64,000 bases of DNA. It comes from a virus. The position numbers were made by a program, and so were the translations under genes. Position 1 is the first letter of the stretch; every line of letters starts with the position of its first letter. The notes below the pieces were generated by a model. It worked only from the letters and a program-made list of their open reading frames with translations, made no database searches and was not told where the DNA came from. This document shows, piece by piece, positions 1 through 64,000 of the stretch. Location of the stretch: the IMG/VR virus record IMGVR_UViG_3300043570_002257, positions 32,001 to 96,000 of that record. The stretch is one strand, 5' to 3'.

Positions 1-9
1 TTAAAAGAA

Positions 10-1296
10 ATGATCTTATTACAATCAATTATCGAAGGCACAAGTTACCAAGTTAAAACTCTACCTAAACAATCTTTTGAAAAAACTTTGACACGTCACA
101 TTTGTGACTTCAAAATTACTTCTCCAATTGCAGAGTTTGCAAAATATCCATTAGGAACAATATTCATCACAGATGGATATGATTTTCCAGAAGATGACCA
201 TTTACACATTCGTAAAGAGAATGTTGTTGCTATGTTTTATGATAGCACAGTTTTTCCATTAGCACATTTAGAAAAAACTCGTTTGCAAGAAATGGCTGAA
301 TTTACTGTTAATTATATGATTGACAGTGAGTTCTATGGTATTGAAAAAGCAAAAGCAATGGCAGAACAATTTGCATCTTATGGTTATGAATATGACTGGG
401 ATACAATGATAGCTCCAAAACCTACAACAATAGGTGAATTACCTTCTGGTACAAATCTTAAACGTACTATTGCAGCAAACTACCCTGTACCTTCTGTTAA
501 TGATTGTGGTTTCCACATTGATCCAGATATGTGGTTCTTGCTTGTGAGAAATGTACTCAGAGGAGAAAACACTTTGTTAGTAGGACCAACAGGTTCTGGT
601 AAAACAGAAATTGTATCTCACCTTGCACTTGCAATGGAAAAACACATGTACATTCAAGACATGGGAACTGTTCAAGATGCTCAATCAGCATTACTTGGTG
701 TTCACCGTTTGAATAAAGAAGGTCACTCATCTTTTGAGTTTGCACCTTTTGTACATAACATTCAAGCAGGTGGTATCATGTTGTTAGATGAGTTGAATCG
801 TTCACCTCTTGCTGCAAATAATATCTTGTTTCCATGTTTGGACAAAAGACGTTACTTGCCAGTAGATATTGCATGTGAAGATTGTGATCGTAGAATTGCT
901 GTTAATGAGAACACTGTGTTCTTTGCAACTGCAAACCTTGGTTCTGAGTATTCAGGTACACATTCTATTGACCGTGCATTACTAGACAGATTCTTTCCTA
1001 TAGAACTTGATTACCCAATGGAAAAAGATGAGGTAAACATTATCAAATTACGCACTGGTATTGATGAAAAGTTTGCAACTGCAATTGTACGTGTATCTAA
1101 TGAGATACGCAAGCAATACAAAGAGCAAGAACTTTCAACTGCAGTTTCTGTTCGTCACACACTTCAAGCTGCAAGTCTTATTGCAGATGGTTTTGATGTA
1201 GACAAAGCATTACTTGCTACAATCATGCCTTTGTTTGAAGATGGTATTGGTGTTTCAGAACGTTCTAAAGTACTTTCTATTGTATCTGCATTTTAA
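10..1296 (+). CDS. MoxR/CbbQ/CobS-like AAA+ ATPase
   Basis: Walker A GPTGSGKT, Walker B MLLDELNR, ATAN sensor, DRALLDRF Arg-finger region; about 150-aa N-terminal extension; adjacent vWA gene. Confidence 0.9.
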   Translation: MILLQSIIEGTSYQVKTLPKQSFEKTLTRHICDFKITSPIAEFAKYPLGTIFITDGYDFPEDDHLHIRKENVVAMFYDSTVFPLAHLEKTRLQEMAEFTVNYMIDSEFYGIEKAKAMAEQFASYGYEYDWDTMIAPKPTTIGELPSGTNLKRTIAANYPVPSVNDCGFHIDPDMWFLLVRNVLRGENTLLVGPTGSGKTEIVSHLALAMEKHMYIQDMGTVQDAQSALLGVHRLNKEGHSSFEFAPFVHNIQAGGIMLLDELNRSPLAANNILFPCLDKRRYLPVDIACEDCDRRIAVNENTVFFATANLGSEYSGTHSIDRALLDRFFPIELDYPMEKDEVNIIKLRTGIDEKFATAIVRVSNEIRKQYKEQELSTAVSVRHTLQAASLIADGFDVDKALLATIMPLFEDGIGVSERSKVLSIVSAF

Positions 1297-1311
1297 GTTA
1301 AACAAAAATAT

Positions 1312-1339
1312 AAAGAGGGATGAAATACTCCCTCTTTTT
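1312..1339 (+). terminator. Hairpin with U-tract between the AAA and vWA genes
   Basis: aaagaggga-tgaaatac-tccctcttt followed by further T residues. Confidence 0.6.
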
Positions 1340-1351
1340 AAATAAATTCTC

Positions 1352-3229
1352 ATGAGCAAATTAATAAAAGATTGGTTTAACAGAAGAGCTGAAGACGCGT
1401 ACACATTCAATGATGAATCAAAACGTTTCTTCAACTGGGATAAAGATAGGAGTTCATACTCTTCATACTTTATCAGAAATGACGACTCACTAAAGGAAGC
1501 TTCTAAGATGATTGGCTCTATGTTTAGAGTGATTGGTGTACCTAAAACATTTAAGTACTCTAATGACATCCAAACAGGTAAAAGAGGCTATCGTGATGCT
1601 AAGGTTCAAGTACCTTTAAGCATGTTAAGAGATGAAGAAGGAAATTATCTTGACAGAGATGAAAAACTATTAGACGCTTTTTATGGTGCTGCTATTCAAA
1701 ATGCTGCTCTTGCAACTATGCAAACAACAAAAGAATATGAGAAAACCATGTTAATGCGTGATACTTCAAGTGGAGTAAGTGTAAAAGACTTGCTTGCAAG
1801 TGTACTAAACACAGAACGTATTGACAAAAAACTTGCAGACCGTCTTCCTGGTTATTTAAAGTTTGTTCAAAAATACAAAGAACATAGATTTGAAAACTAT
1901 GAAGGCCCTGGTGTAGAAGCACCAAAACAAAAACGCTTACTTGATCTTGTGGTAAAGATGTTACGCTATCCAGCTAACATTTCTGAAGAAGACATGGAAG
2001 ATTTTGGTGAACCTCTAAAAGCAATGGAGCGTATTCTTAAAAAACATGGTGGTATACCAAGTGACTTTGATAGTTGTGGCAGTATGGCAACAAGTTTGTC
2101 AAACATTGTATACAAATACACTGAAAAAGAAGAAGAACCTCCTGCAGGTGGTGGATCTGGTGAAGATGAATCTGATGATGGTGAATCTGAAGGTACAGGC
2201 ACTCCTACAAAAGCAACTCCTGAAATGAGTAAGGGAGAACTTAACGATTTTGCCAAAGAAATGATGGGTGCGTTAATTAATCCTGAAGAAGGTCCTTCTG
2301 GTAGTGATGACTTTAAGAATGAGTTTGAAGAATTTGTAGATGATATGTCTGAAACAACTCCAACTCCTCCAAGTTCTGATATTAACTGGGATGATGAAGG
2401 TGAAACCTCTCAAGGAAAACTTAACTGGAAAAAAGCTGTAGTAAATGAACATTCTAAAATTAGATACAGAAATGCTATAACAAAAATTGACACAACAAAA
2501 GCTGCTGTGTTACAAAAGTTGTTTGCTCGCAAGAGTAAAAACTATGAATTTAGCATGAAGTCTATGCGTTCAGGACGTTTGGATACAAATAAAATTGCAG
2601 AAGCTGCTCAACAAGTTCCTACTATATATGAAAGATTTGGTCAAGTAACAACAAGCAAAGTTTGCGTTGGTGTTCTTATTGATGAATCTGGATCTATGGG
2701 AGGTACTAAAATAGAAAAAGCAAGAGAAGCTGCAATTTTTATTAATGAAGTATTCAAGAAAATGCCTGATGTAGAACTATTTATTTATGGTCACACTGCA
2801 GATTTAAAAAGTGGAGAGTCTGTTGACATGACAGTGTATCGTGAGAAAGGATTCATCACTGATTCATTTTCTCTTGGTTCTGTTATACAACAAGCTAATA
2901 ATAGAGATGGTGATGCTATATTTGCAACAGCAAAACGTATGCGTAGTCAAACAGAAAATCAAGGATTACTTATTGTAATATCAGATGGTGCTCCAAGTGC
3001 TGTGGGTTATGGAGGACGTAGTGCAATTGAAGATACACGTAAAAAAGTTACGCGTGCTCAATCATTAGGTTTTCAAGTAATTCAGATTGCAATTGAAGAA
3101 CATGTTCCTTCTAAAGAGATGTTTGATTACTATATTCAAATGACAGATATTAGAAATCTTCCAAAAGATTTAGTAAATTACATGTCTAAGAAAGTAGATA
3201 AGCTTATCAAAGAAAAGATTACTATTTAA
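1352..3229 (+). CDS. vWA (MIDAS) domain protein, CobT-like partner of the AAA+ ATPase
   Basis: VLIDESGSM (DxSxS), ISDGAP, RSGRLD motif, acidic low-complexity linker. Confidence 0.88.
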   Translation: MSKLIKDWFNRRAEDAYTFNDESKRFFNWDKDRSSYSSYFIRNDDSLKEASKMIGSMFRVIGVPKTFKYSNDIQTGKRGYRDAKVQVPLSMLRDEEGNYLDRDEKLLDAFYGAAIQNAALATMQTTKEYEKTMLMRDTSSGVSVKDLLASVLNTERIDKKLADRLPGYLKFVQKYKEHRFENYEGPGVEAPKQKRLLDLVVKMLRYPANISEEDMEDFGEPLKAMERILKKHGGIPSDFDSCGSMATSLSNIVYKYTEKEEEPPAGGGSGEDESDDGESEGTGTPTKATPEMSKGELNDFAKEMMGALINPEEGPSGSDDFKNEFEEFVDDMSETTPTPPSSDINWDDEGETSQGKLNWKKAVVNEHSKIRYRNAITKIDTTKAAVLQKLFARKSKNYEFSMKSMRSGRLDTNKIAEAAQQVPTIYERFGQVTTSKVCVGVLIDESGSMGGTKIEKAREAAIFINEVFKKMPDVELFIYGHTADLKSGESVDMTVYREKGFITDSFSLGSVIQQANNRDGDAIFATAKRMRSQTENQGLLIVISDGAPSAVGYGGRSAIEDTRKKVTRAQSLGFQVIQIAIEEHVPSKEMFDYYIQMTDIRNLPKDLVNYMSKKVDKLIKEKITI

Positions 3230-3235
3230 CATTAT

Positions 3236-3261
3236 TCCAGGTGGTAGAAATATCACCTGGA
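3236..3261 (+). terminator. GAAA-loop hairpin after the vWA gene
   Basis: tccaggtggta-gaaa-tatcacctgga. Confidence 0.6.
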
Positions 3262-3279
3262 TTTACTTAACTTAAAATC

Positions 3280-3465
3280 ATGGCAAAGTCAAAAAAAGAA
3301 GAATCATCAGAAGTTGAGTACACAGTTGGACAAATTGTAAGGCACACTAAGTTTGGTAAAGGAGAAGTACTAAATGTTACAGCAGATGAATCTATCAAGG
3401 TACAATTTGGTAGACGTCAAGTAACACTATTGTTAAAGTACAATAAAACCACATTGTCATTTTAA
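3280..3465 (+). CDS. Stand-alone Tudor-like domain resembling the PcrA/UvrD C-terminal domain
   Basis: VGQIVRHTKFGKGEV...IKVQFG...LLLKY pattern. Confidence 0.6.
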   Translation: MAKSKKEESSEVEYTVGQIVRHTKFGKGEVLNVTADESIKVQFGRRQVTLLLKYNKTTLSF

Positions 3466-3651
3466 AACCAATAAGTAAAAATGATAGAAGCCAATGACAA
3501 TCAAGGTTTTATGAGCATAAAAGTCCAGTTTTTTAAGGAATAAACTGGACAAAGTGCATGAAACGTTACTAAAAATTTATACAAACATTTAACAAGCACC
3601 AATAAAACATTTAACAAAACCTTTCGGTGGTAGGTAAACCCAATTAAAACT

Positions 3652-4068
3652 ATGAAAACAGAAATCAAAATCACAGACTTAGAAAATGTTGAATTTCCTA
3701 TTATTATCAAGGATAAAAGAGGGAATATAATTTATAAACAATATGAAAATGGTGGTTGGTATAAATACACCTACGATAAAAATGGTAATGAATTAACCTT
3801 TAAAGATTCAAATGGTGATTGGTATGAATGTACATACAATGAAAATGGTAATGAATTAACCTTTAAAAATTCAGATGGTTTTTGGAGGGAATCTACTTAT
3901 GATGATGAAGGTAAAGAATTAACTTGTAAAAATTCATTGGGTTATTACAAAATTAAAGGCAAAGAGGTTACCAAAGAGGAATTTGAAGCTTTTGTAAATG
4001 GTACTACTGAATACACAATGGAAGAACTGGTTGCTAAACTTGGACACAACTTTAAAATTAAGAAGTAA
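3652..4068 (+). CDS. Short-repeat (YD-like) protein
   Basis: Three to four repeats of about 20 aa, YxYDxNGNELTFKxSxG. Confidence 0.7.
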   Translation: MKTEIKITDLENVEFPIIIKDKRGNIIYKQYENGGWYKYTYDKNGNELTFKDSNGDWYECTYNENGNELTFKNSDGFWRESTYDDEGKELTCKNSLGYYKIKGKEVTKEEFEAFVNGTTEYTMEELVAKLGHNFKIKK

Positions 4069-4081
4069 TTAAACTAAAAAT

Positions 4082-4349
4082 CTTTAAACAACAAACAAAA
4101 TGACACCAAAAGAAAAAGCAAAAGAATTAGTTGATAAGTTTTATCAAAGATTTCCATTAAAAATGAATGTAATTACAAGAAAAGGAGATTTATCTTGGGA
4201 ATATGATAATTGGGAAGAAGCCAAACAATGTGCATTAATAGCAGTTGATGAAATAATAGAAGCAGGTAAAGATGTTGATGAATTTGCAAATGCATATTGG
4301 TATAAAGTTAAAGCAGAAATTGATAACCTTTAAACAACAAACAAAATGA
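4082..4349 (+). repeat. 22-bp exact direct repeat flanking one small gene
   Basis: ctttaaacaacaaacaaaatga at 4082-4103 and 4328-4349; each copy includes a start codon. Confidence 0.9.
4100..4333 (+). CDS. Hypothetical phage protein (MTPKEKAKEL...AKQCALIAVDEI type)
   Basis: ORF with A-rich leader; N-terminal pattern typical of small Bacteroidota phage proteins. Confidence 0.7.
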   Translation: MTPKEKAKELVDKFYQRFPLKMNVITRKGDLSWEYDNWEEAKQCALIAVDEIIEAGKDVDEFANAYWYKVKAEIDNL

Positions 4350-4570
4350 AAGAATTAGAAATTCAAGAGACAAAAGCAACTGAAATTGCAATACCAAATA
4401 AAATAACATTGTATTGTTGTGTTTACTTCAATGACAATGGTATATTGTTTGCCAATTCACCTACAGAAGATAAAAGATATCAAGAGCAATACGCATTTAG
4501 TATGGGTAAAAATGTAGGAACATTAAGTATTTATAAGTTTGAAGTAGATGCACCTAAAATTAATTCTTGA
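4346..4570 (+). CDS. Hypothetical protein
   Basis: ORF with the duplicated leader. Confidence 0.6.
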   Translation: MKELEIQETKATEIAIPNKITLYCCVYFNDNGILFANSPTEDKRYQEQYAFSMGKNVGTLSIYKFEVDAPKINS

Positions 4571-4602
4571 ACAATACTACAACAAAACATTTGGAGGTAA
4601 AG

Positions 4603-4809
4603 ATGAGCAATAAACAAACAGCAGTAGAATGGATAGAAGATAAAATACAATCTGATATGACATTTATTGAAATTCTTGGGTTAATAAGACAAGCCAAAGA
4701 AATGCACAAACAAGAGGTAACTGATGCTTGGGAAGATGGACATGATTCTTTCTCAACAAGGAATGCAGAACAATATTACAAAGAAACATTTAATGTAGAA
4801 CCAACATGA
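4603..4809 (+). CDS. Hypothetical phage protein (KQTAVEW...AEQYYKETF type)
   Basis: ORF 4567-4809; likely ATG start at MSNKQTAVEW. Confidence 0.65.
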   Translation: MSNKQTAVEWIEDKIQSDMTFIEILGLIRQAKEMHKQEVTDAWEDGHDSFSTRNAEQYYKETFNVEPT

Positions 4810-4883
4810 TAACATTTTTATTAATAGTATTGGTATTGTACTTAGTTTCAATCCATAACACACTTCAAAAATTTAAAAAATAA
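4806..4883 (+). CDS. 25-aa single-TM micropeptide (absent from ORF track)
   Basis: MITFLLIVLVLYLVSIHNTLQKFKK; ATGA overlap with the upstream stop. Confidence 0.5.
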   Translation: MITFLLIVLVLYLVSIHNTLQKFKK

Positions 4884-4886
4884 ACA

Positions 4887-5015
4887 ATGACAAAAGAACT
4901 AAGATTGTGGTTAACATCTTTGTTAATCAAATGGGCTATGAATATATGTCCTGAAGGTAGTTTTAAAAGTGCACCTTATCTATTTGTAAAATACAACATA
5001 ACTAATTTAAAATAG
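4887..5015 (+). CDS. 42-aa small protein (absent from ORF track)
   Basis: MTKELRLWLTSLLIKWAMNICPEGSFK...; fills the gap between genes. Confidence 0.5.
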   Translation: MTKELRLWLTSLLIKWAMNICPEGSFKSAPYLFVKYNITNLK

Positions 5016-5022
5016 TAATATT

Positions 5023-5232
5023 ATGAATTTACATCAAGTTAAAGCAAATGAACAGTTTTTTAACACTATTTTAAATAGTGTTGATGAGTATGGAATTTGG
5101 TGTTGGAAAGATAAAAATCTTATCTATAAAAAAGTAGGTAACAAACTTACAGCCAACTCAGAAGATTTAGCATACATAAAAGAACTTGTTTCAAATGAAT
5201 ATTTTGAGAATAATTTTGTAACATCAACCTAA
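5023..5232 (+). CDS. Hypothetical protein
   Basis: ORF in a tightly packed array. Confidence 0.65.
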   Translation: MNLHQVKANEQFFNTILNSVDEYGIWCWKDKNLIYKKVGNKLTANSEDLAYIKELVSNEYFENNFVTST

Positions 5233-5237
5233 AAGAA

Positions 5238-5633
5238 ATGGAAGAAATAAAACAATTAGTTTACAACTCTGTGACTTGTCAAGAGTGTAATGAAACTATT
5301 GTAAGTTACAATAGACATGACTACAAAACATGTTCTTGTCCTAATGAAGCAATGGTAGATGGTGGCACTGACTATCTTAGGTATGGTGCAGCAGATATGA
5401 CAAAAATTAAAATCTTTGCTGTTTATACAGATGATGATTTTGAACTTGTACGCAAGTACGCTACACGTGGAGGAAGAGGTATTGATGGTAAACAACCATT
5501 AACTTATGTTCCTTTATGTGAAATGAATGATGACTGGTTAGAAGCTGTATTAGATTACGGTGGTGCTAACTGGCATGTTGATCTTATTAAAAAAGAAATT
5601 AAATACAGAAAAGACCATGGCAGAACTGCATGA
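5238..5633 (+). CDS. Zn-ribbon-like phage protein
   Basis: CQEC...HDYKTCSC...VDGG..YLR pattern. Confidence 0.7.
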   Translation: MEEIKQLVYNSVTCQECNETIVSYNRHDYKTCSCPNEAMVDGGTDYLRYGAADMTKIKIFAVYTDDDFELVRKYATRGGRGIDGKQPLTYVPLCEMNDDWLEAVLDYGGANWHVDLIKKEIKYRKDHGRTA

Positions 5634-5853
5634 AACATTGATGGGAAGAAAACTTATTGAGCAAGTAATTCCAGATATTGCTGACAATCTTGCTAAGATT
5701 GCAACAGCAATGGAACAACAAACAAAAATCTTTACAGAAAGTGCTATCCAAGTATCTATTTGTTTCTATGAAGATGATGATGGCAAAAAAGTCTATGATA
5801 TTGATCATATGGAAGAAGAATTTTATCAAAAGTTAAAAGAACTTGAATCATGA
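5617..5853 (+). CDS. Hypothetical phage protein
   Basis: Likely start MAELHETLMGRKL within ORF 5560-5853. Confidence 0.6.
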   Translation: MAELHETLMGRKLIEQVIPDIADNLAKIATAMEQQTKIFTESAIQVSICFYEDDDGKKVYDIDHMEEEFYQKLKELES

Positions 5854-6296
5854 AAAAAGTATTAATTGGACATGTTGGTGTTGACTCAGGTCAGTTACTA
5901 TTATGTGATCCCTGCAACATTGATTCTCAATGGAAAGAAGAAGAGTTTATAGATATCAGAATCTATGAACATGTGACAACAAAAGAAAAGCTACAATATA
6001 GAGTAGACTTTCCTCATTATGAACAAGAAATACCAAAATATGGTAAAACAATGAATGAGTTGATTAGTACAGGTGAATGGAAACAATTTGACGTAAGTGA
6101 TTCAGCACAACATTCATTTAGTTACAACTCTTGTTGTCTTGCTACTTTGTCTGAAAAACGCAATGGTCAGTTACACAATGAATTTGGTCATGAAGTTGGA
6201 GTGGCTTTTTCAACAGCATGTGGTGATGGTGCGTATCCTGTATATGCAATGTATAGCAATGACGGAATTTTAAAATCTGTAACTGTAGAATTCTAA
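5850..6296 (+). CDS. DUF4241-like protein
   Basis: VGVDSGQLLLCDP and TACGDGAYPVY motifs. Confidence 0.6.
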   Translation: MKKVLIGHVGVDSGQLLLCDPCNIDSQWKEEEFIDIRIYEHVTTKEKLQYRVDFPHYEQEIPKYGKTMNELISTGEWKQFDVSDSAQHSFSYNSCCLATLSEKRNGQLHNEFGHEVGVAFSTACGDGAYPVYAMYSNDGILKSVTVEF

Positions 6297-6299
6297 CTT

Positions 6300-6551
6300 A
6301 TGAAAGATTTAAAAATAAACAAAAAACCATTCAGCGAAACAAAACATTATTCTGGTACTTACACTTGTGACTGTTCTCAGTGGGAAGATGAATTACAAGA
6401 AGATGTTTATGAATTTACTCTTATAGTAAACATTGACAATGAAAATGAATCAACATCAATAGAAGAAATCATATGGGTTGGTAAACAACCACGTGATTTA
6501 GATGGAGCTGAAGATTATGTAAAAGAAAACTTTTTTGAACTTATTAATTAA
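6300..6551 (+). CDS. Acidic hypothetical protein
   Basis: ORF. Confidence 0.6.
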   Translation: MKDLKINKKPFSETKHYSGTYTCDCSQWEDELQEDVYEFTLIVNIDNENESTSIEEIIWVGKQPRDLDGAEDYVKENFFELIN

Positions 6552-6556
6552 TTATT

Positions 6557-6874
6557 ATGGAACCTTTAGATGAATTTTTAGAGAAAATAGATTCTCCAGT
6601 ACAACAAGAACTAATTGAAGAAAGATACAGATTTGCTCATCCATACATTGATCATGAAGGAAGAGAACAAACTTCTAGTGTAGAATTACATATAGACTTT
6701 GAAGCTCAAACTTTTAAAGTATATCCAGGTGATGGTAGAGGTGAATTTGGTTTTGTTTCAGGTTCTCACAGATTTAATATGTGGCTTGCAACTACAAAAT
6801 GTTTAACAGCTGCTATTGAATTTGCAGTAAAATCTTTAAATCTTGTAACAGATGAGTCATCCTTTACATCATAG
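6557..6874 (+). CDS. Hypothetical protein
   Basis: ORF. Confidence 0.6.
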   Translation: MEPLDEFLEKIDSPVQQELIEERYRFAHPYIDHEGREQTSSVELHIDFEAQTFKVYPGDGRGEFGFVSGSHRFNMWLATTKCLTAAIEFAVKSLNLVTDESSFTS

Positions 6875-7250
6875 TATTTCAAGCCAAAAGAAATGGGGTG
6901 GGCATGTAGATGACTACTTGCCTATCCATAATTGGTTTGATGAAACTAAAATGCACTATCCTGATATGAGGCATAGAGCATTAAGACATCACTCAGAAGG
7001 AATCTTCTGGTGTGAACATGAATTTGGCACATATATCACTAACTCAGAAGGACGTATGGTTCCTGTAAGAGCAATTGGTGAACAACATTGTATGGAAGAC
7101 CTTGGTTGGATTCCAACAATTAAAGATTATCTAGATCACATGGAGGTTCAAGGTTGGATGTTTAAACCAGGTGATGGAAGAAAAATGTTAAAAGAAATGT
7201 CAAAAGACAAATCTGATTTTGTAAAAAAAGATAAATCAAAAGAATCATGA
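6852..7250 (+). CDS. His-rich conserved protein (DUF6915-like)
   Basis: HPLHHSISSQKKWGG...IHNWFDETK...RHRALRHHSEGIF...EQHCMEDLG. Confidence 0.75.
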   Translation: MSHPLHHSISSQKKWGGHVDDYLPIHNWFDETKMHYPDMRHRALRHHSEGIFWCEHEFGTYITNSEGRMVPVRAIGEQHCMEDLGWIPTIKDYLDHMEVQGWMFKPGDGRKMLKEMSKDKSDFVKKDKSKES

Positions 7251-7933
7251 GTGAAGAAAAAGAAATCACAATCAAACAAATCCTTGACTGGTGTTTAAAG
7301 AAAACACAAGAAGGTTCTGAAGTTATCCTAAAATGGGATGGTGGAGGAGATTCAGGATGGGTTCATCTTGAAGTAGATGAAGAAGACAGTAGTGATCCTG
7401 AAGCAGAAAAGCTTATAGACATGATGTATGACCAACTTGACTATGGTTCATGGGCTGGTGAATTCTCTGCATCTGGTGAAGCTTCGTTTGATCCTGAAAC
7501 ACAAATGTTTCAAGGTACTGACTATTACACAGAAAATGATTCACAAAGTGTAGAAACAAATATTGAAATTAGAATTCCAAAACACATTCATTTTAGTGAT
7601 TTAGAAATTCATACAGAAGATCTAGACTGTACTGTTACTGTTACTTTTGGTATTAGAAATGGTTTTGACCATCCTGATGCAAAAGATTTAGCTACACAAT
7701 TAGAAGAAAGACTTTCAACAGAATTTATAGAAGCTGCTAAGGATGACGTAGATGATGAAAGTAATATTGAAGGATTCTATGAAACATATAATTTATTTAG
7801 ATCTGATTTTACAGAAGACGGTGATGACCTTGTATATATTATGAAAGAAATATTATATAATAAAAGTTTTACCACTGAAAACTATGTAGAGATTAATTTA
7901 CAAGAACTTTTAGAAGAAGAAGAAGCTGAATAA
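7247..7933 (+). CDS. Acidic protein (DUF6878-like N-terminus)
   Basis: WDGGGDSG motif; ATGA coupling to the upstream gene. Confidence 0.65.
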   Translation: MSEEKEITIKQILDWCLKKTQEGSEVILKWDGGGDSGWVHLEVDEEDSSDPEAEKLIDMMYDQLDYGSWAGEFSASGEASFDPETQMFQGTDYYTENDSQSVETNIEIRIPKHIHFSDLEIHTEDLDCTVTVTFGIRNGFDHPDAKDLATQLEERLSTEFIEAAKDDVDDESNIEGFYETYNLFRSDFTEDGDDLVYIMKEILYNKSFTTENYVEINLQELLEEEEAE

Positions 7934-7935
7934 CC

Positions 7936-8637
7936 ATGAACTATCAAGAACTAAAGTACACAGTAGAGAACCAATCTGGTGTCTCTTATGAAAATGCATT
8001 GATTCTATGGAAAACAATGTACAAAGACTTCAATGATTTTTTGACAAATGTAATCATTTATGATTCTATGAAAGATTTTGGTGATCATTGTGCATCAGTC
8101 TGGAAAAACGTAGAAGTTGCAACAGCTCAAGATGCTTTTAGCCAAGAAAATCTAGAAATACGTAGGTTATTCTTCAGAGCTATTGGTATTGAAAAAATGT
8201 TTCAAGAACTTGACCCTGAACTTATTGCTGAAGAAACTATTGTATTTAACAATTCTGTTTGGAATGATAAAGACAAAAGTATGGATGTAAAAATTATTCA
8301 TGATAAGTATGAATTATACAAAATCAAAGGTGATAAGTTATTTCCAGAAGAAAAGTCTGAATGGCGTAGAGCTAATGCAGATATCTATGCTGTACGTTGC
8401 TGGTGTACAACCACAGGACGTGAGTATTGGATTTATGTACCAAAAAATGTTGGTGAAAAGAAAGATGCAATTGAAGCAATTGCTTGGACTTTTCAGTTAA
8501 ACATCTCTGACCCTGAAGCATTGTATCGTCAAGGTGATATCATTATTGCTCAAGCAGGTGTTAATTCAAAAGAATTATCGCGTCCTTATCATTTGGATAA
8601 AGATACATACTTAAAACTTTTAAAAGTACAATCATAA
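7936..8637 (+). CDS. DUF6745-like protein
   Basis: NLEIRR...CTTTGREYWIYVP...AIEAIAWTF...RQGD. Confidence 0.65.
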   Translation: MNYQELKYTVENQSGVSYENALILWKTMYKDFNDFLTNVIIYDSMKDFGDHCASVWKNVEVATAQDAFSQENLEIRRLFFRAIGIEKMFQELDPELIAEETIVFNNSVWNDKDKSMDVKIIHDKYELYKIKGDKLFPEEKSEWRRANADIYAVRCWCTTTGREYWIYVPKNVGEKKDAIEAIAWTFQLNISDPEALYRQGDIIIAQAGVNSKELSRPYHLDKDTYLKLLKVQS

Positions 8638-8882
8638 TGGCAAAAACAAATTGTCATGACTGCATTCACTCAAGAAGTAATTCATTCATGAACTCTGCAC
8701 ACATACACTGTGCTATGTACTGGAAGTATTATAAGAAAAACAAATCATCTCATCCTAAAGGTACAGAACATGCTGTAAAAAATGGATGGTGGGATTTTCC
8801 TTATGATTTTGACCCAGTATGGATGACAGAAGACTGTAGAGAGTATAAAGAAAAAGAACAAGTACCTGAATCAAAATTGTAA
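8637..8882 (+). CDS. Cys/His-rich small protein
   Basis: CHDC...HIHC...GWWDFPYDFDPVW...C. Confidence 0.65.
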   Translation: MAKTNCHDCIHSRSNSFMNSAHIHCAMYWKYYKKNKSSHPKGTEHAVKNGWWDFPYDFDPVWMTEDCREYKEKEQVPESKL

Positions 8883-8883
8883 C

Positions 8884-9135
8884 ATGAAAACAAAATCAGC
8901 AAAACGTGTGGTATTAGCCACAGGAGAAGGAGCAAATACTCATGCTATATCAAGCAATGAGCGTATAATCTATGAAGATTTGGGAAACCAAACTTTAAAA
9001 CTTATATTAGCAGAAAAAGCTTTGATAACACATGAAGAGCATGGTCCAATCATGCTCAATCCTGGTTTTTATTATAAGACAAATCAAGTGGAGTTCAATC
9101 CATTTAATAATACAGTTTCTTACGTTTTTGACTAA
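8884..9135 (+). CDS. Small putative metal-binding beta protein, a usual DUF6745 neighbour
   Basis: VLATGEGANTHAI...THEEHGPIMLNPGFY...QVEFNP. Confidence 0.65.
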   Translation: MKTKSAKRVVLATGEGANTHAISSNERIIYEDLGNQTLKLILAEKALITHEEHGPIMLNPGFYYKTNQVEFNPFNNTVSYVFD

Positions 9136-9151
9136 GAAATTGTGAAAAATT

Positions 9152-9204
9152 CACAAAAACAAGGGTTTAAGGTTGCAATTTGTGATCTTAGACCTTGTTT
9201 TGTG
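9152..9204 (+). terminator. Long GU-rich RNA hairpin
   Basis: cacaaaaacaagggtttaaggttgcaa / ttgtgatcttagaccttgttttgtg. Confidence 0.55.
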
Positions 9205-9246
9205 TATTAAAATATTTTTTGTAATATTGCATTTAAAACCAAACTA

Positions 9247-9822
9247 ATGAAAAACTGGACAATCTTTCCAGGTAGAAAATACAATTACATTCATACAATG
9301 AACATTACCATTGATGATATAAGAGCTGTATTTTTTCCTAAAACTTTCTCTGAGAAATATAGTTATCTTGGTTTAATACCAGGATGGAAAAAGAATGAAG
9401 CTATGACAATGCTCAAGGCCCTTGTTATTGCAATGGACTATGAAGCAAAACCTTGGTGGTGTCCAAGATGGTTTTTGCGTTTCTTAAACTTATTTGGTTC
9501 TGATAATTCTATTGTTAGAGTTAGAAATAGACGTCTTCACAATCTTGAAAAGAAACTTACAAAAGGTATTATGATGTGGGACCACAAAACAAAGTGGACG
9601 CATTATGACTTAAGAATTAGTATATCAGCTCCAAGATATCTTCAAGATTTAGCTGATGCTATTGAGTACAAAGTGTATAGTCTTGGTAGACAAGATGAAC
9701 TTGTTGAAGAGATTCTTTCTTTAGACCCAAATGCTTCAATAATAAGAGGTAGTGCTACAAGACTGGGAGAACAACTAATTGAATTAAAAAAATCTTTAAA
9801 CTTATATATACATGAAGATTGA
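9247..9822 (+). CDS. Hypothetical protein
   Basis: 191-aa ORF, Trp-rich KPWWCPRWF. Confidence 0.7.
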   Translation: MKNWTIFPGRKYNYIHTMNITIDDIRAVFFPKTFSEKYSYLGLIPGWKKNEAMTMLKALVIAMDYEAKPWWCPRWFLRFLNLFGSDNSIVRVRNRRLHNLEKKLTKGIMMWDHKTKWTHYDLRISISAPRYLQDLADAIEYKVYSLGRQDELVEEILSLDPNASIIRGSATRLGEQLIELKKSLNLYIHED

Positions 9823-9961
9823 AATTACAATGACAGAACTTTTACTCATAGTTGATATGATTAAAAATGGTGTTGAAAAAACTGAACCAAGTACTTCAGA
9901 TGAAGACTTTTTAAATAACTATGTTGCTGAAAAAAAACCAGAACAAAATGACACATTTTGA
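9812..9961 (+). CDS. 49-aa small protein (absent from ORF track)
   Basis: MKIEITMTELLLIVDMIKNG...NDTF; overlaps its neighbours at both ends. Confidence 0.5.
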   Translation: MKIEITMTELLLIVDMIKNGVEKTEPSTSDEDFLNNYVAEKKPEQNDTF

Positions 9962-10184
9962 CACTCCTCCTCCAATAATTCTTACTATAAAACATTATGG
10001 TAAAACACTTACTGCTGAACTTCCATGGGATTCACCATTAGATGATGTCTATTTAGCAATACAAGGATTACTTGTAGCTGATGGTTTTCACAATGATGGT
10101 ATTGAAAATTTCATTATTGAACAAGGAGAAGAACTTAAAGAACTAAAACACAAAAATAAAGAATATTATGAAAGTGAAGATTAA
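9948..10184 (+). CDS. Hypothetical protein
   Basis: Likely start MTHFDTPPP within ORF 9921-10184. Confidence 0.6.
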   Translation: MTHFDTPPPIILTIKHYGKTLTAELPWDSPLDDVYLAIQGLLVADGFHNDGIENFIIEQGEELKELKHKNKEYYESED

Positions 10185-10590
10185 ACTCTTAAATAAAAAT
10201 GCTGTAGTTCCAGTTTATGCAAAACCAGGTGATGCTGGGTTAGACCTTGTTGCTACACACATTATTAGTTATGACAAAGAACAAGTAGTATATGGAACTG
10301 GACTTGCAATAGAGATACCAGAAGGATATGTAGGACTTGTATTTCCACGCAGCTCAATACGTAAGTATGAACAATACCTCAGCAATTCTGTTGGTGTTAT
10401 TGATTCAGGATACCGTGGAGAAATTCAAGCAACTTTTAACTCACGTTTTTACGCAGATGTAAAATACAAAGCAGGTGAAAAGATTGCACAATTAATTATA
10501 ATGCCTTATCCTCAAATTGAGTTTGAAGAAGTTACTGAACTATCAGAAACTGAAAGAGCTGATGGAGGTCATGGTTCAACAGGTAAATAA
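10168..10590 (+). CDS. dut: Trimeric dUTPase
   Basis: All five motifs: AGLDL, RSS, GVIDSGYRGEI, KIAQL, RADGGHGSTG. Confidence 0.97.
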   Translation: MKVKIKLLNKNAVVPVYAKPGDAGLDLVATHIISYDKEQVVYGTGLAIEIPEGYVGLVFPRSSIRKYEQYLSNSVGVIDSGYRGEIQATFNSRFYADVKYKAGEKIAQLIIMPYPQIEFEEVTELSETERADGGHGSTGK

Positions 10591-10591
10591 T

Positions 10592-10738
10592 ATGACTTTT
10601 AAACTATATTTAGAATTTAACTCAAGAAGATTTGGATTTGCTTTAATACATGAGAAGCAATTTGTTTCTTCTGAATTTAAACATAAGTTGTTTATACATT
10701 TCTTATGGTTTGAAATTGGAGTTAAATTTCTACAGTAA
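10592..10738 (+). CDS. Small hypothetical protein
   Basis: Likely ATG just after the dut stop. Confidence 0.5.
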   Translation: MTFKLYLEFNSRRFGFALIHEKQFVSSEFKHKLFIHFLWFEIGVKFLQ

Positions 10739-10749
10739 AACTTTTATTT

Positions 10750-11118
10750 ATGATTGTAAATAAAAACAGTGGTCAGGTTATAATAATTGGACCATATGGT
10801 AGTGTATTTCTATATACACATGATACAGCAGATACACTTATCAAAGATGTACATGACGCATTGAAAGTAGGTACAAGATGGAATGATCCTGATTACTTAT
10901 CTAAAATGATTTTCTGTAGAATGTTACCTATAGAATGTTGGTTAGAAGACAAAGGTTTTGGAATTGGTACTCAAATGTACAATGACGTAAACCTACTTAT
11001 ATCAGTTAACACTATCAATCAGACTATAACAATCCATTCTATGGAAGATAAATATAACAAAACTTTGCTTACTTTTCAAGAATTTGTTGACTCTTATGCC
11101 AACAATGCCAGTTTATAA
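10750..11118 (+). CDS. Hypothetical phage protein
   Basis: VFLYTH...RWNDPDYLSKMIF...GFGIG. Confidence 0.7.
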   Translation: MIVNKNSGQVIIIGPYGSVFLYTHDTADTLIKDVHDALKVGTRWNDPDYLSKMIFCRMLPIECWLEDKGFGIGTQMYNDVNLLISVNTINQTITIHSMEDKYNKTLLTFQEFVDSYANNASL

Positions 11119-11229
11119 TAAAATCATAGCAATATAGTACAGTTATAATTTTAAATGCGTATATTTACATATTCAATGTTCTGAGAATAATAGTATTTTA
11201 GTGCCAGAATATAAAACACTGAAACTCAA

Positions 11230-11520
11230 ATGCTATATCAATTGCCAAATGGTAAATGTATAGAAATCTCAATAGAGCAATACTTGAGAATGACAGATGA
11301 TGAATTGACCATGTATGTGGCTTTCAACTATGGTGAAGAAATTAATGATCCTTTTGCTTTAAGCGTTTTGAAATATGGAAACGTCACAGAAAAAGAAGAA
11401 ATTATTGATGAAGACTCAATCACAGTAGAAGAAGAATACATTGAAGATTTAACAGATGTTCTTCCTGAAGAAAAACTTTATGATGATGAATACATTGACT
11501 ACGACAACTTAGAACAGTAA
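11230..11520 (+). CDS. Conserved hypothetical protein with acidic tail
   Basis: MLYQLPNGKCIEISIEQYL; D/E-rich C-terminus. Confidence 0.7.
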   Translation: MLYQLPNGKCIEISIEQYLRMTDDELTMYVAFNYGEEINDPFALSVLKYGNVTEKEEIIDEDSITVEEEYIEDLTDVLPEEKLYDDEYIDYDNLEQ

Positions 11521-11535
11521 CCTTATTAGATAAGA

Positions 11536-11952
11536 ATGCTGCAATCAAAATTAAAAACATGCTCAGCTTGTGGTGAAGACAAAGTAATATGGAAAAATCA
11601 TGAGGGTGAAAAGTTCTGCAAAGACTGCTGGAACAGAAAATCACCTGTGAAATTTCCTAAGAAGACAGGAATATTAAAACTGACTTCTGATAAAAGAAAA
11701 CCTTTGGATTTACTTTACACAAAAATGAGGAAGGACTTCTTGTCTAAATCTGAAAACGCTACATGTTTTGCTAAACTTCCTGGATGCCTTAATTCCATGG
11801 CTGAAAATCTCACAATACATCACACAAAAGGACGTGGAAGATACTATCTTGATAGTACCACATGGATTCCTTTGTGTATGACATGTCATCAATGGGTAGA
11901 AGAGCACCCTGCACAAGCAAAAGAACTCAATTTATCACAATCTAGATTATAA
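11536..11952 (+). CDS. Zn-finger HNH-type nuclease
   Basis: CSACG/FCKDC plus C...GC...IHHTKGRG...LCMTCHQWVE. Confidence 0.7.
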   Translation: MLQSKLKTCSACGEDKVIWKNHEGEKFCKDCWNRKSPVKFPKKTGILKLTSDKRKPLDLLYTKMRKDFLSKSENATCFAKLPGCLNSMAENLTIHHTKGRGRYYLDSTTWIPLCMTCHQWVEEHPAQAKELNLSQSRL

Positions 11953-11962
11953 AAAGAAAAAA

Positions 11963-12280
11963 ATGAAAAAATTCATTGGTTATTACATTATTGGTGCAAA
12001 CACAAAAGAAGATGCACAAAATGAAAAAGGTTTAATGCTTTGGTCTCCAAATAAACCAAATGCACTTAAACGTTTGTTGAATGAAATGTTGTTGGGTATC
12101 TACTGGGTAGACAAAGACAGAGTTGTTGGTGGACAAGAAAAAGGTAAAACTATGCAATCTGAAGGTCAACCTGTAGAACTTGCAAAAGTTAAAGATGTTC
12201 CTGTAGCAGAAAAACCTAAAGTAAAAGAAGCTCCAAGAAAGCCTCGTCAAACTCCAAGGGTTAATCCTTCAAAGAACTAA
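11963..12280 (+). CDS. Hypothetical protein with basic Pro-rich tail
   Basis: ORF. Confidence 0.65.
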   Translation: MKKFIGYYIIGANTKEDAQNEKGLMLWSPNKPNALKRLLNEMLLGIYWVDKDRVVGGQEKGKTMQSEGQPVELAKVKDVPVAEKPKVKEAPRKPRQTPRVNPSKN

Positions 12281-12290
12281 ACACAAAGAA

Positions 12291-13406
12291 ATGGACAACT
12301 CACTTGAATTAAATAAAAGAGAGTTGATTCAACAGGAAGCCCTGACTGCATCTACCACCCATTATAGATGTGGTCTGGGTATTTCCATGGGTGTAGGTAA
12401 AACCTTAATTGGTTTACGTCACATGGAAAAAGAGTTTCCAAGTTTAAAAACTAAATTTCTGGTAGTAGCTCCAAAAGTTTCAATCTTTGAAAGCTGGAAA
12501 GATGATGCTAAAAAGTTTGGACTAGAATACTTGTTGGATCATATTGACTTCACAACGTACATATCATTAAGTAAAAAAACAAGAGAATATGATGTCATCT
12601 ATTTAGATGAGTGTCATAGTCTGTTATTTACTCATGATTATTATTTGGCTACATACACAGGTAAGATTCTTGGTTTAAGTGGTACTCCACCACGTTACAA
12701 GAACTCTGAAAAAGGTGAGATGGTTAATAGGTATTGTCCTATTGTCTACACTTACATTACAGATGACGCAGTAGAAGATAAAATTCTTAATGACTACAAA
12801 ATCATTGTTCACAGATTACCATTATCAAATGCTAAAACTCATAAGGTATCAACCAAAAAAGGTGGATTCTTTATGACTTCTGAATCTCAGAACTATGATT
12901 ATTGGTGTGGAAGACTTAATAGTGCAGCAAATCCTGCACAAACTAAAATCTTTAGAATTATGAGAATGCAGGCATTAATGCAATTTGGTTCTAAAGAAAA
13001 GTATGCCAGACAATTGTTAAACATGATGGATGACAAATGTCTTGTCTTCTGCAATACAACTGATCAAGCTGATAGAATTTCTGTACATAGTTATCATAGT
13101 AAGAATTCTAAAAGTGAAGAAAAATTGCTTGCATTTAAAGATGGTGAGATAGATGAACTTACATGTGTTCAACAATTGAATGAAGGTATTAACATTCCAA
13201 ACTTAAAGTATGGTATTATACTACATGCATATTCTAATGAAAGAAAAGCTAGTCAAAGAATAGGACGTTTATTGCGTTTGAATCCTGATGATAAAGCAAT
13301 CATTCATATACTTATGTATGGTAATACTGTAGATGAAGGCTGGGTTCAAGATGCATTAAGAGATTTAGACTCTGAAAAAATTATTTACACAGATCCTGTT
13401 TGTTAA
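12291..13406 (+). CDS. Superfamily 2 (DExH) helicase
   Basis: MGVGKT, LDECH, LSGTP, EGINIP, QRIGRLLR. Confidence 0.92.
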   Translation: MDNSLELNKRELIQQEALTASTTHYRCGLGISMGVGKTLIGLRHMEKEFPSLKTKFLVVAPKVSIFESWKDDAKKFGLEYLLDHIDFTTYISLSKKTREYDVIYLDECHSLLFTHDYYLATYTGKILGLSGTPPRYKNSEKGEMVNRYCPIVYTYITDDAVEDKILNDYKIIVHRLPLSNAKTHKVSTKKGGFFMTSESQNYDYWCGRLNSAANPAQTKIFRIMRMQALMQFGSKEKYARQLLNMMDDKCLVFCNTTDQADRISVHSYHSKNSKSEEKLLAFKDGEIDELTCVQQLNEGINIPNLKYGIILHAYSNERKASQRIGRLLRLNPDDKAIIHILMYGNTVDEGWVQDALRDLDSEKIIYTDPVC

Positions 13407-13409
13407 ATT

Positions 13410-13802
13410 ATGCACAACACAATAGTTAAATTCACAAAAAAAGATGGACAACTTGTTCCTGCTTCAGAAGCTGATGCTGGAAAACTAAAACTTTTTGCAA
13501 TGTCTTTGAAAGAAGGCACTGAATTAGAAGTTTACATGTCCATGACAAACAACGTTGACAAAACTGCTGGACAACTTGCAAAAGTCCATGCGTTAATTAG
13601 AGAACTTGCAAGCTACACTGGTCACACCTTTGATGAAATCAAATTTGTTATAAAAGACAAAGCTGGTCTGTATAATATTACAGGAACCAGCTCATCTGAC
13701 AAACAATTAAAAAGTTTTGGTGATTGTTCTAAGGAAGAATTATCTACAGCCATTGAAACCTGCATTGAAGTAGGTCACATGTTTGGTTGTAACTTATATT
13801 AA
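13410..13802 (+). CDS. NinB/YbcN-like recombination accessory protein
   Basis: TAGQLAKVHALIRELA..TG....IK...KS....SKEEL..AIE pattern. Confidence 0.5.
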   Translation: MHNTIVKFTKKDGQLVPASEADAGKLKLFAMSLKEGTELEVYMSMTNNVDKTAGQLAKVHALIRELASYTGHTFDEIKFVIKDKAGLYNITGTSSSDKQLKSFGDCSKEELSTAIETCIEVGHMFGCNLY

Positions 13803-14137
13803 TCTTCAGATTCACCAATTAGTTTTTGTGCTTCTTCTAAAGTTACTTTTTGAACAAATCCTTGTTCTTGTGCTTTAGATTCAAATTCTCTACAAAGAAT
13901 TAAGATTGTCTCATACTGACTAACCCATTCCTCTGTAATGTTTTGGTCTTTAATTTGTGTATGAGCATTCTGCATTTCTTCTGCAGATTTACCTTGTACA
14001 AAAAAAGCAACAATTGCTTGAATTCTTTGATAGTACCCTGTACTTATCTTAATTTCAACAATTGCACTTGGCATAATAACTTCAACCGTTGACGGTTGGT
14101 TTTCTGCACTTTCATTAGTTTGATTTACTTCAGACAT
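13799..14137 (-). CDS. Lone opposite-strand hypothetical gene
   Basis: ORF 13799-14170, likely start MSEVNQ at 14137; has its own promoter. Confidence 0.7.
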   Translation of the reverse strand: MSEVNQTNESAENQPSTVEVIMPSAIVEIKISTGYYQRIQAIVAFFVQGKSAEEMQNAHTQIKDQNITEEWVSQYETILILCREFESKAQEQGFVQKVTLEEAQKLIGESED

Positions 14138-14157
14138 GTCGTGTAGTTTAATTTCAA

Positions 14158-14188
14158 CAAAAATAAACAAATAATTTAAAGTTTCAAA
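14158..14188 (-). promoter_or_regulatory. Bacteroidota primary-sigma promoter
   Basis: TTTG-N19-TATTTTTG on the minus strand. Confidence 0.65.
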
Positions 14189-14192
14189 AAAA

Positions 14193-14918
14193 ATGACAGA
14201 AAAAATTGCTATTCATCCAAAAGACATCAGTTTAAAGTTAGCAGACCTATTGAAAGAATCAGGTTGGCACAATGTCCTTAAAGGATTTTTGCTATCTGAA
14301 GACTTTGATAAAATTATTTTTGCTTTAAAAGACCAAGTGGACAACGACAAACGTTTTACACCTCCTTTGAAGCAAGTATTCAGATCCTTTCAAGAATGTC
14401 CTACAGATGACTTAAAAGTGGTATTCATAGGGCAAGATCCCTATCCTCAAATGAATGTGGCAGATGGTATCTCTTTTTCTTGTGGTAACACCATGAAAAA
14501 AGAAGCATCACTGCGTTATATTCATAATGCAATTGCAAAAACTGTTTACAATGACAAAGTTCTAGCAAAAGATTTATCTGCAGACTTAACCCCATGGGCT
14601 AATCAAGGTATTCTTATGCTAAATACTTCTCTTACAACAGAAATTGGCAAAATTGGCAAACATTTTAGTATTTGGGAACCATTTACTAACTATGTACTTG
14701 ACATGATTAACTCTATGGACAAGTCAATTATTTTTGTCTTTCTAGGTAAAAAAGCTCAGGAATATGAAGATCTTATTTCTGACAAACATGTTAAACTTTA
14801 TGCGTCACACCCAGCATCTGCTGCGTATCAAAAACAACAAGAGTGGGATTGTAATGATGTTTTCAATAAGATAAATGAAAAACTTACAGAAAATAATCAA
14901 AAAATTATTGCATGGTAG
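14193..14918 (+). CDS. ung: Uracil-DNA glycosylase, family 1
   Basis: GQDPYP, ADGISFS, WANQGILMLN, SHPAS. Confidence 0.93.
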   Translation: MTEKIAIHPKDISLKLADLLKESGWHNVLKGFLLSEDFDKIIFALKDQVDNDKRFTPPLKQVFRSFQECPTDDLKVVFIGQDPYPQMNVADGISFSCGNTMKKEASLRYIHNAIAKTVYNDKVLAKDLSADLTPWANQGILMLNTSLTTEIGKIGKHFSIWEPFTNYVLDMINSMDKSIIFVFLGKKAQEYEDLISDKHVKLYASHPASAAYQKQQEWDCNDVFNKINEKLTENNQKIIAW

Positions 14919-14949
14919 TTTGAAGTTACAAAATTTATTTTTATATTTG
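14919..14949 (+). promoter_or_regulatory. Bacteroidota primary-sigma promoter
   Basis: TTTG(14919)-N19-TATATTTG(14942). Confidence 0.7.
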
Positions 14950-14983
14950 TAATCACAATCGCAACGCAAAAACGCAAACGTAC

Positions 14984-16096
14984 ATGTTTAATTCAAAAAT
15001 ACCTGATTCTATAGGAACTCCTATGGCCTCAGAAGGTGTCTCTGGACCACCTCCATCAAAACCATTAGTAAGCTTTGAACCTCAAAGTGTACCTGACAAA
15101 CAACCTGTTAATCATCCTCCACATTCCAAGATTTGGAAACGTTATGGAGATCTTATGATGGATGGTGTTAATTATCTTAACAACCGCGCAACAGGTAAAA
15201 CAAAATCTCTTAGAACACTATGGCCTTCTTTTAATAAGATTGGTTTAAATGGTATGGAGTGGCAATCACTTTATGTTATTGGAGCAAGACCAGGTATTGG
15301 TAAAACTCTGATTGCAGGTTCTATTACAAGAGACTTACAACAATTAAATCCTGATCAAACATTTTCTGTTTTGCATTTTCAATTTGAGATGCTTGGTAGA
15401 AATATGGCAATTAGAGAATTATCTTCTGCATCAAATCTTGATGTAAGATATTTACAGTCTGCACAAGATGAGGGAATGCCTCCTTTATCTGAAACTGATT
15501 ATAATAAACTTAGTGTATATGCTCAAAAGCAAGGACACAGAAGAGAGTATGTTGTTGATACTGCTACAACTGTAGCTCAAATGCAAGAGATTGTTGAGAA
15601 GTTTTATGCTGAAACAAGATTACCATTTGTGGTAACACTTGACCATACTTTATTAGTAAAGAAAGGTGCTTCAGAAACAAGTAAACAACAAACATTAGAG
15701 TTACTTGCAATTTCAATGACAAACTTGAAGAATAAGTATCCTGTTATTTTTATTGTATTGACACAACTTAATCGTGAGATTGACAATACAGAACGTCATT
15801 CACCTGGAAAACTATCACAGTATCCATCTGAGTCAGATGTTTTTGGTTCAGATTCATTATTGCAATGTTCTGATGTTATGATAGCAGTAAACAAGCCTTC
15901 AAAACAACAAGTATCCATTTATGGGCCACAGCGATGGGTAATAGAACCACATATGAAAGACTATCTTGCTTTTCATATTCTTAAAAATCGTTTTGGTGAC
16001 ACAAGTATTCAATGGTATCATGCACATTATAAAACCATGACCCTAGAAGAAGTAACTGCACCAAAACAAGCACCACTTCCTGCAAGAAAATCATAA
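14984..16096 (+). CDS. DnaB-like replicative helicase (SF4)
   Basis: ARPGIGKT, FQFEM, LDH, LTQLNR, LKNRFG; Pro-rich N-terminus in place of the DnaB NTD. Confidence 0.9.
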   Translation: MFNSKIPDSIGTPMASEGVSGPPPSKPLVSFEPQSVPDKQPVNHPPHSKIWKRYGDLMMDGVNYLNNRATGKTKSLRTLWPSFNKIGLNGMEWQSLYVIGARPGIGKTLIAGSITRDLQQLNPDQTFSVLHFQFEMLGRNMAIRELSSASNLDVRYLQSAQDEGMPPLSETDYNKLSVYAQKQGHRREYVVDTATTVAQMQEIVEKFYAETRLPFVVTLDHTLLVKKGASETSKQQTLELLAISMTNLKNKYPVIFIVLTQLNREIDNTERHSPGKLSQYPSESDVFGSDSLLQCSDVMIAVNKPSKQQVSIYGPQRWVIEPHMKDYLAFHILKNRFGDTSIQWYHAHYKTMTLEEVTAPKQAPLPARKS

Positions 16097-16124
16097 TAAT
16101 TAAATTAGTAAAAACGTAAACGCA

Positions 16125-16769
16125 ATGAGCAACGCAAACGACAAACCTAAAAAGCATATCTCTGAGATCACTGCTGACTTCAAGCCTTTTTGGCAACCTC
16201 TCTTTACAGAGATGAAACTTGACTCACCAACTTTTGGTGCTAAACTTTGCTATATGGGTAAAGAATTTAGCACAGATGGTTCACGTGAAGCATGTGTAAG
16301 ATTCTTTCCTAGTGAATTAAACAGTGGTAATGATTATTACACTGAACTATTTGATTGGGATCAGTATTACTTTACACCAAATCACAGAACATTGTACAAA
16401 CTTCCTCAGAATCCTCATTGGAAAAGTGAACCAGAAAAGTATGTTGAAATTCCATCTGACAAATTACCAACATCAACCTTTGCAGTAAGATTATCTGATC
16501 TTGAAATTGTAAATAAATCTGATGTTAAATCCTTGGTTCCTGTTATGAATAATGGCAAACCAATTCAAGGTACAATAAATGCTTCATTGTTTGATAGTTT
16601 AACTACACAAGTTGATCCATTCAATGAAGAGTCTTTTGACGAGGCATTAGCAGAAAAAGAAGACAACCACTATACATCACTGACAATAAGAGATATTTAT
16701 TGTATGATACAAAATGTGCCAATGTCTAATAAAAAATGGTTAAATCAATTAATTTCTAAAAACAAGTAA
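16125..16769 (+). CDS. Hypothetical replication-region protein
   Basis: 214-aa ORF. Confidence 0.75.
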   Translation: MSNANDKPKKHISEITADFKPFWQPLFTEMKLDSPTFGAKLCYMGKEFSTDGSREACVRFFPSELNSGNDYYTELFDWDQYYFTPNHRTLYKLPQNPHWKSEPEKYVEIPSDKLPTSTFAVRLSDLEIVNKSDVKSLVPVMNNGKPIQGTINASLFDSLTTQVDPFNEESFDEALAEKEDNHYTSLTIRDIYCMIQNVPMSNKKWLNQLISKNK

Positions 16770-16772
16770 AAA

Positions 16773-17528
16773 ATGGCAGAAACAACTGAGTTTGCCCTTC
16801 CAACTAAAATTGTGAAGGCAACAACAAAAAGTCCCAAGAACATGATTATCTTCAGTAAGCCCAAGGTTGGTAAAACAACTTTGTTAGCACAACTAGATAA
16901 TTGTCTTATTATTGACTTGGAGAATGGTACTGACTATGTAGATGCAATGAAAGTTAAAGCAAACAGCGTTGCTGATATTGCTAAGATTGGAAAAGCAATT
17001 ACAGACGCAGGAAAACCTTACAAGTTTATTGCAATAGATACAATTACAGCACTAGAAGAAATGTGTATTCCATACGCAGAAGAACTTTATTCTAAAAGTG
17101 CAATGGGTAAGTCATGGTTTACAAAAGGTAAAGCAGAGTATGGCTCTATCTTGAACATGGCAAATGGTGCAGGTTATCCATGGTTACGTCAAGCATTTGA
17201 AAAAATTCTTGGTTACATCAAAACTCTTGCTCCACATGTTATTCTTGTAGGACACATTAAAGATACACTTCTTGAAAAGAATGGTGCAGAATTTAATTCT
17301 TTAGACCTTGACTTAACAGGTAAGTTGAAACGTATCACAACTTCAAACTCAGATGCTATTGGATATTTATATCGCAAAGGAAATCAGAATATTTTAAGCT
17401 TTAAAACAAATGATGAGATTGCTTGTGGTGCACGTCCAGAACATTTAAGAAACGCAGAGATTGTTGTTTCTGAAGTAAATGCTGATGGTTCTATCACAAC
17501 CTCATGGGATAAAGTATTCATTGACTAA
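16773..17528 (+). CDS. Sak4/AAA_24-like ATPase (recombination)
   Basis: SKPKVGKTT, IIDLENG, IAIDTIT, ILVGH. Confidence 0.8.
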   Translation: MAETTEFALPTKIVKATTKSPKNMIIFSKPKVGKTTLLAQLDNCLIIDLENGTDYVDAMKVKANSVADIAKIGKAITDAGKPYKFIAIDTITALEEMCIPYAEELYSKSAMGKSWFTKGKAEYGSILNMANGAGYPWLRQAFEKILGYIKTLAPHVILVGHIKDTLLEKNGAEFNSLDLDLTGKLKRITTSNSDAIGYLYRKGNQNILSFKTNDEIACGARPEHLRNAEIVVSEVNADGSITTSWDKVFID

Positions 17529-17564
17529 TTAACACAAATAATAAACAATTAAAAATCAAATAAC

Positions 17565-18353
17565 ATGTTCAAATCTAGTAATTTCAACCCAAACGCAGGT
17601 GCAAATGCACCAAAAATCCTAACTCCAGGTACACACGTATGTCGCGTAGCAGACATTAAGCTTGACGCACCAGCTTACAAAAAAGATGCATACTTTGTAG
17701 TGGTAACACTTGAAGGTCCTGAACGTCCTGAATTTGTAGGATTACCTATTGACAAAACAAATCCTTCTTTAGGAAATTACAAAGGTCAAATTGGTAATGT
17801 ACGTAATGGACGTTATCCTTTTAGTGACTACACTTACAATGGTACAGAAATCAAACGTGATGATCAAATCTATCGTTGGATTAACAACTTAGCAAAACAA
17901 CTTAATTTGTTCAACGCAATGAATGCTGGTAACGGTATTTCTGGTGGAACAATTGAAGAGTATGTTGATGCTGTACGTAACTTTATTGTAAAGAACTCTC
18001 CATTTGCAAGTTTTACTTTTGGTGGTCAAGAATACTTTACTGAAGGTTATGACAAAGCTAATTACCGTTTATTCTTCCCTAAACAAGAAGGTGCTAATTT
18101 CCCTTACTCTGTATTGGAAGATGCTGAAGGTAACATGGTAAACTTTATTCAATTTGATGCTGCAAAACACATCATTGTAAAAACTGAAGAAGCTGCAGCT
18201 ACTGTAACAGAATTTGGTGGACAAACACAAACAAATGACATGTTTGCTGTAACAGGAACAATAACAACAGATCATTTTGCTAGTGGTATTACTACAAATT
18301 CATCAACATTAACAGCTGGAACAATTTCAATTCCTGAAGGATTAAACTTGTAA
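17565..18353 (+). CDS. Putative ssDNA-binding protein
   Basis: Position after the Sak4-like gene; LTPGTHVCRVADI N-terminus; low-complexity tail. Confidence 0.45.
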   Translation: MFKSSNFNPNAGANAPKILTPGTHVCRVADIKLDAPAYKKDAYFVVVTLEGPERPEFVGLPIDKTNPSLGNYKGQIGNVRNGRYPFSDYTYNGTEIKRDDQIYRWINNLAKQLNLFNAMNAGNGISGGTIEEYVDAVRNFIVKNSPFASFTFGGQEYFTEGYDKANYRLFFPKQEGANFPYSVLEDAEGNMVNFIQFDAAKHIIVKTEEAAATVTEFGGQTQTNDMFAVTGTITTDHFASGITTNSSTLTAGTISIPEGLNL

Positions 18354-18380
18354 TTTCTTATTTGTTTTGTTCATATAATT

Positions 18381-18412
18381 AAGGGGAGGACTTTGGTTCT
18401 CCCTTTTTTTTT
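18381..18412 (+). terminator. Intrinsic terminator
   Basis: aaggggag-gactttggtt-ctcccctt followed by a long T run. Confidence 0.8.
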
Positions 18413-18427
18413 ATACTTTTGTAAACT

Positions 18428-19435
18428 ATGTTTTCATCCAAACACTACATAACAGATATCAATACAATACCATCTGCTTGGATATTTGAAAACTATCTTG
18501 GTTTGCCACAAAAATTAACAGGTCAAAGTGTTAGAATTAATAGTCTTTTCAATTTAAATGATAAGACACCTTCAATGTACATATATTACAATGCTGAGCA
18601 TCAAGTGTATAAGTATAAGTGCTTTTCTACTGGAAAAGGAGGAGGTGCAATTGATTTAATGATGCATATGTGGAGTTTTAGCTTTACTGATGCTTCTCAC
18701 AGAGTGATTAAAGATTATGTTGACTACCTAAGAACTGGTAAAATCTGTGAAACAAACATTACTCAACATTCTAAATGGAAAGTTGATAGCTGGAAAACCA
18801 GGGGATGGAGTCAAAATGATGCTAAGTTTTGGTCTGCATATAACATATCAAGTAAACTTTTAAGTAATTACAATGTAATTCCATTAGAGAGATATACTAT
18901 GCAGAAAGTATTGAATGACAATGAGATAGAAGATGAATTCACAGTAGTTAGTAAGCATATATATGGTTATTTTACAAGTGATGGTATCCTCTATAAAATC
19001 TATCAGCCAATGAATAGAGATCGCAAGTTTATTAAAATTTGTGACTACATTCAAGGTTATGATCAGTTAGAGAAGAAACCAATTATTGTAATTGCTTCTT
19101 CACTAAAAGATTGTATGGCAATTAAAAGCATGGGCTTAAACATTGACGTTATAGCACCTGATAGTGAGAATAGTATGCTGCACCCAGATGTCATCTTTGA
19201 ATTAAAAGAAGAATATGAGGCAGTTGTGACAATTTTTGATAGCGATGACGCTGGAATTAAAGGTATGAAAGCTTATGAAGAAAAATATAAGCTGCCCTTT
19301 TGTTATTTACCATTAGAAAAAGACATTGCTGATATTGTCAAACAACATGGTATAAAGAAGGCATTGTATGAGTTTGTTCCAAAACTTAATAATGCTTGTG
19401 ACAAATATGCAAAATTGCATTCAAGTGATGATTAA
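18428..19435 (+). CDS. DNA primase (Toprim), crAss-like
   Basis: N-terminal DKTPS...KCFSTGKGG, SSLKD, FDSDDAG, KDIAD. Confidence 0.85.
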   Translation: MFSSKHYITDINTIPSAWIFENYLGLPQKLTGQSVRINSLFNLNDKTPSMYIYYNAEHQVYKYKCFSTGKGGGAIDLMMHMWSFSFTDASHRVIKDYVDYLRTGKICETNITQHSKWKVDSWKTRGWSQNDAKFWSAYNISSKLLSNYNVIPLERYTMQKVLNDNEIEDEFTVVSKHIYGYFTSDGILYKIYQPMNRDRKFIKICDYIQGYDQLEKKPIIVIASSLKDCMAIKSMGLNIDVIAPDSENSMLHPDVIFELKEEYEAVVTIFDSDDAGIKGMKAYEEKYKLPFCYLPLEKDIADIVKQHGIKKALYEFVPKLNNACDKYAKLHSSDD

Positions 19436-19470
19436 TTTCATTATTTTTGTAGAACTTAACAAATTATTTT

Positions 19471-19926
19471 ATGACAAACTGGTATTACCCTTCTATTAAG
19501 AAGAAGATATTAGAAGTTGAAGACATCCCCAATCATGAGGAAGTCATTGGCTTTATATACAGAATAACCAACTTAAAAACTGGTAAGTTTTACATTGGCC
19601 AAAAAAGTCTTTACCACAAGCGTAAGACTAGAATCTCCAAAAGAGAAAAAACACAGACAGGTACTAGAAAAATATTTAAGCAAACAATTAAAGAATCTGA
19701 TTGGATGAGCTATTATGGTTCATCTGTAGATTTAAAAAATGATGTTGTAAAAATGGGTCCTGAAAATTTCAAAAGAGAAATCTTGGAAGTATGTTGTACC
19801 AAAAAGTATTTAAATTATTGTGAACTTTCACATCAAGTAAAAAATGATGTTCTAAAAGGAAACACATACAATGGTAATATTTTAGGTAGATACTTTGCAA
19901 GAGATATGGAAAATTGTAAATGTTAA
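19471..19926 (+). CDS. GIY-YIG endonuclease (T4 endonuclease II-like)
   Basis: GFIYRITN...FYIGQK, ESDWMSYYGSS, FKREIL, YNGNI. Confidence 0.85.
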   Translation: MTNWYYPSIKKKILEVEDIPNHEEVIGFIYRITNLKTGKFYIGQKSLYHKRKTRISKREKTQTGTRKIFKQTIKESDWMSYYGSSVDLKNDVVKMGPENFKREILEVCCTKKYLNYCELSHQVKNDVLKGNTYNGNILGRYFARDMENCKC

Positions 19927-19932
19927 AAAAAA

Positions 19933-20979
19933 ATGGCAGTAGCTAAATTTACCACAGATGTTGCATTTGCTGAACGCATGCAAAAAGAAGAAACGTTTTT
20001 CTCAAAGCCTTTCTTATTATCCTATTCAGGACTTAACAAATTATTGTTTAGCCCTGCTTTATTTTACAGTCACTATGTTTTAGGTCAAAGAGATGACACT
20101 GAAAATCCAGGCATGGTGGAAGGTAAACTTATTCATTGTCTATTACTTAAACCTGAATCATTTGATACAGAGTTTATTCTAAGTGCAGTAAATACACCAA
20201 GTGATAATCCTAAAAAGTTATTGCAAACGTTATTTGCACATCATAAAGAACTAAAGCGTTCTGGTGATACAAGAGAAGAATTGCATGAATACAATGATGC
20301 TATTATTGATATTCTTACAGATATGAATCTGTATCAATCTTTGAAGACTGATGCTCAACGTCTTGACAAAATTATTACAGAAGATCATGTTGCCTATTGG
20401 GATTACATGAAAAAAGCTGAAGGACGCACCGTGATTGATCATGAGATGCATTCTTTTGCAACTTCTGTAGTTGAAAAGATTCAAAGCAAACCTAACATTA
20501 TGGATGTTATGGGATTCTTTGGTGACAGCTTTAATGGTGTTACAAAACAAAATGAGATTGAACTTGCAATGTTTGATGAAAACTTCTTGTTTGGTCTTAG
20601 AGGATTTATTGACAATCTTGTATTTGATTCTAATGCAAAAGAAATCAGAATTAATGACTTGAAGAAAACTTCAAAAGACATTGGTTCTTTTACAGACAGC
20701 ATTGAATACTTTCGTTACTGGATGCAAGCAGCAATATACTATAAGATGGTTGAACATGTGTACTTAAGTAAACCTGAGTATGCAGACTATAAAATATCTT
20801 TTAGATTTATTGTTGTAGATCCTTATATGCAAATTGCACCAATCAAAGTTTCTTATGTAACCATGAAAGAGTGGTTAGTTAAAACAGATGAGATGATTCT
20901 AAGAGCTAATTTTCACTTTGAAAATAAATCTTTTGAACTTCCATATGAATTTTTAGTAAACGGTGAAATAGTACTATGA
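19933..20979 (+). CDS. PD-(D/E)XK exonuclease (RecB/exonuclease VIII-like)
   Basis: LSYSGL, GKLIHC, RGFIDNL...INDLKK, YWMQAAIY. Confidence 0.85.
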   Translation: MAVAKFTTDVAFAERMQKEETFFSKPFLLSYSGLNKLLFSPALFYSHYVLGQRDDTENPGMVEGKLIHCLLLKPESFDTEFILSAVNTPSDNPKKLLQTLFAHHKELKRSGDTREELHEYNDAIIDILTDMNLYQSLKTDAQRLDKIITEDHVAYWDYMKKAEGRTVIDHEMHSFATSVVEKIQSKPNIMDVMGFFGDSFNGVTKQNEIELAMFDENFLFGLRGFIDNLVFDSNAKEIRINDLKKTSKDIGSFTDSIEYFRYWMQAAIYYKMVEHVYLSKPEYADYKISFRFIVVDPYMQIAPIKVSYVTMKEWLVKTDEMILRANFHFENKSFELPYEFLVNGEIVL

Positions 20980-21536
20980 TCTCACAGATATACAACAAGT
21001 ATTTCCAAAAGTCTATGACCTTCTTATATCCACTTTTAGGATTCAAGAAAGATAAGCATCAGCGTCCTCTCCAGACATATTTGTCCTGGAGTGGGACCAC
21101 TTATAATTCTTTTTCAAGAAAACTAATTTGTGTATATGAAATAAAAAACACAGAAGATTGGAAAGTATTTGAAAGAGAATATTTAATTACACACAAAATG
21201 TTAGACATGTGTGTGCCTCTTGACAATAACAAGATTGTATATATCTTTGATTTTAATTCCATGGCAAGTGATTATGATGCTTTTCTTGCAGGAAAGTATT
21301 CTGAACTTTCTCCTTTTGTAAAGAAAACACTTACTGATTACTATGGAGTACATACCCCTGAGTGGGTTTACATTGAGTCTTTTTTATTTCCTACAAAATA
21401 CTTTAAACAATATTCTCAGATACTTGATGTTGAAGAGGATTTTCTTAAAAGTGTTGGTGAACTATGTGATCACCATGATAAGGAAAAAGAATGCTTTATG
21501 GAAGAATGCCCTGATGGGTTAGAATGGATTAATTAA
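20976..21536 (+). CDS. Hypothetical protein
   Basis: ORF coupled to the nuclease gene. Confidence 0.7.
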   Translation: MISQIYNKYFQKSMTFLYPLLGFKKDKHQRPLQTYLSWSGTTYNSFSRKLICVYEIKNTEDWKVFEREYLITHKMLDMCVPLDNNKIVYIFDFNSMASDYDAFLAGKYSELSPFVKKTLTDYYGVHTPEWVYIESFLFPTKYFKQYSQILDVEEDFLKSVGELCDHHDKEKECFMEECPDGLEWIN

Positions 21537-21560
21537 CAATTTAAAAATAACAAAAACTAA

Positions 21561-21953
21561 ATGCAAAAAGAAACCAAATGTATGTTTGTGTATAGCACAG
21601 ACTGGTATGGACGCAAGAGCTTCCGTATGATGCCAATGTCACATGAATGCCCATTCAATGAGGTAATTTATGATCCCAACACTAGAGTACTTGCTGTAAT
21701 CAGTAAAGACAAGAAAGACAAACCTCAAATGCTACCTAAGTTATCTGAGAAAGGTCAAGTAATGCAACTAAAAGGCGTTGAAGGTCAACAAATTATTGAG
21801 GAGCGTAGAATCATGGAAACATACTATGAATACTACATTGATAACAAATCTGACATTGAAAGATTTATTCAGATGTTTGCAATGAACAGTGATCATGAAT
21901 CTTTAAACATTATCAATGAACCTATTGATTTAACTAAAGGAACCAACATGTAA
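21561..21953 (+). CDS. Hypothetical protein
   Basis: ORF coupled to the polymerase gene (TAATG). Confidence 0.7.
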   Translation: MQKETKCMFVYSTDWYGRKSFRMMPMSHECPFNEVIYDPNTRVLAVISKDKKDKPQMLPKLSEKGQVMQLKGVEGQQIIEERRIMETYYEYYIDNKSDIERFIQMFAMNSDHESLNIINEPIDLTKGTNM

Positions 21954-23920
21954 TGATTAGACAGCGTAAATTTTGGATAATGGACTATGAAACCATTGTC
22001 AATTGTTTTATTGCTGTTTTTCGCTCTTATGATTCTGATGAACAACATATTTTTGTTATTGGTAAACACCGTAATGATATTCACTTGTACATCCAGTTTT
22101 TGTTAGAGAATCAACAGAATAAAGATTGGCATTTTGGTTACAACAATTTAGCGTTTGACGCGCAGATTACAGAGCACATACTTGAAAACTTAGAATTCTA
22201 TTCTGCCAGAGATGGTGAAGAGATTGCTGGTAGAATATATGCTTATGTAAAGACTATTATTGACAAATCAAACAAAGGTGAATTTCTTGATTATCCAGAA
22301 TTTAGACTGACTATTCCTTGTCTTGACATTTTTAAGTTGAATCATTGGGACAGTAATGCAAAACGTACTTCTCTTAAATGGGTTCAGTTCTCTATGGACT
22401 GGCACAATGTAGAAGAAATGCCTCATCCTCACGGGGAGAGAGTTGAAGACTTATCTACTTTAGATATGGTAATCAACTATTGTATTAATGACGTGTTATC
22501 TACCAAACAGATTTTTACACTTAGAAATCCTAAAGGTGAACAGATAATGGCCAGTCAGATAAACTTAAGAGCTGAGTTAAGTTCTGAATATGAATTATCC
22601 TTACACAGTGCTAGTGAGCCAAGAATTAGCAAAGAGATGTTTTTGCACTTCTTAAGCGAAAAGCTAAGTAAGAATAAAAAGGAAATCAGAACTATGAAAA
22701 CTGAAAGAGAAAATGTTATTGTTAGAGATATCATTTTACCTTCTGTAAAGTTTCATACACCTGAGTTTAATGCAGTACATAACTGGTTTAAAAGTCTTGT
22801 TGTAGATACAGCAATTGAATCTGAAAAAGAAGAAGGTCCTAAGTATAGGATGAACTTTAAGAACACACCAACTGATTATGGTTTAGGTGGTTTGCATGGC
22901 TGTACTAATTCTGGTATTTATGTAGCAGGTAATGGAAAGAAAATATTAAGTGCAGATGTTACTTCATTTTATCCTAACCTGGCAATTAAAAATGGATGGT
23001 CTCCAGCTCACATACCTAAAGATGACTTCTGTGAACTTTATGAATGGTTCTTTGAAGAACGTAAGAAGTATCCTAAATCTTCTCCACTAAACTACCTGTT
23101 TAAGATTATTCTAAATTCCACTTATGGTTTAAGTAAGAATAAATATTCTTTTCTTTATGATCCAGAGTTTACATTTAGAATTACTATCAATGGTCAGTTA
23201 CTGTTAAGTATGCTTTATGAAATGATTGCTACCAGAATTCCTGGAGCAATTCCTTTAATGCAGAATACAGATGGTTTAGAATTTCTTGTAGATGATGAGC
23301 ATGAAGCTAAATTCTATGAGATTTGTAAAGAATGGGAAGTACTTACGCATCTTCAACTTGAAACTGTAGAGTATCAGAAAATGATTATTGGTGATGTAAA
23401 CAATTACATTGCAGTTTATAAAGATGGTAAGACAAAATGCAAAGGACGTTTTGAATTTGAAGAATTACCTCTTCATAAAAACAAATCTTTGTTGATTATA
23501 TCTAAAGCTTGGTTTGCATATTTTGTAAATGGAAAAGATCCTGCAGAGTTCTTGAAAGAGAATCGTAACATCTTTGACTATTGTGCTGGTGCAAAACTAA
23601 AAGGTAATTGGTACTTTGAAGAAAGAGGTATTAAAAACAATGAGTATGTAGTTACAAAACTGCAGAAACTTGTACGTTATTATATCTCTGAGAAAGGTAT
23701 TAAGATAATCAAATGTAACCCAGATGGCAGGGAAATTCAACTGGAAAGTGGTAAAACACTCCAGACACTCTTCAATAAATTTGAAGATAAAGAATGGGAA
23801 GACTACAATGTAGATGAAAAGTTCTACTTAGATAAGATCTATGAAGAAATTAAAAAAATAGAAAGCACATCACTTGTACTTCCTTCTTATAACCAAGTTA
23901 ATCAACTATCACTCTTTTAA
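21953..23920 (+). CDS. Family B DNA polymerase with 3'-5' exonuclease
   Basis: DYET (ExoI), YNNLAFD (ExoII), YCIND (ExoIII), DVTSFYPN, KIILNSTYG, NTDG. Confidence 0.95.
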   Translation: MIRQRKFWIMDYETIVNCFIAVFRSYDSDEQHIFVIGKHRNDIHLYIQFLLENQQNKDWHFGYNNLAFDAQITEHILENLEFYSARDGEEIAGRIYAYVKTIIDKSNKGEFLDYPEFRLTIPCLDIFKLNHWDSNAKRTSLKWVQFSMDWHNVEEMPHPHGERVEDLSTLDMVINYCINDVLSTKQIFTLRNPKGEQIMASQINLRAELSSEYELSLHSASEPRISKEMFLHFLSEKLSKNKKEIRTMKTERENVIVRDIILPSVKFHTPEFNAVHNWFKSLVVDTAIESEKEEGPKYRMNFKNTPTDYGLGGLHGCTNSGIYVAGNGKKILSADVTSFYPNLAIKNGWSPAHIPKDDFCELYEWFFEERKKYPKSSPLNYLFKIILNSTYGLSKNKYSFLYDPEFTFRITINGQLLLSMLYEMIATRIPGAIPLMQNTDGLEFLVDDEHEAKFYEICKEWEVLTHLQLETVEYQKMIIGDVNNYIAVYKDGKTKCKGRFEFEELPLHKNKSLLIISKAWFAYFVNGKDPAEFLKENRNIFDYCAGAKLKGNWYFEERGIKNNEYVVTKLQKLVRYYISEKGIKIIKCNPDGREIQLESGKTLQTLFNKFEDKEWEDYNVDEKFYLDKIYEEIKKIESTSLVLPSYNQVNQLSLF

Positions 23921-23921
23921 A

Positions 23922-24737
23922 ATGAAAAGAACAATAAATGGAATGAATGCTTATTCCAAAATCATTGGAGCAGCTTTGCCTGCTAAAACTGACACTTACA
24001 CACCCATTGCTCACAGTAATGTGATCCATAGGGTGCGTTCTGAAATCACAAATGCTGGTTTCATTATTACAGGTGAAGAGTATCGTTGTTCTAACGATGC
24101 TCAGGTAGCCATAGGAACCTTCAGAATGAATTATAAAGCTGATCCAGACATTGAGTTGTCTGCCAACTTTTTAAACTCTTACAACAAGCAATACGCCTTT
24201 CGTTTTAACCTTGGTGGTTTAGTGAAAGTATGTAACAATGGTATGATACTAAACAACAATAAGTTTGGTGCGTACAAACGCGTGCATAAAGGTGCAGCTG
24301 ACCTGTTAGCTGAAGGTAAAATTGCAGACTTTATCAAAGATTCTGAAGTATACTGGGAAAACCTAGTAGAACATAAGGATAAAATGAAGGATGTACTATT
24401 GACAAGCACAACTCAACATGATTTATTAGGTGAATTGTTTTTTAAACGAGATATTTTAAATACCTTGCAGCTTAATCAAATACGTTCTGAGATGAAAAAA
24501 CCAAGTTTTGATTATAAGGTTGACAATGATTCTGCTTGGGCACTGTATAATCACATTACATTGTCTCTAAAAGATTCACATCCAGCAACATGGATGGACG
24601 ATCAAACTATAGTACATGAGGTTTTTGCCAACATGTTAGGATTAGAAACTGAAGATGCATTGACTGCAGTTTGGAGTACTTTGCAAACAGTACAAGACGC
24701 ACTGGTTGAAGAATTAGTAGAAATACCTATTTTTTAA
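23922..24737 (+). CDS. DUF932/DUF945-like protein
   Basis: NSYNK...VCNNG...RVH...SAWALYNHIT; likely ATG at 23922. Confidence 0.7.
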   Translation: MKRTINGMNAYSKIIGAALPAKTDTYTPIAHSNVIHRVRSEITNAGFIITGEEYRCSNDAQVAIGTFRMNYKADPDIELSANFLNSYNKQYAFRFNLGGLVKVCNNGMILNNNKFGAYKRVHKGAADLLAEGKIADFIKDSEVYWENLVEHKDKMKDVLLTSTTQHDLLGELFFKRDILNTLQLNQIRSEMKKPSFDYKVDNDSAWALYNHITLSLKDSHPATWMDDQTIVHEVFANMLGLETEDALTAVWSTLQTVQDALVEELVEIPIF

Positions 24738-24751
24738 AAGTTACAGCAATA

Positions 24752-24776
24752 GCAGGGGCCTAAAAACCCCTGTTTT
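24752..24776 (+). terminator. Intrinsic terminator
   Basis: gcagggg-cctaaaaa-cccctgt-ttt. Confidence 0.65.
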
Positions 24777-24808
24777 ATTGTTCACAATAAACTATAAACC
24801 ATAAACAC

Positions 24809-24973
24809 ATGATTGACATTATTAAAGAAGCCTATTTAAAAGTCAAAGACAAAGAAACTGGCGTAAACAAAGTATTACTTCTGAGAAGATATTTAAAAAT
24901 TAAATATCACCTTCAGATTTCAAGAACAAGCTTAATTAGTAGACTTAAAACCTGGAAAAAAGAAAGAATATGA
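24809..24973 (+). CDS. 54-aa basic protein (absent from ORF track)
   Basis: MIDIIKEAYLKVK...RRYLKIKYHLQIS...; ATGA overlap with the kinase gene. Confidence 0.6.
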   Translation: MIDIIKEAYLKVKDKETGVNKVLLLRRYLKIKYHLQISRTSLISRLKTWKKERI

Positions 24974-25647
24974 CAAGATTAATTGGCATCTCTGGCAAAA
25001 TAGGATCTGGTAAAGACACTTTTGCAGAAATTATTAGGTTGCTTGTTACAGCACCCTTTATGACAAATGAAACCATTGAACATTATTTGAAAAACCCTAA
25101 TCCTTACATCACAAAAACAGAATGGGCTGTCAAAAAGTTTGCTGGTAAACTTAAAGAAGTAGCTTCTTTGCTTACAGGTATCCCTGTATACAAATTTGAA
25201 GACCAAGACTTCAAGAAAACTAATTTACCAGAAGAATGGAACAACTGGTATCCTAACCAGGATCGCTCTGAACCTATGACAGTAAGAGAACTATTGCAAA
25301 AGCTTGGTACTGAGGCCATGAGAAATGGTCTTCATACAAATGCTTGGGTAAACGCCACATTTGCAAACTTTAAATCTTCATCAAGATGGTTAGTTACAGA
25401 TGTACGTTTTCCAAATGAGGCTACTGCCATCATAGAAAAAGGTGGTATTTTAATACGCCTTGAAAGAAATTCTGACACAGGAGATCATCCTTCTGAAACA
25501 GCACTTGACAATTATGACTTTAACATTGTCATTAAAAACACAGGAACATTATCTGAACTTATTGATAGTGCCAGGTTACTCTGTGGTGAATTAAATTTAT
25601 TAAATAACAATGAGGATTATCCTCCTCACTTTGAAGGTTTTTTTTAA
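24970..25647 (+). CDS. Deoxynucleoside monophosphate kinase (T4 gp1/T5 dnk-like)
   Basis: GISGKIGSGKDT, RELLQKLGTE, TDVRFPNE, HPSE. Confidence 0.9.
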   Translation: MTRLIGISGKIGSGKDTFAEIIRLLVTAPFMTNETIEHYLKNPNPYITKTEWAVKKFAGKLKEVASLLTGIPVYKFEDQDFKKTNLPEEWNNWYPNQDRSEPMTVRELLQKLGTEAMRNGLHTNAWVNATFANFKSSSRWLVTDVRFPNEATAIIEKGGILIRLERNSDTGDHPSETALDNYDFNIVIKNTGTLSELIDSARLLCGELNLLNNNEDYPPHFEGFF

Positions 25648-25659
25648 AAATATAAAATT

Positions 25660-25989
25660 ATGATAAATGAAGATAAATTGTTCCTTGTTTTAGATGAAAC
25701 AGGACACAATGTAGAATACACAATTGAAATGCCTTCTGAGGAAGATGCTTACTTTATGAGAAGGTCTAGATCAGAATGTTGGTCTGAATCTGCAAGAGGC
25801 GAACTTATCCTTACAGTTTTAGACTCTGGAGAAGGTTATAGAATCAAGTGGGAAACAAAGCCAAATAAGACCCTAGATTACGCTCAAACTGTTGAGTTGA
25901 CCATTATGCTCAATTTCTTAAATAACATGTCCAGAATGCCTAATAGGTACTCTGTTGTGAATGCTGAGTTGATTGTTGATATTGTATAA
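25660..25989 (+). CDS. Hypothetical protein
   Basis: ORF. Confidence 0.65.
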   Translation: MINEDKLFLVLDETGHNVEYTIEMPSEEDAYFMRRSRSECWSESARGELILTVLDSGEGYRIKWETKPNKTLDYAQTVELTIMLNFLNNMSRMPNRYSVVNAELIVDIV

Positions 25990-25992
25990 ATG

Positions 25993-26018
25993 AAAATCCC
26001 CCTGAAAAGGGGGACTTT
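25993..26018. terminator. Bidirectional terminator between convergent blocks
   Basis: aaaatccccc-tgaaaa-gggggacttt. Confidence 0.7.
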
Positions 26019-26069
26019 CTAACAGAAGAAGAAACCAACTAAACTATGAAGTATAGCTTTTTTTATATT

Positions 26070-26723
26070 TTATGATAAGCTTTTCAGCATCTCAATCATT
26101 TTAGGGTGTGGATAAATGTCTACTTTATCCTTTCTCACAGAATTGTGAGTATAAACTCCTGGTTCACCAGCCAAAGCTCTTTTACTAATGTCCCAAATGT
26201 CTTCATTATAAGATAAGGGAATTTTGTAAGTTTCTTTCCATAAAAGTAATAATTCTTTTACACTGGCAATCTGAGCATCTGTGTAGTTGTGGTAGTATTT
26301 GAATCCTTTGTAAGGTTTTTCAAGTGTACAAACTTCACTAGCAGGTACTTCTCTATTGACATAGTTAAAGTATTTACCATCTTTTAAAGTCAACTGACCC
26401 CAGTTACAGATTTCAATACCAATTGATATCTTATCTATGCTCTGATACTTAACGCCAGCTTTTGTAAATGTGTCTTGTTTTAATCCTAGGTGATAAGCCC
26501 AGTATTTAGACCTAAAACCTTGAACAATTTCACCATCCCTAGCTCCTATTCCTTTACCAGAAATAGAAACACATGTTCCAATCTTTTCTGAATTAGCTGC
26601 CCATCCTGCAAACACTTGTTCAGCATTTGCGTTACCTGCAGTGTGATGCAAATAGATTTGTTTTTTTGGGTGTTCTTCTTGAAAGTATTGACTTGTTGGA
26701 AATGCAACTTGTTTTATATTCAT
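26070..26723 (-). CDS. N-acetylmuramoyl-L-alanine amidase (endolysin, Amidase_2)
   Basis: IYLHHTAG, WAYHLG, SIGIEICN, YTDAQ, YTHNSVRKDKVD. Confidence 0.9.
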   Translation of the reverse strand: MNIKQVAFPTSQYFQEEHPKKQIYLHHTAGNANAEQVFAGWAANSEKIGTCVSISGKGIGARDGEIVQGFRSKYWAYHLGLKQDTFTKAGVKYQSIDKISIGIEICNWGQLTLKDGKYFNYVNREVPASEVCTLEKPYKGFKYYHNYTDAQIASVKELLLLWKETYKIPLSYNEDIWDISKRALAGEPGVYTHNSVRKDKVDIYPHPKMIEMLKSLS

Positions 26724-26749
26724 GACATTTAAATTTTAGCAAGACTAGA

Positions 26750-27028
26750 CTAGTCTAAGTCATATTCTCTATTTATATTTATTAATTGTTCTGCATACTT
26801 ATCTCTCTGTACAATCAGATACTCACATCTTTCTATTAATCTTACTCTTTCTTCCTCTGTAAGTTTAAGAATAAGAGCTTCTTTTTGGTCTATCATTTTT
26901 TTATACTCTTCTAAATTCTGAGTATAAGTACTGTTTTGATACCACAAAATTGCAACCAAAAGAATAATTGTAAAAGATTGTTCTTTTAATTTACCAAAAA
27001 ATGTATCAGACATAGATTTGTTTTCCAT
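26750..27028 (-). CDS. Single-TM coiled-coil lysis-cassette protein
   Basis: TM FTIILLVAILWY followed by coiled coil. Confidence 0.6.
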   Translation of the reverse strand: MENKSMSDTFFGKLKEQSFTIILLVAILWYQNSTYTQNLEEYKKMIDQKEALILKLTEEERVRLIERCEYLIVQRDKYAEQLININREYDLD

Positions 27029-27285
27029 TAGATTTGATCCTCAGATGATTTGTCTTTATTAAATGTAAACTTATCTAAACTTGTAAGACCTAAACAGCCA
27101 AACGCTAACAAAGCTACACTCTCTACTAATATAGATGAAGGTGCAACATCAACAGAAGAAAAGCTATTATGATACATTGTAACACAAAGTGTAATAGAAC
27201 ACATAATTCCTACAACACGCTTAGAACTAACTGAACCTCTTTCGTCAGTTAGCATACACTTAAGATAACCTAGTAATTTTTTCAT
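27028..27285 (-). CDS. Putative holin (two TM segments)
   Basis: SSKRV followed by two hydrophobic segments; lies in the endolysin cassette. Confidence 0.6.
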   Translation of the reverse strand: MKKLLGYLKCMLTDERGSVSSKRVVGIMCSITLCVTMYHNSFSSVDVAPSSILVESVALLAFGCLGLTSLDKFTFNKDKSSEDQI

Positions 27286-27881
27286 TTTAGTTTGATTTTC
27301 CAGTATGAAGAAATGCCAATATAAGGTTGCAGATTTTGTGATATGCCAGTTTGCACACCAAAAATCTGATCCTTTTTGTTTTTGTATAATAAACCTACTT
27401 GAAGATTAGCTAACTCAAGACTTTTGTTTATAGAAATTCCACCTCCTATATACAACTGCCTGCGTTGTTCTTGTTTTACATAACCTGTAACTGTAGGTAT
27501 TTTGTAATTACGCAAATATGATCTTGACTTTAATAGATTGTATTGCACTGTATCAGTTACAATAACATAACCAAGATTGTCCAATTGTAATGAATCACGA
27601 TAGATATTTCTAGCTCCATAATTATTTGCAAGTTTTAAGTATTGTGATTTAAGTTTGTTATAACTACTATCTGGTACAAAAACTGTATCTCCTGGTAAAG
27701 AAATTGTATCTTTTATAAATAAAGGAACTTTCTTAACCTCTTTTTTGATAACCTTATTCCAAACAGTATCATATACAACATTATCTTTACCTGGAACAAA
27801 TACTTTTTTTGTACATGATCTTTGTAAAAAAATGATTGCTACTAATACAGCAATTACAATTAAATATATACGTTGGTTCAT
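27282..27881 (-). CDS. Membrane-anchored spanin-like protein
   Basis: N-terminal TM ending in QRSC; DT-repeat stalk; C-terminal amphipathic beta strands. Confidence 0.5.
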   Translation of the reverse strand: MNQRIYLIVIAVLVAIIFLQRSCTKKVFVPGKDNVVYDTVWNKVIKKEVKKVPLFIKDTISLPGDTVFVPDSSYNKLKSQYLKLANNYGARNIYRDSLQLDNLGYVIVTDTVQYNLLKSRSYLRNYKIPTVTGYVKQEQRRQLYIGGGISINKSLELANLQVGLLYKNKKDQIFGVQTGISQNLQPYIGISSYWKIKLK

Positions 27882-27897
27882 TTGGTTTGTTTTTAAA

Positions 27898-28224
27898 TTA
27901 GCGTTTCTTTTTAAGAGTTAAATCATATCTCTCATCCTTGACAATTGCAGGACTTTTTTCTTGATTATTTGAAGGCATTGTTGGTTCTGATGAACGTTGT
28001 GGAACAAGCACATATGTCTTTAACAACTTGACGTCATCTTCAAGCTGCTCAATTTTAACTCTATCAGCACTTTGTTGCACAAGAAGCAACTTGACATCTG
28101 ATCTCATTTCTGTTATGTCTCTCCATAACAACATACCCACAAGACCAATTAGAACAGGACTAGCCCATTCTTTAAGAATGCTAATAACCTCTGCTCTAGG
28201 GTATTCTGTTTTATTTGTACTCAT
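27898..28224 (-). CDS. Single-TM coiled-coil protein
   Basis: PVLIGLVGMLLW followed by coiled coil. Confidence 0.6.
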   Translation of the reverse strand: MSTNKTEYPRAEVISILKEWASPVLIGLVGMLLWRDITEMRSDVKLLLVQQSADRVKIEQLEDDVKLLKTYVLVPQRSSEPTMPSNNQEKSPAIVKDERYDLTLKKKR

Positions 28225-28270
28225 TTTTTGTAAGAATATAATTTTCTATAAGATAATTTATACCCCTACC

Positions 28271-28311
28271 TCTCTCTTATATAATATACAGAATAATTTA
28301 CAAATCACAAA
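28271..28311 (-). promoter_or_regulatory. Putative late promoter
   Basis: TTTG-N19-TATATTAT upstream of the lysis cassette; the same core occurs at 34273 and 49616. Confidence 0.55.
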
Positions 28312-28436
28312 AGAATCTCAAATTAATATGTCAATTTTCAAATATTTTTACCATCTTTGTAGCTTATGAAAAATCAAAATAACATTAAAACTTAACACTC
28401 TTATTTTTGGTAAAGAAGGGTGATTTTTGTATCTTA

Positions 28437-28506
28437 TCTAAGTGAAGTCAAAATATGATTTCATTAGACACAACCTGGGAAGTAATAACTTTGCCAGGTT
28501 TTTTTG
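28437..28506 (+). promoter_or_regulatory. Structured nrdB leader: two hairpins and a U-tract
   Basis: agtgaagtca/tgatttcatt and aacctgg.aagt/actt..ccaggtt followed by T run. Confidence 0.45.
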
Positions 28507-28565
28507 CCAATATCAATTGGTATTCAGTAAACTAACATAATAATTAACAATAAATACAAACATCT

Positions 28566-29540
28566 ATGGGTATCTTTGACAAAAGAGTGGCTTTTAAGCC
28601 TTATGAGTATCCTGAAATTATCAAATTCAGGGATGCCATAAAACACAGTCGTTGGGATGTGGAAGAGTTCAATTTTGACTCTGATGCATTTGACTTTAAA
28701 CACAAACTAAGTCCTCATGAAAAGGAGGCAATCAAAAGAACACTTTTGGCAATTTCACAGATAGAAGTATCTGTTAAAACATTCTGGGCAAAACTTGGTG
28801 AGCATATTCCAAAACCAGAATTTAACTCAGTAGGAATCACGTTTGCAGAAAATGAAGTTGTACACTCTGAAGCATATAGCAAGTTGCTAGAAGTTTTAGG
28901 ATTAAACAATGAATTTGATATGCTATTGCAAAATCCAGTTATTGGAGGACGCGTTGATTACTTGACAAAATATCTCAAGAACAGTGGAGAAAATGCTAAG
29001 CAGGTATATACTTTAAACCTTGCTTTATTCTCTATGTTTATTGAGAACGTATCACTGTTTAGTCAGTTTGCAATTGTAAAATCTTTTATTGAAAAAAAGA
29101 ACATGTTGAAAGAAGTAGACACTGTTATTGAAGCTACAATGAAAGAAGAAATTATACACGCACAACTTGGCATGCATGTTATCAATCTTATTAAAAAAGA
29201 ATATCCAGAATGGTTTGGAGAAGATTTTTATGACAAAATCTACAGGGCTTGTAAAAAAGCATTTGAAGCAGAAGTAAAAATCATTGACTGGATATTTGAA
29301 GAAGGTGAGATTGACAGCATTTCTAAAGAAGCTGTTATTGAATTTATTAAATCAAGATTTAATGATTCATTAATTGCTATTGGTGGTAAAGAACTTTTTG
29401 AAGTTAATCAAGAAAAACTTGCAGAACTTTATTGGATGGTTGAGGCTATCTATGGTTATGTAAGAAATGACTTTTTTAATACACAAGGAACTAACTACAC
29501 TAAATTTCAAAAATCTATAACAAGTAAAGACTTATTTTAA
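28566..29540 (+). CDS. nrdB: Ribonucleotide reductase beta subunit, class Id-like
   Basis: E67, K71, E97, H100, Y104, E160, E195, H198 (hand-counted). Confidence 0.95.
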   Translation: MGIFDKRVAFKPYEYPEIIKFRDAIKHSRWDVEEFNFDSDAFDFKHKLSPHEKEAIKRTLLAISQIEVSVKTFWAKLGEHIPKPEFNSVGITFAENEVVHSEAYSKLLEVLGLNNEFDMLLQNPVIGGRVDYLTKYLKNSGENAKQVYTLNLALFSMFIENVSLFSQFAIVKSFIEKKNMLKEVDTVIEATMKEEIIHAQLGMHVINLIKKEYPEWFGEDFYDKIYRACKKAFEAEVKIIDWIFEEGEIDSISKEAVIEFIKSRFNDSLIAIGGKELFEVNQEKLAELYWMVEAIYGYVRNDFFNTQGTNYTKFQKSITSKDLF

Positions 29541-29541
29541 A

Positions 29542-31194
29542 ATGACAAAAATGGACTGGTACACACCCCTCAGTGAAGAATTCATGGGAAGAGGGTATTT
29601 TCACAACAATGAATCTATTGAAGATAGAATTAACTCTATTGCTAACTTAGTTGGTAATACATTTAAAGACGAAGAAGTAAAAGACAAAGTAAAAGATTAC
29701 ATTGAAAAAGGTTACTACGTTCTTCCATCACCTGTATGGAGCAATGTAGGTACTGGTCGTGGTTCTGGTATCTCTTGTTTTAACACACATGTTAGTGACA
29801 GTATTGAGTCTATTGTAAGGGCTAATGCTGAAGTTGGTATGCTGTGTAAAATAGGAGGAGGAACATCTGGTTACTTTGGTGAATTACGTCCAGCAGGTAG
29901 TGCTGTCTCAACAGGTGGTGAAACCTATGGAGCTGTGCACTTTATGCAAATGTTTGACACAACAAAGAATGTAATTTCTCAAGGCAATGTTAGACGTGGT
30001 GAATTTGCTGCGTACTTAGACATTGACCATGGTGATATTAAAGATTTCTTGAGAGTAAATGGTGAGGGCCACAACCTTCAACGTTTTCCTTTTGGTGTTT
30101 GTGTTTCTGACAAATGGCTTGAAGAGATGAAAGCTGGCGATATGGAAAAGCGTGAACTTTGGGCCATGGTGATTGACAGCAGAAACAGAACAGGTTTTCC
30201 TTACATCTTTTACACTGATAATGTAAACAATGGAACTGTTGATGTTTATAAAGATAGCAAGTCTGTTATAAATTCTTCTAACATGTGTACAGAGATATTA
30301 CTTCCTTCTACAGAGGAAGAATCCTTTGTATGTGACTTAGTAGGTATGAACCTTGTAAAGTTTGATGAGTGGAAGGATACAGACGCTGTACGCATTGCTG
30401 TTTATATTGCAGATGCTGTTCTTACAGAGTTTATAAACAAGTACAGAGACATGCCTTTTATTAGTAGAGCTATACGCTTTGCAGAAAGACATAGAGCTAT
30501 TGGCATTGGTGCATCTGGTTATCATTCTTACTTACAAAGTAAGATGATTCCTTTTGAGTCTATGCAATCTAAACTTGTAAATACACTCATGTTTAAAACA
30601 ATTCAAGAGCAAGCATGGGCAGCAAGCCGTGACATGGCGTCACGCTATGGTAAACCTGCAGTTCTTGCTTCTGACAAATATGATAGACGTCATACTACTC
30701 TTACTGCAATAGCTCCAAACACATCTTCTTCTTTTATTATGGGACAGCAGTCTCAAAGTATAGAACCTTACACTAGTAACTACTATATTAAAAAGACTGC
30801 AAAGGTTAAGCATTCTGTAAAGAACCCTTATCTTAAAACTCTTTTAGAAGAAAAAAACCAGGATACTTTTGAAGTTTGGCAATCAATACTTCAGAATGCA
30901 GGTAGTGTTCAACACTTATCTTTCTTGTCAGAAGATGAGAAACTTGTTTTCAGAACCTTTATGGAAATTTCCCAGATGGAGATTATTATTCAAGCGTCTA
31001 CACGTCAGAAGTATGTTGACCAAGGACAGTCTTTGAATCTTATGGTTCATCCTCAAACGCCAACAAAAGATATTAATACTTTGTTATTGAAAGCCCATGA
31101 ACTTGGCATCAAAACATTGTACTATCAATTGGGGCAAAACGCTGCTCAAGAATTTGCTAGAGATATTCTTTCTTGTGAATCTTGTGCAGGATAA
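29542..31194 (+). CDS. nrdA: Ribonucleotide reductase alpha subunit, without ATP-cone
   Basis: ISCF, SNMCTEI, AIAPNTSSS, KTLYY, C-terminal CESC. Confidence 0.96.
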   Translation: MTKMDWYTPLSEEFMGRGYFHNNESIEDRINSIANLVGNTFKDEEVKDKVKDYIEKGYYVLPSPVWSNVGTGRGSGISCFNTHVSDSIESIVRANAEVGMLCKIGGGTSGYFGELRPAGSAVSTGGETYGAVHFMQMFDTTKNVISQGNVRRGEFAAYLDIDHGDIKDFLRVNGEGHNLQRFPFGVCVSDKWLEEMKAGDMEKRELWAMVIDSRNRTGFPYIFYTDNVNNGTVDVYKDSKSVINSSNMCTEILLPSTEEESFVCDLVGMNLVKFDEWKDTDAVRIAVYIADAVLTEFINKYRDMPFISRAIRFAERHRAIGIGASGYHSYLQSKMIPFESMQSKLVNTLMFKTIQEQAWAASRDMASRYGKPAVLASDKYDRRHTTLTAIAPNTSSSFIMGQQSQSIEPYTSNYYIKKTAKVKHSVKNPYLKTLLEEKNQDTFEVWQSILQNAGSVQHLSFLSEDEKLVFRTFMEISQMEIIIQASTRQKYVDQGQSLNLMVHPQTPTKDINTLLLKAHELGIKTLYYQLGQNAAQEFARDILSCESCAG

Positions 31195-31203
31195 TTAACT
31201 TTG
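31173..31203 (+). promoter_or_regulatory. Bacteroidota-type promoter
   Basis: TTG-N20-TAACTTTG. Confidence 0.55.
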
Positions 31204-31221
31204 TAACGTAAAACCAACAAC

Positions 31222-31845
31222 ATGAAAGATCTATATGATTACTTAGTGAAGAACAAGGTAAGTCCTAATGGATTGTTTGTATTACATTGCACCTTTAACA
31301 ATTACATGTATCCATCCTATGTAAATTTCAAGACGGAACAATACCGTCTTGAAACTACAGGACATCTTGTAAAAGAAAGTACAGGTGTAAATGATATTTA
31401 CAAAATAACCCTAACAGGAGAACACCTTTTAAAAGAGTGTGAACACATTCTAAACAAAGCAAAACGTGCTAAGAAAAATCCAATTGCTCTTGCTGAATGG
31501 GATGATAAGATTGCAGAATACAATCTATTATTTCCAGCAGGTAAGAAGTCTGGTACAAGTTTAGCATTCCGTACAAATCCTAAAGAACTTGTTGCTGCAT
31601 TTGTGTGGTTTTTTAAAGAATATCCTGAGTATACTTGGGAAGATGTCTTTACTGCAACTACCAGATATGTGGAACCATTTGAAGAATCTTCAGATTACAC
31701 ATACATGCAAACATCAAGATACTTTATTAAAAAAGATGACAAGAGTAAAAATACAATTTCAACACTTGCAGGAATATGTTATAACATATCTCAAGGAAAT
31801 GATGAAGATGTAAAAGAATCTGGTTATCATTATTTTGGCCCTTAA
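31222..31845 (+). CDS. Hypothetical protein, possibly DNA-binding
   Basis: 207-aa ORF. Confidence 0.7.
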   Translation: MKDLYDYLVKNKVSPNGLFVLHCTFNNYMYPSYVNFKTEQYRLETTGHLVKESTGVNDIYKITLTGEHLLKECEHILNKAKRAKKNPIALAEWDDKIAEYNLLFPAGKKSGTSLAFRTNPKELVAAFVWFFKEYPEYTWEDVFTATTRYVEPFEESSDYTYMQTSRYFIKKDDKSKNTISTLAGICYNISQGNDEDVKESGYHYFGP

Positions 31846-32251
31846 ACTTAACACATTGGTAAAAGCAATTAAAATCAACGCAAAGAGTAGATGCATTGAG
31901 ATTGTGGATTTAGGTCCACAACTCAGTGACATTTATGAGTTACTTGAATGTAACATTATGACTGTTGCATATCCGCAGACAGTAGAACCTACATCAGATG
32001 TTATCTATGTAGATGATGAAGGTTTATTTAAACCTCTTGACAAAATTCCTGGAGCATTCTTTATAGATATGTATCCAGCACAACCATTATTTGGACATGC
32101 TCTTATAGTAGGTACAGATGATGAAGGACGTAATGCTGATGTAAACATTACAGTTGAACAAGTTTCTGATATGATTCAATTTCTTGATGAAGAAGAAATA
32201 AAACTCTATCAAGAACATCTAACTCAATCACCTCAAATATTTAATTTCTAA
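31835..32251 (+). CDS. DUF3846-like protein
   Basis: IYVDDEGL...GHALIVGTDDEG; start codon uncertain. Confidence 0.65.
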   Translation: MALKLNTLVKAIKINAKSRCIEIVDLGPQLSDIYELLECNIMTVAYPQTVEPTSDVIYVDDEGLFKPLDKIPGAFFIDMYPAQPLFGHALIVGTDDEGRNADVNITVEQVSDMIQFLDEEEIKLYQEHLTQSPQIFNF

Positions 32252-33009
32252 TGAAAAACAAAGTAGAATTACTAGGATATTATGGAAATGATCTAGTTCA
32301 TGCACAATCTGCATGGACTAGTACCTCCAGAGAATTATCAGAAGACAAGTTAGCAAGAGTAGGTACATTACTTGACATGCTTGCTATAGAAGGACATCAC
32401 ACTCCTTTTGAAAAATCAAGTTTACATTTTCTTGTAACAGTAGATCAAGCAACACACATTCATTTATTAAAACATCGCATTGGTGTTTCTATTAATGGTG
32501 AGTCTGCTAGATATAAAGAGTTAAAAGAAGATAAGATGTATATTCCTGAAGACTGGAAAACTATAAACAGATTTCCAAAGATTGTCACTGAAGAAGACGA
32601 TGAAAATGATGTAGAGTATGAAGAAACTGCACTTTATAATGCAAACTTTGATGGTAATGCTCTTCAGATTCTTTTAGAAGACTGTGACAATAAAGGTCAA
32701 AACTGGAGTGATATACTTGAAATTTATGCAGAACTTGGCAATGCATTATACCATGCAGCACTAAAAGATCTTACACCTGTACTGGGACGTAAACGTGCAA
32801 AAGAGTCAGCTAGATTCTTTAAAACAATGAATAGTCAAATTACTATGGATGTAATGTTTAACTGGAGAAGCTTTGCACATTTCTTAAAACTTCGTAACTC
32901 TGAGCATGCTCAAAAAGAAGTTAGAGAATTAGCACAGCAAATGTTAGAATTAGTAGAAGAGATTCCTGGTAATCCTTTTCAGAAAAGCATTAAAGCTTTT
33001 GACTTGTAA
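32251..33009 (+). CDS. thyX: Flavin-dependent thymidylate synthase
   Basis: GHHTPFE, KHRIGVSINGESARY, KESAR, NWRS..HFLKLR..HAQKEVR. Confidence 0.93.
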   Translation: MKNKVELLGYYGNDLVHAQSAWTSTSRELSEDKLARVGTLLDMLAIEGHHTPFEKSSLHFLVTVDQATHIHLLKHRIGVSINGESARYKELKEDKMYIPEDWKTINRFPKIVTEEDDENDVEYEETALYNANFDGNALQILLEDCDNKGQNWSDILEIYAELGNALYHAALKDLTPVLGRKRAKESARFFKTMNSQITMDVMFNWRSFAHFLKLRNSEHAQKEVRELAQQMLELVEEIPGNPFQKSIKAFDL

Positions 33010-33010
33010 T

Positions 33011-33042
33011 AAAAAAAGGGCCTTGCAAAACAGGGCCCTTTT
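33011..33042. terminator. Bidirectional terminator
   Basis: aaaaaaagggcc...ggccctttt between convergent genes. Confidence 0.75.
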
Positions 33043-33068
33043 CTTTAATACGTTAAATAAATTTACTG

Positions 33069-33506
33069 TTATAATCCAAGCAATTTAAAAAATGCTGGGA
33101 AGTTACCTTCAGTTTCTAATGAACTGAAATCTTCAATTTTGAATGCTGGTTGATCAAGTTCTTTTTCTTGAACAAACAACTCTTCAAGTTGTTCTCTAAA
33201 CTTGATGTAGTCAGGATGTAACTGAACCTTATCTGATTCACCGTTTTCACCTTTGATAGTTTCAATTTCTGGAATAGAAATTTGACCATCTTTTTCAACA
33301 CCTAGTTCTTTAATAAGATCCATACGCATTTTTTCAAATGTTTCTTTCTCTTCACCTGTGACTTTAGCAATTTTAGTAAGTTGATACTTTGTTGCTAATG
33401 ACATTTTTTGGGAAAGTAATCCCTTGAACTTTTCAGTTCCATTAAGTTCTGCATCCAATGTTAAGATCTCTGCTACATTGAATTTGATTTTAGTTGATTC
33501 TGCCAT
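33069..33506 (-). CDS. Hypothetical late-region protein (DUF1617-like)
   Basis: Helical ORF; TTTG-N19-TATCTTTG promoter at 33567-33537. Confidence 0.65.
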   Translation of the reverse strand: MAESTKIKFNVAEILTLDAELNGTEKFKGLLSQKMSLATKYQLTKIAKVTGEEKETFEKMRMDLIKELGVEKDGQISIPEIETIKGENGESDKVQLHPDYIKFREQLEELFVQEKELDQPAFKIEDFSSLETEGNFPAFFKLLGL

Positions 33507-33568
33507 AAATTGATTTTTTAATATTAAAAGTCTTCACAAAGATAATCAAATATTTGATAATTACAAAC

Positions 33569-33718
33569 TTATCTTCCTTGTGCGTTATAAGGTTTTACAT
33601 AATTTTTTGATTGTGAGCTGACAGAGTGCTTATTTTTTGAATGAACACCTGGTCTTCTTACTTTGGGCTTAACTTTGTGTACCGCAGAATTCACTGCACC
33701 ACCTTTTTTAGCTGCCAT
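33569..33718 (-). CDS. 49-aa highly basic protein (absent from ORF track)
   Basis: MAAKKGGAVNSAVHKVKPKVRRPGVHSKNKHSVSSQSKNYVKPYNAQGR. Confidence 0.7.
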   Translation of the reverse strand: MAAKKGGAVNSAVHKVKPKVRRPGVHSKNKHSVSSQSKNYVKPYNAQGR

Positions 33719-33721
33719 AAG

Positions 33722-34240
33722 TTAGCAATCTACAACTTTTCCTTTTCCAAAAGCAAGTTCTAATTTCTCTTTCAATTTTGCATAGGCAAATGTAAAGATA
33801 TCAATTTCTGCTAAAGGAGACAAATCAGGTACTGTTGTTATCTTAACCTCTTGTACGTCTGTCATAACAGTTTGAATAACAGTTTTTGTAACTGTTTCCA
33901 TAGTTGATTCAGCGCCATCTACTCCAGGCATAAGAACTTCTTCAGTAACTTCAACTTCTGTTGCAACTGGACGTTGTACAGTAATTGTTTCACTTACTTC
34001 TTTTGTCAATGAAACGTTAAATTGATCTCCAATTTGAACATTCTTTGCAATACCATTTAACATATTTCCTGCAAAAGGAGCTCCAATAGATAAAGCAGTT
34101 GCTTCAGCTTCTGAGTTAAAGATTTGTAATGCAAAGTTTGCATTACCAGTTTTGCTGATGTTGTAATTTACAATACGAACATACGCTTGTTTGGTAATTC
34201 CTTGATCTGTACCAATTTCAGATGTAATTTTTAGTGCCAT
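33722..34240 (-). CDS. Putative tail-fibre assembly protein
   Basis: Downstream of the fibres; AYVRI...AYAKLK pattern with a T/E/V-rich insertion. Confidence 0.55.
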   Translation of the reverse strand: MALKITSEIGTDQGITKQAYVRIVNYNISKTGNANFALQIFNSEAEATALSIGAPFAGNMLNGIAKNVQIGDQFNVSLTKEVSETITVQRPVATEVEVTEEVLMPGVDGAESTMETVTKTVIQTVMTDVQEVKITTVPDLSPLAEIDIFTFAYAKLKEKLELAFGKGKVVDC

Positions 34241-34261
34241 TTTTTTATGTTTTTTAGTTAA

Positions 34262-34304
34262 TTTCTACATTAATAATATACAAAAACTCTGTCAAAGAAC
34301 CAAA
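34262..34304 (-). promoter_or_regulatory. Putative late promoter
   Basis: TTTG-N20-TATATTAT. Confidence 0.5.
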
Positions 34305-34559
34305 TTATTGAGGTTTTTCAAGAGAAAGTATTGCATTGTGATGAAAAATTAGTGAGTTTATAGGTACAATACCCGTACTTACAGACTTATTTGTACCAAT
34401 TCTGAGTGTAAATTTACCATTTACTTTACTACAAAAAAAATAAACTGTGTCTAACACACTAATCATTGCTTCAATTTTTAGTTGTTCTGTGTGAAAAGTG
34501 TATGTATCACCCAATCTATATAGATGATTTTCAATTGTGTATGAGTTTAAGTTTGTCAT
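34305..34559 (-). CDS. Hypothetical protein
   Basis: ORF in the late operon. Confidence 0.55.
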   Translation of the reverse strand: MTNLNSYTIENHLYRLGDTYTFHTEQLKIEAMISVLDTVYFFCSKVNGKFTLRIGTNKSVSTGIVPINSLIFHHNAILSLEKPQ

Positions 34560-34571
34560 ATATTATAGTTT

Positions 34572-35492
34572 TTATTGTGGTGGATTATTTCCATCACAAG
34601 GTTGTTGTTCATGATAAACGCCATAATATGCATATTGTATATCACAACAGCCAATAGGTTCACCATATTTACCATTATTAGTGAATACAGGATTGCCATC
34701 ACAATCAGTATAATTAATAGGTCCTGTACCATCTGAAAAAACATAATAACAAGTTGGACCACCACCACAGCCACAAGCTGTAGAATTTGCTTCAATTAAC
34801 TGAGTATATGTGCCATAACAACCATCTGAATAAAATTGAAAATTGTCACACTGAATACAACCATCATATAAGTATGTTCCATAAGGATCAGAACAACAGC
34901 ATCCACCACAATTAGTACTACATCCTTGACTTACATCATAAGTACCACCAGTTCCATTTGCATATCTGTAATACAAAGTACATCCTGTACAAAATTGTGA
35001 CAAATATGTTCCATAAGCAGGATAAGCTCCTGTTGTTGTCATTGACACAGTATTAGAATACGCTGAGAATCCACCTGTAGAAGTACATGTTATACGTACT
35101 CTAATAAGATATGTTGTACTAGAATTTAAACCTGATATAAGAGAAGTAGAAGCACATGATCCTGTACTAGTAGTCCATGTACCACCTCCGTTAAAACTGT
35201 ATTCTGTGTACATTGTTGTACAATTAGAAAGTGTAACATTAACACTTAAACTATTTGTACCAGCTGTACCTGCTGTTATAGTAGGTGCTACACAACATGT
35301 AAAAGAATGATTATAGTTTCTCCACTCACTGTAAGCAGCAGGATCAACTGAACTTGGAAAAGATCCACTACATGTTTTTATAGCAGAGTATTCACCATTT
35401 TCAGCTGTTTTAATAGATAATACTGAACCAGATGCTCTACCCAGTTCAGTATTTATAGCTGATGCTCTAACTATATCTTCTCCTATTGCCAT
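34572..35492 (-). CDS. Cys-rich FN3-containing fibre-tip/adhesin-like protein
   Basis: INTELG N-terminus, FN3 pattern (ISGLNSSTTYLIRVR), about 23 Cys. Confidence 0.7.
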   Translation of the reverse strand: MAIGEDIVRASAINTELGRASGSVLSIKTAENGEYSAIKTCSGSFPSSVDPAAYSEWRNYNHSFTCCVAPTITAGTAGTNSLSVNVTLSNCTTMYTEYSFNGGGTWTTSTGSCASTSLISGLNSSTTYLIRVRITCTSTGGFSAYSNTVSMTTTGAYPAYGTYLSQFCTGCTLYYRYANGTGGTYDVSQGCSTNCGGCCCSDPYGTYLYDGCIQCDNFQFYSDGCYGTYTQLIEANSTACGCGGGPTCYYVFSDGTGPINYTDCDGNPVFTNNGKYGEPIGCCDIQYAYYGVYHEQQPCDGNNPPQ

Positions 35493-35493
35493 A

Positions 35494-38400
35494 TTAGTTT
35501 AATTTAGCTTTAAGTTCATCAATTTCTTTTTGTTGTTCTTTTATTGCTTCTATCAGAACACCTACTATGTTACCATATTTTACACCATACTCATCAATGT
35601 CAGAAGCATAAGTAACAGCTTCTGGTAATACCTCATTCATTTCTTGAGCAATTACCCCCACCTGTCTAACCTTTTCTTCATCATCTATTCTGGTATAGAA
35701 TACACCTCTCATTTCTTTTACTTTAGAAATTGCACTGTCAATTGTAACAATATCAGTTTTCTTTCTTACGTCAGAATATGCTACGATGTCACCTGTTGAA
35801 TATATTGCACCAGTTACATACATACCATATAGTATTGAAGTAGTTGTACCATTGATGCCCATACAAGAATTACCTAAATTATAATATAAATACCATTTAG
35901 TACTTGCTTGTCTATATATACCACCATTACCAGCAGCATCATACATTATTCCATGTACACCACTATTATTATCGTATATACCACTGTAACCACCTTTAGT
36001 ACCTTTTATTGCTAGTTGAGTATAGTTACTTATATCATTGGCTTGTAAGTGAGCACCATAATATGATGGCCAGTATAAACCAGTACTAGCATTAAATTGA
36101 ATCCATGTATCTGCTTGATAATATGTATTACCATTTTTACCTACAAATGTAGTATTAGCATATGTTCCTAATGTACCTGCATTAGTTGCATAAGCAACAG
36201 ATTGACTTGCAATATTTCCACTAGAAATTGCGTATACCCATGTTTCAAAAGTACCAGTACCTTTATAACTTCTAAACCATAATTGATTGTCATAATAACT
36301 CATAGCTATTTGAAAACCATGGTAGTTAGCTTGATTACTATGTCTTACGTTAATAGAGTTATACCAAGTAGCACTAGGCCAGTTAGTACCACCACCACCA
36401 TTTTCATAAAATCCACTATTAACTTGTGAGTTAGCATTTGAATGAGTTGCAATTAAAGAAGGACTTGTCATCCAATCAGGTCTTGATGTTATGTTACCCC
36501 ACGCAACTGAACCAGAACTGCCTCCAATACTTAAACCAGATGCTGTTCCTGTTAATCCTGTTCCTGCTCCACTAAAAGATGCTGCTGTTACGTTTCCATC
36601 TGCTTGATTAATAGTAACCTTAACACTATTGTCTCCCCAAAATTCAATGAGATTACTTAATTGGTTATGTTTAATACCCCACTTGTTTGTATCACTTCCT
36701 AATGAATCTGAAAATATCCAAGTATCTCCTGCAGCATCATCTGTACGACCTGCTCCTGATTGTAATAATCCATTTGCATAGGTGTTATCAATACCTCTAA
36801 GTTTAATACTCCAAATACCACTTGCTCCACTTCCTGTAAGAGAAGGTGCGTAAGCTGTATAGTTTGCACTATTAAGTAAAACTCTCCATGGATTAAATAT
36901 AGCTTCATCACCATTTCTAGTTCTGAATGCAAGACCAGTTCCTCCACCACCATAAGATGCATTAAATTGTAATCCATATCCACTAGCAGCAAAATGTGTT
37001 AAAGGGCCTGTATATGGTGCATTATTACTATAAGTAAAGCCAGATTTATTTCCAGCAATAGTATTAGCATTATAACCTGGAGAATTTACCCACCCATCGT
37101 AATTAAATATTTCAAGTGGTTTACTAGTCACATTTGCCCATGCAACAGCATCTGCAGTGCCTGCAGTGCCTGCAGTAGTAGCATAATTTACAGATTGAGA
37201 TCCAATATTTGCTGAGGTTATGACAGCACTTCCGTTTGCATACAATGTGCCACCAATAGCAGCATAAGTATTTCCAGAAGTATCTATTCTAAATCTTTCT
37301 GATCCCCATGTACCATCAGTTCCATTTGGAGCTAATCCCATGTTTTGAGTAACACGGAATTGGTCATCATAATAACAATAACCTATATTCCAACGTGTAC
37401 TGCTATACCCACTACTAAACATAATAGATGGTCTGTCAGAACCAAGATTACTTGCAATATGAAATCTTGCAATAATTCCATAAGAGTGGTCTCCATTAGA
37501 AGCTTCAAAACTATAAGGAATATAATTACCTCCTGCTGATTGTGTTGTTAACCATTTACCTGATTGACCATGAGCTACTGTATTAACAGTAGTTTTATGA
37601 TATTCAGAACCATCAGTATGATATTCATGACCTGCTCCATTAGCAGGAGCTTGAGCTATATAAGTATGACCATATACCCAGTTGTCATTACCTGCAGTTG
37701 TAATACCATTTGGAAAGAATGCAGAATCATTAGTTCCCCACGCATTTCCAGGACTTACATATCCACCTTTTGCGTAGATAACATCGGTAAAAGGGTTTAC
37801 ATAAACTGCACTTGTTCCATAAACATAGTTACCATCACCCCATAGCAACTGATAAGTTGAATTAGAATTATTATTATAGTTAATTGTTACTTGTGAAGCT
37901 GTACCAGCAACACTTGCACTTCCTGCAATATTTGCATAAGCCACACGTACACCTGCTGGAGTAGCTGGAGAAACTTTAAGTTCCCAATAACTACCACCAT
38001 CATAGTTCATGTACATATAATATGGAGCAGTTCCACCATAAGTATATGGAGCATCAGAAGCATATAATCTAGTTGAGTTTAATGCATATGTTGCATTTCC
38101 TGTAATGTTTATAGCCCAAGTTCCACTTACTCCTGTACCATCTGCAAATGCTAATTTCTTTGACCATGTGATAGCATCCACACTACCACCACCAACTGTT
38201 GCGTTAGCACTACTATAATCTAGAGCTAAGAAACCATGAGTATCAGCTCCTGCCCATGCAATCATAGTACCATAAGAATTCTGACCTGGTAATGCAGTTG
38301 GTGTAGTATTCCATCTTGCTGTTGATATTTGATAACCACTAGTAGAAGCACCAAATAATGTAGTTCTAAAGTTACTTGTTGTAAGAGCATCTATATTAGC

Positions 38401-41400
38401 AGAAGCTGCAAGTCTATCTCTTATTAACCCAGTATTTGATGTTATACTTGATACTGATGCAGCATTACCAGCGTTAGAAGCGTATGCAGCACTGTTAGCA
38501 GTAACAGCATTACCTGTAATTGAAATACCCCATGTTCCAGAAGCACCAGTACCAGTTAATGTTGGTGCGTATGAATTGTAGTTACCAGCATGTAAAACTT
38601 GATTGCCTCCTTGTTGTAACGTACCACTTGTTACGTTAACTGTTGAACCACTAATGCGTAAATTAGAATTAGATGCTTCTAAATTTAAAGTACCATAAAC
38701 AGCTGTAGCTCTATTGTAAGCAATAATATAAGCTTCACCACCTGATACTCCAATCTCAGCAGCTAAACCTTCTGCAGCATTTCCATTATACCATCCAGTA
38801 AAACGACCCATACCACTTGTAGATATATCTCCACTAAAACTTCTTTGTGATGTTGTAGCTGAATTACCAGTGATGCTAATACCCCAAGTGCCTGTTGCTC
38901 CTGATCCTGTTAATGAAGGAGAATAAGAAGTATAATTTACTGAATCTAAAACAGTTCTCCAAGCTTGCCATGTACCATTATTTTTACCTCTTACAGCAAT
39001 TTGTCCTGTTCTATAATCACCAAATATTTGATGTTGCCAAGGTGTACTATGTCTTTGAGAATATAATGCACCATCTGTTTGACCCAATAATGCTACGCCT
39101 GTATAACTTATACCATTACTATCAATTGTGTCAGGTGCTGTTGCAGAATTGGATCCTGTATTTCTAAATCCCCAATCATCAATTGTATCAGCATTTCCTG
39201 CGTTTGTTGCATATGTTGCAGTAGCAGCGTTACCTGTTGTACTAATACCCCATGTACCACTATTATAAATATAAGGAGTTTCATTAGAATGTCTTAGTCT
39301 ACCACCATATATATAAACAGTTCCACCACCATTACCAAAATACATATCACCACCTGAATAATGATTAAAGTATATGTCATATCCAGTTGCACCTCTTGAA
39401 TCTAAGTGTAAGTTACCATTAGAAGTTCTAATTCTAGCGTATGTTGTATCTGTTGACCAACCACCAAGATGCAACGCAGCAGCAGCATTGTATGTGCCAG
39501 CTCCATAAAGTATTAAGGCAGTAGCATCACCATTTACAATTGTGTTTGTAACGTTTGTGTACACACCATTTGTAACTGTACCTGCGTTACCAGAAACACT
39601 TATACCCCATGTTCCACTTGCACCTGTTCCAGTAAGAGTGGGAGAGTAAGAGTTATAATTAGCAGCAGTTAAAGCAATACTATCATTTACATATAATACA
39701 CCAGAACTATTAATATACATTTTTCTAGTCCATGCATCACTATCTGTTTGACCTGCATAATAAAAAGCCAAAGTACCATCATTATGAATAAGCCAGTTAC
39801 AATCTTGATTTGTACTTCTTAATACAATTGATGGATACTCTCCACGAATTGTAAATTTTTCTGGATTAGTTCCACCCCAGTTAGCATTGATTTGTAACTT
39901 ACCTGTTATTGTACCACCTGAAAGTGGTAAAAAAGAAGTAGATGTATAAGCATTAGATCCAAGACCTAAAAAGGCTTGAACTTTAGCAGCTGTTGCAGAA
40001 CGGTGATAATTATCTCCAAACTTTGCTATGATATGAGTTATTGCTCCTGTACTTACATCATCTGTTGTGTTTATGTAAGAATAAAATCCATAATATCCAT
40101 AAATATGACCACTAGGATCTCTATATACTATTGTACTTCCTGTTGCAGGTACTGCTGGATTATTGTATCCTGAAATAGAACCTGTTGTAGCAGATGAACC
40201 TGTAACATTAATAGCCCATGTTCCTGAATTTGTAACAACTTGATCACCATGCCAATAAAGAATACCATCCATTCTCATTTCTAAGAACTTACCAAGAATA
40301 CCACTAATGTGAAATGCTATACCTGTTGTAGTTTCATCATAAGATTCAGTCCAAAGAGCAGCAGTAGTATAGTTACCATTAGTCTGAGACTTTCTACTTT
40401 TTAGTGTTGAAGTAAATACTCCACTTGTTCCTATTAAAGCACCTGTAAGGGTTCCTCCTGCTAAAGGAAGTTTTGTAGGATCTGATGCTGTAACTGTAAA
40501 TGATCTACTAGCTGATAAATCTTGTGTTACACCGTTTATTGTTAATGTTCTTGAAGGTGGAACATAAGCTGTTGAATCAACAGTTCCATCTGCTTTTAAG
40601 AATTGAGAAGATGTACCACCTGATTTAATTATTAAATTAGCTGTAAATGAACCTGCAATTTGCATGTCACCAGAAGTAGAGTTAAGTGCAGCAATAGGAG
40701 CAAAAGATTGTCTTCCCCATGTGAATCCTCTACCTGTATCTTCATTATTCATTTGCATTTTGATAGAGTAGTCAGTAACTGGTCCATAGTAGTACAATGA
40801 AGATGCACCCATACTTATTTTATATGCGTCACTTCCACTCCAGAATCTAAATCCATAACCATTACCAGCAGTAGCATCATAAAAATTATTTACATTACTA
40901 CCATTTGGTGCTGAACCTGCTGTAGTTGCATAGCTTACAGATTGTGAACCAATGTTACCAGAATGTATAAACTCACGCCAAGTAAACCAACCAGCTTCTG
41001 TTCTTCTTCTAAAAAATGCCGTATCTGAAGCATAATCAAAAGCTAATTGAGTTCTTCTACTATAACTATTACCAACATTAATTGTTCTAATGTTTGGAGA
41101 AGATAAAGGTGGTGTGCCACTTGGGATAGGGTCAAATGTTACAAAACATTCTCCGTAATCTGAATCTATATTTCCAGTTAAAGTGGCTAATGTTTTTACA
41201 AATGAACTTGAATCATAACCATCTAAAGTATCTGCTTGACCAGCATAGCTTGAGTAATATGAATTACCTGTAATGCTAATACCCCACGTTCCTGACGCTC
41301 CTGTACCTGTTAAAGTTGGAGAATAAGAGTTGTAGTTAGCATCAGAAAGCATTGTAGCCCAACTTGCAGCTCCACTAATATTGGTAGATCTATATAATAA

Positions 41401-42045
41401 TGGACCACCAATTAGTGAACCAAGTTGAAGATTATATCTACTATTAGCATCAGTAGAACTCCATGTAGGAAAAGAAATTAATCCAAAATCACCTGCAGGA
41501 ACATTAACTCCATTAAAGAAAGTATAAGAACCTGCTCTCCATATACTATTAGCATTAGCTGTTCCAATGTAATTGTTAGCAAAATATTGAGCAGTACCAC
41601 TAACATCAATCCCCCAAGTCCCACTTGCATTAGTACCTGTTAGGGTAGGTGCGTAATTATTATAATTTGCATCTGTTAATACCTCTGCCCAAGATGTCCA
41701 TACTCCAGCATTAGTCCTACCCCTAACAGCCATTCTTTTAGTAGGGTCAGTATCTAACCAAATTTGTGCACCATAAACAGAAGTAGTACCTGACCATGTC
41801 ATACCTAAAATATGACCATCATTACCTCCAGGCCCTAATGCTAAAGTGTGTATAAATGAATGACCTGATGCAGGCATTGCACTGTCTGCAGCAACAACAG
41901 TTCCTCCATTTGGACTTAATAAAGATGTAGCAGAACCTGTTGTAGATCCTGATGTATTGGCATAGTTAACTGACTGAGAAGCAATGTTTCCAGCATGTAT
42001 GGCAGCATATCCACCTATTGTTGTACCAAGTAATAAAATAGCCAT
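35494..42045 (-). CDS. Giant modular tail fibre with C-terminal Peptidase_S74 chaperone
   Basis: G/S/T/N-rich; repeated junction motifs; YSDVRKK...GVIAQE...LIEAIKEQ. Confidence 0.9.
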   Translation of the reverse strand: MAILLLGTTIGGYAAIHAGNIASQSVNYANTSGSTTGSATSLLSPNGGTVVAADSAMPASGHSFIHTLALGPGGNDGHILGMTWSGTTSVYGAQIWLDTDPTKRMAVRGRTNAGVWTSWAEVLTDANYNNYAPTLTGTNASGTWGIDVSGTAQYFANNYIGTANANSIWRAGSYTFFNGVNVPAGDFGLISFPTWSSTDANSRYNLQLGSLIGGPLLYRSTNISGAASWATMLSDANYNSYSPTLTGTGASGTWGISITGNSYYSSYAGQADTLDGYDSSSFVKTLATLTGNIDSDYGECFVTFDPIPSGTPPLSSPNIRTINVGNSYSRRTQLAFDYASDTAFFRRRTEAGWFTWREFIHSGNIGSQSVSYATTAGSAPNGSNVNNFYDATAGNGYGFRFWSGSDAYKISMGASSLYYYGPVTDYSIKMQMNNEDTGRGFTWGRQSFAPIAALNSTSGDMQIAGSFTANLIIKSGGTSSQFLKADGTVDSTAYVPPSRTLTINGVTQDLSASRSFTVTASDPTKLPLAGGTLTGALIGTSGVFTSTLKSRKSQTNGNYTTAALWTESYDETTTGIAFHISGILGKFLEMRMDGILYWHGDQVVTNSGTWAINVTGSSATTGSISGYNNPAVPATGSTIVYRDPSGHIYGYYGFYSYINTTDDVSTGAITHIIAKFGDNYHRSATAAKVQAFLGLGSNAYTSTSFLPLSGGTITGKLQINANWGGTNPEKFTIRGEYPSIVLRSTNQDCNWLIHNDGTLAFYYAGQTDSDAWTRKMYINSSGVLYVNDSIALTAANYNSYSPTLTGTGASGTWGISVSGNAGTVTNGVYTNVTNTIVNGDATALILYGAGTYNAAAALHLGGWSTDTTYARIRTSNGNLHLDSRGATGYDIYFNHYSGGDMYFGNGGGTVYIYGGRLRHSNETPYIYNSGTWGISTTGNAATATYATNAGNADTIDDWGFRNTGSNSATAPDTIDSNGISYTGVALLGQTDGALYSQRHSTPWQHQIFGDYRTGQIAVRGKNNGTWQAWRTVLDSVNYTSYSPSLTGSGATGTWGISITGNSATTSQRSFSGDISTSGMGRFTGWYNGNAAEGLAAEIGVSGGEAYIIAYNRATAVYGTLNLEASNSNLRISGSTVNVTSGTLQQGGNQVLHAGNYNSYAPTLTGTGASGTWGISITGNAVTANSAAYASNAGNAASVSSITSNTGLIRDRLAASANIDALTTSNFRTTLFGASTSGYQISTARWNTTPTALPGQNSYGTMIAWAGADTHGFLALDYSSANATVGGGSVDAITWSKKLAFADGTGVSGTWAINITGNATYALNSTRLYASDAPYTYGGTAPYYMYMNYDGGSYWELKVSPATPAGVRVAYANIAGSASVAGTASQVTINYNNNSNSTYQLLWGDGNYVYGTSAVYVNPFTDVIYAKGGYVSPGNAWGTNDSAFFPNGITTAGNDNWVYGHTYIAQAPANGAGHEYHTDGSEYHKTTVNTVAHGQSGKWLTTQSAGGNYIPYSFEASNGDHSYGIIARFHIASNLGSDRPSIMFSSGYSSTRWNIGYCYYDDQFRVTQNMGLAPNGTDGTWGSERFRIDTSGNTYAAIGGTLYANGSAVITSANIGSQSVNYATTAGTAGTADAVAWANVTSKPLEIFNYDGWVNSPGYNANTIAGNKSGFTYSNNAPYTGPLTHFAASGYGLQFNASYGGGGTGLAFRTRNGDEAIFNPWRVLLNSANYTAYAPSLTGSGASGIWSIKLRGIDNTYANGLLQSGAGRTDDAAGDTWIFSDSLGSDTNKWGIKHNQLSNLIEFWGDNSVKVTINQADGNVTAASFSGAGTGLTGTASGLSIGGSSGSVAWGNITSRPDWMTSPSLIATHSNANSQVNSGFYENGGGGTNWPSATWYNSINVRHSNQANYHGFQIAMSYYDNQLWFRSYKGTGTFETWVYAISSGNIASQSVAYATNAGTLGTYANTTFVGKNGNTYYQADTWIQFNASTGLYWPSYYGAHLQANDISNYTQLAIKGTKGGYSGIYDNNSGVHGIMYDAAGNGGIYRQASTKWYLYYNLGNSCMGINGTTTSILYGMYVTGAIYSTGDIVAYSDVRKKTDIVTIDSAISKVKEMRGVFYTRIDDEEKVRQVGVIAQEMNEVLPEAVTYASDIDEYGVKYGNIVGVLIEAIKEQQKEIDELKAKLN

Positions 42046-42046
42046 A

Positions 42047-45000
42047 TTATTTAGTTTCTAGTTTTTTAATTTTATCTGATAATTCTTTTACTGCACCTAT
42101 AAGTACAGTTGTTAAACGTGAGTAGTTAACACCTATGGCTTCTCCATTCTCATCGTATTGTACAAACTCTGGATATGTTTCAGCAACCTCTTCTGCAATA
42201 AGTCCTAACTCTTTAATAGTAGAACCAATTTTATTGTAAGCTACTGGTCTCAAATCTAATACTTTTTCTAAATTTCCAGTAATTGTGTTTATGTTTTCTT
42301 TTAACTTAAGAGAAGATGATTCTGTAAGTGCTCCACCAATAGTTAGATTACCTAAATAATCTAATGTAAGTCTTTGTAAATGAGTTCCACCTGGTTGACG
42401 CACAGCAATTCCAAATACACCTTCATAATTACTAGCACCTTTATATGCTCTTATTGATGCTCTATGATGATTTCCATCAGTATCAACAGTTGCAAATCCC
42501 ATTTGTGCTCTTTGTCCACTTGTAGTTGATCTCAAAAGAAGAGCGTCAACAAAATCATCTAATAGAGGACTATGGTCAATTACTAGACCATAGTTATTAC
42601 TAGTTGTAATTACATCACCAGCCTTAGAAACTTTACCTGCAATACTACTAGTTACTGTAGTTGCAAAGTTTGGATCATCTCCCAATGCTGCTGCTAATTC
42701 ATTTAATGTATCTAAAGCACCAGGTGCAGCATCTATTAAGTTATTAATCTGAGTAGTCACATAAGCTGTAGTAGCATATCCTGCAGAAGCATGATTGCCC
42801 CAACCATATGCAGTATTCCATTGTGTAGAATTACCAGCTACTGTAGAAATTGTTCCAGTAATAGTAACATCACCTGAATTAGTTAATGAAAGTTTTCTAG
42901 TTCCATTCCACTGAATAACAAAGTCAGCTCCAGCAGCACCTCCTGAACGAGTCATACCAAGTCTCCAATGATCACTATACCATCCATATTCATGACCAGA
43001 AACTAAGTCATCTGTAGTATATGTAGATGGTATATATACTGCAACTTCTCTTCCTTCACTACCTGTTATGGTAATTGGAACTGAAGTTGTAGCACCTCTT
43101 CCTGTAACTGATGCTAAAGTATCTGTGTATGTTGTTAAATATGCCTGAGATTGTACCCACGATTGAGTTGCAACTGCTGCACTGTTAAGTGTTAGAGTAG
43201 TAAAGTTTGTTTGTGATGTAGTTGCAGAATTACCAGTAATATGTGTAGCAAGAGCTTTATAAGGAACTGTTTGTATTAATGTACAATCAGATAAATCTGC
43301 GTCTGTCCAAGTCCATCCTGTGGTATAAGAATCAGCAGAGTTAGAAGAGAATACACTTTCTACATACATTTTTGCCCAATATCCAGGATCAGGTAAATGA
43401 ATAATTACAAAACCATCTGAACTTTTAGCAAGAGTAATTATAGGAGACCATGCACCATTAGAAATAGCATTTCTACTGTAGAACTCACTATTGTAATAAT
43501 GCCAACCAATAGATAAAGAAACCATTTGAGAAGCTCCATATCTAAATCCTTTAATGTTTACAGTAAAATCTGAACCTCCATAATTCCAAGGAATATTTGT
43601 TTTTATCTTAAATTGAGTAGGAGTAACTCCTGTATTCAAATCAAGAATACCCATTGAAAGTTTTTTTGCACCAACAGACGCAACACCTGTAACTCCTAAC
43701 TTTTCACTTATATTAAATGAACCTGTAAGATCAGTTATATTTGTATTAATACGTAGTCTTTCAACAGATGCAGTTTTAAATATAATTGTGTTAGGATTAG
43801 TTGCTCCACCTCCTGCTACATTTATAGAAGAAACATATCCATTTGTTGATCCTGCAAAAACAGTTCCTGTAGATGCATCAGCTCCACTACCCAATATACT
43901 ATTGTAAGGATAAACACCACCACTAAAAGAACTTGCTGTTACTGTACTTAAAAAAGTAGCAGAGTACCAAGGATAAGTTGCGTTACCTAAATTTTGTGCT
44001 GAATAAGTTCCTACGCCATTTGTTGAAATAATAACGCCTGCACCAAATCCAAAACCAATATCATTACCATTAGTAGCGTTATCATAAATACCACCACTTG
44101 TTAATATTGTTCTGTTGTTTGCTGTGAAAGATGTAGCGTTTACAGTTGAACTGAATGTCGCTGCACCTGTTGAAGCAATTCTTAATAATTCTGCACCATT
44201 ATTGCCATTTCTAATTTGTAAAAACCCAACACCATTTTCAGATAGTTTACCTATTGAGTAATCTGTACCGGGGCTTGAGTTAAAAAATACACCACCAAAT
44301 GAAACATTAGCCCCATCTGCATTAGTATCTCTTATATTCATCAATGCACCACTATTAACAGGAGGAGTACCAATAGCATAAAACTGAGTATTTGATACAA
44401 CTTGACCTGTAAACCTACCAGTTCCGTTTACATCTAACAAATATGAACCACTTGCAGTTGTACCCAAAAGTAATTGACCACTTGCAGTCAAAGTCATTCT
44501 TTGTGTAAATGTTACTGCATTACCCGCAGTTCCACTTGGAGCGTTTGACCACTGATGTTCGCCTAAATATTGAGAGTATCTTGTAGAAGCCAATCCTGTA
44601 TTTTTATACAAAGGACTTCCTGCCCAATTATAATAATAATTTAAACCAACTGATATTGAATTGTAAAGATTTGTTGCATTTTCAGTCCATATAATACCAT
44701 TAGCACCTATTTCTAAAACACGAGAATCAGAATAAGCGTTTAATGGTGTAACTCCTAAACCAATTGTGGTTGCGTTTTCTTGTAACAAAGAATTTCCTAA
44801 AGCACTTGCTCCTGTAAACTTTGGTAAGTAATTAGTAGTTCCCGTACCTGTAATAGGATTTGTTAAAGTTGATGTACTACCATCAGCCATTAAATATTGG
44901 GTAGATGTACCTCCACTTTTAATTAATGATACTGCTGTAAATGTTCCACTTGATTCCCAATTTCCATACAATGAGCCACCATAAGAGCCACCATAATTAA

Positions 45001-47719
45001 CTCTAACAGACCATCCACCTAAATTATTTAATAACCCAAATCCATCTCCATCCCAATAAACATATCCTTTTGTTGTCCCTTCATATCCTTTTTTAAATAA
45101 TAAAGCACCACCAGTAGCTGCTGCTGATGATGTAACATTCCAATATGAAGCATTAGATGCGTAAAAGTTTGTATCGTAGAAATTACTTTTTAATCCTGTT
45201 GTTGCAGAAGTAAGTTCAAAATTACCACCTGATGTGACAGTTGAACCAAATTCTGCTATACCTGAACCATATAAGTTAATAGCATTAACAGTACCCGCAG
45301 CATTACTAATCCTTATTGCAGGTAAACTATTACTTCCATTTTGAATATATAAACCATAACCAGTAGCAGATGTGTTTTGAAGATAACCTACAAAATAACC
45401 TGCATTTGATTTAGTTGCATTAAATACCTCTCCACTTTGTAATCCTGCATTTGAAAAACTTGTTGCGGTAACTGAAGATGAGAATGTAGCTGCACCTGAT
45501 GGACCAATTGCCATACCATTTGAAGCAGTATTGCAACCAAAATAGGCAAATGTACCATAAGCATCTATAACAGCTGTTCCATTTGTGTTTTGTCCAATAG
45601 AAAAAGTTCCTATATTATATACTGTACCAGTTCTTGTATGGTTTCCTGTTAAAGGAAGATATAAACCAGCATGATTACCCCAGCCAAAAGCTGTATCCCA
45701 ATTTGCATTATTATATCCTGATACAGAAATTGTAAGTTCTTGAGGACTTGCACTACCATTAGCTGTAATACTAATACCACTTCCTGATACAAAATTAACT
45801 GTATCTAATCCTACAGCTGTAAGTTTTTGTACTCCATCAACTTTCCAATATTTGAATGTTGAATTCATTGCAACTTTTGCAATTCCTGCAGAAGGATTTG
45901 TTACATCAAAACCTGAATCTTCATCAAATTGTAAAATATTTATTCCACTATAACTTTCTGTTGCAGTTCCAGCAATATTTACTTGCTGTACAGAAATTGT
46001 TGGAGATGGAATTTGAGAAATTGCTGTAGTTACATATGTTTGAGTAGCATAAGTGTTTGAATCTATGCTACCATCTGCTTTTAAAAATTGTACTGAAGTT
46101 CCTCCTGCTTTAACAAAAGAGTTACCTGTAATATTGTATGCACGCAAATCTGCATATGCAAAAGATCCATGTGATGTATCTATAAAAGGTGATGCATCTG
46201 GTTCAGGTGTATATCCTTTAAAGAATTTCCATGTGTTATCTGTTGCATCTCTAAATAAACCAGTGTGTGCGTATGTACCATCATTGTAACCACCTGCAAA
46301 ACCAAGATCTGGATTTACTGATGTTTTTGCTCTAGCAGTTCCACCAGAAACATAAAGACCAACTACACCAAATGCAATTGTAAATGAGTTTGTAGATACT
46401 GCAGTAATAGTTTGATTTGTCAAGTTGTAAACACTTGGGTCTACACCTGAAATTGTAACAAGCATACCTGCAGTATAGTTATGTGATTCCAGTGTAGTAT
46501 ATACTACTGTGGATCCATTACCTACAACGTTTGTAATTGTTGTTTGAATACCATTGTTCAGATAAATCATATTATCTGAAACTGATAAGTTTTGGGCGTT
46601 TACAATTGTGCTTGTACCACCAATTGTTAAGTTGCCTGCAATGTTAATGTCACCACCAACATATAAATTTTTTGTAATACCAACACCTCCATTAACAACA
46701 ACTGCTCCACTTGAAACTGAAGTTGATTGGGTGGTGTCAGAAAATGTTTTAATACCAGCAATACTTTCGTTGCCAGTTGTATGAACTACATTTGCATCAT
46801 TTGCTGCAGTGTATCCTAAAAGAGTTGCAACTGATTTTGGTTTGTATAAACTTGTAGATGATTCATATGCTATTACATAATTGTTTTGAACGCCATTTTC
46901 TACATAATCATGTAGTTCTTTCATTTCAAAACCATTCTGTACTTTTACAAAGATCTCACCATTGTTTGTGTTTACTCTTGTAACAACACCAATAAATACT
47001 AAGTGTGCAGGAGCAGAAGGTTTGTTTAGTAAACCATAAATTAAATTTCCACCAGTACCTAACCAAACAGGATCACCAGCGTTTGCACCATTTGTATTTA
47101 AACCTGCAAGTAGACCTTCTGTCAAAACTCTTGCCATACCGTTTGTAGAAACAGTAGACATCAAAAGACCTATTGTCTTAGAAGATGTAGATTCAGAAGC
47201 ATTAGATGCTAAACCAACAATCATGTTAGTTCCATCTGCACCTGTTACATAAACAGCTTGGCCTTTATTTATTGCCACACCTGCTTTTACTTCATGACTT
47301 AAAGAATCAGAAGAAACAAAACTTGGAAATGTTTGATATGCACCAGTACCATCTATGTACTGAGAAACTGTTCCAGTAGGATTGTTGTATTTTGCATCAA
47401 GAGCTGCCTGTAAATCTGTTTGAGTAGAAAGTGTTCCAGTAATGGAACCCCATGTGATAGATGATACACTAATTGTACCATCAATACCCACAGATAATCC
47501 TGAACCTATCTTAACACCACCCAATACAGATGCAGACGCAATACTTAATGTAATCGTTACATCACCAGTACCTGGATTTACACCAGTTGAAGATAATGTC
47601 AAGCCCGTTCCAGCAATGACTTTTGTAATCAAAGCTGAACCTGAAGTAGTAGTGTTTATATCACTTCTTATAATGTTCAGAGGTCTTATCTGAGACTTCC
47701 TAACTAGAGTTATTGACAT
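42047..47719 (-). CDS. Second giant tail fibre with Peptidase_S74 chaperone
   Basis: APGALDTLNELAAALGDDPNFATT, SSLKLKENI...GLIAEEV...LIGAVKEL. Confidence 0.9.
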   Translation of the reverse strand: MSITLVRKSQIRPLNIIRSDINTTTSGSALITKVIAGTGLTLSSTGVNPGTGDVTITLSIASASVLGGVKIGSGLSVGIDGTISVSSITWGSITGTLSTQTDLQAALDAKYNNPTGTVSQYIDGTGAYQTFPSFVSSDSLSHEVKAGVAINKGQAVYVTGADGTNMIVGLASNASESTSSKTIGLLMSTVSTNGMARVLTEGLLAGLNTNGANAGDPVWLGTGGNLIYGLLNKPSAPAHLVFIGVVTRVNTNNGEIFVKVQNGFEMKELHDYVENGVQNNYVIAYESSTSLYKPKSVATLLGYTAANDANVVHTTGNESIAGIKTFSDTTQSTSVSSGAVVVNGGVGITKNLYVGGDINIAGNLTIGGTSTIVNAQNLSVSDNMIYLNNGIQTTITNVVGNGSTVVYTTLESHNYTAGMLVTISGVDPSVYNLTNQTITAVSTNSFTIAFGVVGLYVSGGTARAKTSVNPDLGFAGGYNDGTYAHTGLFRDATDNTWKFFKGYTPEPDASPFIDTSHGSFAYADLRAYNITGNSFVKAGGTSVQFLKADGSIDSNTYATQTYVTTAISQIPSPTISVQQVNIAGTATESYSGINILQFDEDSGFDVTNPSAGIAKVAMNSTFKYWKVDGVQKLTAVGLDTVNFVSGSGISITANGSASPQELTISVSGYNNANWDTAFGWGNHAGLYLPLTGNHTRTGTVYNIGTFSIGQNTNGTAVIDAYGTFAYFGCNTASNGMAIGPSGAATFSSSVTATSFSNAGLQSGEVFNATKSNAGYFVGYLQNTSATGYGLYIQNGSNSLPAIRISNAAGTVNAINLYGSGIAEFGSTVTSGGNFELTSATTGLKSNFYDTNFYASNASYWNVTSSAAATGGALLFKKGYEGTTKGYVYWDGDGFGLLNNLGGWSVRVNYGGSYGGSLYGNWESSGTFTAVSLIKSGGTSTQYLMADGSTSTLTNPITGTGTTNYLPKFTGASALGNSLLQENATTIGLGVTPLNAYSDSRVLEIGANGIIWTENATNLYNSISVGLNYYYNWAGSPLYKNTGLASTRYSQYLGEHQWSNAPSGTAGNAVTFTQRMTLTASGQLLLGTTASGSYLLDVNGTGRFTGQVVSNTQFYAIGTPPVNSGALMNIRDTNADGANVSFGGVFFNSSPGTDYSIGKLSENGVGFLQIRNGNNGAELLRIASTGAATFSSTVNATSFTANNRTILTSGGIYDNATNGNDIGFGFGAGVIISTNGVGTYSAQNLGNATYPWYSATFLSTVTASSFSGGVYPYNSILGSGADASTGTVFAGSTNGYVSSINVAGGGATNPNTIIFKTASVERLRINTNITDLTGSFNISEKLGVTGVASVGAKKLSMGILDLNTGVTPTQFKIKTNIPWNYGGSDFTVNIKGFRYGASQMVSLSIGWHYYNSEFYSRNAISNGAWSPIITLAKSSDGFVIIHLPDPGYWAKMYVESVFSSNSADSYTTGWTWTDADLSDCTLIQTVPYKALATHITGNSATTSQTNFTTLTLNSAAVATQSWVQSQAYLTTYTDTLASVTGRGATTSVPITITGSEGREVAVYIPSTYTTDDLVSGHEYGWYSDHWRLGMTRSGGAAGADFVIQWNGTRKLSLTNSGDVTITGTISTVAGNSTQWNTAYGWGNHASAGYATTAYVTTQINNLIDAAPGALDTLNELAAALGDDPNFATTVTSSIAGKVSKAGDVITTSNNYGLVIDHSPLLDDFVDALLLRSTTSGQRAQMGFATVDTDGNHHRASIRAYKGASNYEGVFGIAVRQPGGTHLQRLTLDYLGNLTIGGALTESSSLKLKENINTITGNLEKVLDLRPVAYNKIGSTIKELGLIAEEVAETYPEFVQYDENGEAIGVNYSRLTTVLIGAVKELSDKIKKLETK

Positions 47720-47742
47720 ATCTTAAGTAATTATAATTTTTT

Positions 47743-48312
47743 TTATGGTATTGTTATTTTGTAATCAACAGTCAACAAATCATCAGTTGCAGGAGGTGTG
47801 AAAAATTGGATCATGTTTGGACCAACTTCATCATAATCATATCCTGCACCAAGTGTTTGTCTAATACCATTAATGTACACTCTTGTGCTATCAGGCACGT
47901 ATATACTTCTTAATTGAAAAGCTGAGTTGATACCATTTCTAGTACCAACAATATCATAATCATAATCAGTTATGTCTACAATTGAAGACGCGTCTGAATA
48001 GACATTACCATTTATATCAACTTTTAAAACACCAGCATCTAAAGAAGTAAAAGCAACAGAACCATTGACAGCTAATCCGCCAAGAGTTAAGCTTAATGTT
48101 GTGATGTTATCATTTGCAAGTACTTGGTCTATACCAATACTAGAAGACGCAGCACCAAGGTCAGAAAGCATTTCAATTGCTGTTCTGAATTTAACACCTT
48201 TGGTGGAAGGGTCATAAACTAAAAATTTGTCAGCCACAATTCCCAAGTTAGGGAGATTGTGAACTGACAGCATTCCTCTTATTAATAAATCTGCTTCTAC
48301 TCTACGACTCAT
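47743..48312 (-). CDS. Virion structural protein
   Basis: C-terminal VYINGIRQ...DY...F..PP...LTVDY beta domain. Confidence 0.65.
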   Translation of the reverse strand: MSRRVEADLLIRGMLSVHNLPNLGIVADKFLVYDPSTKGVKFRTAIEMLSDLGAASSSIGIDQVLANDNITTLSLTLGGLAVNGSVAFTSLDAGVLKVDINGNVYSDASSIVDITDYDYDIVGTRNGINSAFQLRSIYVPDSTRVYINGIRQTLGAGYDYDEVGPNMIQFFTPPATDDLLTVDYKITIP

Positions 48313-48359
48313 GTAAATATTTTTTTGTGTCTAACACATTGTTTTGTTATATTATCTGA

Positions 48360-49538
48360 TTAGATAATAACAACCTTGAACTCATTCAACATTGGTGGAA
48401 GTGCAAATATTAATTGAACATCATTTGCTGTTGTAGCAATAACTTCACACTCAATTAATTCTGCTGGGAAATTTGCTTCAAAAACTTGAACATGCACATT
48501 ATCCCCTTTTCCATGATTAATATTAAATACAGTTGCAATACCATCACCAATAAGTGTAGAATACTTTAATGTTGTAGTATTTACAGCAGTAACGTGACCA
48601 AAGGTATCAACACTAATATTTTGTATAACTTGGCTTAATACATTTGAAGTTGTAGCTGCAGTTGATGTATCTGTGTGAGCTACAGTAACTTGACCACCAC
48701 TTACTGTTACAGTAATACCTGCACCAGCTACTACGTTAGGTGGATCATTTGTAGTTAAGATGTTATAGAATGTTGAACCATCAGTAGTTAATTGCCACTT
48801 GTCAGTAGTTTCATTCCAAATTAAAGAAACATTTGTTAATGTTCCACGTTCAACTTCAATACCAGCATTTTCTGTAGGAGCAGATCCTGTATAGTTACTG
48901 TTTAATGTGACAATATTATCAGCAAGAAGTACAGTTTCTGTGTTTACAGTTGTGGTAGTTCCGTTTACTACAAAGTTAGCATTGATAATAATTTCAGAAC
49001 CATTGAACTGAATAGGCGAGTTCTTTAAGTTACCAGCTGCACCATCCCAAATAGGTAAAGTATTATCACTCAAGTTAGCTGCATTTTTAAATGCTACACT
49101 TGGAGTAGAACCTTCACCACCAGAGTTTGATACAGTAATACCAGTACCAGATGTAACACCTGCTACATAATCACCTGTAGTATCAGTACCAAGGGCAACA
49201 CTATTTGCTGCAATTGTAACTGCTACTGTTAATGCTCCAGAAACATATGCTGCTGTACCAGTAACATCACCTGAAAGATTAATGCTATTTAAACTTTTTT
49301 GTAACTTACCAAGAGATGTAATAACAGTGTCAGCACTAGTGATAGCTGCTGCTGTTCCTGCAACAGAGTAAGTTGTTAAGGTTCTGTCAAGTACTAAGTC
49401 TATGACTGTACCTGTGCTATCTTTCTTGGTTAACCAACCATTTAAGATGTAGGCTTTTACAAAACCTTCACTTGGATTACTAAATGTAGCACCATTGAGT
49501 TCAGGAAGCTGTAAAGGCACTAAGAATTTTGATGCCAT
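48360..49538 (-). CDS. Tail/fibre-associated structural protein
   Basis: TTTVN...DNIVTLN...AGIEVERG...WNETTDKW module; VDTFGHVT. Confidence 0.7.
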   Translation of the reverse strand: MASKFLVPLQLPELNGATFSNPSEGFVKAYILNGWLTKKDSTGTVIDLVLDRTLTTYSVAGTAAAITSADTVITSLGKLQKSLNSINLSGDVTGTAAYVSGALTVAVTIAANSVALGTDTTGDYVAGVTSGTGITVSNSGGEGSTPSVAFKNAANLSDNTLPIWDGAAGNLKNSPIQFNGSEIIINANFVVNGTTTTVNTETVLLADNIVTLNSNYTGSAPTENAGIEVERGTLTNVSLIWNETTDKWQLTTDGSTFYNILTTNDPPNVVAGAGITVTVSGGQVTVAHTDTSTAATTSNVLSQVIQNISVDTFGHVTAVNTTTLKYSTLIGDGIATVFNINHGKGDNVHVQVFEANFPAELIECEVIATTANDVQLIFALPPMLNEFKVVII

Positions 49539-49607
49539 AATATTTTATGTTTATATGTTAATTGTTACAAATTTATATCAGAACAGGCATTTCTGAAGAA
49601 ATGGCGT

Positions 49608-49625
49608 CCTCTACTATAATATAAG
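49608..49625 (-). promoter_or_regulatory. Putative late promoter
   Basis: CTTATATTATAGTAGAGG on the minus strand, upstream of the structural operon. Confidence 0.5.
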
Positions 49626-49671
49626 AAATAATCCAGAAATATCTATAAAATACTTGCATAATTTGAGAATA

Positions 49672-49695
49672 ACTAGTCACAATTTGTGACCAGTT
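49672..49695 (-). terminator. Hairpin after the cargo gene
   Basis: aactagtcacaa-t-ttgtgaccagtt, near-perfect inverted repeat. Confidence 0.5.
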
Positions 49696-49701
49696 GCTCA
49701 A

Positions 49702-52700
49702 TTACTGCTTACCTTTCATTTGATCTATGATGTAATTAGGATTTATTGTGTTCCTTATATTTTTAATACCAGTCAAATCAATGATGTCTTTTCCTACTTT
49801 AGCATCTCCTTTTTCATATGCTCCATACTTACGTCCATAGAATGCATCTTTCCAAACTTCTTGGTAGAATTCACTATCATAAGCTGGATCAGGTTCTTCT
49901 CCACCATTGATTGTCATTGCAACTCCATAGTTTAAAGCGTGAGATGCAAATTTTTTAACTGTTTGTAATTCTCTAAGGTATGTTGTTGCTGTGGTAAAGT
50001 TCTTAATATACTCATCTCCTCCAGCTCCTACAGGCCACATTGCTAAAGTTTCACCCTTAACACCCCATAAAAGTCTAATAGCATTACCCTCAAGCATACC
50101 TAATTCTTCATCCTCATCATCTTTTTTACGCACATACATCAGTGCCATTCTACCAAGAACTGCAAGAATTATCATTGCAATCATATCTCTTCTAGCCTGA
50201 CCAACCTTTTTAGTTAAGAACTGACCCATTTTATTTTCAGTATTTTTACTCATTGCCGTACTACCAAGTAGCAAATGCTTAGCAACTTCTTTAGAGCCGA
50301 ATGATTTATTAGCTAACATCAATGCTCTCCAATAACCCATTGCTGCCTCAGAACCTTCCCAGTTAGCACGTAAGTAACCAAATCTATTAAGTAGTTGAGG
50401 TACAAGATACTTTCTAAAGAAAAACAACATTTTACCTGCAATATTTTCTTCTACTTTTGTTTGGTCAGCTTTTGCGTAGTTACCTTGAGCACGTCTCATT
50501 TCAGAATAGATTGTATTTTTTATTCTGTTTTCATCTTGCTGTGTGTACTCTACATCTTTTCTTCTTATAAGCATTCCATCTTTATCTTTGATATAGATTT
50601 CATGCACAGGAACATATACATCATTTCCTTGTTCATCTTTCTGATAAACTGGATTACCTTCAGCATCATGCTTTTCTATGACCTTAAACTTATGGTGATT
50701 CATAATAGCATACATTACTGTTACTGCAATTTCTGTATCTCCTTTATCTTGCATCATAAATCCAAGTTCTTGAACATTGGTTAATTTGCCAGCAATTCTA
50801 CGTCCTTTAGAACCAGTTACTTCTGACACATACTTAATGAAATCTTTCTGTGCAGGATTAAAGAAACGATACAACATAGTGTCTTTGTTTACATCACTTA
50901 CTCTACCCCAATCTCCAAAGTATTGGTGTAAGAAACCATTGTAACCATACACCTTCTTTTTAGCCCACATGTAATCATCTCTACCATACTTATCACTATC
51001 CATACCACCCGCAGCAATAAATGCTTGTACGTTACCTGATACGTAGTTTTTAGTTTGATTGACAACATCAAAACCAATTCTGATTAAACTTGTGTATGCA
51101 AAAACAGCATTCATTCTTTTAGCAAGTGCTCTGCTTATTTGTTCTTTTGTTTCAGCTTGACCATATAAAAACTTTTTACGTTCAAACTGTAAGATTTCAA
51201 TTACGTTGTTTAGTTGTGCTAAACGTTTTCTCATATCAATCTCAATATCTTTACCACTTGCTTCATCTTTTACAATCATTGGTTTATCTTGTGCAATCTT
51301 CTTTTGAAGTTGTTCAGCAAGTAATTCTAAATGCTCAATATACATATCTGCTTGAGGAGCAACCTCTTGCATTGCAATATTATAATGTGCTTCAGTAGCG
51401 TATTTTATTACAGCTCCAATTGCATCTTGAGTTTGTATATTCTCTGGTAATTGAGTTGTAAATCTATGTCTAATTTTAGAACCATGACTACCAAAGATAT
51501 TCTCAACAGAATCAACAGCACCAACTCTTCTAACATTTCTATCCACAAACTTTTCAAACTCATCGCTTACAGCTTGTTTTAAACCTTTACCTTTTAAGTT
51601 TTCAATTGTAGATGCACTATATCCAGGAACCATGTAACCAATTTTAACTCCTTCAATTCTTGCTTGAAGATTAAAAAACATCTTCATAGTATCATTGTAA
51701 AAAGAAAAAAGTTCTTCATCTTTCATCAACTCATTATACTTAGGATTAACATTAGCAGAATTCTGATAAGCAGGATCAACTACATAATGTCCATCACTAT
51801 TCTTTTGAATTGCTTTTGGCATTGGCATACCATCAGGTGATTTTAAAAAGTCTGGATTTTTAGATGTTTCTTTTAAACGTTTTATCTTATACTTAGGATG
51901 AGGCACAGTCTCCATGTATTCTTGTTCAACAGCAGGAGCTGGCATCTTCTCATAATTATAATTTTTAGGTTGTCTATTATTTCTAATATCATACCCAGTA
52001 AGAATGCTATCATATTTGTTATCATGATGCATGTTATACCATTTTTCAAAATCAACTTCTTGTTGTCCAAATTGTCTTTCTTCAAAGATCAATGCTTCTT
52101 CAGCTTCTTCAACTGCTTTCTTATCACCAGATGTTCTAGCAACTGCAAGTTTGTTTTCAGCTTCAATGATTGAATTCTTATGAGCATACAAAGATTTTAC
52201 TTTAACTTCAAAGGCGTCATTGTAAGAGTCACTAAGTTTTAAAGCAACAATGCGTTTAATACTTTGTGTAATATCACTTGAACGTTTTTTCTCTTCTGGT
52301 GAAAGTCTTCCTGCAGTTTTACTTTTGCTTGTAATAATATCTTCAATTTTTGCATCAAGTAAACTTAACTCATCTATCTCTATCTGACTTAAATACTGTG
52401 GTTTAATTCTACCACCTATTTTGTAAGGATTTAAGATGTTTCTTCTTTGCTGCATTAAATCTGTAATCTCAGGATCTGAACCAAATAACTCAGCACGTGC
52501 TTCATATAAAGCAGCTAGTTCTTCATACCATTCACTCTTAGGTCTAGTAACAGTATTTCTTTTCTTCCACTTTTCCCATTCTTCTGGAAACTCAGTTTCA
52601 TATTTAGTTCTAGCGTTAAACTCCATTCTATCATAGTATGACTGATTTACATCAAACTCAAACAGGTTATTAAACTCTGCCATAAGTTCTGCATACTTTG

Positions 52701-55611
52701 GATTAGTTTCTTTTACACTAGCTCTAAGCTTTTGAATCTCAATTTCAATCTCTTGAAGTCTATCAAAGTCGTGTTCTTCTAGTAACACTTCATTACCTTT
52801 ACCTACTTGATATGTAATTACTTCAATCTCCAAATACATTTCTTGTATTTGATTTCTGATTTCAAGAGGTATGTTTAATTGAAGTTCATAAAACTTTTCA
52901 TTATAAGGAAGATGACAGTTTTCCATCATCCACTTTATATAATCATTTTGTTCTTTATTCTTTTTTGCAATAGCATCTAATAAAGATTGTTTGTTTACTG
53001 CTTCTTCTGGAGTTTTAACACTTGTGTTATATACAGTTTTAGCAGTTTCAATATCTTTATTTAACTGTTTTATGTTTGCACTAAACTGTTTATATGTGTT
53101 TTCATAATCTTCACTAAATGGTCTAAGCATAAATAACTCACTTATCTCTTCTACTTCACCATTTTCTTTTGTTATAGTTGACCTTTTACGTTCAGATAAT
53201 TTTGCATTTATATCTTCAACAGACATTCTTTGCAAAAGCTTATCACGTTTTTGGTCAAACTTTAATGCAGCTAAATCATTTTGTAAGTTTAATCTTGCAA
53301 TTCCTTCAGCATTTTTAAGCATCATTGTAAATGCTGATATTTCAATTCCACTATTTGATGCTGAAGCAATAAACTTGTCCAACATTAAATTTTGCATCCA
53401 ACTGTTTGTGTTAAAAGCATTTGGTGAACCTAAATATAAATCACTAGTTGAGTCAGTAATACCATTAATGTATCTTTCTAATGATTCACGATCACCACTA
53501 AGTCCTCCATCTATAATGCTTTGTTTTGTAAGTATCTGTCTTTCAAGCTTTTCAAGTTCATGCATAAGTTCAGGACTTCCAGGTCCCATTCTTTCTGCAA
53601 GTTTTTGTTTATAATCCTTGCTCATAAAGCTTAATAAAGAAGATTTAATAGTTTGACCTATACCTAATGCTTTACCATTCTTCAAAGCATCATACTCTTT
53701 TTGTAAAATTAAAAGTTGTGCTTGAGTCGCTTCTTTTAAATCTTTGTTTACTTCTTCAAATACTTTATCTCCAATTGATTGTAATACTTTTACAGAATTA
53801 AACATTGCTGCTTTACCAAAGTTAGATTGGATTCTTTCTTTATCAGCTTCAATACCAGATATAACTTTCATGATATTGCTATCAACTGTTATGTTATTTT
53901 CAGGATTGCTTCTTGCTTCATCAGTAATTTCTTTTATAATATCAAGTACAACTGATAAAGACTTTGATTTTTTATATGCTTCAGATATCTGAGTTCCTTC
54001 TTTTGTTGTTAATGAGTTTCTATCTAATTTAAAATTTGCAATTGACTCATCTGACAACGCTGCTAACTTTTGAAAGTCTGCTGCTGTTGCTTCAATAGCA
54101 AGGGCTAAATTCTTAGAAAATCTCAAGTTCTCAGAAGATACATTTTGAATTGTATTTAAGATTGCTCTAAAATCTTGTAAACTTTTTGTTCTAGCTTCAA
54201 GCATTTCTTGCAATCTTGGATTCTGTTTTTCTTCAGGTGCATTTTTTAATTCCTGAATTCTTTTATAAGTTTCATTAATTTCATTTTCAATAGCATTCTT
54301 CAATACTTTCTTTAATGCTTCATCATCTTCTTTTCTAGGTTCAAACTCAAGAGTCTTTGCCTTTTTTGCAATCTTTTCTTCTTCTTCATTTTCTGTGGTT
54401 GGTATTTCATTATCAACTACAGATCTTAATTGTTTTAGATTAGCAGCATTCATTGTATCAATGTTCTGCCATTTAGCATCATCTCCTGGTACAGGAACTA
54501 CAGCAGCATAACTGTAGTAGTTTTCTTCTTCAAATACATGAATTGTAGAACCTAAGTATTTCTTGTTGTCATCTGTTTGATACATCAAAGCAACAATTGA
54601 TTTGTCTTTTACATCAATGTCAGACTGCATAAGAATATTTTCATAAACTTTAAGTTGTAAAGTCCATGTATCATATGCTGTTCTACTTTGTTTACCAAAT
54701 GATGGAGATGTACCTTCTTTGTTTGATATTGCAAATGACTTATGTGCTAAGTCAAGAAAAGCTAAATCTGGATTTGCTTGTGGTACTCCACCTGGAGGTG
54801 TTTCCATTAAACTCTTAACCTTTTTTGTTTTAAAGTCAAATATGTTTACACGTCCTTGACTATCAATTAATAACAAATCTAAACGTCCAAGTATCTTAGA
54901 ACCTGTACGTGTAGTACCCATTACTGTAATCTCAGGTAATATTTTAAATCCTCTATCATTATATACAGAAATGTTCATGGCTAATTGTTTTGCCATTTCA
55001 AACATGTCTTTCTCATTTAGATTTTCTATAAAGAAAGGATTCTTCTTAGTATAGTTGTCATAAGTTTCTTTAAAGAAATCCTCATCTAGAATATTATGAA
55101 TAGCACTATCTAGTTCTAAAGACTTTAACTGTGCAACCTCTAATACCTCATGCATAAATGTTCCAAACAACTTAAATGCCTCATACTCATGAGGATCTAT
55201 TTCAGCACCTGTAAAATCTGCAGAACCAATAAAGTTAGAAACACTGATAGTCTTAATAATAGGCATACCAGATTTTGCTAACTCAATATTCTTTCTAAGA
55301 AACTCTTGGTATGAATCATTCATTCCAATTAGTTTATCATAGGTAACTCTTTGTTTTGGATTAGCATCTAGTTTTTGCTTTTCCAAAGATGTTCTTTGCT
55401 GTATAGCTCTCTGTAATTTGAACTCATCAGAAGATCTAGATACCTGCTCATCTTTTTCTTGAATCTTAAGCTTACTTAATATAGCTTCAGCTTGTTCAAT
55501 TGAGGGCGTATTGTTACCATTTAATGTATAAGCTGTCATAGCCTGACCTTCACCTAGTTTTGCAACCAGTTCTTTCCACTCAGGACTATTTGGATTTGGA
55601 CATGTATTCAT
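49702..55611 (-). CDS. Large virion cargo/ejection protein with PD-(D/E)XK nuclease-like domain
   Basis: FGTFMHE...GRLDLLLID...IFDFKT...QLKVY; long helical body; C-terminal TM MIAMIILAVLG. Confidence 0.75.
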   Translation of the reverse strand: MNTCPNPNSPEWKELVAKLGEGQAMTAYTLNGNNTPSIEQAEAILSKLKIQEKDEQVSRSSDEFKLQRAIQQRTSLEKQKLDANPKQRVTYDKLIGMNDSYQEFLRKNIELAKSGMPIIKTISVSNFIGSADFTGAEIDPHEYEAFKLFGTFMHEVLEVAQLKSLELDSAIHNILDEDFFKETYDNYTKKNPFFIENLNEKDMFEMAKQLAMNISVYNDRGFKILPEITVMGTTRTGSKILGRLDLLLIDSQGRVNIFDFKTKKVKSLMETPPGGVPQANPDLAFLDLAHKSFAISNKEGTSPSFGKQSRTAYDTWTLQLKVYENILMQSDIDVKDKSIVALMYQTDDNKKYLGSTIHVFEEENYYSYAAVVPVPGDDAKWQNIDTMNAANLKQLRSVVDNEIPTTENEEEEKIAKKAKTLEFEPRKEDDEALKKVLKNAIENEINETYKRIQELKNAPEEKQNPRLQEMLEARTKSLQDFRAILNTIQNVSSENLRFSKNLALAIEATAADFQKLAALSDESIANFKLDRNSLTTKEGTQISEAYKKSKSLSVVLDIIKEITDEARSNPENNITVDSNIMKVISGIEADKERIQSNFGKAAMFNSVKVLQSIGDKVFEEVNKDLKEATQAQLLILQKEYDALKNGKALGIGQTIKSSLLSFMSKDYKQKLAERMGPGSPELMHELEKLERQILTKQSIIDGGLSGDRESLERYINGITDSTSDLYLGSPNAFNTNSWMQNLMLDKFIASASNSGIEISAFTMMLKNAEGIARLNLQNDLAALKFDQKRDKLLQRMSVEDINAKLSERKRSTITKENGEVEEISELFMLRPFSEDYENTYKQFSANIKQLNKDIETAKTVYNTSVKTPEEAVNKQSLLDAIAKKNKEQNDYIKWMMENCHLPYNEKFYELQLNIPLEIRNQIQEMYLEIEVITYQVGKGNEVLLEEHDFDRLQEIEIEIQKLRASVKETNPKYAELMAEFNNLFEFDVNQSYYDRMEFNARTKYETEFPEEWEKWKKRNTVTRPKSEWYEELAALYEARAELFGSDPEITDLMQQRRNILNPYKIGGRIKPQYLSQIEIDELSLLDAKIEDIITSKSKTAGRLSPEEKKRSSDITQSIKRIVALKLSDSYNDAFEVKVKSLYAHKNSIIEAENKLAVARTSGDKKAVEEAEEALIFEERQFGQQEVDFEKWYNMHHDNKYDSILTGYDIRNNRQPKNYNYEKMPAPAVEQEYMETVPHPKYKIKRLKETSKNPDFLKSPDGMPMPKAIQKNSDGHYVVDPAYQNSANVNPKYNELMKDEELFSFYNDTMKMFFNLQARIEGVKIGYMVPGYSASTIENLKGKGLKQAVSDEFEKFVDRNVRRVGAVDSVENIFGSHGSKIRHRFTTQLPENIQTQDAIGAVIKYATEAHYNIAMQEVAPQADMYIEHLELLAEQLQKKIAQDKPMIVKDEASGKDIEIDMRKRLAQLNNVIEILQFERKKFLYGQAETKEQISRALAKRMNAVFAYTSLIRIGFDVVNQTKNYVSGNVQAFIAAGGMDSDKYGRDDYMWAKKKVYGYNGFLHQYFGDWGRVSDVNKDTMLYRFFNPAQKDFIKYVSEVTGSKGRRIAGKLTNVQELGFMMQDKGDTEIAVTVMYAIMNHHKFKVIEKHDAEGNPVYQKDEQGNDVYVPVHEIYIKDKDGMLIRRKDVEYTQQDENRIKNTIYSEMRRAQGNYAKADQTKVEENIAGKMLFFFRKYLVPQLLNRFGYLRANWEGSEAAMGYWRALMLANKSFGSKEVAKHLLLGSTAMSKNTENKMGQFLTKKVGQARRDMIAMIILAVLGRMALMYVRKKDDEDEELGMLEGNAIRLLWGVKGETLAMWPVGAGGDEYIKNFTTATTYLRELQTVKKFASHALNYGVAMTINGGEEPDPAYDSEFYQEVWKDAFYGRKYGAYEKGDAKVGKDIIDLTGIKNIRNTINPNYIIDQMKGKQ

Positions 55612-55612
55612 A

Positions 55613-58600
55613 TTATAAGCACTTAATTTTTTCTAAAATTTGTTCATTTGACATTACTGCTCTTAGATTAACAATTACACCTTGCGCAGCAGTTTTGAAT
55701 TCTTCAATTGACATGCGTTTACTGCTTTCATTATAAAGAGCATTTACAACACTATCTGTAAGTTCTAAATTCTCCATATCTATTTCTAACTGAGATTTAG
55801 ATACAGTTTGTTTTACTGTAGATTCTGGTAGCATTGCTACTGTTTCTTCAGACTTTTTAATTTCTGGTGCAATATACTCTAATTTTTTCTTACCTGAAAC
55901 ATAATCCATATAAGTTTTAGCTGCCTCTTTTGTAAAGCCAATTGAACTTAAACTGCCTGTTGTCAACTGATCTGGGATCAATGTATATTTTGCAGTATAC
56001 CCTTGGTTTACATATTCACCTTTACCAACTATAGAGTTAATAACGCTTTTGCCAAAACTGTTATTTTCAATTTCACTGTCAACACCGTTTAACAAATACT
56101 TTTTAAAACCAACAGAGATTATTAATGGGAAATTGTATTTGTTTGTAAACTTATCAAATGTGATAGATACCTTTTTACCAATCTCATCCATTGTTTCTTT
56201 TGTTGCTTCCTTTATGTCTTTTGGAACATCCATGTTAAATATAATTTCTTCAACAGGTTTTTGATTTTCCTCAGATAATAATCTAAAAGTTTTAGCATTT
56301 TTAAGTTCTTGACCTGAGAATCTATTCAACACATTGTTTAAGATATTTCTTCTTGACGTTTCACTTTGTTCAGCATCAAAATTAAATGACTTCATTATGT
56401 TAGACATAAGACTTGAAGAAAACCCTGTTGCAATTTTAATATTTGAATTACCAACTTCTTTTGTTGCAGCATAAGCCATCTGTAAAAACAATTGATCAAA
56501 GAACTCATAAACATCTTTGTCAGTAGCTTCTTTACCAATAAGATCTTTTATAACGTCAATAAGTTTATTTTTATCTCCTTTTGTTTCTTCAAGTTTAGAA
56601 ATAAAACTATCAATGTAGTTTGATAAAGGAATCATCATTCCTGGATCTAAATATTGTAAGAAAGAACCAGCTTTATATTGAAGACCTGTCTTTGCTAATT
56701 CATGATAAAATAGTTTTTTAGTAAACATGTTTTCATTTCTCAATAAGAAACTAGCATCATCAGAAATTTCATCAGATAAGTTTCCAGAGATTTTAGACTT
56801 GTTTATCATCTTAATACTTCTTTCATTAACATATCCACCTGATGTTAAGAACGCTTTGTTTTCAGAAATATCTGGTCTTAAAAGTTGCAAGAACTTATTA
56901 TTAGAATACTTCTTTTGAAATTCTTCTAATTGTTCAGGAAGTGTATTTGTAAACCAGTACTCAGGTGTAAACGTATCAACTAAATTCTTATCATCTTGTT
57001 CAATAAGAGCATCCATGCTTGTTCCTGTTTTTCTACTACCAGGCATGTTTTTCTGATATTGTTTTAATGCAACATAACTTGTAATAACTTTTGCAATGTT
57101 TGCTTTATCAACAAATACAGAATCAAATGCTTTCTTAATTGGAGCAAAGAACTGAGTTCTTTCTAAAAATAACTTTGAAGCTTGTTCATTTAAATCTTCT
57201 AGTGCTTCAAATAATTCTGGCCAAACTTGATTTTCATCAAATATTTTTTCTACAGATTCTGGTGTAAAAATACTTTCTTCACCACGTAGTGTTTTTATAT
57301 TTTCAAAAAGTCTATCAAAGTTTGTAAAAGATGGATTTAGTTTTTTAAACAAATCAATCATTGAACCTGCTTTTCTTATACTATAAGTTTGGTTAGCTTG
57401 ATCCTTATACAATTGTAATAAGATAATCTTTTGTTCAGCATCAGTAAATTGTATTCTATTTGTTGTCTCTTCTAGATCAGTTGCTTTATCTGTAATATCA
57501 ATCATAGCTGATACTTCAAAACCAATTTCATCAGCACGTAATGTGTTCTCTAAAATAGATTTTGTATTCAACTTACCAGCTTTAAAATCTACTACTAACT
57601 TTTCTTTGTTAAGAATGATCTTATAAGGATTTGAAGATGGATCAATTAAACCAGCTTTAATTAAGTTTGATAATGCATCTTTGTTTGATGTAGCTATATC
57701 TTTAATTTGATTACCAATCTCTTTACCAAGATATGTGTAACTTGTTGATAATGATTCTGTTATTGCATATTTACCTGCTTGTACTTCTTGTACAGCTTTT
57801 CTAATTTCTGGTATGAAGTTAAATGCAATTGCAAATTCAGGAGATAAACCTACACCTATCATTGCTAGAGTAATTCCAGTATTTACTTCATTCATCTGCA
57901 ATACAGCAGGAATTGGTTTTTTTGCACCATCTGCAAACATACCAAGTATGTTACCAACCACAGCAATTACACGTTCATTATCAGCATTTATTGTACCAAA
58001 TTTGTTTAAATAAACTTGCTCAAGATCTGCATTTTTAAAAGACCATATAACATTCTCAGACTTAAGTCCAAGTCCATATTGAGAAGCAAGAGCTACAAAT
58101 TTGTTTGTATTAGCTGCAATACCAATACCATCTTTAAACATTGATGTATCAACCTTTGATGCAATAACAGCATCTGGTGTATACATATTATACATTGTAG
58201 AATACTCATCTAAGTTAAGACCAAAATTATCAACAATTTGCTCAAATCTTTCTATTGAAGAACGTTCATTAACATAAAGATATTTATATACAACTTCATT
58301 AGACATGATGTCTAGTTTAGATTGCAAGTTTAAATTTTGAAATATTGGACGTACAGACAATGCATAGTTAGGATTTGCTTCAAATGCTTGTGCGCTTGCT
58401 GGCAATCCCATTTTACTAAACACATTTAGTATTGCAGTAGCTTTTAAGCCACCATCTATAAAACGATTTGCTCTACTTACTTGTCTGCCATACTCATTTT
58501 TTTGACCACGTTTTTCTACTAACTCTTCATTATATTCACCAACTTCTTTTCCTAGTGCACGTCTATCATCTAATGCACTTCTATCTGAAGGATTGATTTC

Positions 58601-61600
58601 ATTTCTTTTAATTGCATCAACAAATTCTTCTCTTGCTTCATCTCTTATGTCCATTAATTCTTTAATGTCACTTTTGTTGCTTTCATAAGATTCTTTAAGC
58701 TCAGAAAAATTCATTGCACCATTAAAATCAGACTCATCAAATCCAGAATGATAAAGAACATCTAAAACATTCTCACTAACATCATAAGAAGTTTCATTTA
58801 ATAACTTTTTGATTTCCTTTTTAATCAAAGGTCTCATGTCTTGATCCTTACTCATGTACTGAACAAATTCAGCAAACTTGTTTAGATTAGTATTTTGACC
58901 ACCTTCATATTCACCATATAATTTTGGATTACCTGATAAATCAAAATAGTGTGCAAATGTTTGGCTATATAAAGCATCAACGTCAAAGTCAGAACCTGCA
59001 AGTAAATGTACAAGATGAGGAAGTATAATACCATTTAAGTTTGAACTATCCATAAAGTCCACTACTTTAATAGCAACCATTGAACGTTTATCTTCTGTAG
59101 GAATACGCACACCAAACATCTTTAAAAGATTTTTCATATAGAATGCTTCATGCTCTTTACTTTTAAATAAAGGTTTAGGCATAATTGCTTCTATAAAATA
59201 AGTCTTAACTCCTGTCTTTTTGTCTATCTCTATACTAACTCCTAAAGGTCTTTCTTTTAATAAACCATATCCTTCAGGATTATTTTTATAATTTTCAGTA
59301 GAAACAACTTCATTATTTTCATCTGCAAGAACATTCATTCCCCAAGATGAAATATGTATACTTTTAGTTCCAGAACCTTTTTCATCTGTAACATGTTTAG
59401 AATACTGTGAAAAGAAATAGTACTCTAGCATATTACGTATACCTGGCAAGTTTGCACTATGAACAGGTTTACCAGAAGCATCAAGATCAAATAGTTTTAA
59501 TGTTGCTGTATTAGCACCTTGTTCTTCTAAACTTGCACTTATAAGTTCAAAGATTTTACCAACTTGGAAATCTCCATCTTTACGTAATATTGTTTTTAAT
59601 GTTGCAAGATTAGATTGACCAATTTTTTTAAGACTTGATTGATACTCTACAAGTGTTTCTGTAATCTTATTTAAAGCCTTCTCTTCGCTTGCAGACATCT
59701 TAATGCCCTTAGCTTTGATTAATTCATTTAAGTTGATTACATCAGCTGCTATGAGCATTTTACTTTGTACAGAAAACTTAGCTTTATCTTTAACACCAGA
59801 GGTTTCTACTTGTAAAAACTTGTACTTGTTATCTATATCCATAGATGATAAAGCAAGATTCAAATAACCATCAGTCTCATTGATCTTTTCAGCTGCAGAA
59901 AAATAGTCTAAAGGTAATCGTGTAGCATTTTTAGATGCTGTTGTATCCATTAATTGATCAATCTGATGATACTCCATAGAATTCAAAAGATCATGTAACA
60001 CCTTACGATGTGGTAATGGTCTAAAGTATTCATGAATATCTTCAACAGTTTTCTTTATAACAGTATCTAGAGATTCAATTTGATTGATTTCTTTTGCCTT
60101 TACCAACTCTTGTCTTTCAGCACGCAATGAATACAAGTTCATGTATAAACCATGTAAAGTATCTTGAGCTTGTGTCAAAGATTGATTACTTTTAGGAACA
60201 ATTATACTTACATCAAGTCTATCAATAAGATTTTCTGATTGTTTATGATAACTATTTCTTGAAGCTGTAATTGTTTTCTTAGGATTGTTTACAACCTTAC
60301 CTGCTTCCATCATGCGTATTTCTGTTTCAGAAAGCGTGCGATAATGTTTAGCTATAAGAGAATATAAAATATCAGAACTTAGTCTACCCATTGAATCATG
60401 CATATCAATTTGATGCATTAAAGTAGTAATACTCTGACCATCAAATATATCACGCATGGTTTTTTTAGATCCAAACTCTGATAACAATTGTTCTTTTATT
60501 TCAGATGATTTTATTGTAGTGTCATTTATAATAGCTTGTTTAGAATAATATGGTCCATATTCTGGATGATTATCACTTATAAATCCTTTGATAGTATTTA
60601 AATATGCTACTCTATGATATCCTTCTTTCATTGTGCTACCTGCAGCAAGTAACTTTTTGTTACGCTTAAAGTAGTCAGTTGAATCTTTGATATTCATTGC
60701 AATATCACCATCAATTATTTCATTAAAATATAAAGCATTCATCCAGTTGTTAAAAAAGAAATCAGTAGCTAATCCTTCTAGATTTGCATTTTGAATTTTA
60801 TCTTTTGAAGCACTGTATGTTTCTTCAGTAGGTTGATAAGCATTGCTTAGTAATGTTTCAGGTACATTGTTTACAACAATTTTTGTAGGTATAAATGCTG
60901 AATCATAGTATGTGATAGGTGCTTTAGGTTCTCCTGTTCTAGCATCTATCTCTAGTTTACCAGATGAATAATGTCTAACAATGGTTTTTTTAGTAAGAAC
61001 TTTTAAATCAACTAAATTTTTAAGATGCTTGTCTAATTGCGTTTGAGCATAGTTATTTAAAGAATTTAACAATGCTTCTTTTATAGCAGGGTCAAGTTCA
61101 TTATATGTAACACCTTGCTTTGCAAAATCAGCTAATCCATTTTTATCAACGTTAGATTCTATTTCAGGATTTTCTGTAAAGAAGTCTGCAAGTTTATTAA
61201 ACTTATAAGCTCTTAAGTCTTTTAATTCAGTATTAACTTTAGATTTATCTTCATTATCCAGAACACCATTATAGTTATTAAGAATTGGTGCTTGTTTACC
61301 TGAATCAAAATCTTTTTTATTTTGTTCAGATCTAGCCCATTCTTTTGCAATACGTTTGTATTCTTGTTTTATAACATCTTCAAATGTATCTACAATCTTA
61401 AGTCTTTTGTCAGAGTTTAATACTTTACCTTTTGCATTTGCAAATGGTTTGTATAATCCAGTAACTAAATAGTTAGTTTGTGATGCTTCTAATTGGGAGA
61501 ATGAACGTTGGTATGTTTGTATATTTGTAACAACATCTGAAACATTACCTTCAGAATCTGCTTCCTTTTTAAAACTAGAATGTGTAGTTCTTTTTATAAA

Positions 61601-64000
61601 AGCCAAATACTGTGTAATATATAATGATTTTTTATCTATATTTTTAAAACTTTTACCATCTTTGATTTTAGTACCAACTGTTTGTGATACTCCACCAAAT
61701 AAAGCAACATTAAGATTGTCTAATAAAAGTTTTGTTTCTCTTGCTCTAGGTGTATCTTTATTGTTAAGCAAATCAGTTAACGCAGCATTATCAAAAAAGA
61801 AGTCTTTTAAGAAATCTTTATAAAAAGGATCATCTTCTAATGTAGCAAGTAATCCTTTACTGCGTATTGATTGAAACAATAAAGTTACAGGAGTATTGCT
61901 TACATATCTGTAAATAGGTTTACCTTCTGCATTACGCACTGTTGGTAATATATTACTTAAATCATACTTTACAATATACTCAGATGCTTTTTTAATAATA
62001 GTATTAAAGCGATTTATAGATTTATCTTTACTGTTATTATTATCAAGTTCAACTGCAAAATCATTTGTAGAAATTCCTTGAACAATCTTGTCAAAAATAT
62101 CATTGACACTAAAGAAGAAATCTCTTTCTAAATATTTCTTTTCAGATACAAATCTTGAATGAGCATCATAGTGTGATTTTGCTTTTCCTGTTACATTTAG
62201 ATCTACTTTATTGTCAGTCTGGTCAATTGCCATAATTGACATTCTTATTAATGACTTAGGAAACTTAAGACCAACATTATTGAATGCTTCATACAGTTCA
62301 TTTGTTAATCTTTCAAGTTGTGTATTTTGTGTTGATACCTCTGTTAAAATAAAAGGACTAGTCATCTTTTTTGATAACTTAACTAATTCTTTTACTTGAC
62401 TAAGATACTCTTTATTGTTTTTGTTTTCTTTGTATGTTTTTATAATTGAAGTAAGAAAGTCTTTTTTCTTATTATCAACATCTTGTTTAAACACTTGGTC
62501 AATAATTGTAAACCCAGTTGTACTAAGGTTTGTCTCATTGCTTTGAGGATCAATTTCTTCTACAACAGTTTTAGGTTTAATCATTACATAGTCAACTGCT
62601 GTTTTATGTAAAACATCAACAACCATGTTATATAACTGTTTGTTTTTTGTTGGTACTCCATCACTCTCCATACCTGTCTCACGACTTAACTTGTTATATA
62701 TAGCAAGTATGTCATTGCCCATTACATAAAATCCATCTTCAATTTGCCCTTCACCTGTTATTTTAATATGTTCTATAATGTTTGAAGGTTCAATGTCTGC
62801 AGAAGTTTGTAATAAAGAACTAAATATCTGTTCACCAGGAATCATTCTTGGAACTTTAATTCCTAATTGTGGATGTACTTGGTCATATCTTACAATAGTT
62901 AAATACTTTCTTATCATTCTTGGTAATGACTCTGCATTTATTTCATTAAATGAAGAATCATAATCAACAGATTCAGAAGTCTCAGAATCTAGTTCTGCAT
63001 CATCATCTGAAATAACATTTTCATTTGCTCCAGACATTTCTTTTTGCATGACATCATTGTCAGCAGATTTTTCATTACTATCTAGAATTGAGTTAATGCT
63101 ATCAACTTTTTCTTTAACTAGATCTCTAAGCATTTCATAAGATACTTTTCCAAGACTATTGTCTTTTGGCTCTTCACCAGGTACAATAATCATATTCTTT
63201 GAACTTACTCTTCCATCATAAGCAGGATTTCCAGTTGTGTTTATGTCAAACAACTTTTCACCATTAACCCTAGCACCCAACATGAATCTGTAGTTTGTAT
63301 ACAAAGGACCCATGGTAGAAAGAATTCTATCTTTAAGTCCAGGATCTGACGCAATCATTTTTGCGTTATCTGGCAATGCTAATAAAACATCAAGATTGTA
63401 TTCATAGTCTAATACATATTTTGCAATACGGTCAAACTTTGTTGTAAAACTTTCTTTTTGACCATCTTCTAACATGTATCCTGCAAGCATATTAACAAGT
63501 TGATCTTGGTCTGCTCTACTAAGTGTGCTTGTAGATTCACCCACCATACCTGTGCTTGTTGTAGATACTTGTCTAATACCATCAATTAACTTATATGCAA
63601 ACTGACCTTCAAACATTCCTGAAGATATAACTTCATTTTTGTATTGGCCTGTTTTTATCTTGCCATAAACATTATCAATGTATGAGCTATTCTTTGAGAA
63701 CATTTCCAAAAGCTTTTTCAATAGTGCCATTAACTGACCTATAATTCCTTTTGGTTTAGTGTTATTAAGCATGTAATTCTGAAACCCATCAGCAAGAATT
63801 TCTTCTGCTTTAAGTCGTTTCAATACATCTAATGTAAATGAATAGTTACGTTGACGTGCAAATTCCTTAAGAGCAGCTTCAGTAAATTGAGAAGCATTCT
63901 TTTTAACACCTGTTACAGCATCAATAAGATTATTTCTTTCTTCAGCATTAAGTAAATGTCTAAACACACCATGAAAAGCTTCATGATAAACTACACCTTT
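55613..64000 (-). CDS. Virion-packaged double-psi beta-barrel RNA polymerase polyprotein with zincin domain (5' end outside window)
   Basis: AGSDFDVDALY (58976-58990), upstream RIPTEDKRS; frame is open to the window edge with HEAFH at 63985-63971. Confidence 0.9.
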   Translation of the reverse strand, partial: KGVVYHEAFHGVFRHLLNAEERNNLIDAVTGVKKNASQFTEAALKEFARQRNYSFTLDVLKRLKAEEILADGFQNYMLNNTKPKGIIGQLMALLKKLLEMFSKNSSYIDNVYGKIKTGQYKNEVISSGMFEGQFAYKLIDGIRQVSTTSTGMVGESTSTLSRADQDQLVNMLAGYMLEDGQKESFTTKFDRIAKYVLDYEYNLDVLLALPDNAKMIASDPGLKDRILSTMGPLYTNYRFMLGARVNGEKLFDINTTGNPAYDGRVSSKNMIIVPGEEPKDNSLGKVSYEMLRDLVKEKVDSINSILDSNEKSADNDVMQKEMSGANENVISDDDAELDSETSESVDYDSSFNEINAESLPRMIRKYLTIVRYDQVHPQLGIKVPRMIPGEQIFSSLLQTSADIEPSNIIEHIKITGEGQIEDGFYVMGNDILAIYNKLSRETGMESDGVPTKNKQLYNMVVDVLHKTAVDYVMIKPKTVVEEIDPQSNETNLSTTGFTIIDQVFKQDVDNKKKDFLTSIIKTYKENKNNKEYLSQVKELVKLSKKMTSPFILTEVSTQNTQLERLTNELYEAFNNVGLKFPKSLIRMSIMAIDQTDNKVDLNVTGKAKSHYDAHSRFVSEKKYLERDFFFSVNDIFDKIVQGISTNDFAVELDNNNSKDKSINRFNTIIKKASEYIVKYDLSNILPTVRNAEGKPIYRYVSNTPVTLLFQSIRSKGLLATLEDDPFYKDFLKDFFFDNAALTDLLNNKDTPRARETKLLLDNLNVALFGGVSQTVGTKIKDGKSFKNIDKKSLYITQYLAFIKRTTHSSFKKEADSEGNVSDVVTNIQTYQRSFSQLEASQTNYLVTGLYKPFANAKGKVLNSDKRLKIVDTFEDVIKQEYKRIAKEWARSEQNKKDFDSGKQAPILNNYNGVLDNEDKSKVNTELKDLRAYKFNKLADFFTENPEIESNVDKNGLADFAKQGVTYNELDPAIKEALLNSLNNYAQTQLDKHLKNLVDLKVLTKKTIVRHYSSGKLEIDARTGEPKAPITYYDSAFIPTKIVVNNVPETLLSNAYQPTEETYSASKDKIQNANLEGLATDFFFNNWMNALYFNEIIDGDIAMNIKDSTDYFKRNKKLLAAGSTMKEGYHRVAYLNTIKGFISDNHPEYGPYYSKQAIINDTTIKSSEIKEQLLSEFGSKKTMRDIFDGQSITTLMHQIDMHDSMGRLSSDILYSLIAKHYRTLSETEIRMMEAGKVVNNPKKTITASRNSYHKQSENLIDRLDVSIIVPKSNQSLTQAQDTLHGLYMNLYSLRAERQELVKAKEINQIESLDTVIKKTVEDIHEYFRPLPHRKVLHDLLNSMEYHQIDQLMDTTASKNATRLPLDYFSAAEKINETDGYLNLALSSMDIDNKYKFLQVETSGVKDKAKFSVQSKMLIAADVINLNELIKAKGIKMSASEEKALNKITETLVEYQSSLKKIGQSNLATLKTILRKDGDFQVGKIFELISASLEEQGANTATLKLFDLDASGKPVHSANLPGIRNMLEYYFFSQYSKHVTDEKGSGTKSIHISSWGMNVLADENNEVVSTENYKNNPEGYGLLKERPLGVSIEIDKKTGVKTYFIEAIMPKPLFKSKEHEAFYMKNLLKMFGVRIPTEDKRSMVAIKVVDFMDSSNLNGIILPHLVHLLAGSDFDVDALYSQTFAHYFDLSGNPKLYGEYEGGQNTNLNKFAEFVQYMSKDQDMRPLIKKEIKKLLNETSYDVSENVLDVLYHSGFDESDFNGAMNFSELKESYESNKSDIKELMDIRDEAREEFVDAIKRNEINPSDRSALDDRRALGKEVGEYNEELVEKRGQKNEYGRQVSRANRFIDGGLKATAILNVFSKMGLPASAQAFEANPNYALSVRPIFQNLNLQSKLDIMSNEVVYKYLYVNERSSIERFEQIVDNFGLNLDEYSTMYNMYTPDAVIASKVDTSMFKDGIGIAANTNKFVALASQYGLGLKSENVIWSFKNADLEQVYLNKFGTINADNERVIAVVGNILGMFADGAKKPIPAVLQMNEVNTGITLAMIGVGLSPEFAIAFNFIPEIRKAVQEVQAGKYAITESLSTSYTYLGKEIGNQIKDIATSNKDALSNLIKAGLIDPSSNPYKIILNKEKLVVDFKAGKLNTKSILENTLRADEIGFEVSAMIDITDKATDLEETTNRIQFTDAEQKIILLQLYKDQANQTYSIRKAGSMIDLFKKLNPSFTNFDRLFENIKTLRGEESIFTPESVEKIFDENQVWPELFEALEDLNEQASKLFLERTQFFAPIKKAFDSVFVDKANIAKVITSYVALKQYQKNMPGSRKTGTSMDALIEQDDKNLVDTFTPEYWFTNTLPEQLEEFQKKYSNNKFLQLLRPDISENKAFLTSGGYVNERSIKMINKSKISGNLSDEISDDASFLLRNENMFTKKLFYHELAKTGLQYKAGSFLQYLDPGMMIPLSNYIDSFISKLEETKGDKNKLIDVIKDLIGKEATDKDVYEFFDQLFLQMAYAATKEVGNSNIKIATGFSSSLMSNIMKSFNFDAEQSETSRRNILNNVLNRFSGQELKNAKTFRLLSEENQKPVEEIIFNMDVPKDIKEATKETMDEIGKKVSITFDKFTNKYNFPLIISVGFKKYLLNGVDSEIENNSFGKSVINSIVGKGEYVNQGYTAKYTLIPDQLTTGSLSSIGFTKEAAKTYMDYVSGKKKLEYIAPEIKKSEETVAMLPESTVKQTVSKSQLEIDMENLELTDSVVNALYNESSKRMSIEEFKTAAQGVIVNLRAVMSNEQILEKIKCL

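Follow-up and report, generated by a model that had tools for sequence, protein, structure and literature searches.

The locus was examined within a stretch of 64,000 nt from the IMG/VR record IMGVR_UViG_3300043570_002257 (positions 32,001-96,000 of that record), hereafter called the window, in whose coordinates all positions are given. Five ORFs (O1 to O5), which the original prediction had placed at 6852-9135, were all present on the plus strand in the ORF listing (Table 1), and each motif quoted for them was found in the translations. Their tight coupling was verified at every junction: O1 and O2 overlap by 4 nt, O2 and O3 are separated by 2 nt, O3 and O4 overlap by 1 nt and O4 and O5 are 1 nt apart. 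The closing hairpin also exists and begins 27 nt 3' of O5. The 126-nt stretch around it folded with a z of -2.68 relative to shuffles, and five of 200 shuffles folded equally well. The five genes had been regarded as a separate operon; they instead close a longer series of packed genes at its 3' end, because the upstream ORFs are packed likewise and the start of O1 overlaps its upstream neighbour by 23 nt. This series extends from about 4887 to 9135 with gaps of 13 nt or less, except for one 44-nt and one 77-nt gap that adjoin doubtful small ORFs, and tight packing is not peculiar to O1-O5. The locus is part of a replication/nucleotide arm of the phage, with MoxR-AAA/VWA genes on one side and genes for dUTPase, helicase, UDG, DnaB, primase, RNR and ThyX on the other. 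This arm is non-structural.

Table 1. Genes and terminator-like hairpin at the locus (window coordinates).
Feature	Position	Strand	Properties and putative role
O1	6852-7250	+	132 aa, 12 His; DUF6915; candidate metal-binding or hydrolase subunit
O2	7247-7933	+	228 aa, pI 4.05; acidic, two-domain; candidate scaffold bridging gene pairs
O3	7936-8637	+	233 aa; distant DUF6745-like; candidate catalytic or ligand-binding subunit
O4	8637-8882	+	81 aa; Cys/His mini-protein; lineage-specific insertion
O5	8884-9135	+	83 aa; small His/Glu protein
Terminator-like hairpin	9162-9196	+	16 pairs followed by a T-run; closes the packed gene run

Related phage loci were collected from IMG/VR with an O3 profile (80 loci, O3 identity 40-90%), so the set is ascertained through O3. 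Among these loci O1 was present in 74, O2 in 77 and O5 in 75, and the missing genes sit at contig ends, except for O1 in one locus (L061). No more than 20 nt separated O2 from O3 in 74 of 76 loci, and the same was true of O1 and O2 in 64 of 74. The O3-O5 and O1-O2 intervals can contain insertions, but in no case was the set broken up. O4 was detected in only 11 of the 80 loci, all from the closest relatives, was absent from all copies examined in bacterial conjugative elements (see below) and had no match in Pfam, PHROG, NCBIfam or PADLOC. O4 is an insertion, which leaves O1, O2, O3 and O5, here called the cassette, as the conserved unit in place of the five genes originally proposed.

All four genes, in unchanged order, were found in 28 of 28 de-replicated phage loci with at least 3.5 kb of flank on both sides (27-28 of 28 when scored by clustering). 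Families that flank the cassette in the window were found in 7-15 of these loci, and the helicase neighbour in 26. When loci were anchored on the helicase instead, the cassette was present in 14 of 14 with a helicase identity of at least 65%. In a sister phage clade, whose helicase is 51-60% identical, the cassette was found in none of 15 loci and O3 in none of five whole contigs. Retention throughout a clade is more typical of core replication or metabolism than of fast-turnover anti-defence genes. Searches (tblastn) with O2 and O3 gave no match in 50,697 phage records or in the 72,556 plasmids of PLSDB. The phage, at an estimated completeness of 95%, has no tyrosine integrase in a search for that recombinase class which gave matches in 14 of 14 control genomes. 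The cassette-bearing phages are large, infect Bacteroidota and are probably virulent. No isolate of this phage lineage exists.

Bacterial chromosomes also contain the four genes together in this fixed order. The chromosomal loci belong to soil Bacteroidota and lie within conjugative elements of the CTnDOT type (ICEs), marked by TraJ, TraM, DUF4138, a MobA/VirD2 relaxase, MobC, a YWFCY-TraG coupling protein and a tyrosine integrase. O1-O2-O3-O5 were contiguous and in this order in all nine cellular loci with enough flank in the genome scan and in two of two from family sampling. About 1% of the genomes in two host families carry the cassette, and the carriers include cultured strains of Pedobacter, Niastella and Chitinophaga. 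The ICE copies are 24-44% identical to the window proteins, and the families thus co-occur far beyond close relatives. When about 40 kb around the cassette from five ICEs was compared by BLASTP with all window ORFs, only O1, O2, O3 and O5 and one unrelated match were recovered; the four genes encode the only cassette-region proteins common to the ICEs and the phage window. The ICE copies form one clade in the O2 tree (support 100/98), and a single ICE clade was not rejected for O3 (p-AU 0.425). The arrangement far exceeds what chance would give, as phages and bacterial conjugative elements both carry these four families in an identical order. Originally described as a phage system, the cassette is not specific to phages, since conjugative elements carry it as well.

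In the ICEs the cassette is co-oriented with genes for SSB, a ParB-like protein, an ArdC-like zincin, an orphan methyltransferase, Prim-Pol, DUF932 and DUF3560. Two Pedobacter ICEs have it upstream of MobC and the relaxase, at a distance of roughly 8 and 17 ORFs, and the relaxase is more than 20 kb from the cassette in two others; we assume that the ICE cassette belongs to the leading region. PAPS-reductase-like PP-loop genes directly flank the cassette in several ICEs, where genes downstream also match SspD weakly (E 1e-5 to 1e-6). Flanks of this kind hint at DNA modification. An HNH protein and a ligase-like gene are among the other neighbours, and some ICEs carry defence cargo within 20 kb (SIR2-like with HerA, HamA with a helicase, a KAP NTPase and DUF6602). 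PADLOC 2.0 gave no match (E of 0.01 or less) for O1-O5 or two ICE cassettes, NCBIfam matched no cassette protein, a cluster look-up returned no family names, and no literature naming these families was found.

O1 is a member of DUF6915 (PF21866), as had been proposed; it passes the Pfam gathering score with 148.8 bits against a cut-off of 27 (E 6.2e-44) and covers the full model (positions 1-102 of 102). The ICE copies of O1 match the same model at E values of 1e-21 to 1e-23. At least 127 isolated phages, with hosts in six or more genera, encode DUF6915 in their genomes. At the DNA level the sole similarity to isolated phages was an 82-nt stretch of O1, which matched nine Bacillus phage records. 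An alignment of 33 sequences (15 from cassette phages, 10 from ICEs and 8 from other lineages) contained the invariant residues H7, D30, K33, H41, R42, H46, G59, G67, H79 and D83. From the His/Asp/Glu pattern of this candidate metal-binding or hydrolase subunit we would guess a metal-dependent hydrolase fold, HD-like or hemerythrin-like. No PDB sequence profile matched O1 (best E 0.75), and an Atlas search returned only clusters without names. An apparent second O1 paralogue was an artefact of single-linkage clustering, fused with an unrelated 138-aa Cys/His family.

Aspartate and glutamate make up 27% of O2, whose assignment to DUF6878 held for the fold but not for the sequence. The AF2 model of O2 (pLDDT 92.5) had a sole Foldseek match at E of 0.001 or less in BFVD, a DUF6878 domain-containing protein of 231 aa matched at full length (E 3.4e-6, probability 1.00, TM 0.44/0.44, 242 columns), and the runner-up stood at 1.7e-2. 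An Atlas lead pointed from O2 to DUF6878 as well (score 0.82, 183 shared features), and hhalign gave a weak match (E 0.0016, probability 16%) with the GGGDSG hairpin in register. None of the 53 O2 family members passes the Pfam model of DUF6878 (PF21798, gathering score 24.3 bits; 0 of 25 at E of 1 or less and 0 of 28 at E of 0.01 or less) or has any other Pfam match, and the model found nothing in the whole phage at E values up to 10. O2 is also twice as long as the DUF6878 model and has an extra C-terminal domain. The invariant positions of O2 are chiefly glycines and aromatic residues, plus D35 and D92, and offer no catalytic hint. Against the PDB, Foldseek found nothing for the O2 model at E of 0.001 or less, and the best VIA wide scores were a Z of 5.0 (latexin) and about 4.5 (MHC-like platforms), with a background of 7-8. 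A reading of GGGDSG as a PP-loop or serine-protease motif was dropped since, as we read it, the predicted model shows a beta-hairpin turn and not a strand-loop-helix. The most distant O2 relatives, considered as an independent context, were tandem second copies within the same cassette, and a kinship of the "FNDG" proteins encoded 3' of DUF6915 in other phages with O2 or DUF6878 was not supported (hhalign probability 0.2% and 0.1%).

O3 had been described as DUF6745-like. It scored 20.6 bits against PF20530, below the threshold of 27, over model positions 169-198 of 206; 18 of 24 O3 family members match this model at E of 1 or less (best 1.2e-6), and a few O3 relatives bear a precomputed PF20530 label. 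O3, which has the Cys...T..R.Y...VP and A.AWT motifs of the DUF6745 C-terminal core, is a distant relative of that core and not a member by the Pfam rule. It is also shorter, at 233 aa compared with 320-450 aa in DUF6745-type proteins. N72, E74, R76, R77, D123, R154, C155, C157, T159, T160, R162, R198, Q199, G200 and D201 are among the residues invariant in 34 sequences. With this dense invariant polar set, which includes a C-terminal RQGD segment, five arginines and Cys-x-Cys, O3 is a candidate catalytic or ligand-binding subunit. Its AF2 model (pLDDT 91) had no Foldseek match in the PDB at E of 0.001 or less and a best Z of 4.3 in the VIA wide search, with a background of 7-8. The missing PDB relatives of the O2 and O3 models do not prove that the folds are new.

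O5 belongs to a family of at least 556 clusters without a Pfam domain, and it had no match in PDB sequence profiles; a cupin-like fold would be our guess from its His/Asp/Glu pattern. L11, H20, H50, E52, H53, Q68, E70, P73 and D83 are invariant among 29 sequences, and the histidines proposed as metal ligands in O1 and O5 are invariant among the aligned sequences of both families. O5 is the counterpart of the C-terminal two thirds of a small partner, an (R/H)QGD...H-x-E-H protein encoded beside DUF6745-type genes in bacteria, with which it shares the motifs G-E...H, H-x-E-H and Q-x-E-x-x-P. The O5 model matched the neighbour of the DUF6745-type gene in G454 (E 2.8e-6) and G182 (E 6e-13), and the likeness in G099 was seen by eye only. 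The proposed pair of DUF6745 and a small partner does exist alone, being adjacent in all three non-cassette loci (one of them by eye only). The domain boundary in the cassette is shifted, in that the N-terminal RQGD strands of the partner lie on the O3 C-terminus and are missing from O5. The O3 C-terminus aligned with the N-terminus of the G454 partner with a score of 41, compared with 22.9 +/- 4.4 for shuffles (2 of 300 reached 41), a match that is significant for only one of three partners, and O5 aligned with the remainder of the G454 partner. The full-length G454 partner had one weak match among isolated phages (E 7e-4).

The other proposed pair, DUF6915 with DUF6878, also exists alone and was adjoining in both related phage contigs that contained DUF6878 (G980 and G981). 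The cassette resembles this pair in that O1 is a full-length DUF6915 protein, the O2 fold is DUF6878-like and the two genes adjoin; it differs in gene order, with DUF6915 first in the cassette and DUF6878 first in the pair. The pairing is not general because DUF6878 was missing from 11 DUF6915-bearing genomes or records. DUF6915 was found without O2 or O3 in 127 phage records and at a second locus in Niastella.

An interface within the cassette was predicted between O2 and O3, with an ipSAE of 0.75 (median of three runs) compared with 0.00 for the best of three controls. The complex prediction covered this pair only, one of six possible protein pairs. For calibration, 58 of 80 solved complexes and 2 of 110 mismatched pairs attained that ipSAE mark; as our own alignments were used here, this calibration applies only roughly. 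The O2-O3 runs had at least 97% of their contacts in common, with a partner pLDDT of at least 81. The predicted interface involves residues 112-115 and 135-143 of O2, among which N138 and G139 are at least 90% conserved, and A21 (invariant) and W25 of O3.

Gene sets common to unrelated phages and conjugative elements are rare and usually mark needs of invading DNA. We tentatively favour, at a little short of an even chance, a reading in which O1, O2, O3 and O5 form a self-contained cassette that moves as a unit between Bacteroidota phages and CTnDOT-type ICEs and has a joint role in establishment or counter-defence. The product of the four genes is probably a single new metal-binding protein complex that serves DNA invading a cell. 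The cassette would have arisen by the merger of two older pairs, a DUF6915+DUF6878-type pair and a DUF6745-type gene with its small His/Glu partner, and the four proteins may assemble into one complex. Acidic O2 could serve as the bridge, since it is conserved beside O1 and its predicted docking on O3 is by strand addition onto the O3 N-terminal hairpin. The C-terminal RQGD strands of O3 together with O5 would rebuild the full-length partner fold. O1 and O5 may hold metal ions, and O3 may bind a phosphate-rich ligand (a nucleotide or nucleic acid) through its five invariant arginines and Cys-x-Cys. To judge from gene context, the complex would work on behalf of the incoming element early after its DNA has entered, with host defence as the most probable target and the processing of the element's DNA or nucleotides as the alternative. 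The most specific form of this reading, a four-subunit metalloprotein machine built from two ancestral modules, joined by O2 and deployed on cell entry by Bacteroidota phages and conjugative elements alike to disarm a host immune pathway, is unlikely as a whole, though a serious possibility. Such disarming might, for instance, destroy or sequester a nucleotide-type signal or modify a nucleic-acid target.

An accessory role in DNA or nucleotide metabolism or DNA modification, serving the element's own replication and not counter-defence, is likewise unlikely but has to be given weight. The cassette might then encode, for example, an enzyme that modifies bases or the backbone, or a nuclease or phosphatase associated with replication. 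Such a role would suit the position of the cassette in the replication/nucleotide arm of the phage, where it is conserved like its helicase neighbour (27-28 compared with 26 of 28 loci, and 14 of 14 helicase-anchored loci). The ICE neighbours (Prim-Pol, HNH, ligase-like, SSB, ParB-like and PP-loop genes, with the weak SspD matches) and the five invariant arginines of O3 are consistent with it as well. The sister clade, however, has a 51-60% identical helicase and lacks the cassette (0 of 15 loci; O3 in 0 of 5 contigs), which shows that the cassette is dispensable for that replication module. Its presence in about 1% of genomes in two host families also argues against an accessory role, as does the lack of likeness to known nucleic-acid or nucleotide enzymes in Pfam, NCBIfam and the PDB, by sequence or by fold.

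Defence or exclusion cargo that protects the host, and hence the resident element, against other phages or plasmids is an improbable explanation. The phage is probably virulent, given that no tyrosine integrase was found, and would gain little from host protection. Defence islands do typically contain multi-gene systems whose folds are novel, which speaks for this explanation, but neither O1-O5 nor the two ICE cassettes searched matched a PADLOC model. Although defence cargo does lie within 20 kb in some ICEs, the cassette itself is situated in the co-oriented establishment/replication block and not among the cargo. Two independent pairs, or four independent genes, could also have become neighbours by chance and been co-transferred once without any joint function. 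Each pair exists alone, DUF6915 is found without O2 and O3 (the 127 phage records and the second Niastella locus), and the data fit a single phage/ICE split, so that one transfer could explain the co-occurrence. We nevertheless regard this explanation as very improbable: order and adjacency outlast a divergence to 24-44% identity while every flanking gene has been replaced, the set is never split despite insertions, and the predicted O2-O3 interface has clean controls and conserved residues.

A self-contained cassette with a role in establishment or counter-defence can be compared with two known types of gene set. One is the anti-defence islands that conjugative plasmids carry in their leading regions (Samuel et al., 2024, PMC11541004). 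Extracts from that paper describe most of the first 30 ORFs there as enriched in anti-defence genes, and the ICE block resembles these islands in its one-strand array of SSB, methyltransferase, ParB-like and ArdC-like genes. The distance of about 8-17 ORFs between the cassette and MobC/relaxase in two ICEs, and carriage by phages, are further likenesses. The differences are that no cassette member matches a known anti-defence protein, that the elements here are Bacteroidota ICEs whereas the same extracts are without mention of this phylum, and that O2 and O3 are on no PLSDB plasmid. The polyvalent-protein and ArdC-type establishment sets (Iyer et al., 2017, PMC5512222) have a like theme, genes for conflict with the host that phages share with conjugative elements, and the ICE block around the cassette includes an MPTase-PolyVal zincin gene. 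The cassette differs from those sets in being four separate small proteins and not one multidomain protein. No mention of the cassette families was found in either paper, and the terms DUF932, PRTRC, PAPS, DUF3560, DUF3085 and DUF4241 do not occur in the second.

The cassette comprises four families without a characterized member, two of which (O2 and O3) have confidently predicted folds for which no solved relative was found. It has a modular history, in which two pairs became one cassette with a specific predicted contact joining the pairs. The cultured Pedobacter, Niastella and Chitinophaga carriers make it genetically tractable now, and working it out would give the first function for DUF6915, DUF6878 and DUF6745. 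If the reading as a metalloprotein machine is true, the cassette would represent a counter-defence system of a new class, with several components and new folds. The biology of mobile elements in Bacteroidota is little explored, and the cassette may reveal a new mechanism of counter-defence or DNA processing in this group.

The five neighbouring plus-strand open reading frames (O1 to O5) and the hairpin that closes them were found where the original prediction had placed them, and all of the motifs that it quoted were present in the translations. The junctions O1/O2, O2/O3, O3/O4 and O4/O5 measured -4, +2, -1 and +1 nt, respectively. Tight gene packing spanned about 4887 to 9135, beyond these five genes, and the start of O1 overlapped the upstream ORF by 23 nt, so O1 to O5 are the end of a longer packed run and the proposed five-gene operon of their own was refuted.

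Positions of the O1 to O5 genes, the closing hairpin and the acidic genes that accompany DUF6915 (L numbers are fetched loci)
Feature	Sequence	Position	Strand	Description
O1	window	6852-7250	+	132 aa, 12 His
O2	window	7247-7933	+	228 aa, pI 4.05, 27% Asp+Glu, very acidic
O3	window	7936-8637	+	233 aa
O4	window	8637-8882	+	81 aa
O5	window	8884-9135	+	83 aa
Hairpin	window	9162-9196		16 pairs and T-run, 3' of O5
Acidic DUF6915-partner gene	L002	2942-3439
Acidic DUF6915-partner gene	L127	3395-3964
Acidic DUF6915-partner gene	L129	3396-3893
Acidic DUF6915-partner gene	L128	3362-3841
Acidic DUF6915-partner gene	L126	3373-4005

The surrounding arm of the phage genome (source IMG/VR virus record, 120,226 bases, of which the window covers 32001-96000; completeness estimate, 95%) encoded MoxR/CbbQ-type AAA+, CobT/VWA, dUTPase, SF2 helicase, UDG, DnaB, primase, PD-(D/E)XK nuclease, DUF932, dNMP kinase, RNR and ThyX proteins. 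No tyrosine integrase was found in the phage by a search that gave matches in 14 of 14 control genomes, and the window contained no tRNA genes. Four giant ORFs (1890-2795 aa) occupied the minus strand at 35494-64000. No Shine-Dalgarno-like sequence was visible upstream of the plus-strand genes at 3280-14918, whose leaders were A/T-rich; these features fit a Bacteroidota host, as do the homologues in conjugative elements described below.

The conserved unit comprises four genes, O1, O2, O3 and O5 (the cassette). Among 80 IMG/VR loci retrieved with an O3 profile (O3 identity 40-90%), O1 was present in 74, O2 in 77 and O5 in 75, and the absences were all at contig ends with the sole exception of O1 in one locus (L061). 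O4 was present in only 11 of the 80, contrary to the five-gene module originally predicted. The O2-O3 gap was at most 20 nt in 74 of 76 loci and the O1-O2 gap likewise in 64 of 74; O3 and O5 were at most 100 nt apart in 45 of 75 loci, and inserted genes separated them in the remainder. In a de-replicated set of 28 loci, each flanked by at least 3.5 kb on both sides, the four genes were found in 27-28 by clustering and in all 28 by the presence table; the downstream helicase was a neighbour in 26, compared with 15 for dUTPase and 7-11 for the upstream genes of the window. The O3-based ascertainment was balanced by anchoring on the helicase, in 29 loci whose upstream sequence reached at least 7 kb. 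All four genes occurred in 14 of these, namely every locus with a helicase identity of at least 65%; the other 15 (51-60% identity) lacked the cassette, apart from a lone DUF6915 in three, and O3 was nowhere in five long contigs of this group. This split indicates that the cassette is stable within clades, not universal.

Two phage loci carried a tandem O2 duplicate between O1 and O3 (L090, 4200-5542; L091, 1965-3307) encoding highly diverged proteins of 226 and 221 aa. A DUF4241-like gene (window 5850-6296; sub-threshold at 24.9 bits; phrog_5209, E 2e-12) lay two genes upstream of the cassette, and in several distant phage loci (e.g., L050, L052, L053, L056, L066, L067, and L095) such a gene separated O3 from O5. 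It was detected in 37 of the 80 phage loci and in 0 of the scanned conjugative-element loci, and may accompany the cassette loosely and only in phages.

When 185,579 species, each represented by a single genome, were scanned with the O3 profile, 10 loci were found, all from Bacteroidota except one short MAG contig. The carriers were Niastella vici, three Pedobacter species, Chitinophaga cymbidii and MAGs. In 9 of 9 scan loci with enough flank, O1-O2-O3-O5 formed an uninterrupted run in the phage order and lacked O4, and two additional carriers from family sampling had the identical arrangement. Prevalence was low: only the seed genome was positive among 401 genomes across the phylum, and strong matches numbered 3 among 301 genomes for the family of Pedobacter africanus and 2 among 301 for that of C. 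cymbidii. The host elements were CTnDOT-type integrative conjugative elements (ICEs) with TraJ, TraM, DUF4138, relaxase, MobC, a YWFCY-TraG coupling protein and a tyrosine integrase. The same-strand block around the cassette encoded SSB, ParB-like, ArdC-like zincin, DUF3560, DUF932, Prim-Pol, HNH and ligase-like proteins, MoxR-AAA with DUF2201/VWA, a methyltransferase, PAPS-reductase-like proteins and a PRTRC cassette. The ICE copies were 24-44% identical to the window proteins. When cassette surroundings of about 40 kb from five ICEs were compared with every window ORF by BLASTP, only O1, O2, O3 and O5 matched; the single extra match, to a 2183-aa phage protein, was unrelated. Of all the evidence, this comparison argues most strongly for a discrete functional unit of four genes, as opposed to synteny by inheritance. 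The ICE copies formed one clade in the O2 tree (support 100/98), and for O3 a single ICE clade was not rejected (p-AU 0.425).

The cassette-bearing ICEs carried some of the same kinds of families as the phage, AAA with DUF2201/VWA and DUF932 (window 10-3229, MoxR/CbbQ-type AAA+ and VWA genes; 23874-24737, DUF932 gene), and BLASTP at 1e-4 detected no direct similarity between the phage and ICE copies. A 225-aa ICE protein (L117, 18344-19021) matched the 2183-aa giant phage protein (E 5e-15). Defence-type cargo of the ICEs (L111, 13702-17321; L117, 13238-16740; L116) included SIR2-like with HerA, HamA with helicase (Hachiman-like), KAP NTPase and DUF6602. Pfam-less genes of 282, 370 and 364 aa just 3' of O5 (L112, 2239-4402; L113, 17159-18250) had weak matches to the SspD model of PADLOC (E 1e-5 to 1e-6), and PAPS-reductase-like genes lay just upstream in two ICEs. 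A 9-kb contig in a Micavibrio MAG (L100) contained O3 and O5 followed by 374-aa and 131-aa genes, sizes that resemble the phage order of helicase and 130-aa gene, and may be a mis-binned phage fragment.

The family labels of the original prediction held in part. O1 was DUF6915 over its full length (E 6e-44). O3 scored 20.6 bits against the DUF6745 threshold of 27, at model positions 169-198 only, and 18 of 24 O3 relatives matched that model. O2, O4 and O5 had no family in Pfam, NCBIfam or PADLOC. The sole significant match of the O2 fold among viral models was a 231-aa DUF6878 protein (E 3.4e-6, TM 0.44; next, 1.7e-2), and the DUF6878 model had no match in 11 DUF6915-bearing genomes or records, including this phage; O2 is thus DUF6878-like by fold, not by the family sequence rule. 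The Atlas likewise likened O2 to DUF6878 (score 0.82, a lead only), and at the GGGDSG hairpin the two profiles aligned in register (E 0.0016, probability 16%). Metagenomic relatives formed 208 (O2) and 518 (O3) clusters at 90% identity. At 50% identity O2 had 303 clusters among 1.84 billion proteins, nearly all of 215-250 aa and matching end to end, with no gene fusions in the best 150. The O5 family had at least 556 clusters (members of about 81-100 aa). Cluster look-up gave no names for relatives of O2, O3 or O5, and a literature search found no paper mentioning DUF6915, DUF6745, DUF6878, PF21866 or PF20530. Foldseek and VIA searches of the PDB gave no significant match for the confident AF2 models of O3 (pLDDT 91) and O2 (pLDDT 92.5).

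Parts of the cassette recur as pairs elsewhere. In two cassette-less relatives (G980 and G981, of five long contigs searched), a gene above the DUF6878 cut-off abutted DUF6915, the two genes sharing 4 nt in one contig and 1 nt in the other. In contig G454, a 417-aa DUF6745-type protein terminated just past its A-W-T-F helix, and the next, overlapping gene (115 aa) began with an RQGD strand and continued as O5-like (O5 model, E 2.8e-6). An O5-like gene (E 6e-13) was directly 5' of a DUF6745-type gene with stop codons in G182, and a 127-aa gene with the same motifs by eye was 5' of another DUF6745-type gene in G099. These arrangements support the claim that two recurring pairs are joined in one module, and the ICE copies extend it. 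The C-terminal 49 residues of O3 aligned to the N-terminal end of the G454 partner with a score of 41 (shuffles 22.9 +/- 4.4, of which 2 of 300 reached it), alignments to the other two partners were not significant, and the O3 tail plus O5 was close in length to one full partner. We infer that the partner fold may be divided between O3 and O5, in which case their association would be forced.

Among isolated phages, 127 records also contained DUF6915 (90 from Streptomyces, 13 from Bacillus, 12 from Gordonia, 4 from Sinorhizobium and the rest from other hosts), all without O2 and O3. In phages of Streptomyces, Gordonia (two), Synechococcus and Sinorhizobium, the gene just 3' of DUF6915 was a member of a single unnamed acidic family (BLASTP 1e-11 to 1e-50; motifs W-x-QYTPYFNDG and FGDPA), so DUF6915 has a conserved partner in phages of other phyla too. 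A member, LukeCage gp137, had no Pfam match, and hhalign gave no support for a relationship of this family to O2 or DUF6878. A second Niastella contig (L115, 9997-10599) encoded a stand-alone 201-aa DUF6915 protein, without O2, O3 or O5, and the gene for a large LRR-Roc-COR-TIR protein lay about 3 kb away.

Residue invariance was scored across phages, ICEs and other lineages. The invariant residues of O1 (33 sequences; H7, D30, K33, H41, R42, H46, H79, and D83) look like a candidate metal site and those of O5 (29 sequences; H20, H50, E52, H53, Q68, E70, and D83) like a candidate second one. The O3 set (34 sequences; N72, E74, R76, R77, D123, R154, C155, C157, T159, T160, R162, R198, Q199, and D201) would suit a catalytic or phosphate-ligand site, and the mostly Gly and aromatic invariant positions of O2 (35 sequences) are as expected for a putative scaffold. 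Complex prediction supports binding of O2 to O3 (ipSAE 0.75; runs 0.63, 0.75, and 0.75; best of three controls, 0.00). Among 80 solved complexes, 58 attained this mark, as did 2 of 110 mismatched pairs, a calibration that is only rough for O2-O3 because our own alignments were supplied. The runs had at least 97% of contacts in common, with partner pLDDT of at least 81, and the predicted interface placed O2 112-115 and 135-143 (with conserved N138-G139) on the N-terminal hairpin and A21/W25 of O3. The four proteins would form a single metal-dependent complex in which O2 would bridge the O1 pair to the O3/O5 pair.

The cassette fits no known type of system. A defence system is the least likely reading because PADLOC gave no match and the phage is probably virulent. 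A role in DNA or nucleotide processing would fit the stability of the cassette within phage clades, the placement of the phage copy in the replication arm and the PAPS-reductase/SspD-like neighbours, three points that weigh against establishment or counter-defence. Passages of PMC11541004 describe the first 30 ORFs of leading regions as enriched in anti-defence genes, which lie on the transferred strand. From its gene context, we favour establishment or counter-defence as the candidate role, because two kinds of invading DNA carry the cassette and the ICE copies sit among classic establishment or anti-restriction-type genes.
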